A DNA stretch of 54,078 nucleotides, the filler included, from Jimgerdemannia flammicorona (taxonomy: Eukaryota): the NCBI GenBank assembly GCA_003990765.1. It is 3 parts of 3 records of this genome, joined end to end, with 100 filler letters (N's around TTAATTAATTAA, not from the genome) between each part and the next. Parts side by side here need not be neighbours in the genome. Positions count along the whole stretch, not along the records: positions 18,068 to 36,023 come from RBNJ01002348.1; 2 more parts are not named here. The stretch is one strand, 5' to 3'. Shown in pieces: positions 1 through 54,078 of the stretch; position 1 is the first letter of the stretch; each line of letters starts with the position of its first letter. The notes beneath the pieces were generated by a model that saw nothing but the letters and a program-made list of their open reading frames with translations, was not told the origin of the DNA and did not search any database. A program made the position numbers and the translations under genes.

Positions 1-290
1 AGTCCAGCTCCCTGTCGACCCCCCTTCACCTTCTCTGCGAAGCTCACCCTGCCAGTCCCCTGTCCTCCAGTTCCGCCCCCTCTTCCACCTCGGCCCCCTG
101 CCAGCAAGCCCCTCATACTTCCCCCCAAGCCGGGGCCTCTCCCCACTTGTTGCCAATCAAACGCTCCAGGGCCACCCTGCCCAGTACGCACCTCCGGATG
201 CTCGTTGGTCACCATGATACTAGTAGCTTTTCTCCAGAAACTGTGTCGAAAGTGTTGCCAAAGGGTTGTGTAACCTGAATGTTACCGGAG
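1..290 (-). mobile_element. 5' end (leader and start of ORF1) of an L1/Tx1-like non-LTR retrotransposon, running off the window start
   Basis: Minus strand from ATG at 215 reads MVTNEHPEVRTGQGGPGAFDWQQVGRG...VSFAEKVK, matching ORF1 at 46573 (GSGGPGAFSWQHVGRG...FSFANKVK). Leader gtaacattcagg also occurs at ~41316. CpGs are intact, so this is a younger copy. Confidence 0.8.
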
Positions 291-409
291 AGAGGGGCAC
301 GTACAATACACATACATGTATACACAATATATATATATGCATATATATGTACATGTAAACATGCAAACACACATGTTGACAGATCAGTCTTCAATAGTTC
401 ACAGTATCA

Positions 410-2984
410 ATGATACTTCAAGTCAAACATCCCTGATAGTTCTACACCTTCCACACAATCCTCACTCCAAAATCTGACAACATTGTGTTAAAATAGGAGA
501 TGATGTTGTTTGTAATTATTGTAGGTAAAAAATTAAAATACATCTATTGACACTTTTTGTTTATTTTGACATATATATGATATTGTTTCATCTATTCCCA
601 TGAACTGCACCAGTCAGAAGTTCAAAATACTTGAGGGTATGACTTCGAATATGAATCGACACATAAAAGATAAGCACTCTGACAAAATCAAAAAGAACAC
701 AGAGACAAATAAAATCGACATCCAAGCTATGGTAGATACATTTATCCAATTGCCCAACCATTTTTGTACCAACAATACCATTTAATCAAAAATATTTAGC
801 CATACTCTTCAGCAGAATTTTGAAATCAGCTTATTTGCTGGATTGTATGCACAGACCAGCTATTCACAACCATCAAGAGTGATCAATTGCATAGTATCTT
901 TGGCCTTCTCAAGCATGATTTATATTTGCCAAGTGCTGATACTATTTGCAAAGATGTCCTGGAGGCCTATAGGAAGGAGCATGATAATCTCCACTAGATA
1001 CTTCAGGTAAAATAAGGGCAGCACTGTGATCTTTGCAAGCTGAATTATATAAAAGAGCTCACCAATTTAACCTCCCATTCAATAAGCAGAATTCAGCAGG
1101 CAAAATTTCATTTACAATCAACACTTAGACATCCCCTAATGTAATTTCATTTTTGGGCATTATCAGTCATTGGATTGATCTCAATTAGTAGCTTAAATCT
1201 CTCACCCTTGACTTCATCAAACTTGCTAGCCCTCATTCTGGAGATAACATCACAGATGCTTTATTAGTTGTATCTGGGAGCTTAGGATCACCACCAAGAT
1301 AAAAAAGAGGGACTTGCCATCAGTTCAGTATTTTGAGAGAGATTCTAAACCAAATCAGATTTTATTGGTTATTTATTTTCACATAAATTCACTGACTGAA
1401 TATTTCAAGTACAGATTTTGGCCATTATGATGAACAATGCTACAAATAACTCAACATTTTTCAAAGTTTTAGCAGCCAGCCTCAAACAGAAAAACATGGC
1501 CTTTGGTACAGAAAGCTGCCATGTACGATGCCAGACCTACATACTGAATCTTGCTGTTCAGGACTATCTTATGCATATAGACAAAACATCTGAGAGAGGA
1601 GGGGCCCTGAGTATAATTTCTAAGCTGCACAACCTGGTTGTATTGGTCTGATTGTCCCCACAACAATGAGACAAATTCACTACACAGTGTAGGGCAATCA
1701 GTTTAGCCCCAAAAGAGCTTATATTGGACATCTGTACATATTGGAACTCAACATTTGTAATGATCCAGCATGCACTGGAGTTTGCTGTGATATACATCCT
1801 TTTTTTCTTCAGTCAGCTAAAGCAACTTGTTTTGGATGATTGAAGATTTATTTTAAAAAAAAAAAAAAAACAAAAAAGCCAATAGATTCAACAGTGGCTG
1901 TCAATAAGGAAATACAGACTGAGGCTCTAGGTGAAAGTGAGTGGGATGTACTTAGGAATATTGTCAGAGTTTTGGAAGTAAGTGGTGATTGCTCTGGCTC
2001 CACACTCATTTTGTCAGCCTCCACACTTGTTTTGTCTGCCTCCATACAATGCAACACCTCACCACATATAACTGCCAGTGTTTCGACAATTGTACAAAGG
2101 ATATAGTCCAACAAACGACCCCAACAATAAGCTCAGCAATACCAGTATATATATAACCTGGCTAGAGGACAAGCTCAAGGACAGGCTAGAGGGTTGTGGT
2201 AATTTATAGTTGAGCCCAGATCAGAGAGACACTATGGAGGTTGCTCTTAGCAAGCTCAGAAAGTACTACTCCCAAACAGATACTGCTGTATACTCAATCA
2301 GTACAGGTATATCAATATCAGCATATGGCCATTACCTCTTCTAAAACAGAGAAACCTCTGCAAAAACTCACTCTCTTCTCTTCTTTAAACAGTACTGGAC
2401 TCATGCTTAAAGCTATAATACTATAAAGATCAGGACTGGGAGCAGCACTTCATTGAGAGAACTAAGCAGGCTGTAATCGAAGTGTACTGGAAAAACTATA
2501 CACCGCCACAAGGTTCCAGCCAAAGTCTGGACAAATATGCCAAGGGATCCCTCCTGTCCCACATTTACTTCAGCAGAAAGAGGAAGAGAGAGCTGTCAGT
2601 GAAAGAGCTACCATCAATAGACAAACTTACCATTTACCTTGCTAGTGACTATGTAATCCTACTAGAGGGTGCAGAGATACTCAACTGGTGAAAGGTGGGT
2701 TGTTAGATAGACATTAGGCCAATTTAACCCACCAATCTAACCACCACTCTACCTACTGCTCTACCTACTGCTCTATCCACCAAGGTATGCAGCTATATCA
2801 AATAGACTTCCCCAGCCTGTATGGCATGGCTTGGGACTACCTGGTGATTTCTGCCTCCAGCACTCCTATCGAGTGGGTGTTCTCAGGTAGGGTGGACCTC
2901 ATTGCCTCAAAGAGATGTGCACTGAACACTGAGACAATCTAGGTATGTATGTATCTGAAGTCTTAGTGGGGCTTGGGCTACTAA
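410..2984 (+). pseudogene. hAT-superfamily transposase pseudogene (copy 1) with spliceosomal introns
   Basis: BED finger (VVCNYC / TSNMNRHIKDKH), SPNVISFLGIISHW, HVRC..ILNLAVQ, LDI.TYWNST and the C-terminal dimerization motif DYLVISASSTPIEWVFS. Multiple stop codons. Start coordinate is approximate. Confidence 0.9.
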
Positions 2985-3089
2985 AATTCAGCAGGTCCTG
3001 GGGGTTCACAGATAAGTTGGTTGGCCTTATAGAATATTTAATACCTTTCAAAAATAATAAAAAGGTAAAAAACCCTAAGAACTTGGCCT

Positions 3090-3800
3090 GGAGTTTGCAG
3101 CCCAAGTGGGCAGTGGTCGGTGGGATTGGTGGTAGCAGCAGAGGGAGCATGCAATGTTTGCAGCTCTCCACTAGTAGCAAGGGGCAGCCCTAAGCTGTCA
3201 GTGCCTAAGTCAGTGGGTGGGTCAGCAGAGGGAGTGCACAAAATTTGCAGCCCTCTACCGGTAGTAAGGAGTAGCCCCAAGCTGCAAGTGTCCCAAGCCA
3301 CAAGTGTCCCAGTCAGGGGGGGTTGGTGGAGGGAGCACACAAAACTTGCAGCCCTCTGCTAGCAACAAGGGGCAGCTCCAAGCTGTCAGCACCCAGGTCA
3401 GTGGGCAGGGTCAGTTGACAGAGTTGGTGGGCATGGGGTCAGTAGAGGGAGCATGCAAAATTTGTGGCCCTCTGCTGGCAGCAAGGGGCAGCCCCAAGCC
3501 ACAAGTGTCCAGGATGGGCAGGGCAGACAGAGGGAGCATGCAAAATTTGTGGCCCTTTGCCAGCAGCAAGGGGCAGCCCCAAGCTATCAGTACCCAGGTC
3601 AGTGGGCAGGGTCAGTTGGTAGAGTTGGTGGGTGTGGGGTCAGTGAGGGAGCATGCAAAATTTGTAGCCCTCTACCAGTAGTAAGGGGTAGCCCCAGCCT
3701 ACAAGTGTCCAGAATGGGTGGAGCAGGTAGAGAGAGCATGCAAAATTTGTGGCCCTCTGCCAGTGGCATAGGGGCAGCCCCAAGCTGCCAAGAAGTCTGG
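3090..3800. repeat. Degenerate GC-rich subterminal tandem repeats of hAT copy 1
   Basis: Recurring blocks agggagcatgcaaaatttg..gccctct and agcaaggggcagccccaagct, about 7 copies. Confidence 0.85.
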
Positions 3801-3802
3801 GG

Positions 3803-3883
3803 CAGAGGGTGCTTCTGGTAGTCGGAGGGTGCTTCTGGCAGTCGGAGGGTGCTTCTGGTGATCGGAGGGTGTTTCTGGTAGTC
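3803..3883. repeat. 21-bp tandem repeat (about 4 units)
   Basis: cggagggtgcttctggtagt-like units seen directly. Confidence 0.9.
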
Positions 3884-3989
3884 AAAGTCTACTACAGATT
3901 TAGGCCCTATTACTGGTTTGGGTCCCACAGACACCCTGGCCCTGTGCTGCAGTACCATACTGGTGACACTGCAGAGCAGGATCAAGGGG

Positions 3990-4003
3990 CTAGTAGGGCC
4001 CTA
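3990..4003. mobile_element. Probable right terminal inverted repeat of hAT copy 1
   Basis: Ends ...gggcccta (TAGGGCCC on the minus strand, a hAT-like TAGGG end) after ggccc-rich subterminal sequence. The partner TIR was not found. Confidence 0.5.
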
Positions 4004-4151
4004 CATAATAGCTAAGCTAGTCTACAGAAGAGGCACCCAGCCTAACCCCCTACATAAGACTGCCCAACCCATACAAAATGACTGCCTAACTCTCACAAAA
4101 GACTGCCTATCCCTTGTGAAAGATTGTCTAACTCTCACAAAAACTACTCCA

Positions 4152-6180
4152 CCTACTGGTCCCAGGCCTTGATGAGCCTATCATCCATTGTGAGTGTGAC
4201 AACTATTGTGTCCAAGCTCTTCTCGAAGGCAATGGTGCCATAGTGGTCATGTGGTTGGAAGAGGATGGCTATGTTGGCCACAAACGGGACCCCGAAACCA
4301 TAGGTGAGATTGTACCAGACTCTGCCACTATCCTCCCAGGTTGGGTCCTTCCTTTCCGGGATATAAAATATTACTGGGGTGATATTGTTGTCTGTATATG
4401 TGGGTAGAGAAAGGTTACACCCAACATATTCTGATATGATGCAAGCATATGGTTGGGTGAACCCTTGGTCCAGGACCTCATACTGCCAGGCTATACTGGT
4501 GGATGCCTGCTCTTGGTCTAGCCCCAGGAGCCCCAGCTTGGAAACCTGTCAAAATGGATAGCAACCAGTCAGTCCTTTTTGCATATGGGAGGGCAGAAAC
4601 CCCCTAGGCTGCAGAAATCCCTTGGGCCACAGAAACCTCCCAGGCTGCAGCACCTCAAAAAAGCAGAGCTCCTCACCTCATATGACATACTAAATTGTGC
4701 CAAGAATGTACATACAGCCATACCAAGATCACCACTAAGCTGGCCTACCATATGCTCTACCAATCTGCTCAAAGAACCCCAGATCATAGCTGCTATCACT
4801 GTACAGGCCATGTTATACTCACATGTAGTTTGCTCTTCAATAGCACTTCTAAAGTTCCAGTAGGGGTACAGAATCTTGTGCATCCCTGGATTTATATCAA
4901 AAAGAGTATATCAGTGAAGAGTGTGATTTATCTGGGGAGGAGTAAAAAAAAAGATGAGTGTGGGGGATTTTGGAACTTCGGAACCCACCCTTTGCCAGTA
5001 TTGCAGTATACCCAATTTCCATCCAAACCCCCCCTCCTTGCTTTTTTCACTCCCTCTTTCCTGCTATCTGGTATTTGATATAATCCTTACAAATCTCATT
5101 AATGTGGCAGTGAAGCTTATCGCTGTAGAGGTTCCTTACCACCATCACAACCACCTCTCTATATTCATTAATAAAAATATGGTTCTCTTTATCATTGGTT
5201 ACTCCTGCTGGCCAATGGACCCCTTGGTCAAGAACAATTGGCTCTGATTCGAATGTAGACCCCCAAGCCTTGATAACAATGCTAGTATTGCTTATGCTGA
5301 ACATCTTGCCCTCAAATTTCTCTATTTGATCAGATACTAGACATGGTTGAACTTGGATAACTTTGAACTCTCCTTTCCAATAGAACTGAGCCCTGATCTG
5401 AGGGACTGAGATAAGTATGCAGATGGGTTGTGTACAGATGGGTTGCATGTAGGCAAGTTGCATATGAGTAGGTTGCATGTAGGTGTGGGTGTTTTTTAGG
5501 AGGAGACCATATAAAAAATGAAATTAAATAAAACACAGAGATGGGTATTTCAAAAAAAGAGCATGAGTGAGTAAGTGAGTAAGCTACATACCAATGAGTT
5601 GTATACTGACGAGTTGCATAAGTTGCACAAGATTGCTCATAAAGGCTTACTTCTGTTTCTTTTGAGACCTCTGCCATGTGATGTATTGACTCAACAGCTC
5701 AGCCACTAAAGGCATACCCTGCAATATCCTCCAATCTTTCTTTATCTTGACCAGATGTTGCAAATAAAGTTGGCAGATCTCACTGTAGAGCTGTGGTCCC
5801 TAAGAAGAGCATGAGATAAATTAGGTCATGCTAGGGAAATTTAAACAAGTAAAAAGTAGTGGCAGAAAAGAGCAACCTACATCTACTACTGGCTGCTCCA
5901 AAAAGGCTGCCATGTATATAGCTGTGAGGTCTGTGAATTCTGAGGTCCAAAGGGCCGCCATAAGTTGTTGTCAGAATTTACCCTCATCCCTGCTGTCACC
6001 ATCGCTATTGCCATCACCATCACCATTGCCATCACTACTGCCATTGCCCCTTTGGCTCTCAATGAGCAGCTTGTGTACTGTCCATATGAGAAAGAATCTA
6101 ACATTATCAGCAGAGAGTGTATTTCTACCTTGAATACTCTCTCTTTTGATGATTATTGCAGGGTGAAAAATTAGTAGACT
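4152..6180 (-). pseudogene. Decayed multi-exon gene of unknown function inside a TIR-bounded element
   Basis: Coding-like segments between GT/AG introns, e.g. NVRFFLIWTVHKLLIE, GPQLYSEICQLYLQHLVKIKK, IRAQFYWKGEFKVIQVQP, VWYNLTYGFGVPFVANIAILF. Scattered stops; no family recognised. Confidence 0.5.
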
Positions 6181-6359
6181 AGACCAACATACAAATTAAG
6201 GGCTGTTGTTTTGTTTGCTCGTGATGCAGTAGGAAAGAATAAAGAAAAAGAACAAAAAAAAGAGAGGGAACAAAGGAAAGGGTGATATGTATCACCAAAG
6301 TGTGGTAGGAAAAAAAAAACAAGAGCAAAATGAACAAAAGAAAGAGTGATGTCACCAAA

Positions 6360-6482
6360 GATTTCAATCTGGATGGATCATCTGGATCAGATCACAAGAC
6401 TAATCCAAGTTGATTCGAATCCATCATATGACAAATCTGAATCAAATCTCATTCAGATCAACTCCATTCATTCGGAGCACTA
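6360..6482 (-). mobile_element. Terminus of a DNA transposon inserted into hAT copy 2
   Basis: Minus-strand end TAGTGCTCCGAA followed by repeated ggat/gatc/gattc motifs. It directly abuts the DxW-motif region of the next transposase. Confidence 0.55.
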
Positions 6483-8379
6483 TACATAGATATCACCAAA
6501 TATGCATGCATTTCTTGGAATTAATACATATTGAATTTGTCAAAATTGGTAACTCAATTATATATTAATTGATTTTATTAAGCTGTTGGAATCTCATTCT
6601 GGTAAAAATCTTACTGGTACCTTTGGGAGCTGTGTTTGAGATTTTGGTATATAGATAAAGGTATGTAAAGAGTGAGCGAGCCTTTTAAAAGAGGTTTTCA
6701 AAAAGGTCAGATTTTTGAAAAAGGTCAGGTTTTCAAAAAAGGTCAGGTTTTCAAAAAAGATCAAAAGGTCAGGTTTTTGAAAAAGGTTATTTTTTTGAAT
6801 TTTAAAAAAGATTGAGTTTTTAAAAAGGTCAGGTTTTTAAAAAAGGTTGTGTTTTCTATAAAGATCAGGTTTTTGAAAAATAGTTATCTTACATTTTGAA
6901 TTATCGATTTTTCACTCTAGATATTAGCTATAACAACAGACAATACATCTAACAACAATATATTTTTTCAAATAATTGGAATGGAGTTTGATCAATAGCC
7001 TCAACTATCAGCTAATATAACATATATACTATATAGCTCATATTATTAATCTGGCTGTTCAAGCCTTTTTAATATATCTGAAGGCTGATGATGATAGAGA
7101 AATGATTTCAAGTCTTTGAATGAGCATTATCAAGATCCAGTCATTACTACAGTATCATGAGAGATTTATTGCACAATGTAAAGCCTATAGAATCAACAAT
7201 CCAAAGGAACTTATTTTAGATATTAAGACTCAGTGGAACTTAACATATTCAATGATTGAATGAGCCATCAAATTATCAGAGGTAATTATATTTAATTATA
7301 TTTAATTTGTTGGGTGATATGGGTCTATTATGCCTGAGTCTAATCTAATGAATTAATTTTTATTAATGGTCTTTAAATTTAATAGTTATATCTAATAAAT
7401 ATTTGTGACAATATATCATTGGAGATTATACTTGGTAGTTGCTAAAAGATATTATTTTGGTGTTAAAGAGTTTTCAATATGCAATAGATCTTGTAACTCA
7501 GCAAAAATATTCAACAATTTATTCTACTATTCCAATTTACAACTTTCTACTGAATATGTTAGAGAATAATAACCAAGTAATTCAAAATCATACAGTAGAA
7601 CCAGAAGAAACTGAAGAGCCAAATACTCTCATTCAACAGATACTAATAGTAGCTATTGATAAGTTAAAGAAATACTATTCAATGATAGATCATCTAATTT
7701 ATTATATTGGTACTAGTAAGTAAATATTTCAAAATTTGCTTGTTACTGAAGACTATTTTGAAATTTTGAACTACAAATTCATTTTGAAATTTATTTTATT
7801 CTTTAAATGAGAACTAATTCTTGATCCTAGGCTTAAACTATAATATTATTTAAACTATAATTAGAAAATCATTTGGATTGATGTAGCTGAAAAAACTGTT
7901 CATACAGTTTATAATAATAACTATACCCCTCTATCAGTTTATCATACAAGTTCTGAAGATCATACTGAAATAGGAGATGATATCAATATTGATGATATTG
8001 CTGAGCTATCTGAACATATACACAACAAAAGACAAAAATTGATAATAAATTCTAAAGAGAAGTTAGATAATTATTTAAAAAGTGAAACTGTTAAATTTCA
8101 ACCAGGAGTCAATACATTGTCTTGGTGGCAAGTGAGTTGGTCTAATTTGAAATATTATTCGAGTTTCTCTAATTTAATTTAATTCATTGGGAATATTAGG
8201 GCCATAGCAGAGATTATCCAAATCTAGCAAAAATGACATGTAACTATTTAGCTATCCCAGTAACAAGTACACCTATAGAGAGAGTTTTTTCAAGAGGTAA
8301 AGATCTTGTGGTACCTAAAAGAGGTACTTTAGACCCTGAAACTATTTGTGAATATATGTGTTTAAAGACATGGCAATAA
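6483..8379 (+). pseudogene. hAT transposase pseudogene (copy 2), 5'-truncated, with introns
   Basis: SPNMHAFLGIN, SHSGKNL, AHIINLAVQ, LDIKTQWNLT, LDPRLKL and YPNLAKM..NYLAIPVTSTPIERVFS. AT-rich with stop codons. Confidence 0.9.
6690..6880. repeat. ~18-bp minisatellite inside a transposase intron
   Basis: aaaaaggtcaggttttt repeated about 10 times. Confidence 0.9.
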
Positions 8380-8479
8380 GCTGGCTGATTCTGAAATCTA
8401 GAAATATAGTCAAAATATAGTTTGATCTCAACTAACTAAATATATCTATATATCATAATATTTCTAATATATATACTGC

Positions 8480-8980
8480 CATATTCAAAGCTCTCAGTTC
8501 ACTTGTCATTAGCAGGTATTAATTGTACTATTTAAAGCTCTCAGGGCTTGCTTCTGACCAAACCATATACAATTACCCTGTCTCAGTCTGCCAAACCTGT
8601 CACTAAATCCATTATAGCCAGTATACCCACCACCACCACAGACCAGTATATCCACTACCACACAGGCTTGCTGAGAGCTGTGGTGATACAATTAATGAGC
8701 GAGCCCTGAGAGCTTTAAATATAGTGCTAAGAGCATAAGCCAGAAGATAGTGCTGAGAGCCATAGTGATGCAATTAATAAGTGAGCCCTGAGAGCTTCAA
8801 ATATAGTACTAAGAGTATAAGTAAGCCAGAAGATAGCACTGAGAGCTTCATAAGCCATGGTGATGCAATTAATGCCAGCCAACAAGTGAGCCCCAAGAGC
8901 TTCAAATATTATAAGCCATATTCAAAGCTTGGGGCTTACTTATGAAGCTCTTGGGGGTTACTTGTTGGACTAGTATTAAA
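8480..8980. repeat. Direct and inverted subterminal repeats downstream of hAT copy 2
   Basis: gagccctgagagcttcaaatat occurs at least 3 times, with inverted copies at ~8480-8550 and ~8920. Confidence 0.75.
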
Positions 8981-9712
8981 AATATATAAATAAGCTGTCT
9001 AAGCTGCTATCTTTAATAAAAATAAAAATAAAATATATATTCAAACTTATCTTAACTACTTCTTAAATTATTTTGAAGACATGAACCATACCATTGGCAA
9101 GATATATACTTAGACAGTGACTGATAGAATTGATACTACTTAAGAAGAACATAGAAAGAAGAAGAAAATACTCACTAAAGTAATTGAGCAATTTATTTTA
9201 GCTATTGCTCCAATACTCCCTACTGCCCTCACTGTAAGAGGGTTGTGTTTTAAGGTAACTATTACATAGTTCTGGAAGGATTTCTGGAAGTTCTAGATGT
9301 TCTGGAAGACTGTTTTCTTATGGTCAAGATCAATTTCATATGGAGTATATCCTCTACACTTATTGATTTCAAGATCAGGTTGATGTCTCAACCAAAGTCC
9401 TTTTTTGGACTAGTTCTAGATGTTCAGGATTTTCCATATTTCAGGAAGTTCAAGAAACTAAGGCCAGCTTAGTTGAATTGATGTATTGCTGCAGACAATA
9501 CCCAATTAGGAAATTTCATGATGGGTTAGGAGTGGGACCTAATGGGGAGTGGATTTACTTAAGAGTGGTTTGTGGATTATTTAAATAGATTTATTTGCTA
9601 TTCATGATTTTGCTATACTAGGAGTAGTTATATCAAGGGGTATTGTGGGAAAGTGCTCAGAAGTTGTGTTCATATTATTCAAGTCTGAGATTCTGAGATC
9701 TGGGGGAGAGAG

Positions 9713-9846
9713 TATTTATACTAGTGAGGAGCTATCTGGACTATGCTAGATATGGATGTAGCACTAAGTACCTTGCTGAGTCAGAATGCAGTCATGTAGT
9801 ACAAGAGTAATCTGACATGTCAAGAGATCATCTGAATGCTGAGTCA
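9713..9846 (-). promoter_or_regulatory. Putative LTR core promoter
   Basis: TGAGTCA at 9777-9783 and 9840-9846 lie upstream (on the minus strand) of TATAAATA at 9720-9713. Confidence 0.55.
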
Positions 9847-9908
9847 GTTCACAGTCATATCATATAAGGCTAATCTAACTATACTATGACTGCTAAGCTA
9901 TTTATAGG

Positions 9909-11007
9909 TTAGACACTGTCTAGGTAGTCTTCAATGACATTACCATCGATGACATCATCTCTGATGAAGTAGTCATCTAGGAAAAGTGGTTTGTGGATTA
10001 CTTCTCCTTGTTCACTAAGGTAATAATACATTGGAACTTCATCACCATCCCACAGAATAGCATCATCTGCCTTATATGCTGGGTAAGGTGTTGGTTGGGT
10101 AGAAGAGAGGTGTATTGTCTTTGCTCTCATCAGATTCACTATCTGTATACCTTCTGTAGATTACAGTACTATGAGTTGCGGGATTGTAGTAAGCTGGTGG
10201 CTGTGGTTTATGTCGCTCATACTCGGGTAGTGGAGTGATTGGTTTAATCTCGAGGGTTGTCTGGAGGTATAGGTTATATTCTCCAGTTTCTTCATTATAG
10301 TTGAAGTAATTAGGGGTGAATGTAAGTTGGTATTCGTGCCAGTGGTCATTGTCCCAATAAGTCTTGTATGCTGTTATGAATTGTTGTAAGTTCATTGGTA
10401 AGATTGGTAGTGTGATTAGGGTTGGCAGGGATCCTTGGCTTGAGGTCATGTCAGCATCAGAGGGATCATTGTCTTCTGCTTTATCTTTGTTGAAGTGGAT
10501 TATATCGTAGATGTCCTTCATGGTATATCCAACTTGGGGTATTTGCAGGATATGATCATTGAGGTGTGGAAAGGTTCTGTCTGTGGTTTTGATGTACTTG
10601 AGGTACTTGTGGTTGAGTTCTTGTATCATATTATTGATTTGGCCATAGGACAGAGTAACAATCATTTCAGCTGTAGTAACTTGGAGGTGGGGAATAACAG
10701 TGCTATACTCGTAGAAGAGTTCTCAGTATTTGTGGGCAATGAGTTTCTAGTGTTGAGACATCTGGGTAATGTCTGTATCATGGTGGTATTCAACCATGTC
10801 TTCTAGGAGGTGGCTGATCTGGTAGTAGCTTGAGATTTATCCAATTCGGTGGGCCTCATTGAGCATGTTTAGGGTGTTCTATTGGGCTTCCACAAAATAG
10901 AGGGGTGCCAGGCTATGGATATTCATGAGGGGCAGAGGGAGAGTGGCTTGGTTGATAATGGCATTCCAAATGTCAGCATGGATACAGGTGTAGATCTTGG
11001 TGGTCAT
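9909..11007 (-). pseudogene. LTR(U3)-embedded ORF, ~366 codons, unknown product
   Basis: ATG at 11007 (MTTKIYTCIHADIWNAII...) is in frame with the 197-aa ORF 10072-10665. Four stops are each one transition from a sense codon. One frameshift leads into ORF 9909-10139. Confidence 0.75.
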
Positions 11008-11109
11008 ATTTGTGTGTTTAGAAGTTATGGTTGTTGTTTATTTTGGTTATCTGGTTCAACGCATCTTGGTACTTGGTATATATGTATTTGGTCCTGATTG
11101 ATAAGATTC

Positions 11110-11181
11110 TATTTATATGAATCTTGTGTTCTGTAATTTCATGTTGACTCAGTTTGTGCACTGTGACTTCAGTTTGACTCA
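11110..11181 (-). promoter_or_regulatory. Second promoter-like cassette upstream of the LTR ORF
   Basis: TGACTCA at 11145-11151 and 11175-11181, then TATAAATA at 11117-11110, ~100 nt before ATG 11007. Confidence 0.5.
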
Positions 11182-11295
11182 GCTTCATGATCAAGCAGGT
11201 GATTTCCAGATTTGTTTGGAGGTCGTATGTGATTTCAGTGACTTGTTCAGAGGGTGACATGTGATTTTAGTGGCTTGGAGGTTGTGCACTTACAA

Positions 11296-11308
11296 CTCTC
11301 CCCTTCTT
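11296..11308 (-). other. Polypurine tract
   Basis: aagaaggggagag lies one base before TGTAAG of the 3' LTR. Confidence 0.85.
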
Positions 11309-11722
11309 AGCTTTTGATGTCCTCGTCAGGGCCTTCTAATTTTGTTCTAGTGTTGTTACATTATTTGGGAGGTCAAAAGTCTAGTAAAGTCCATTTTTCT
11401 CAGAAAGTAGCATGCTCATAGTATAGTTGCCTAATGCATTGGATTCATATGTTAAAGGGTTGTATGTTCAATGCCATGTGCTGGAAGTGATCCTGACATC
11501 ATTCACTGCTGGAGAATTTCCTCTAAGGAATCTTCTTAAATGTCTATACCTCATTTCCCACCAGTAGTACAGAGAGAATAGGCTTGCTTTCAGTTTTGCT
11601 ATTTTTCCAGAGGGTTGGTATTCTTGTCTTGTTTTGCTGAGTTCTTGGTCTAGTTTGTGATAATTATAATGTTTGGGAGGTATAATATATAGTATGTACT
11701 GATAGTATCAGAGTATTCAGAT

Positions 11723-23700: not shown

Positions 23701-24964
23701 AAAGCAAATTGAGCCGCATGTGCAAACAAGCTGCCGAATAGAACTGTATATGACGCGCAAATCAGCGAAACACCGTAGTAGCCGACGTAGCCCACGCTAT
23801 ACATCGGATGAGGGGCCATCTCGAAAACGCCGTCGAAAGTGAGAGATTGCTCGACCAGGAAGAAGAAGTCGCCCCAGTCTGAAACGCGAAGGGGTCGGAG
23901 GCGTGAGTCGGATGAATCTTGGGGCGTCACCTATCAAACCACATATAAAGGTATACTCACACCACGCGAAATCCTTCACGACACGATGCGCGTCAAGCTT
24001 CACCCATATGTTGAATAGCACGAGGACAATGCCTCCGAACCACCTCAGCGAGTCGGCGAGCGGGAAGGCCGATTGCGGCGCCGTGTTGATCCATGAGAGT
24101 GCGAAGCAGAAGTAAGTTGTGAAGTCGTTCATAAGGATGAGATCGACAAGCTGTCGAAACAGGAGCCAGGTGTTGAATTCAATTGGCTCAGACTGAAGGA
24201 CAAGAACGCATGGTATGAAGGTGTATTAGCTAAAGATCGCGGCATGTCTAAGTCGCGTCATATGGGTCAATTTCTTAAATAATTCTTCACAATGTCGTTC
24301 CAGACATGACAAGATAACAGCGTTCTCTCTTTTCCAATATTCAGCCCATCCGGAATCTCTCTACCATGTTCATCTTCCTTTGATCACGATCACATACCTC
24401 AAAGTGATAGTCAGGCCCCATTTTCACGCTCAATTCCCTCCTTAACCACCTATACACCTTGGGATTCTTCTTCTCGTCGAACCACCCCTTGCGGCGCGCC
24501 AACGCCACCAGGCCTTTCTTCTCGCTCTGCCATTTCAGTAAGTAACCCAAACCGGCATTATAAGCGGAACGCCACACCAAAAAGATGATGAGGAATAGTC
24601 CACGTTTGACGTAGACGGGGAGCAGGAAGAACAGGGATATTTGCAGGAGCATTAACCCCAAGGTGAGGAGGTCAAAGAAGGATTTGGCGGTCCACGGGTC
24701 AAGCAGGGAGGAGACCATGTCGTGAGTTATGGAGACACGGAAGACTGGAGGAGGTACGTGGGTAGGGTTAAGGTTTGCAGGCAACGCGAGAGGAGCTGTC
24801 GGCCTCAGCGTGTTCATAAATATGGCGTCCTAGATTTCATGCCAGATTCCATTTGACGTTCTTTTCGCACCTTTGCCGTCCGGGGTCTTGCCGTAAGAGT
24901 AGGACCCTGAGTTGTCGCCAGAGGGCTGTTCTTCAGGATTGCTGGTTTCCTTTACATCAGCCAT
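20715..24964 (-). CDS. CHO2: Phosphatidylethanolamine N-methyltransferase (multi-exon)
   Basis: [69 protein letters not shown]...[15 protein letters not shown] and [15 protein letters not shown] introns. Confidence 0.96.
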
Positions 24965-25110
24965 GGTAATTGAAGGTATGCCAGTTGAAGGGCAATATGG
25001 AGCTTAAAATATATCGAGTGCCGGTTGAAGGCGAGGTTCCAGGTCTCTACTGCGGGACTGCAGGATGGGTGGGGGAGCGAATTTTGGGGGAAATGATGAG
25101 CACGCTCCAT

Positions 25111-25144
25111 CACGTGTGGTAACACACGCCAACGCACGTGAAAT
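25111..25144. promoter_or_regulatory. Two CACGTG E-boxes in the 234-bp divergent promoter; one is a full ICRE/UAS-INO match
   Basis: CACGTG at 25111 and 25135. GCACGTGAAAT reverse-complements to ATTTCACGTGC, fitting WYTTCAYRTGS. Confidence 0.5.
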
Positions 25145-25198
25145 CCGACAAACTTCGCGTCTTCTGTTGTCTTGTACCCGACTCTCAGCCCCGACGCC

Positions 25199-26020
25199 AT
25201 GGAATCCGAAGAGGCACTGCTGACCTCATACCTCCTGGGGAACCAGCTGCAGGACAACATATCTCTCAAACAGTTTACGTCCTTGTTTCAGGCGCCCTAC
25301 CGCAGCAGCCCCCAAGTGAAGGACCTATATCGTGAGTTCCAGGACCACAGAGACGCCGTCCGTGATGTCGTTCGCAAGAACATTGCCATTGAGCTTGGTA
25401 TTTCCGCCTCCTCGACCTTTGCGCCCGTAAGGCCGCACGGTGCCATGGATACGAGCCTCAACGATGTTGATGTCGAGGTAGGTTTCCGAACCTTCCCGAC
25501 ATGTCCTCAGATACTGGCACTTATAATTACCAATCAATCAATTCTAATTAGAACTCCCCAGAAACCCGGCAACTCAATTTACAGCAATCCATCGACGTTC
25601 TTGTGGAAGTCGAATCACATCTCGCCCAACAGATTGTCTCTATGGAGCGCGAGATCTACGATATATATCTACCAGCTTTTCACAAGTAAACACAACGACA
25701 GATCCAAGTTTGATAAATCATTATCCACTTTAGTCATAAATTTAATGATTTATTCATTTTCTTATCGTGTGTGGTATCAGATTGAACAATGACCTTTCAT
25801 CGATACGAATCGATCCGCCTTCAGCTGCGGGACTACCATCGGTGGTGTCAGATGAACTAAACGTCGAAGTCATTGCGCAATTGAAGGTAAGGTGATTGGT
25901 TTTCCTGTTCAACAAACAAACTGGTAATCGTCATTTTCCCAACAAGTACTGTCTCACTCTATACATCACTGCTTTTAATTGGTACAGGATTTGGTCGACT
26001 TCTGTGACTCCATACAATAA
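25199..26020 (+). CDS. Cnl2/Nkp2-family inner kinetochore protein (4 exons)
   Basis: MESEEALLTSYLL...ISLKQFTSLF...SPQVKDLYREFQ resembles the Cnl2/NKP2 N-terminus. The spliced product ends DLVDFCDSIQ*. Confidence 0.8.
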
Positions 26021-26207
26021 GTTCGGATGGACACCATTAACTATTACTAGCCACGAGCTATAATTATATGAAATGAATATTTTTGGGCGGCGAATTGATG
26101 ATTGGGTAGCATACAGTGACATCATTTTCACGTGCTCGAATGATTGATAGCCAATGAGAGCATTAGCCACAATGTCTACACGTTGCCACCCAGCAGGCGA
26201 GTATATT

Positions 26208-29200
26208 ATGTCTGCCCAAGTTCAGCAACCATTACGTACCATTGATGGCCCCGAAGATGTGAAATCGGTGGAACACGGGGGTTTTCCACCTAAAGGCGCC
26301 GAGGAAGAGGGCAGGAGCGAGGAGGCAGAAGAAGAGGAAGAAGAGGAAGAGGAAGAGGAAGAAATGGAGGGGGAGGAAGAGGACGAGGAAGAGGACGACG
26401 ATGAGGAAGAGGAGCCCAAATTGCGATACCAGCGCGTGGGTGCCGACGTGACTGAGCTATTGAAGAAGGATGCTGCATCGGTGATGACTGTGTCTGATCG
26501 ATTTGTGGTGAGTATTAGATAGAATCGTGACGACAGAACCGTAGACGTGGACAGCAGAGTAACCTTATCTCACACATAGGTTCTGGGCACCCACAATGGC
26601 GCGTTGCACATTCTCGATTTCGAGGGAAATACCATTAAGAAGTTTGTGAAACACTCTGCGACCGTCAACGATGTCTCCATTGACGAGGCTGGAGAGTTCG
26701 TCGCGAGCGCTTCGGACGACGGTAAATAGAAAGATATGTTTCTTCAAAGTCAATCAATCGTTCCGTTCTTACCCGCTCATCAAGCCTTAATACCTTTCCG
26801 CCACTGTAATATTTTCTTAGGCAAAGTCAACATCCATAGTCTCTACGATGCAGAAACCATCACGTTCAACTACCGCCGACCGGTTAAGTGTGTTGCCCTT
26901 GATCCTGGATATAGCCGCAAAAGTACTAAGCAAGTTGTATCAGGTGGGATGGCAGAACAGCTGGTGCTAAACGAAAAAGGTGAGCTTTGATCCCTCCAAG
27001 TTTCCAAGTTCTCCGCTACTCGGGGGGGGTTGGTTGGTTCAAAATAGCGTCATTTGACTACTTAACTTCTTCCCTCCATATGCTACTATCTCCAGGCTGG
27101 CAAGGTGAGCTTTGATCCCTCCAAATTTCCAAGTTCTTTGCTACTCGGGGGGTTGGTTGGTTCAAAATAGCGTCATTTGACTACTTAACTTCTTCCCTCC
27201 ATATGCTACTATCTCCAGGCTGGCTTGGCAATAGAGACACCGTTCTCCATTCCAACGAGGGTCCAATCCGTGCCCTGAAATGGCGTGGCAACTTTATTGC
27301 TTGGGCTAACGACGTCGGCGTCAAAATCCAAGATACTATCGCAAATCAGCGGATAACGTTCATCGACCGGCCTGCAGGAAGTCCGAGAGCAGACTTGTAT
27401 CGGTGCCATTTAGTTTGGCGGAACGACACGACACTTTTGATCGCGTGGGCGGATACTGTGAAAGTCGCAGTTGTGAAGGTGAGATCCAAAGCTTACGTGC
27501 CTTGTGATAGGGTCAATTGAAAAAACTTTGCTAATACTCATAACCTTCATAGGATAAGCCAAGATTAGAACAGCAGTCCAACCTCCCCAATCATTATGTT
27601 GAGATCGTCAGCATGTACGTCTTCTAATTTAGCGAGGGAAGCATGCTTAGCTTACCTTATGGACTAATAACATTATGAACTAATAATACGTTATAATTTT
27701 ATTACACTTAAAATAGGTTCCAGACGGAGTACATCGTATGTGGCATATGTCCCTTCAATGACATGTATATCTTACTAGCATACCTTGTGGATGAATTGGA
27801 AGAGGAGGAGGATACAAATGATCCAAATGATCCAAATGAACAAAAAAGGAAGGTGAGGACGTTCTCGAGTCTCTTTTCTTCTCCGCGGTCTTGCGGCTCA
27901 GTTTGTATATCTTAGGATAGAATACTCTTCACTTCAGCTTGACGTTACTTTGATCACCCCGGTCATGCCGCCTCATTTTATTTCTTCCTTCTTTAGCTTG
28001 CCAAACGCCCCGAACTCCGCATTATCGATTCTTACAACGAAGAAGTCTCCAACGACGTGCTATCCCTGCATGGATATTCGCACTATCAAGCTAGTGATTA
28101 TATGTTCGATTATCTCCCAACGGAGGATATGTTTTACGTCGTGAGTCCGAAAGATTTGGTGGCGGCCAAACCCCGCGATATTGACGACCACATCCAATGG
28201 CTGCTCGAACGAACGCGATATGAGGAGGCATTGCAGGCCGCTCAAGAAGCATTGCCATGGGGTGGCAGCAAGCGATACAACGTAGGAGAGCTTGGTCAGA
28301 AGTATCTGAGTTGGCTGGTCGAAAAGGGTAAGGTTACTACCAGATGTTGGCATCGTCCTGCGATTTATGTTGTTACGGAGAACACATCACACATAAAAGT
28401 TGTATAAAGAGCTGGCATGGAAAAAAAAAAAAAAAAAAAAACCTAGAAACGACATATTCATGCTTTGTTTTCTGCATTTTTCATCCGACTCAATATCTGA
28501 TCAGGTCAATTTGCCAAAGCTGCAGAGACCTGTCCGAAGGTTCTCAACTCCGATGCCCAGCTGTGGGAATCTTGGGTATTTAGATTCGTGGAACTAAGGG
28601 AACTTCAGGTGGGCCTGATCGGAGGAGGATATACCTGCACACACATCATGATTGCTGGAACATACATTCCTGTTAGTCACCTATTAGTTCGATCGAATTG
28701 ACTTTTAATTGTCATTTTAAATATTGTAGGCCATCACGCCGTACATCCCTACCAAGGAACCCCGGCTGAGTAACACAGTTTACGAGATTGTACTGGCGTG
28801 GTTCTTGATGAATGATCACAAGGTAAGCGATGGTCGTGTTATCTATGGGTTTGGTGCTCCGTTGAACCGACACAGAACTGAATATCAGTAAAAATGTGGC
28901 AGACACTACTGACGACGATCAAGACGTGGCCACCGAAGCTTTACGATGTGCAAAATATCATTGTAGCTGTGGAAGATGCCTTGAGCAAAGACAAGGACGA
29001 AGAAATATTGTTGGAATGCCTGGCGGAACTGTATGTATATTTAACCTCGATTACGAGATCTCACTCCGATTGTAACTGCTTTATTCGGCGCATGGAAGAA
29101 CAGATCACCACCAGCCACCATGTTCCTCAATATTTACATTCGAACGCGCGATCTACTTGTTTTATCTCACTACTTGTTTTATCTCAATACAGCTATTTAC

Positions 29201-30461
29201 ACGATCATCAAGTCGCCAAGGCGATCGAATACAACCTCCGTCTGCGACGTCCTAATGTGTTTGATCTGATCCGCACCCACAACATGTTTGCGGCGGTCAA
29301 GGACAAAGCGATGCTGCTTATGGAATTTGATGAGTATTTGCTGAAGAAGGAGCGGGAGAAGGAGAAAGAGACGAAAATCACATCCGAGTTGGAAGAAGAG
29401 AAAGAACAAGACGAGTCGAAAAAAGTGGCGATAGGGGAGAAAGAGTGGAAGTCGGAGAAAGAAATAGAGGCGCAAAAGGAGAAGGAGAGAGAGGCGCAAA
29501 AGGAGAGGGAGAAAGATGCGCGAAGAGCAACGGGGATGCCGGCGGTGCAGTTATTGGCGAAGAATACGGAGGCCATTCTAGTGAGTTCTTGTGTTTTGTG
29601 CTCGTTTTGTTTGACGCCGGTATCTGAAGTTTTTGACTGATGGAAGAGGATTGGCTTGTGGCTGGGTTGAGAATTCGAACCGACTGTCAATTTCATGTTT
29701 TTGCTATCATTTACGCAAAGCCCGACCGCGTTGTTCCACAACTGCGGAGAAACCGCCGTTTCCTTCACACCTATCTTGATGCGTTATTCGATGAGGATCC
29801 GCATCTTGGCCAAGACTTCCATGACTTGCAGGTGTGTATCAAGCCTCCTTCCCCTCATGTGTACAGCTTTTTCGGGTGTGAAATTCATATGAAAGCAAGC
29901 TGATGCAATTCATTTCGTCCCTCGATATAGGTAGAACTGTATGCCGAGTTCGACTATCCGAAATTACAGGAATTCCTGAGGGCAAGCAACTATTATTCAC
30001 TTGAAAAGGTATGGGGACACGTCATCTGACCTTATTGGAGACTACGCACTGTGATCTTAATTGCCCTCGTTTTGACAGATCTGTTGTTCGGTCTACTTTC
30101 TACGAATTGCAGGCATATAAGATTTGTGAGCAACGAGAACTTGTTCCTGAAATGGTCTTCATGTTAGGCCGGATGGGCGACAATAAACGTGCTCTAATGT
30201 TGATCATCGAGAAGCTTCGAGACGTGAAGCGGGTATGTTGGCGGCTGCTCATAGTTTACATATCAGGAGTTGTGCTGTGTACACGGAGTATCAAAACAGG
30301 CTTAATGGTTTTATGCAAATGCATTGACACTGTCAGTTTCTGTATGTTTGACTCCAATTAGGCAATCGAGTTTGCACAGGAGCAGGACGACAATGTTCTT
30401 TGGGATGATTTATTGATGTATTCTAGGGACAAGCCGCGTAAGTCGGCGTCAAATCTTTATT

Positions 30462-30495
<34 letters not shown>

Positions 30496-31511
30496 GTCAA
30501 TGATGCTTGCTCATTAATCCCCTCGATCACAATTGTTTAACGTCATCGGTTGCATTTCTGTAGCGTTCATCAAGGGTCTGCTCGAAAATGTCGGTACGAA
30601 TATCGATCCTATTCGTGTGATAAAAACCGTTCCAGACGATCTGGAGATCCCAGGCCTGAAGCAGTCGTTGATTAAGATTTTGCAGGACTACAATCTACAG
30701 GTACGTTGTCGATTTATGGAACAATAGATTACGGTATACAACAATACGGGGTTTACCCCTTGGCCTATTTTCTAATACAACCACCACCACCATCGATCTA
30801 TTTCAGATGTCCTTGCGAGAAGGATGTCAAAAGATCCTTGTGAGTGACAGCGTGCAATTGGCGGACCGGATGCACCGAAATCAAAAGAGGGGCATATCAT
30901 GTTCGGGTTAGCACGGTTTCGATTCCCTTTTAGTCTGTGAACTTCTTTGCGTGGTTTTATGAACCGAACGTCTAATTCTGGAAGGGCTCGCAATATTCAC
31001 ATTAGATGATATGACTTGTGCGAAATGCCAAAACCCCGTTTTTGATGAAGGTATGTCGAGATATTATTGACCTTTGTGATTTTGTATCACCGTCTTATCC
31101 TTAAAGACCTAATTCCCGTTATGTACGCATAAAACAGAAAACGCAAAAACCACCATCTTGTTCTTTTGCCGGCACATCTTCCACGAGGACTGTTTCTTCG
31201 ATAACAATGTACCCTTGATACCCGAACAATTGACCGCCGCCACCATGTCAGCGAAGGTTAATCATGCAACATTCCTCCGCTCGGCTCGGGTCATGAAGTG
31301 CCCGATTTGCCAGGAACACGACGAGAAAGGGAGTGGATTAATCGGCCGGAAAATGGAGAGGCGGTTGCCAGCGAGAATAGCGTCACCTAGATCTCCTAGT
31401 ATTCGAAGCTTCGGAAGCACGAAGGGTGCGCCCTCGTTCAGCGGTAGTGGAAGGATGGATGTTTTGGATGACGACATACCTCCTATTGTGCCATTGAGGA
31501 TCGATCGGTGA
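26208..31511 (+). CDS. VPS41: HOPS complex subunit Vps41 (multi-exon)
   Basis: Acidic N-terminus then EEPKLRYQR, WD-like region (LGTHNG, ASASDDG, IAWANDVGVKI), VVSPKDLV.AKPRD.DDHIQWL, clathrin-repeat region (EMVFMLGRMG) and a C-terminal RING-H2 (FFCRHIFHEDC...CPIC). An alternative ATG lies at 26172. Confidence 0.96.
26977..27224 (+). repeat. Tandem duplication of an entire VPS41 intron plus 9 exonic nt
   Basis: Introns 26980-27095 and 27105-27218 differ by 3 substitutions and a G-run of 8 versus 6. Confidence 0.95.
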
Positions 31512-32345
31512 GAGATTGTTCGATAGCTATCGATATGAGAAGTCGTGTAATATGGGCTATTGCGTTTGGAACCTATGAAGCGGACGCCATAATTACATGG
31601 TCTCGAACATGGCGATCCTCGTCCGTTTGCAGTGACTACAGAAAACAGTTCAGCAAGTGAGCAACATTAGCAAATAAATTCTTTGAAAAATATTACCGCG
31701 AGAAGCTGGCTGAAGATGCTCATCTGAAAGGAAATTCGGCTCCTTCGGCATCATCGTAATGATGCGACTTCTATTTGAGTACCACACCCTATCCAGTCCC
31801 CCACCATAGATGAAAATGCAAAAAAGGGCGAAATTCTGTATAAAAACTACAGCACCCAGTATCCCCCCACCATAATACTAACTGGAGATCGGTGCATTGC
31901 CGTGTGTATGGCCGTAGTTTGAAAAGAGATCCAGGGCGAGGTTATATGCTTACTGGTTACCATGTAGAAACGAAAACAAATAGCCTAAACAGCCTCGAAT
32001 AAGGCGAAAAGGGCAAACGAGCCTATAACACAACTTTTAAGCGGCCCGCTTTCCACAAAACCAAGCACAGTCGCACAATTATCTATTTAGTGGAGGGTGG
32101 GATTAGACGACAAGATGTCCCAGGGCAATGCATGATAAACCTGAGGTTATTTTGTATTCTATGCTCTTGTTTTCCATTGGCTTCGGTACATAAGGCAAGC
32201 CATTATTCCTATGTAGCAATTTATTTTAAGCTCTGGTGGCTTAGTTATGACCAAAAGAAAGTAGAGTCACGGATGACGTCAGCAGTCTGCTTCAAATATC
32301 TCGAGTTGGCAACATTATCACTTTGAAGCCGCAACTCTACTCAAC

Positions 32346-33835
32346 ATGGTCAACAATAGTGGTCTTAACCTCAAGGACGACATCGCCGAGATATGGACAG
32401 ACACTGCCTATCACGACATAACCATCGTCTGCGCCGATGGCGTCGAACTTGGCGCTTGCCGTGCTGTGCTGGCTGCAAGGTGTGTCACATCATTTCTGAT
32501 CGTGTTTCATTATCTCATACTAACTGCTTTATACGGTCTCAAAGGTGTCCCGTCTTTAAGGCGATGCTGTACGGAAACATGCAAGAGAGCGTCTCCCAGC
32601 GCATCATTCTCCACGATATCACCTCTGCAGTGCTCACTGTCGTCCTTGGATTTATCTATACCGAATCGATCGACGACAACACCATCACCATCGCGGTGGA
32701 CGTCTACCGTGCAGCGAGCTTCCTTCTCCTCCCGAAGCTCATGGTAATGGTGCTGGAGCGTGCCCAAGACATTTCGGACCCTGGCCTCTCCTCGTCCTTA
32801 CTCAACGTGGCCGCCGCCTCCATCCCATGGAGTGATGCCAGCAAGGACCTCTACGCCGTGCTCCTCAAGCCCTTTTATGCTCGCAAGCTCGCCATAGGAG
32901 AGTTGGCCGACCTTTCCGAGGAGGCTATCCACCTGCTCTTCACTGCACCCTACGCGACCACCTTCGTCACTTCCGAATGTGACCTGCTTCTGGGAATCGT
33001 CGACTGGGTCTGGGCGCATGCCGAAGAACCGGGGCCCAACTTTCGGGAACGTCATAATGTCTTGCGCGATGTTGCCAGTATGGCCCCGGGATGCAAGGGA
33101 AAAATTCGTCTGGGAAATGACTCGTTACTGCTGAACATGATGAAGTATATGGACCTCACCCTTGTGTGCCCGCATCGCCTGAAGAACCTCACGGAGGCAA
33201 TCGATGGCCTTGTGGAGACGTCTCCGCACTACATAGCATTTTGTCACCACGCTTGCAAGAATACCGTGTGCCCAACGGGACACCCCTCCGGGTATCGCAG
33301 TAGACAATATCGACAAGATCTTCAATGGGATCAATCGAAAGTCGGTTCACGCGTTATCTTTTCAGACGATTGCAAGGTCGTGAAACTTTCTGCCGGGACG
33401 TCGGCAGCCGAGAGGCGGACGGTTAGGATCTCTGTCCCTGGGACAATGACTCAGGCGGGGGTGTATGAATGGGACATTGTCGTGGAATCCGTTGGGGTGG
33501 ATACGCAGTCTCAGACATTCTGCGATATCGGGTTGGTGGGGGAGAAGTTCACTGGTTACGATTCTTACATGTATAAAAAAGCATCAGCGTGGGTATTTCG
33601 GACTTGGACGGACAATCTTCGGAAGGTATGTGGGCCGGGTGGGGACCGAGACTATGGCGTCGTTCTTCGGAGCGGCGATGTAGTGACTTTACATCTTGAC
33701 AACAACAACCACACTTGCGCCCTTTCCATCAACGGGATAAACCACGGGATTGCATGGACCGACCTTCCGGAGAAAGTGTACCCTGCTGTGACTTTGGGCG
33801 CTCAGGCCAAGTATCGGATAAAAGATTGTCTTTAA
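32346..33835 (+). CDS. BTB/POZ and SPRY/B30.2-like domain protein (intron 32480-32544)
   Basis: HDITIVC...CRAVLAAR|CPVFKAML...FIYT (BTB); GVYEWDI...DIGLV...GDVVTLHLD...INGINHGIAW...VYPAVTL (SPRY). Confidence 0.88.
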
Positions 33836-35863
33836 TTTTCCCCACCTTTCTACTTTGTAAATACAAACCCACTTTATTCATTTCTTATTTGATTGTCATG
33901 TATTGTATGAATCTGCGCGGTTGTATTCTTTCAGGCACCGGCTAGGAAGTGCATTTTTATTTTTACAAAATGATTCTACACCTTATTTAAATTCTCCATT
34001 TGTGTGGCGGGCCTGCAAGCCATCTTTTCCATGACCCTCGCGTCGCAACCTCACTAACAGTCGAAGAGCCGGAGTCATTTTGGATCTGTGGCCTATTTTT
34101 GGAGGTCAATAAAAACCTTGCACTTCTTTTTGTTCTCTTGTTATTTGTAACATAAGCCGTGTTGCGTTTGTCGTTGTTTTCGGTGCTTGACAGGGCCTTT
34201 CGTTTGAGGCTTTCCTAAATTCGAGATGACACAAAAAGTTAACATGCCAAGCCAGGAGGATACCAGGTAATGATGTCCCTCCATGCCTACGACATAGCAT
34301 GAATCGTATGCACCTCAAATTCCAAACACCGTTTCAATTCGTGGCAGGAAATATCAACCACACGTGTAGTAACATGTTCTCTCTTGTGTTCAATGGGCAA
34401 GATAGAACACGCGCATTGCTGACTTCCCATGCATGCCACTACGCGAATTACGGACAACTGAATTCCCTCATCCCATAAGCTCATGCTCGTTAAATCAGTA
34501 TACAGGAAATGGAAAGGAAAAGACTGACCTCACCTTCTCCTGAACAACACTCACTGAATCACCCCATGGCGGCCACACATTTGGCGGCGTTTGCCCCTGG
34601 GATTGGGGGTGGTATGAGAGTCTCCTCGATCTGCATATGTGAGGAGAGAAAAGCATCGAATTTGTTATATTTTGTTATGCATCCACATGACCTGTAAATC
34701 TAGCTGGCTTCTCAACGTGCATAGCATCATCCTCCATGAAATAATCTGTGTAAGTAAGTACATTATGTTTCAATTCAAGATTCAATAAAGCATCACGTTG
34801 GTTACAATTTAATAAAGAAAATGGAGGCGTTTTCTAAGGAAGCATCATTATTATAGGTTTGGAGGTTGGGTGGATTCTTGGAAGTTGAATATCGCAGCTG
34901 TTTCGGTAATGTGTGCACAAGTTAATAAAATCAAGTGGGTACTAGGTACTAGGTAATCTGCCGATTGACACATCCATACAGATGTCAATAACATTGAACG
35001 CGTGCCAAACTAACGCGCAATCTGGTATTGGTAACATTGAACACGTGCCTAACTAACGTTGTAACGTGTAGTCTGATGTCAGTAAAATTGAATGCATACC
35101 TTACCAACGCGAAATCTTATAAGAATCAACTGCAACAGTTACAGCAATGACATAAAGGAGAACCGGTTTCGGCCCTTGCCAAGAGGCCTCATCAGTGGAC
35201 TTGATGGCAGTCCAGACCGGGGTTAGCAAAAAACAAATGAGCGGTATTATGGGGGGGATTTGTGTCCGGCCAATACTCACATAATTCCTTGGCGGCAATG
35301 CCAGTTCATGACATCCATCCCTAGATCCCTTATAAAAGTTGGACTTCCAAAATCATCACAGTACCCATCTAGCGCCACTGAAGACAATGTCCTCACCCAA
35401 CCGGTGTGGGCACGAATCCCTTTTGCATTCCGCGCAGAGAAAGTTGAGCTACCAGTAACGATAAACTGCAACTAGCCAAAGGCGATTTGGTATCCCTGGA
35501 GGCAAAGTCTCCAGCCTTGCCGACGCAAGATACGAAATACTTGGAATCTAGGAAGGATGCCAGTGAACAAGGCTTGTGTACGAGGAAAAAAAATTTTTTT
35601 TTTTATCACCAACCAGTGACATCATAAAAACTCTGATTGGTTTACATTGTGTTGGCCAACAACACACAACACATCCACTAGCCGCTAGCCGCTAGCTGCA
35701 ACAATATATCCACTAGCCGCAACAACACATCCACTAGCTGCAACAACGTTTTTCAACGTTTCTCCACTCATCCACTAGCAGAAAAGCCAAAAAGTATACA
35801 CCGTAAGCAGCAAAAGGTCTACAAGCGGCTCCGACAGCAGCCTTCCCAGCAGGCCTACATTCG

Positions 35864-36023
35864 TTGCCTTCCTTGACGGAGGTTTTCCGCCTCGTGGGAA
35901 ATGGTCACACTGCAATTTGCATCGCATTGGTTTGCAAAGAATGGGCATCGCTCATGCAATTCGTCAGAGATACGACTCCTTATTTCACATTTCAAAACGA
36001 TATCAATTTCGGAACTTTTCTCT
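35864..36023 (+). other. F-box-like coding fragment truncated by the gap
   Basis: LPSLTEVFRLV...IALVCKEWASL. No clear ATG. Confidence 0.35.
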
Positions 36024-36123
36024 NNNNNNNNNNNNNNNNNNNNNNNNNNNNNNNNNNNNNNNNNNNNTTAATTAATTAANNNNNNNNNNNNNNNNNNNNN
36101 NNNNNNNNNNNNNNNNNNNNNNN
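36024..36123. other. Assembly gap with artificial six-frame-stop linker
   Basis: N44-TTAATTAATTAA-N44. Confidence 0.97.
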
Positions 36124-37734
36124 CAAAAAAAAAAACAAACAAAAAATCTCCCTAACCTCTTATTACGCCTCTCCTCCTCGCCTTTCTCCTCGTTCTTCAG
36201 CGCCTGGTGTTGCTTTCTCACTTTATCCTTCATCTGTCGGTCAAAGTCAAGCGCCGCGCCTTTGTCTTCGCCTTCATACATGACATCATCGTCGTCGTGA
36301 TCGCGCCCGTCGGCCTCGTTGTACGTCCGTTTCGCAATCCGCTCTACGGCTGCCCGCGTTTCGTCCAGCCCGGTGCGGGCCGATGCGGAGGCGTTGGAGA
36401 ACGATCGATTCTGGGGAACCGAGGGTACACACAAATATAACCTCGTGAGTAAGTACCCTCGATGAGTCTCGTTCGAACCCCATTCTTGAAACTGCTATTG
36501 AATATGAAATACGCATTACATCCTTCACTTCGGTCGCTTTTTCCGACGCGTTTGTCGCAAGCAATTCTTTCACGACTGTCTCCTTGCTCAGCCGTGGATC
36601 ATCCTCCAATACATCGTGACTGGATTTGATTTTGGAGCCTTGGAACTCCGGCGCCTCGAGTTCCGGAGCCTCATCCCCAAACGAGAGCAGGGCTAGATTT
36701 CTGCGATTTTTTTAGGTGAGAAACTATTGGTTAAAGGATAGAGCACACGAAAGGGAGCTCCGAAGAAAGAAGGATGTGAAATCCTGCGAAAATTGGGGTG
36801 GACAAGGGAAAGAGCAAGTAACTCACTTCTTTTCCTTCTTCTTGGGCTTCTTGGCCTCGGCCTTTTCCGCAGAAGCCGCCTCCGCGGCCAATCTCTCTTC
36901 GCGCGTGTATCTAGGAACAATGTCATCGAAGGGATTCGACAGAACTTCTGTGTCGATGATACGTGGAGGGTACAGCGGGCGTTCGTTGTCGTCAGTCTCC
37001 AGCTCGCCCATCTTGAGAATGTTGTATATAGTATCTCCGCCAATCTGCGAATTGGAAGGTAGAGAATGGATTTGTGGTTAAGCTTATACATGAAACTCTG
37101 AAGCCTGGACGCAATCAATAGAACGGTATGATTAAAGCGGAGAAACACGCACCCTCCCGAATATGGTGTGCTTGTTCTGCAGCTCCTCGGCGTGATCCAG
37201 GGTGAAGAAAAACTGACTGCCGTTGTCGTTCGCACCGAGGTTCGCCATGGCAACCAGGCCGCGCCTCACGAAGCGGAGACGAGAGTGGAATTCGTCGGCG
37301 AAGGTCTCACCGTATATAGATTCGCCACCTAGGTGGCCAGCATACGATTGATTGATCAATCTGGTGGTGATGCCAAGTTAGGCAAGGAACTACGGACCCC
37401 GTCCGACAACACCAACTCAAGCAGCAAGAGCCTTACCCTGCCCGGTGCCGGTCGGATCACCACCTTGAACAATAAATCCAGGAACAATCCTGTGGAATAT
37501 TGTGTTCGTGAAGTAACCCTCGAGACATAACTGGACAAAATTGCGGCAGGCTTTCGGGGCCTCCTTGGACCATAGTTCGATGTCGATGTCACCCGAGGTG
37601 GTATGGAGGATGACTTTGCCGCTGAAAGAAAGGCATATGAGATAGTCGTACAATCATGGGTTGGTCTAACGCAAAGAATGTGATGTGGCTCTCAATTACT
37701 TTGTGTGCGGTTCCTGGACATAAATATTACTCAT
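36124..37734 (-). CDS. CWC27: Spliceosomal cyclophilin-type PPIase Cwc27, 3' end lost in the gap
   Basis: [68 protein letters not shown]...[26 protein letters not shown] and KIKSSHD. Confidence 0.96.
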
Positions 37735-37844
37735 CTTTTCGAAGCGAAAGAGGTTTGTTATGTGTGACTGCACGCCACAGTTGTTAAGTATCTACCTGTC
37801 ATGTGACCAATTCAACCAAGAATTGTGTCGCCTGCTGAATCGGT

Positions 37845-40050
37845 TTTAAATGATCTTCATTACATAGAAAAAATTCTTATCATATTTACTAACATATATT
37901 TTAACTAGTACAGAAATAAAAAATATTACTTTTACACTTTTTTTTAAATATAATATATATTTATATATATCTTCTTTAGTAGAATGAAAATTCTCAGCCT
38001 GATAATTGACACATAATCTATATGATATACTTGTCTCGTTGACACCTTCAAAGTGACCTTGCATCTATCCACTTTTGCCATTAATAATTCTAATAGATGA
38101 GTTTGGCAGTGCTACACTTCTACAGTTTTCTCATTATAATTTTATCTCTTGAAATCATCCTAAGAGTTGTATTTAAATTGATTGACATGGTCAGGTTGCA
38201 AACATACAGATGTCAAGCCAATATGACTGCTTTTTTCCTGGGCTCAGAGTATTCACAGAACCTAAGAGTTATATTTATATTGATTGATATTTAAATCTAT
38301 AATTGCTACCTCTGTACTTTTATTGAACTATGGAATATGTATTAGCTTAATTATTTTTATTTTTTCTGATTTTATCTGACTAGTGTTGTTTCATATTATA
38401 GACTAATATCAAGTAATATTATTATTAATAATATTCTGGAGAGGAATATTAAGATTAGCAACTATAGTATTGACAGAATGTCTGTATAGTTGATTATTTG
38501 CCTATCTGAATAGTACTCAATACTTGGTAGTATTCTAATATAATACTCTATAATGTTATCTCTTATAGAAACTTAAATTTCCTAATCATTATTATATAAT
38601 AAACTCTATTGAAAAGAAAATTCATCACATATACTCTTTCTATAAATCCTAATAATAAAAAATGAAATTATTATCAGCACAGATTTCATTTCTGAGGTCA
38701 ATAGCTCAGCTCTTCTCTTAAGCTTATTAAGAAGATTCAGTATAATAGTTATGATTTAGCTCTAATACTCTACTATATAGATATAAATTCATCTTACTAA
38801 TTATATGTTCAAATAAAATTGGTATTTAATTTATTAGGAGCACTAGTAATAACATTTTTTATCATATTTTAATCTAATTTTAATGATCTTGAGCTTATTG
38901 GAAAGCTCTGAATTATAGCTTTCTAAAAAATATTATGACTTCAAAATTTGAATAATCTTTTGATAAGATATATTCATTTAATTATCTTGACTCAAATTCT
39001 GCTTTACAATTTAATCTAAATATTTATTCTATATCTACTCTTATATTCTTAAAAGTTTACAACCTTCTTCTATATATATTATATAAAATTTATTAAAGAC
39101 TTTTCTTACTTTTGCCAATATACTATCTTTATACTTTTAGTTTTACTTATATTGGTAATTCTAGAAAAATATTTTTCATTCTTTTTTATATATAATAAAA
39201 AAGCTATATCTTTTATCATCTGATACTATAGTTCTTTTATACTTTATTTTTTTTAGTATTTTCTTACTTATTTCCAATATAACTATCATTATTTTATAGC
39301 TATATAATTGATATATATTACTTAATAAACTTCTTTCTATTTGTAAGATATTTTTTTCTTTTTGCTATTAAATTCAACTATTGCATTTATTCTTCTTCTC
39401 TAATAAGATATAAGAAAAATTTATTAGTATTTTCAGAAAGTAAAATATATTGAAGCTAAAATACTTCAATTATATATATATTATAGTCCTTTATTCTAGT
39501 ATAAATCTGCTTTATGAATTCTGTTTATAATATATTTGAAGTGTTTGAACTTGTATCTAGTAAAAGTAAACTGCTTGTAATGTAAACTTTTATTTTGATT
39601 TATTCTATAACTATCTATATAAAAATTACAATCATTAAGTAATATATATATAATCTTTTTTATATAGTCTTGAGCATTCTTATAGATTTGATTTTTACTT
39701 TCAATAGTATTCAATTGAGACTTATATAGTTTATCTTATATTAGTAGTAGAATTTGAATTATAATTGATTGAAGAATATAATATAAAGTATCTATAGTAA
39801 TATAAAGATATTTTGATAATATTATATTGTTTATAATTAATATCTCTTCTTCTAATTATTCATGAGAAATCTGTAAATAAATAATAATTTTTTAGACTAT
39901 TTTTTAATTTATTCAAATTGATATTTATTTCTTAACTTTAATAGTTTTTTGAATAATTTATATATATATAGTAGAATTTGTGATATATTCAGTAGCTTGT
40001 ATCTAGATATATATAACTACAAACTAGCAATTTGTAATAAGATATTACTT
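37845..40050. mobile_element. Heavily decayed AT-rich repeat, probably a DNA-transposon relic
   Basis: Sharp switch to CpG-free, TpA-rich sequence and a gaaagct...agctttc dyad near 38900. No reliable protein motif. Confidence 0.5.
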
Positions 40051-40059
40051 ATACTGATA

Positions 40060-40212
40060 CTGTACTAGCTCTCTATATTGGCTATTAGTACTAGTACTTT
40101 TATCTAGTTTTTTAGAAGAGAGGAGAGAGTCTTGTCTCATTACTCACTCTGATGTCTTTTTTAATACCTACTGCTCATTCCAAAGCTCATAACAGTACTC
40201 TTGCTCTAGGTT

Positions 40213-40267
<55 letters not shown>

Positions 40268-41310
40268 GTTCTTTATACTGATTGTTAGTACTGGCTCTTT
40301 TATCTATCTTTATTGAAGAGAGTCTCACCTTGTTGCTCATTCTGAAGTCTTATTCTAAAGCTTCTCACTTTGATACTCTTTTCTGATATCTACTATTTAT
40401 TCCAAAGCCTACAATAGTACTCTTGCTCTAAATTTAAATTTTTTTTATATTCAGCTTTTCAAGAGGGAGAAGAAAGCCTCTTGTCTTATTGTTCATTTAG
40501 AAGCCTCACCTTATTACTCATTTGGAAGCCTCTCATTCTGAAGTAATACTCTTTTCTGATATCTACTACTTATTTCAAAGCCCATAGTAATAGTATTCTT
40601 ACTCTAGGTTCAGATTTTTCTTTTTTTGATTCTTTATATTGACTATCAGTACTGGCTCTTTTATGCTATAAGTAGTTTACATTAAAGATCCATAATATAG
40701 AGATAAATAGTTTAATTGTTTTTCTGTTTACCACTATGCTCATATTCACCATATTTATGCCCACTATATTCATATTTATATCTACTATATTCATACTTAC
40801 ATTTACTATATTCATACTCATATCTACTATATTCATACCTACTATACTTATGCCCACTATATTCACACCCACTATATTTATATCTACTATATTTATATTA
40901 TTCATCTATTTATTATTTACTTACTTATAGTTATATGGTGAGACTATAGTAATATGGTAAGATGTAACAAGACTATAGTAGGCTTTATCATTCACCTTAC
41001 TCATCATTTACTCTCTTATTATTAAAAGCTGCCCACTATATTTATACTATTTATCTACTCATCATTTACTTGCTTATAGTTATATATAGTGAAACTATAG
41101 TTATGGTTTGCTATTTCTCTATTTATTATTTTTCTGTCTTTTATTTTTTTCTTATTATTTTCTCTCTTATTACTTATTATTTATCTGTTTACTACTATTA
41201 TAACAATTTCACAGTTATATTTAGTCTTAGTATATTTTTATATCTTTTAGTTAGTCTTTTCTTATTATTTCTTGAATATTCTACTATGTTCCACTATCTT
41301 CTACTTACTT
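40060..41310. repeat. Nested degenerate tandem repeats
   Basis: Longer units containing ttccaaagc...agtactcttgctcta (40060-40660), 15-21-bp tatctactatattca units (40730-40900), and tacttatagttatat..tgagactatag units (40900-41310). Confidence 0.8.
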
Positions 41311-41314
41311 TACT

Positions 41315-44300
41315 AGTAACATTCAGGTGACATAAGGCTCAGACAATACTTTCTACAATGTTTTTGATAAAAGACAATTAGTAACATAGACAGCAATGAA
41401 TATACTAGTGAGTATGTCAGCCAGGGGGGCAGCAGTGTCTTCAACTGGCAGTATATAGAGAGGAGGAGAAGTAATGGTTTGGAAATACTAAAGCCTTCTA
41501 TAGTAGGCCATGGTACTGGTGGCAGAGAAAGAGACAGATTGAGGCAATGAGGAGAGGAGAGGACAACTTTTGTAGATAAGGTCAAGATGGAGAGAATGAT
41601 ATCTGGTCTAGATAGTTGGCTGGACCTGGGGAAGGCATCAACAGCTACTGTTGAGGGACAGGAAGAGGTCACCTTGGAAGAGTTGGGTAGTAGGGAAGGG
41701 GGGGGAGTAGAGGCTGGAGATATGACTGCTGATGGAGCTGTAACTGGAGATCTGAAAAAAAATCTAGATGTGATGGTGGTTGACAGTTCAGAACAGGGGG
41801 TGGGCATGAGGCCCAGGGACCTAGTAGATAGTGTGATGGATTTGGTATCAGCACCATTACTCAAGAAATCAAGATCAGAATTTGCTGTCACATTGTGTTT
41901 CTGGGGCTTGGCAGTAACTGCAAGAATGATCTTAGGGCCGATGGTACAAAAGGTAAAGGAGGCAGCTTTGATGAAGTTCTTAAAGAAGAAGGAAGGAGTT
42001 GAGGTCAGGTTCAAGAAAGAGGTGTTATTGTTGGAGACCATGAAGAAAGGGGTAATAGTGGGTAGAGTAGTGGTCCCTATGGCCAGATGCATATGCTGGG
42101 ACCCCTGAGTGGTACAGTTGATGGTACTGGATCTTTCTATGATGTCAAGAGAGAGGGCCAGAGAGTTGATTATAGAACCAGTCAAGGAGTATGGGGAGAT
42201 TATAAACATCAGGTTCAGAGTCTGGGAGAGTACTGAGCTCTGGACTAGTGACATCAACATCTGGGTGAGGCTGGCTAGAAAGGAGAATATAGGAAAGATA
42301 AGGGACTGGCCAGCATCTCTTAAGTAGGGACTAGTGGAGTATAAGGTCTCACAGGTGAAAGGAATACCAGAAGAGGAGGAGGATTTGCTGGAGGCTCTTA
42401 AGGATCTGGTAGGAGAGGTTGAGAAGAGAAGATTGGCTTAGAAGGAGTATGAAGCCAAGATGGTGGTGGAAATAGTAGATGACAAAAGGATCAGGATGGA
42501 CCAGATAACCTGGGAGAAGATGCAAGAGAGATGAATTCAGAAGGAGCTATTGGAGAAGTTGGGAGGTAGTAGGGTAGATAGCAGTACAGGAAAAGGGGGG
42601 TACAGGACTGTAGAAGAGTGTCTGGGCTGGGGAGCACAGAATGGCCTAAGGTAGGGCCTAGGGGAGACTGAGTGAGAAGAGACAGAGTAATATGGAGGCA
42701 GATATAGAAATGAGTGAGGAAGTACAACCTTAGTATAGTGTTCCAGATAGGGCAGGGGGTGAGAAAGAACTACTAGATGTATCCAAGGAGGAATAGGATG
42801 AGTCAGTGAGGAGGAGCACTTTAGTGGACCCAGAGATGGGGGTTGAGAGAGTTGCTCAGGGTGTTGCAGAGATGGTTGATAAGGAAAAGTAGCTGTGGAA
42901 GACTCTGAAGGGGGTAACAGTAGAGGAGCTAGGGAGAGAGGACTTCTGGGTTATAAAAGATAAGCATTAGGAGAAAATTCTTCATGGTGAGGAGGTACCA
43001 AGGAAAGTTAGAAATGAGATTCTGGTGGTACTCTTGGAATCAGTTAAATACTAAGTAGATGATCAGTAGGAGGAGGAACTCTAAGTAATTGTGAATGACC
43101 AGGCAGTATACTTGTGGAATTTGAGGAAGGGTTAGAGAAGTGGAGAGTAGTCTGCATGGATTATTAGGTGGAAATGGAGGTAGTGGATAGAGCAGAGTGT
43201 CAAAATATCTTGGAGGCATTGAATACTCAGGCTGTAGTAAAAGGTGATCTAGAAGCAGAGCAGTACTTGGATTTGGCTAAAGATGAGATGAGTATGGAAT
43301 ACTAGGCTGGGTTCTCAACATCAATCATTATTCAATATGAATAGTATAACTAGAATCTTCTCTTTGAATATAAATGGATTAAGGAGTATAGCTTAGTAAA
43401 GGTATATTTTTAGTTGGCTCAAGAGCCTGGATGCAGATTTCTTCTTATTACAGGATATGCAATATAAGGTGGATGTGAACTCACAGAATTGGAGAAGAGA
43501 ATGGGAGGGGGCAGCATTGTGGACTGGGCAGGTGGGTATTCTAATTAGAAAGGGGATGGAGGACATTGGTGATGTTGGACATTGGGGGAGCAGATTGGTA
43601 TAGAGAGCATAGAAGAGGCCTGGATGGAGTCCTTTGACCATTGGATCATATTATTGCCTGGTAGAGAGGGGGGAATGTATAAATTGGATCAGAAATTTGA
43701 GAGAGGCTGGTGTTATGAGTGAGGTGGGAATTGACTGCCTAGGAGGTGATTTCAATATAGTACAGAATAGTGTGGTGGATAGGACTAATGGTGGGAGAGA
43801 AATGAGGGACAGAAGTGGTGGATTGGATGATTGGATGGAGATGGAGAGGTTGAGTTTCTTAGTAGACTCAGAGAGACAGTTTTGGAAGGATCATTGAATT
43901 TATACTCATTGGATGGCAGGGCTGGGCTCCAGAATTGACTGAATATTGATGGCAGAGTATTGGAGAGTGGATGTCTGAGTGGAGCTGGAGGTAGTTTGGT
44001 GCCCTTGGTCAGATCACTGGAGTCTGATAGAGAGGGGGAGGTTTGGGGGAAGTGGAGATAGGCCTGGATATTGGCAGCTGAATTCCTCTTTATTGAAGGA
44101 TAGTTCTTTATGAGCAGACTGGGAGATAGAAGTTGTTGGGAAAATTGACAGATGGTGGGAGCAGGAAATGATGATTGGGGATCACTAGCAGAGGCTGAAA
44201 TGGAGTGCTCAGAGATACTAGAGAGAGGCAGAGAAAGGAAGAAGTGCTCAGTAGTGGCAGAGAGTGCAATGGGCTTCATAGTGATTGGCAGTGCTCCTGG

Positions 44301-46544
44301 GTAGATGGGTGGGGATACTTGAGGATGAGAAGGTGGCTGACTGGTATATTCTACAAATCCAAAAGGAAGTTGATGAACTTAAGGAGATATTACAAATAGA
44401 GAAAGAGGTTAAGTTGAAGGAGATGGTGGCAAGATTGTGGTGGCAAGGGTTGGAGGAGGGAGAGAGATCCACTAGGTTTTTATCACAGTTACTCCAAGTG
44501 TAGAGAACTAAACAGTAGTGGGATGGTATCTTAAGTAAGAATAGAGAGATGGTGGTAGAGACTCCTATGATTCTGGGATTGCTGAGGATATACTGGAGGA
44601 ACTTATGGAGTGAGAAAGAAGGGGGTAAGGATGCCCTGGCATTAAGTATCAACTAGAGAATTGGTATCCAGACCCTGTATTGGGCCTGAGAATGCTGGGG
44701 GAGCCAGTGAGGGGAGAGGAAGTGTGCAAGGTACTGGCTGCAACAAGTAAGAGAACTGCTCTGAGAGAAAATAGACTGCCCTGGGATTTTTGGAAGAAGA
44801 TGGCTGGGGTGGCAGTGGCTCTGGAGGAGATGATAGTAATATATAATAAGGTGCTTCAATCTGGAGCTTGGATTGGGAGCTAGCATCTAGAGCTGGTCTC
44901 TTTACTCTATAAGGATAAGGAGAGAAGGAAAGATTGGAAGAATTGGTGACCAATTATGCTTCTCAACATAGACTGCAAGCTGGTGATAAAGATCTTGATA
45001 ACTAGGCTGTAGGGGATCACTCAGCAGATACTAGAAGTAGAATAGTAGAGATTTGTTAGTGGCCAGTTGATCTGAGATAGTACTGCCTGGGTCTATGGAG
45101 TAATTGAGGAGGCTCAGACTGCTGGGGTGGATGGTTGGTTGGTATTCCTGGATCAGAAGAAGGTGTATGATAGAGTGAGGAGAGTCTGGCTAGAGAGAGT
45201 ATTGAAATAGATGAAGGTTTCCCCAGAGTTCAGAAGGGCATTAATCAGTCTATTGGAAGACAGTCAAGCAGTACTAGTAGTGAATAGATACAGGGGTGTG
45301 ACCTTTTCACTAGGACATAGAGTGCTATAAGGAGACCCTTTGTCACCCATCCTTTATACCCTTTCCTTAGAGCCCCTATTAGATAAGATCTGGTATTGAA
45401 TTGGGGGTTTGGATATTTTGGGGATTAATTGAAAGATAGGGGTATTTGCCAATGATATGGTGATTGGACTGGGTTCATTGGAGGATGTGGAGGAACTGAG
45501 AAGGACAGTGGAATGGTATGAGAGTGGCTCAGATGCTAGGCTCAATTGGTATAAGTATGAGACCCTGGTGTTAGGTAATGGCATAGTTGGTGGAGATATA
45601 ATTGGGATGATGGTTCCAGCAAGAGAATCAGTTCAATACTTGGAGATATACTTTTTGGTGTATGGGTCCCTTCTGCCCTATATATGGTGGGAACAGCAGC
45701 TCTTAGTGTGGGGAAATGTGCTCTTGAAGTGGGGTGGTTCTTCGCAGAAAGGGTGATGGTACTAAATGTATATTGGCTGTTAAAGTTGTAGTATGTGGGG
45801 TATCATCTGGACTTTCCAGCATGGGTAGTTAGGTGACTTCTAAAGATGGCAAGATCATGGATCTGAGCTGGGCAGTAAAGTCAGATAAGATGAGAGGTTC
45901 TGACCTAGTCTGTTGACAGAGATGGATTAGGCCTGATAGACTTTACTAAATACCTTCATTGTCTGAGAGTGTGGTGGCTAAAAAGAGTGAGTGAATTGAG
46001 AGGCCAGGAGTGGGTTTCTCTCATACAGAGAGTATGGAAAACCTGATATTTCCCTCATAGAGTAACTGGCAATCTGCTTACAATGGTGGCTCTGGATAGG
46101 AGTAAGAGGATGCAATATAGGGGTTTTTGGTAGAGAGTAGTAGATAGTATAAGGAAAATTGGACTTTAGTAGCAGAGTGATGAAGAAGAGGAGATCTGAG
46201 GATCATAGATATAGAGATAAGATAGATTACTACTGGGTGGTATATTGGTGGAGGATTTCTAGCTTAACAATGGAATAGATTATATGTAGGACTTAGAGGA
46301 AGACCTGTGGCCTGAAGTGTGGCAGAGGGTAGAGATTGGTAAGAAGTGGGACTAGAATAGTCTTTGGCCTTAGAGTAAGCAAGTAATGTAGTGGCTTCCC
46401 CCCAAGTTCTGGATAGTATAGTGGAGGTTTTTAAGACAGAATGTGATACTGAACTATTAGTCTGGACATTTGGTAGCAGATGGTATATTTGAATATAAGA
46501 AATGTATAGATATTGGTCAGAAATAGATCACACCTTTCTCCTAT
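41315..46544 (+). mobile_element. L1/Tx1-like LINE copy A (ORF1 ~41390-43305; ORF2 from 43337), decayed, cut near the C-terminal Cys/His motif
   Basis: APE endonuclease (SLNINGLR, GGDFN, RID). RT (LPWDFWK, PIMLLN.D.K, FLDQKKVYD, GDPLSPILY, FANDM). Confidence 0.92.
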
Positions 46545-49500
46545 ATAATTCACATTACACAAACTTCAAGCAATGGTTTTCAACATAGCTCAGAGAGAAG
46601 GTATTATAAAAATATCATCAAGTAAGAGTTCTGATAGGTGTGCTGGGTCAGGTGGACCTGGGGCTTTCAGCTGGCAGCATGTGGGGAGAGGTTATAGATT
46701 GGGAATGGGGGCTTTTGGAGAGTCAAAGGGTGGCAAAGGCTCTGGAGGAGGACTAGTATCTGGTAGATCTGAGGGAAGACCTGGTCTCTTCAGCTTTGCC
46801 AACAAGGTGAAGGCAAGTAGATGGTCTGCTGGAACCAGGGCTGGTGCTGCTGATGGGAAAGGCAAGGCTAGTATCAGAAGGGAGAGTGGCCCTCAGGGGA
46901 GAGAGGTAAGTATAGGGGCTGGAGGGGCTGTAGCTGGGGGTATGACTGTTGATGGGAATGTGATGAGGGATCAGAAAAAAAAATGAGATGTGATAGCTGA
47001 TGGCCAGGTGGGGCAGGGGCTCCCAATGCAGAAGGGGGACCTGGCAGATAGTGTAATGGGGCTGGTGGTGGCCCCATTGCTCAAGAAGTCAATTTCGGAG
47101 TTTGTGACTACCTTGTACTTTTGGGGCTTGACAGTAATAGCGAGGATAGTTCTGGGGCTTATTTTGAAGCAAGTAGCTAGAGTAATCTCAGTGAAGTTCC
47201 TGAAGGGTCTGGAGGGGGTTGAGGTGGGCTTTGGAGGTGGGCCTATTAGATGAGGCCCTGAAGACTGGAGTAGTGGTTGAGGAAGTGGTGGTCCCCATGA
47301 TGCAGTGCTTGAGATAGGACCCCAGGGTGGTGCAGCTTCTGGTGAGGGGGGTACTAATGGTGATGAAGGAGGAGACTAGGAGGAGGGTGGAGGAGGTAAT
47401 GGTAGAGTATAGTGATGTAGTAGACATTGGCTTCCAGATGTAGGAGGAGACCACATTCAGGATAGGTGATGTCAATGTCAGGATTTGGCTGGCAGAGAAG
47501 GAGGCCACAGAGAAGACAAGTAACTGGTCCTTGGTGCTAATGTGGGGGGCTTTTGTCTATAAGGTGTCGAGAGTGAAAGAGAGTGAAGAAGAGGAGGAGG
47601 ACTTGTTGGAGACTCTGAAGGAGTTGAGTGATGTAGTTGAGAGGAGGGCAAAGGCCTGGAGAGTGTTTGAGAAGTTGACATATCTGGAGATTGTGGATGG
47701 GAAGCATATTCATACTGACAAGAGGCAGTGGGAGTGGGCACAGGGGTACAGGAGGCAGAGGGAGCTATTGGTGAGTATAAAAGGAGAGGTGAAGAAGAAG
47801 GCAGATGGGGCTGAGGTGTCTGGGGGTGTCAAAGCCAGTATCTGGGCTAGTAAAGGAGAAGGAGAGATGGAGGCAAGCAAGGAAGGAGCTGGGAAGGTAT
47901 TGAGCAAGAACCCCTATACAGATGGCACATTTGAGGTCTGGGAGCAGGAATTGGATGCCACTCTCCCCCCTCTTGTCAGGAGGGGCCTGGCTGTGAAGAG
48001 AGGGATGACAGCAGATATGCTGATGCAGGGGGCCCAGTGAGTGCACTTTGGGGTCCCTGATGTGGTGAAAGGGGGCCAGGTGGTGGTAGTTGGTGAGGAT
48101 GAGCTGGTGGATGTCCCTGAGGAGGAGTGGGATGAGGCTGCTAGTGTAGGAGCTGATACCACAATGTTGGATGTAGGGCAACCAGAGACCATGAGAGAGA
48201 AGGAGGTAGGGAATCTGCTGTAGATGAGTAAGGTGATGGATAATCTTACAGCTGAGGAGTTGGGAGAGGTGGACCTACATGTGATGCCTGAGGAGCATTG
48301 GGCATGGATTCTGTATAGTAATGGAGTGGTGGAGATACTGAAGGTAGAGATTCTGGTGATTTTCATGGAGGAGGAGGAATATGAGATTGATAAGATGAGG
48401 GAAGAGAAGCTAGCAGTTGTTGCTGGTGAGTGGGCTGCCTACTGTTGGGCAGAGCATCATAGTTTGCAACTCTGGCAGGAGGCCTGTCTGAAGTATTGTA
48501 AGGACTTTGAGGAGAGAGAGAATGGGGTGATGGCTGAACTTCTGAAAGGGTTGGAGGTACAGAAAGCTGAGAAGAAAGAACTAGTGGCAGAATGTGACTT
48601 GGACTTGGCACAGAAGAAGTTAAATGTGGATTTGTAGAGGATGTATATGAGATATAACATTATTTCTTATAAACAGTACAACTAACATTTTCTCTTTGAA
48701 TGTGAATGGGTTAAGGAGATTTGGACAGTGTAGGACCATTTTTACTTGGCTTAAGAGATTGGAGGCTGATCTATTTTTACTATAGGACATATGGTGTGAG
48801 AGTGAAAAAGATCAAGTGGAGTGGACTAGAGAATGGGGAGGGGCTACTGCTTGGAATGGCAAAGTGGCAATTCTGGTGAGGAAGAGTAGAGGGGACTTGG
48901 GTAGAATTCAGAGTTGGGGGGACCATTTGATCTGGGGAGAATGATACCAACCTGGATAGGAATTAGTGAGGGTTGACTTCTGCTACTACCCTGCAGTTAG
49001 GGATGAGTAGATTGAGTAGATTAGAGATCTGTTGGAGGAGGGTGTTTTCTTGGAGGAAGGTGTTGATATTCTGAGAGGTGACTTTAATATGGTGTGAGAT
49101 CCTCAGCTAGATAGAACTGATAGAGGAAGGAGTGCAGGGGGGAGGAGTGGTGGACTGGATAAGTGGGAGGAGGTGGAGAATCTTAGCTCCTTAGGAGATA
49201 TGGGCAGAATACAGTGGGGTGAAAGAAGGGTCTATACATACTGGGTGAATGGATTGGGTATAAGAATTGACTGGATTCTGATGGCCAAGTGTTGGGGTGC
49301 TGATGTTTGAAGAACTCTGGAGGTGGAGTGGTGTCCTTGGTCTGATCACTAGGGGCTATTGGAGCAGAGACAGTTTGGGGGAAGTGGAGATGGACCTGGA
49401 CATTAGTGCCTTAACTCCTCCCTGCTGGTCAAGAAGAGATTGTGGGACTCATAGGTGGAGGATGTCCAAGTGAAGATTACCACCTGGATATGTGAGGGAT

Positions 49501-54078: not shown

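Follow-up and report, generated by a model that had tools for sequence, protein, structure and literature searches.

Does a Ty3/gypsy retrotransposon's long terminal repeat (LTR) contain a protein-coding gene of its own? The question is raised by a 54,078-nucleotide stretch of DNA from Jimgerdemannia flammicorona (assembly GCA_003990765.1; hereafter the window, along which all positions are counted), in which a long frame, sense to gag-pol, crosses the 3′ LTR of a decayed element. A first-pass annotation had read this frame as a gene with a dedicated promoter inside U3.

A dead chromovirus with a 2062-bp LTR

Pfam matches in three sense frames identify the element, the internal region of which is organized as follows.

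11295–17810, minus strand: degraded internal region with gag, dUTPase, protease, RT, RNase H, integrase and chromodomain (Pfam, three frames, X at stops)
15749–15372, minus strand: dUTPase (Pfam, 1e-28)
11884–11738, minus strand: chromodomain (Pfam, 5e-12)

The matches occur in the order RVP_2/gag-asp_proteas, RVT_1 (4e-29), RT_RNaseH (1e-17), Integrase_H2C2, rve, SH3_Tf2-1 and Chromo, and the dUTPase precedes the protease (PR), lying between gag and PR. The order PR, RT, RNase H, integrase with a C-terminal chromodomain is that of Ty3/gypsy chromoviruses, and the window element is a dead, CpG-decayed copy of a dUTPase-bearing one. Its backbone (gag, dUTPase, PR, RT, RH, INT, chromodomain) is like that of the dUTPase-bearing fungal chromoviruses described in sections of PMC2864245, namely PosPlaTy3 of Postia and elements of Phanerochaete and Tuber. 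The positions that those sections give for the dUTPase of fungal elements are the N-terminus of Pol, the C-terminus of Pol, or between PR and RT; the placement between gag and PR in the window differs from these, although it may equal their N-terminal type. For some fungal elements, a figure legend of the same source names an ‘add. ORF’ whose function is unknown; the accompanying text sections give no location for it.

The outer parts of the element are delimited by the following features.

9233–11294, minus strand: 3′ LTR, 2062 bp, TGTAAG (11294)...CTTACA (9233) (sequence, 157-bp 5′ LTR match, contig breakpoints)
11296–11308, minus strand: polypurine tract AAGAAGGGGAGAG, with a single T before the LTR start (sequence)
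17811–17967, minus strand: final 157 bp of the 5′ LTR, truncated by the contig end (repeat match to the 3′ LTR)
17795–17806, minus strand: candidate primer-binding site TAGTAGCAGCAG, 3 nt past the 5′ LTR (sequence)
9590–9595, minus strand: the sole AATAAA 3′ of the frame within the LTR, a presumed poly(A) signal marking R/U5 (sequence; putative use)

A polypurine tract followed by TG is found only at 11308–11294, where TGTAAG mirrors the CTTACA at 9233. The candidate primer-binding site presumably resembles the 3′ end of initiator tRNA-Met, and no self-priming primer-binding site was seen by eye. With the contig ending at an N / TTAATTAATTAA / N linker, the 5′ and 3′ LTRs can be matched over only 157 bp (93% identity). 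The figure of 2062 bp is accordingly based not on a full LTR pair but on the polypurine tract, the TG..CA ends and contigs from other sequencing runs. In those other runs, exact breaks occur at 11294, as two joints in run X2 and as a loose end in two contigs of run X9 (whose flanks agree at only 0.6), and depth drops to the left of about 9233. Position 11294 is an element terminus, and the LTR drawn by the first-pass annotation, 2062 bp long with the tract abutting TGTAAG, holds, with a 5′ match of 157 bp.

A reading frame within the LTR

Within the 3′ LTR, the frame is laid out as follows.

10096–11007, minus strand: LTR ORF frame 1, 304 codons, with copy-specific stops at 10881, 10839, 10749 and 10725 (translation; P0002 and P0001 alignments)
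10090–10101, minus strand: site of a single-base indel, an extra base near 10095 (window ..DNTPLFYP / PTPYPAYK.. in two frames; P0001 in one)
9909–10094, minus strand: LTR ORF frame 2, 61 codons and a TAA stop at 9911–9909 (tblastn with P0001; loose ends in X2 and X9)

The ATG at 11007–11005 sits 287 nt downstream of the LTR start and opens a frame that is interrupted by four internal stops (TAG 10881, TAA 10839, TAG 10749 and TGA 10725) before it closes at 10074–10072, while a second frame, set off by the one extra base, continues from about 10094 to the TAA. Taken together they form a frame of about 365 codons, from ATG 11007 to the stop at 9911–9909, with four in-frame stops and one 1-nt indel, in line with the original observation.

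One account of such a frame is that it is non-coding and open by chance. The sense strand is rich in A and C and poor in G and T (35% A, 29% C, 13% G, 22% T), so that stops are rare (0.0485 expected per codon) and long open runs are easier here than elsewhere. Even so, the frame holds 5 stops in 312 codons where base composition predicts 15, and it stays open for as many as 216 codons in a row; stops number 13 and 26 in the two remaining sense frames, and only 0.5% of 2000 shuffles had some frame with five or fewer. Two independent proteins, moreover, align in frame (E 1e-57 and 4e-68) and repair exactly the lesions of the window copy, as set out below. In our view chance is refuted as an explanation, and we give it almost no weight. 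The density of stops in the ORF (4 per 376 codons) equals that of the decayed pol frames (23 per 1196 codons; pol off-frames, 4.5–10%), i.e. the window copy decays at the rate of pol.

Two other candidates were rejected. When P0001 and P0002 were compared with the window by tblastn, they matched the LTR alone, so that the ORF is not a copy of gag; and a 374-codon open frame at 41316–42437, which is S/T/L-rich and has no Pfam match, is unrelated to the LTR ORF.

An exhaustive phmmer search with the ORF, covering 1.84 billion representatives from a collection of 15 billion predicted proteins, returned exactly two matches, both of them metagenome fragments. The first, P0001 (E 3.6e-68), has 247 aa, comes from an ENA contig of 998 bp, is 61% identical and is open for 247 codons; it aligns to residues 115–309, spans the window frameshift in one frame and reaches the common C-terminus, with its residues 187–247 matching window 10094–9912 at 62% identity by tblastn. 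The second, P0002 (E 1.1e-57), has 128 aa, comes from a JGI/IMG contig of 1180 bp and is 77% identical over residues 1–128; at the window stops 10881, 10839, 10749 and 10725 it has W, Q, Q and R. All of the 29 differences between P0002 and the window in 128 residues are single-base changes, about 23.5 of which run towards the window as G>A or C>T. Over 253 aligned residues, P0001 and the window disagree at 98 (39%), and 19 of these differences need more than one base change, so that P0001 represents a lineage that has diverged and nonetheless retained the frame.

Since P0002 has sense codons at the four stops and P0001 reads through the frameshift, the frame of about 365 codons belongs to the family, and what the window contains is a dead copy. 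The four stops and one indel are lesions of that copy, and the frame is a genuine coding frame of the family, once open here and still open in other copies, represented by two fragmentary proteins. The first-pass annotation had allowed that the frame might prove closed in other copies or in their consensus; P0001 and P0002 are open across all of the lesions. Neither of the two database fragments is a single copy with the whole ORF open. No match was obtained in a search of near-length proteins (171–545 aa) with the window ORF, in metagenome contigs searched with a 197-aa piece of the ORF and with an N-terminal alignment (A2), or in genome contigs searched with P0002 and P0001, and a word-indexed protein search with P0001 found only P0001 itself. 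Among viral contigs, P0001 gave no match, P0002 gave one relative, reported with no locus, and a degenerate DNA pattern gave 0 matches.

Copies in other sequencing runs

Contigs of four other runs were compared with the window. Logan contig depth, which is not copy number and was taken in runs chosen with the LTR as bait, was 455–1045 in the ORF bins of run X1, 241–840 over the internal region and 1–2.5 in the flank, with a peak of 1445–1905 over 9332–9997. An X2 contig covering 10913–11152 joins the ORF to the promoter-like motifs upstream of it (cassette 1, below), and a loose-end consensus to the left of 11153 with the same heptamer is present in 14 X1 contigs and 3 X2 contigs. The ORF segment and the remainder of the LTR are repeated jointly. 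A one-off nested insertion, which had been named as the finding that would undo the original claim, is not what these runs contain: depth over the ORF is roughly that of a repeat, and contigs extend from it into both cassettes.

Further breaks fall at the end of the ORF. The loose end at 9910 (X2, 4 contigs) reads ..VIENYPDSA-stop and that at 9907 (X9, 1 contig) ..INKYSDSI-stop, both translated by hand, and the corresponding C-termini are ..VIEDYLDSV-stop in the window and ..AEYPDSI in P0001. Over the roughly nine codons compared by hand, X2 and the window have 5 silent differences and 3 residue changes. The stop position and C-terminal peptide are kept in four lineages, and by these short translations the apparent breaks at 9907–9910 are diverged homologues still encoding the ORF C-terminus, not element ends.

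These observations bear on another proposal, in which the frame is a third internal-region ORF of the ordinary kind, located after pol, and the LTR proper is much shorter, with its start past that ORF. ORFs between pol and the 3′ LTR are a known arrangement in the parts of the literature drawn on here (PMC7264820, PMC5408684), the 157 bp of 5′ LTR leave the LTR pair without proof of 2062 bp, and the X1 depth peak over 9332–9997 stands above that over the ORF. Nevertheless, the sole polypurine tract followed by TG lies at 11308–11294, with its TGTAAG mirrored at 9233, and the ATG of the ORF lies beyond the LTR start, not between pol and the tract. Four contigs, from two further runs, have their break exactly at 11294, with different sequences beyond it, the breaks at 9907–9910 are, by the hand translations, homologues that encode the same C-terminus, and a non-coding spacer of about 410 nt already separates the pol stop (about 11716) from the polypurine tract. 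We therefore regard an internal third ORF as improbable, and return to the reading in which the ORF lies in the LTR.

Promoter-like motifs

The first-pass annotation had described two parallel cassettes, each with two TGASTCA sites and a TATAAATA motif. Both are present, one of them about 100 nt upstream of the ORF; the similarity between them is limited to the motifs.

11110–11181, minus strand: cassette 1, TGAGTCA at 11181–11175 and 11151–11145, TATAAATA at 11117–11110 (motif matches)
9713–9906, minus strand: cassette 2, TATAAATA at 9906–9899, TGACTCA at 9846–9840 and 9783–9777, TATAAATA at 9720–9713; presumed genomic-RNA promoter (motifs; putative function)
11056–11064, minus strand: upstream mini-ORF of three codons (ATG CGT TGA), between cassette 1 and the main ATG (sequence)

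As the cassettes share only motifs, they are not a duplication. The TATA motif of cassette 1 ends 103 nt before the ORF ATG; the mini-ORF has the sole other ATG between 11110 and 11005, and an AATAAA (11042–11037) also lies between cassette 1 and the ORF ATG. The additional TATAAATA at 9906–9899, directly after the ORF stop, is beyond the two in the parallel cassettes. TGASTCA is not over-represented window-wide (9 sites against 10.4 expected), 4 of the 9 lying within the 2-kb LTR, and TATAAATA occurs 11 times against 3.7 expected, 3 of them within the LTR. The ‘dedicated promoter’ is a putative one, suggested by this arrangement of motifs.

None of the sequencing runs listed as matching is recorded as RNA. 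In X9 and X10, which are RNA only by guess, contig depth was 691 and 3031 over 9332–9664, 17 and 11 over 9665–9997, and 0–6 over the ORF. Such a pattern would fit a start after the TATA at 9720–9713, and may equally be a matter of conservation.

The predicted protein

The N-terminal ~125 aa of the predicted protein may be helical, a low-confidence assignment, and the remainder is strongly acidic, rich in Pro and Tyr and probably largely disordered. Structure models are poor (AlphaFold pLDDT 43.5 for P0002 and 35.5 for P0001; 0.39 for the Atlas model of P0001), as would fit disorder, and lend no positive support to a folded protein. P0001 has a pI of 4.05, maximal 19-aa hydropathy is 0.97 for P0001 and 0.57 for P0002, and neither has a hydrophobic or membrane segment such as an env-like protein would have. 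Relatives of the ORF were absent from Pfam, NCBIfam, PHROGs and PDB sequences, and the Atlas gave nothing usable; the protein, being without relatives, would therefore define a new family.

The ORF could also be a fossil, a fragment of a host or foreign gene that was caught once by an ancestral LTR and has no function, the open copies being merely young. No function was detected and there is no confident fold, very few open versions occur in 15 billion proteins, and the window copy decays as fast as pol, all of which such a fossil would explain. However, a captured gene should have relatives, and among the 1.84 billion representatives no cellular or viral homologue was found beyond the two matches, both fragments of the LTR ORF itself, although fast-evolving donors could be missed; nor was one found in the family and structure databases just named. 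P0001, at 39% divergence and with 19 multi-step changes, has 0 stops in 247 codons, in contrast to the 0.0485 per codon expected, and four lineages retain the stop position and C-terminal peptide, the changes in the roughly nine comparable codons being mostly silent. A fossil is unlikely, if slightly less so than an internal third ORF.

A proposed model for an LTR gene

Of these readings we favor, as the likely one, that the window holds the 3′ LTR of a dead dUTPase chromovirus whose family carries a sense gene of about 365 codons located wholly in U3. Its presence in both LTRs would follow from the polypurine tract, the 11294 terminus and the mechanism of replication, by which the stretch from the polypurine tract to the end of R would be copied to both ends of the element; the gene would thus be part of each new insertion and of each solo LTR. 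A transcript contained in the LTR might have its start about 100 nt upstream of the ATG, at the TGAGTCA x2 / TATAAATA cassette, and its end at the AATAAA at 9595–9590. Alternatively or in addition, the ORF might be read from the 3′ end of the element RNA. Cassette 2, which is 3′ of the ORF stop, would start the genomic RNA, with TATAAATA at 9720–9713 pointing to the start site; an RNA starting at cassette 1 would put the ORF in R, not U3. We would guess that the protein works in trans on behalf of the element, for instance on transcription or host silencing; to the anti-silencing or transactivator role suggested by the first-pass annotation only the acidic composition points.

A fuller version of this model makes each LTR, solo LTRs included, a self-contained gene, with a promoter of bZIP sites and TATA, the 365-codon ORF, a poly(A) signal, an acidic trans factor that boosts transcription or blunts silencing, and a second, similarly wired promoter for genomic RNA. 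We put this forward tentatively, and it is more doubtful than not. If true, it would be a retrotransposon counterpart of the U3 and accessory genes of retroviruses, with a dedicated promoter, and gene dose would rise with each insertion.

Extra genes of LTR retrotransposons are known but are described as internal, and a conserved protein gene wholly in the LTR would double in every insertion, would survive recombination to solo LTRs and, without depending on gag-pol, could be expressed at hundreds of sites. Solo LTRs would, if this is true, be re-read from regulatory scars to potential genes, and the element would offer a simple system for asking which accessory functions a probably fungal retroelement needs. 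ORFs of this kind are masked with repeats and missed by annotation, and masking may be the reason that only two fragments occur among 15 billion predicted proteins.

Comparison with known systems

Open-access full texts, searched for an ORF inside a retrotransposon LTR, gave only mouse mammary tumour virus (MMTV) and unrelated wording; a precedent in print is possible. The sag gene of MMTV is a superantigen ORF in U3 of the LTR, and Sag is a membrane glycoprotein. Like sag, the ORF described here is in the sense orientation, is of roughly similar size and lies wholly 3′ of the polypurine tract, putatively in U3, so that both LTRs of a provirus would contain it. Unlike sag, it belongs to a Ty3/gypsy element, not a vertebrate retrovirus, and its protein is very acidic and has no hydrophobic segment; the search of 1.84 billion representatives gave no sequence relation to MMTV Sag. 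HIV/SIV nef and the foamy-virus bel/bet ORFs also reach into the 3′ U3, and foamy viruses have an internal promoter dedicated to accessory genes. These share with the present case an accessory ORF in the 3′ U3 and a second promoter, both putative here, but they start internally and overlap U3 in complex retroviruses with splicing, whereas here the ORF and its putative promoter would lie wholly in U3. Cassandra TRIM elements of plants carry a 5S rRNA gene with its promoter, transcribed by polymerase III, in each LTR. As in Cassandra, the LTR would hold an independent transcription unit that is multiplied with each insertion and left behind in solo LTRs, although here it is a protein-coding frame with polymerase-II-type motifs rather than an RNA gene.

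That MMTV proviruses encode superantigens is stated in the abstract of PMC2191198. Additional ORFs (aORFs, ORF3) of retrotransposons, as treated in parts of PMC7264820, PMC5408684 and 10.1101/2021.04.13.439636, include those of Boty (brtn, Botrytis), Grande, RIRE2, Retand, Ogre and the bdelloid Vesta and Juno. In these accounts they are, like the LTR ORF, family-specific extra ORFs, of unknown function and conserved among copies, in elements with an otherwise standard gag-pol; they differ in being internal, up- or downstream of gag-pol, and in several cases antisense, whereas the LTR ORF is sense and lies past the polypurine tract. The review text of PMC7264820 does not contain the phrases ‘in the LTR’, ‘within the LTR’ or ‘inside the LTR’. 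The placement of an accessory ORF in U3 is known, and we read the present case as the same placement in the LTR of a Ty3/gypsy element, an unusual site for a retrotransposon gene.

A decayed chromovirus with a long terminal repeat of 2062 bp

The window's first contig carries a degraded LTR retrotransposon on its minus strand. A Pfam scan of 11295-17810 (-) in the three sense frames, with stops read as X, gave the domain order dUTPase (1e-28), aspartic protease, RVT_1 (4e-29), RT_RNaseH, Integrase_H2C2, rve, SH3_Tf2-1 and Chromo (5e-12), and this order identifies a Ty3/gypsy chromovirus whose dUTPase lies between gag and protease. According to passages of one earlier study, dUTPases occur in some fungal chromoviruses at varying positions (PMC2864245). 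This copy is dead: its pol frames contain 23 stops across 1196 codons and can be read through only with two or more changes of frame.

Features of the element
15372-15749, minus strand: dUTPase domain (Pfam 1e-28), between gag and protease
17811-17967, minus strand: last 157 bp of the 5' LTR, 93% identical to the 3' LTR
9233-11294, minus strand: 3' LTR, from TGTAAG at 11294 to CTTACA at 9233

The first-pass annotation had proposed a 2062-bp LTR. Because the contig ends at 17967, only 157 bp of the 5' LTR are present, so that the LTR pair alone does not prove this length. The terminal TGTAAG and CTTACA and a polypurine tract, AAGAAGGGGAGAG, followed by one T immediately upstream of the 3' LTR, support it, as do Logan contigs of four other public sequencing runs (X1, X2, X9 and X10) aligned on 8000-17967. 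Two X2 contigs link 11294 to other places in the LTR, 9602 and 10468, and are nested insertions, while two X9 contigs, with a mutual agreement of only 0.6, pass from 11294 into unlike sequence. Four contigs that break exactly at 11294 into different neighbours behave as expected of an element terminus.

Within U3, the first 150 nt, 11140-11290 (-), hold short repeats, namely (G)AAATCAC units and TGAGTCAA-N2-TGAAGTCAC, whose number differs among copies, judged by loose contig ends at 11153 and by small skips at 11141-11251 and 11211-11243 in X9. Just downstream of the LTR, two 71-nt copies of 87% identity lie 82 nt apart (8669-8821) in an otherwise low-copy flank.

Linkers of N / TTAATTAATTAA / N at 17968-18067 and 36024-36123 separate the three contigs, so neighbourhood across them is not real. 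Host-side ORFs of the other two contigs matched Cnl2/NKP2, Vps41, PEMT, BTB+SPRY and the Crinkler N-terminal domain in Pfam, a set in keeping with a fungal host; the Crinkler match is as follows.

19467-19814, minus strand: ORF with Crinkler effector N-terminal domain (Pfam 9e-21)

Close to it, 18956-19212 holds a pair of 81-nt repeats separated by 176 nt. A second long stretch with very strong G>C skew (0.26-0.55), at ~41000-52500, yielded only a weak RVT_1 fragment, 50451-50879 (+), and probably represents one more retroelement in an advanced state of decay, bordered by AT-rich DNA (17-28% GC at 38000-41000, 24% at 53001-54000).

A conserved open frame inside the LTR

A conserved sense frame of ~365 codons lies in the LTR downstream of the polypurine tract and ahead of the R-U5 part. 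From an ATG at 11007 it is interrupted by TAG 10881, TAA 10839, TAG 10749 and TGA 10725 before the next stop at 10074-10072, and a second frame continues from ~10094 to TAA 9911-9909. The first frame has 5 stops in 312 codons, against 15 predicted by composition and 13 and 26 in the other sense frames; its longest open run is 216 codons, and five or fewer stops in some frame were seen in 0.5% of 2000 shuffles. The stop density (4 in 376 codons) equals that of the decayed, certainly once-coding pol frames and is 4-8 times below that of the off-frames. A 120-codon antisense open frame, 10444-10803 (+), also overlaps the ORF and is probably due to chance.

P0001 and P0002 were the only two matches when 1.84 billion representative proteins were searched exhaustively with phmmer; each is the single member of its cluster and a fragment from a metagenome contig. 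P0002 (128 aa; JGI/IMG, 1180-bp contig) has the start Met of the window ORF and 77% identity to it. All 29 of their differences are single-base, ~23.5 of them G>A or C>T towards the window, with many Arg replaced by His, Cys or Gln. P0001 (247 aa; ENA, 998-bp contig) aligned to residues 115-309 and crosses the window's frameshift in one frame (..DNTP-IPHP-PTPYPAYK.. versus ..DNTPLFYP / PTPYPAYK..), which places one extra base near 10095 in the window, and its C-terminus corresponds as well (..YFIRDDVID..AEYPDSI versus ..YFIRDDVID..EDYLDSV-stop). Both elements of the earlier reading, a frame with four stops and its continuation to 9909 after a single frameshift, are thus borne out: in P0002 the four stop codons correspond to W, Q, Q and R, and P0001 reads both parts together. 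On these alignments the ancestral ORF is 304 + 61 = 365 codons plus the stop. P0001 and the window disagree at 98 of 253 aligned residues; 19 of these differences cannot arise by one base change alone, and many are not in the direction of decay. By this comparison P0001 represents a truly diverged lineage and is still open over 247 codons where composition predicts one stop per 20.

Other copies and the pattern of decay

Inside the ORF the four variant sites with the best support are 10998, 10956, 10562 and 9922; the window's plus strand has A or T there, and the other contigs, with few or no exceptions, have G or C. The variants at 10998 and 10956 restore E and V of P0002, and that at 9922 restores P of P0001. 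Along the entire stretch, X1 showed 815 transition and 68 transversion places, the window having A or T at 540 of the 815. The CpG observed/expected ratio is 0.12-0.21 in the element (9233-17967) versus 1.00 in host genes (21000-34000), TpG+CpA is 1.23-1.27, TpA is not raised, and the sense strand is very G-poor (13-16% G versus 24-29% C). With CpG low and TpA not raised, the pattern resembles that left by methyl-CpG decay and not that of RIP.

Some contigs run past 9910 (X2, four contigs) or 9907 (X9, one contig of 255 letters) into sequence that cannot be aligned to the window. Hand-read in the ORF frame, these loose ends give ..VIENYPDSA-stop (X2) and ..INKYSDSI-stop (X9), with the C-terminus and stop placed as in the window, just ahead of TATAAAT; we rejected them as element ends since they still encode the ORF C-terminus. 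At 10407 and 10492, two shorter loose ends of X2 likewise translate in frame to P0001-like residues. Over nine hand-read codons, the sole DNA-level data on selection, the X2 loose end differs from the window by five silent and three residue-changing differences, one of the latter being the window's own L-for-P decay, which we count as a hint.

The ORF might have entered by a single nested insertion confined to this copy, the case against which the first-pass annotation had set its proposal. One X2 contig (record 19, 10913-11152) runs from the ORF into the upstream promoter-like cassette, and X10 record 11 and X9 record 27 (9683/9715-9910) run from the downstream cassette up to the ORF stop. 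Contig depth, which is not copy number and comes from runs found using the LTR as bait, was 1-2.5 in the flank (8000-8998) versus 455-1905 over LTR bins in X1, with 241-840 (mean ~484) over 19 internal bins and an average of ~762 over three ORF bins; X2 followed the same pattern (~46 over ORF bins versus ~33 internally). This continuity and depth exclude such an insertion. The coding nature and family-wide presence of the ORF are well supported, as is its location within U3, which we infer from the 3' LTR, the 5' copy being truncated at 157 bp.

The predicted protein

P0001 is acidic (pI 4.05; 46 Asp+Glu versus 10 Lys+Arg), has 24 Pro, 23 Tyr, no Cys and no hydrophobic segment, and models without confidence (pLDDT 35.5; Atlas model 0.39); the model of P0002 has five helices at low confidence (pLDDT 43.5). 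No relatives of the ORF protein were found in Pfam, NCBIfam, PHROGs, PDB sequences or the Atlas. An env-like protein and a gag copy were both considered and rejected. A trans-acting role for the element, for example as an acidic activator or a decoy against silencing, would be a guess, and an improbable one.

Promoter-like cassettes and a possible mode of expression

The two cassettes of two TGA(C/G)TCA sites plus TATAAATA that had been described around the ORF are both present at the level of motifs.

Motifs around the ORF
11181-11175 and 11151-11145, minus strand: TGAGTCA, cassette 1
11117-11110, minus strand: TATAAATA, cassette 1
11064, minus strand: three-codon upstream ORF, between cassette 1 and the ATG
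11042-11037, minus strand: AATAAA, between cassette 1 and the ATG
9906-9899, minus strand: third TATAAATA, directly after the ORF stop
9846-9840 and 9783-9777, minus strand: TGACTCA, cassette 2
9720-9713, minus strand: TATAAATA, cassette 2
9595-9590, minus strand: the only AATAAA after the ORF

TGASTCA is bound by Gcn4/AP-1-type bZIP factors. It occurs 9 times in the window versus 10.4 expected, four of the nine lying inside the LTR (3.8% of the window), and TATAAATA is enriched (11 versus 3.7 expected; 0 of 100 shuffles reached 11). The TATAAATA of cassette 1 ends 103 nt ahead of the ATG, and a loose-end consensus left of 11153 has the same heptamer in 14 X1 and three X2 contigs. Motif spacings are 30 and 34 nt in cassette 1 versus 63 and 63 nt in cassette 2, and alignment of the two found no likeness beyond the motifs, so that they are not a duplication.

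As a tentative model, to which we would give somewhat less than an even chance, cassette 1 would drive an ORF mRNA of ~1.5 kb that ends at the poly(A) signal of the LTR itself, and the genomic RNA would start from cassette 2. X9 and X10, which are only guessed to be RNA, are deep only over 9332-9664, a pattern that would suit a start after 9720-9713 and is indistinguishable from one produced by conservation. Alternatively, cassette 1 alone may be used, which would put the ORF in a long R and make it the genomic RNA's first ORF, or the ORF may be expressed from the 3' LTR through a spliced or 3'-terminal RNA. Reverse transcription copies the stretch from the polypurine tract through the end of R to both element ends, so that each element would carry two copies of the gene and each solo LTR one.

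Comparison with known elements

The extra ORFs of LTR retrotransposons described in the parts of the literature consulted lie in the internal region, sense or antisense, with brtn of Boty from Botrytis as a fungal case (PMC7264820; 10.1101/2021.04.13.439636) and the ORF3 types of bdelloid rotifers as a further one (PMC5408684). The phrases 'in the LTR', 'within the LTR' and 'inside the LTR' are absent from the review PMC7264820, and PMC4299795 and PMC3248453 hold nothing on ORFs inside LTRs. A figure legend in PMC2864245 names an 'add. ORF' for which the accompanying passages give no location, and the passages of PMC6673714 use 'ORFs within the LTRs' once, in methods on ORF prediction in LTR retrotransposons. 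Searches of open-access full texts for an ORF inside a retrotransposon LTR returned MMTV and unrelated uses only. Accessory ORFs of LTR retroelements are known; the one described here lies inside the LTR. In MMTV, sag is an ORF in U3; nef and the foamy-virus bel genes, the latter with an internal promoter, are accessory genes of like arrangement, and Cassandra LTRs carry a 5S gene. By arrangement, these are the nearest counterparts of the chromovirus LTR ORF.

Follow-up and report, generated by a model that had tools for sequence, protein, structure and literature searches.

Duplication of an existing intron within its own gene is a described route to additional introns. In 24 fungi, Collemare, van der Burgt and de Wit (2013) recorded 82 same-gene duplicated (SGD) introns, half of which are segmental duplications that also copied exon sequence on either side; the species table of that survey holds no Mucoromycota, and flank sizes, microexons and RNA validation are absent from the available portion of its main text (PMC3609843). 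Arabidopsis TOUCH3 (Knowles and McLysaght 2006) and the cases of Gao and Lynch (2009), as cited by Ma (2016; PMC4974935), likewise involve an entire intron duplicated together with its flanks, and the citing passage terms such events multiplication of an existing intron rather than creation. In the tandem genomic duplication model (Rogers 1989), with ATP2A1 (Hellsten 2011) and potato RdRp (Ma 2016) as examples, a tandem duplication of DNA yields an extra intron that draws on splice signals already present; one or more of the splice sites are made anew from exon sequence, and in the classic form the protein stays the same (PMC4974935, PMC3443670). In the passages available, both PMC4974935 and Yenerall and Zhou (2012; PMC3443670) leave plain intron duplications out of their counts, and the former describes recent intron gains with an identifiable source as rare. 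Introners are a further class of near-identical introns with complete splice signals, present as many dispersed copies in unrelated genes (PMC3609843, PMC9860276, as far as the parts consulted describe them). Among fungal microexons, the 20-nt exon of Trichoderma Xlr2 is a very short internal exon that is genus-conserved and glucose-regulated, according to the accessible part of PMC11121469.

The window analysed here, a stretch of 54,078 nucleotides of Jimgerdemannia flammicorona DNA, joins three contigs of about 18 kb each, separated by N spacers at 17968-18067 and 36024-36123; the order of features across contigs is therefore meaningless. The intron pair lies within one of them, contig C2348, with no N nearby, and in a gene whose sequence identifies it as VPS41, encoding a subunit of HOPS, by its PF23411 propeller and by homology along the protein. 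An ATG at 26172 opens a frame of 478 aa across the first eight exons, tblastn of an Endogone model (P0001) spans 26415-31430 with blocks through P0001 residue 1098, and both exons that flank the pair score above the Pfam cut-off for PF23411, the N-terminal Vps41 beta-propeller.

Tandem Repeats Finder reports a repeat at 26977-27224 with a period of 123, 2.0 copies, 96% matches and a score of 459. Direct parsing resolves it into two units (Table 1), and the structure given in the preliminary description, in which 3 nt of exon, a whole intron and 6 nt of exon were duplicated with splice sites and frame kept, was confirmed. Parsing also reproduced the divergence claimed there, namely three substitutions between intron A and intron B (27000/27125, 27013/27138 and 27014/27139) and, within a run of G, an indel of 2 nt. 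All three substitutions are transitions with G or C in copy A and A or T in copy B, and two are adjacent, a pattern to be read with the small number of sites in mind. The unit junction at 27101/27102 is blunt, without microhomology. The 9 nt of the microexon consist of a copied 6-nt start of the downstream exon followed by a copied 3-nt end of the upstream exon. With the microexon the translation reads EKG-WQG-WLG, three residues longer, and stays open; direct parsing gives a stop or frame shift when intron A or intron B is retained. The repeat locus is single-copy in the genome assembly (G000; 231 Mb, 35,354 contigs), and no further copy of the intron was found there beyond the adjacent pair (E <= 1, in a search that scores the best candidates only).

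Table 1. Features of the VPS41 intron pair and of the other intron and short-exon sites kept from the genome scan; positions refer to the window unless another stretch is named.
Feature	Position	Strand	Description
VPS41 gene (HOPS subunit)	26172..31430	+	approximate extent, from ATG to last homology block; 3' end unrefined
VPS41 upstream exon	26821..26979	+	ends ...EK-G, phase 1; last 3 nt part of unit 1
Duplication unit 1	26977..27101	+	3 nt exon + intron A + 6 nt exon = 125 nt
Intron A	26980..27095	+	116 nt, GT..AG; branch-point-like 5-mers at -42 and -34; spliced out in RNA contigs
Microexon (spacer)	27096..27104	+	9 nt, phase 1-1; RNA joint 26980->27217 with 6 letters between
Duplication unit 2	27102..27224	+	3 nt exon + intron B + 6 nt exon = 123 nt
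Intron B	27105..27218	+	114 nt, GT..AG; branch-point and acceptor region as in intron A
VPS41 downstream exon	27219..27478	+	starts G-WLGNRD; beta-propeller blades
Older intron pair, contig C2348	introns 19202-19036 (167 nt) and 19026-18870 (157 nt)	-	69% identical, 9-nt spacer; site 18861-19211
L073 array	G000:C30:25001-35000, 7625-9279	-	seven A-rich spacers (six of 12 nt, one of 6-7 nt), related introns of ~300 nt, ~70% identity
L068 array	G000:C25:25001-35000, 4639-9089	-	at least 13 spacers of 31 nt, related intron-like units of ~130-145 nt

To follow the splicing of this region, assembled contigs of four RNA runs (X1 to X4) out of eight listed were used, X5 to X8 (share 0.07-0.09) being left out; such contigs drop rare variants and minor isoforms, and joints were listed down to a threshold of 2%. 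The long contigs of X1 and X2 have five other VPS41 introns spliced at GT..AG and are thus cDNA. The joint that includes the microexon occurs in X1 (depth 383), X2 (194) and X3 (3.4), while X4 carries the same arrangement as a loose end. Inclusion, one of the two outcomes that the preliminary description proposed to distinguish with junction reads over 27096-27104, is accordingly found in all four runs, in the main contig at full contig depth in X1 and X2, and at the 2% threshold no skipping joint is listed in the contigs of any of them. The same description held that skipping restores the ancestral protein. This holds on paper, where the skip form EKG-WLG is open, in frame and bounded by canonical GT..AG over 239 nt, but it has no counterpart among the joints listed for the four runs. 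A GC-type donor within the microexon (27100) was rejected as a candidate, the RNA joints making no use of it. One more contig of X2, 153 nt long (123 + 30) and at depth 3.8, covers 27072-27224 without a difference from the window and takes in an intron's 3' end, then the microexon and the complete intron B. Both its start and its end coincide exactly with the point at which the repeat copies branch, with 30 letters left of the junction against the 31-letter rule of the tool. The 5' part of intron A, with its distinguishing bases, is covered in none of the runs.

Comparison with other VPS41 proteins gives the direction of the change. The nearest named homologue in two homologue searches is the Endogone sp. 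VPS41 at 83%, and neither search returned a closer protein. Spacing at the junction was examined in 193 homologues and could be measured in 190, three being too short. The uninserted, skip-form spacing is present in 175 of the 190, each of the 175 with Trp at that place, and the other 15 differ in other ways; the W-x-G repeat motif [KR]GW.GW occurs in 0 of 193, the nearest homologue included. The insertion is derived, since the uninserted spacing prevails and the motif is absent from the homologues, and with both introns spliced this confirms the earlier claim that the duplication added an intron and a microexon to an ancestral state. In the Endogone model P0001, additional residues stand at the position of the window's intron 1 and at the microexon junction, which would be intron remnants at shared positions; such protein models suggest that a single intron occupied the VPS41 junction before the duplication. 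Four fungal VPS41 models (P0122, P0192, P0020 and P0001) carry 2-8 extra residues exactly at the EK-G/W junction, and most such residues in other fungi probably come from wrongly modelled splicing at a shared intron. The four extra residues of P0122, from Mortierella sp., resemble the following WLGN and could represent an independent duplication at the same hairpin. Elsewhere in the gene, a 9-nt coding tandem repeat of 3.2 copies (27811-27839) lies in a VPS41 exon and encodes an acidic loop; run X1 is one unit short in it, a length polymorphism.

The VPS41 event is best read as a same-gene intron duplication by segmental (tandem) duplication, a known class of which it is an unusually clean and transcript-backed member. 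It shares with the fungal SGD introns two near-identical introns in one gene and duplicated exon flanks: the adjacent introns are 96% identical and of the same phase, the flanks comprise 3 nt upstream and 6 nt downstream, and both copies are spliced. As far as the survey's main text goes (PMC3609843), VPS41 differs in that its flanks total only 9 nt and in that inclusion is seen in several genotypes. TOUCH3 resembles it in the duplication of an entire intron with exon sequence on both sides, but consists of two internal duplications, as summarised in PMC4974935, whereas VPS41 contains one minimal unit that yields a three-codon exon in a single-copy conserved gene. Unlike the Rogers-type cases, both of its splice sites are copies of the parent's, no duplicated exonic AGGT is involved, and the protein gains three amino acids. 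Introner identity was rejected for the VPS41 intron: introners would number many in unrelated genes, whereas among the best candidates scored in G000 (E <= 1) only the two adjacent copies were found. The microexon shares its very short length and its splicing with that of Xlr2, but it is young and of readable origin, and no sign of its regulation was seen. The term "intron birth" used in the preliminary description is thus half retained: a second functional intron and a microexon were gained, but the published class is intron multiplication, in which no new splice sites arise (PMC4974935, PMC3609843). In a search of mostly open literature and main texts, no paper on whole-intron duplication producing a microexon was found, the SGD supplement lists being a place where such cases may be held, and the passages available from PMC7138796 and PMC3514964 contain no matching case.

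We consider it very likely, with a probability of roughly 0.88, that a DNA-level tandem duplication of about 125 bp gave VPS41 its second intron and 9-nt exon with all splice signals inherited, as a likely near-neutral change that spread before the genotypes diverged. The duplicated segment would consist of the entire ancestral phase-1 intron with 3 nt of exon before it and 6 nt after it, and would thereby have carried a donor with three exonic bases, a branch point, a pyrimidine tract and an acceptor together with the exon bases around it. With this full set of splice signals, both new junctions would have been complete when they formed. Intron definition is generally how short fungal introns are recognised. 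Each of the introns of 114-116 nt would then probably be recognised separately, which favours inclusion over the 239-nt skip. The event presumably survived because the 9 nt keep the frame, add no stop and fall at the tip of a surface hairpin. Special targeting is not needed to account for this survival, since 166 of 495 combinations of flanks up to 30 nt, about a third, are in frame and free of stops. The blunt junction may fit end-joining repair somewhat better than homology-based slippage. Most likely, the gain was tolerated as near-neutral and spread prior to the divergence of the sampled genotypes.

Two other accounts dispute the event itself or its mechanism. If two alleles of one intron had been assembled in tandem, the 9 bases in the mRNA would be a plain exonic duplication; the assembly is fragmented (35,354 contigs), the copies diverge at an allele-like level, and all support comes from RNA runs, which leave the unique bases of intron A uncovered. 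The 153-nt X2 contig nevertheless runs from the 3' end of one intron through the 9 nt into the 5' start of an intron, a sequence absent from any single-intron allele, which argues against tandem mis-assembly. X2 moreover differs from the window at two exonic SNPs, the junction lacks microhomology, and near-identical tandem pairs are rare in the genome (1 in 800 kb), so that we regard an artefact as extremely improbable. An RNA-mediated gain, by reverse splicing or intron transposition, by an introner, or by template switching in reverse transcription, would agree with breakpoints no more than 6 nt from the splice sites and with the recurrence of similar units of intron and tiny exon in the genome. 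Survival bias alone predicts breakpoints close to splice sites, however, and reverse splicing would insert an intron without extra coding bases, while VPS41 carries duplicated exon bases from both flanks. The 9 nt were not a contiguous genomic target site in an intron-containing ancestor, and, unlike an introner, the intron was found nowhere else in G000. Intron transposition by reverse splicing is therefore unlikely, the 9 added coding nt coming from both flanks rather than leaving a precise insertion, and we give RNA-mediated routes as a whole very little credence.

The duplication itself may also be real but much older, with gene conversion keeping the adjacent copies alike. The intron copies differ at 3/123 sites, or 2.4% (95% range 0.5-7.1%), all differences fall within the first 50 nt and the 3' 66 nt are identical, a clustering that allows for gene conversion and an older date. 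The genome has older arrays of a similar kind, and neither homologue search returned a congeneric sequence that would bracket the age. Against conversion, the clustering, assessed post hoc, is weak (p about 0.03-0.08), constraint on branch point and acceptor could explain it, other intron-microexon pairs have diverged to 69-87%, which indicates that homogenisation is not the rule here, and the nearest homologue lacks the motif; an old, converted pair thus appears unlikely, though less so than an artefact or an RNA-mediated origin. Relative to the window, X1 differs at 28094 and by a 9-nt deletion at 27815, X2 at 26456 and 26468, and X3 and X4 at 27313, so that three SNP patterns, of which X1 or X2 may derive from the assembled material, all contain the microexon. 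The runs show 1-2 differences from the window in 1,187 exonic bases (0.08-0.17%), a rough comparison as exons are constrained. With the microexon in three SNP patterns and 2.4% divergence between the copies, the gain is most likely older than those genotypes, and the picture of an intron gain "caught in the act" and "very recent" finds no support in that wording; the gain is most likely evolutionarily recent yet shared and established. Finally, the change could be buffered, most transcripts skipping the microexon or using it as a regulated alternative exon while the ancestral protein persists. The canonical, in-frame skip would permit this, and minor variants are lost from assembled contigs, but in X1 and X2 it is the main contig, at its full depth, that contains the microexon, the other two runs are consistent with this, and skip joints are absent from the listing at 2%, which makes buffering very improbable.

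To place the pair among similar arrangements in the same genome, a background sample of 800 kb was scanned (80 of 80 stretches). Tandem repeats with a period of at least 50 and at least 95% identity numbered one in the 800 kb, and that one lacks the intron layout; given this single repeat, the intron pair is not a product of chance and the assembly is not full of such pairs. A strict adjacent-intron scan gave 273 matches in 39 bins (35 from sampled stretches, 4 from the window), and a looser version with 1,650 matches was discarded. From the strict set, two arrays (L068 and L073) and two window sites were kept by eye, a selection made without shuffle control, annotation or RNA; the remaining bins were dropped by eye as ordinary repeats, and L049 (96%, 111 bp) and L065 had no intron-microexon layout. 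The scan for adjacent near-identical introns suggested in the preliminary description gave arrays in 2 of 80 sampled stretches, none at 90% identity or above. At the older pair on contig C2348, related 9-mers stand before and after the spacer, each followed by a GTAT donor-like site, and the site lies downstream of the 5' exon of a gene (19805-19473) with a Crinkler N-terminal domain (PF20147, E 8e-21). The L073 array looks like an old microexon array. From their sequence, duplications of an intron with a short exon look recurrent in this genome, and the VPS41 pair is the youngest among the cases found here and the one in a single-copy conserved gene. These cases could reflect a recurrent, splice-site-guided process of the lineage that copies an intron with a few exon bases, VPS41 being the youngest two-copy seed of microexon arrays, but we hold this to be improbable. 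In other parts of the window, GC skew is strong at 42001-52000 (+0.40 to +0.53 over 10 kb) and weaker at 10001-18000 (+0.20 to +0.27); these stretches are probably long mobile-element frames.

The consequence for the protein was considered on an AlphaFold model of a homologue lacking the insertion (P0035). In it, the propeller strands 259-265 and 268-275 are linked by a two-residue turn, W266-L267, and the three added residues are predicted to extend the tip of this beta-hairpin beside the conserved Trp, where tolerance of an insertion would be likeliest. An alignment of 47 homologues shows no variation at W266 or G268, and a PDB sequence search matched only yeast Vps41 (7ZU0 chain F), in which W-L-G is kept. 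This conservation means that the hairpin matters, so neutrality is not obvious and an effect is possible. A fold search with the P0035 proxy model matched HOPS/CORVET, IFT-A and WD40 chains and returned nothing on the hairpin. Human T146 presumably lies about a dozen residues upstream of the hairpin. The Vps41 propeller binds Ypt7 in yeast and Arl8b in human, and the available text of the two reports assigns no role to this hairpin (PMC9592082, PMC4432227).

To our knowledge, the origin of an individual microexon can seldom be traced. In VPS41 the parent, the copy, the breakpoints and the spliced product are all readable, in several genotypes and in a single-copy conserved gene. Duplication of a whole intron can by itself give an efficiently included 9-nt exon, without a new splice-site mutation, and the result is a natural three-residue insertion at a conserved VPS41 hairpin that is testable in yeast. 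The locus is a clean example and not a new principle, unless the breakpoints of such duplications prove to be splice-site-guided genome-wide. If such a process were true, the genome would hold a time series of micro-exon gene birth, from the 9-nt exons of this contig to the 12-nt spacers of L073 and the 31-nt spacers of L068, and this kind of remodelling would have reached even a hairpin that is conserved in a conserved trafficking protein, possibly altering a membrane or GTPase contact.
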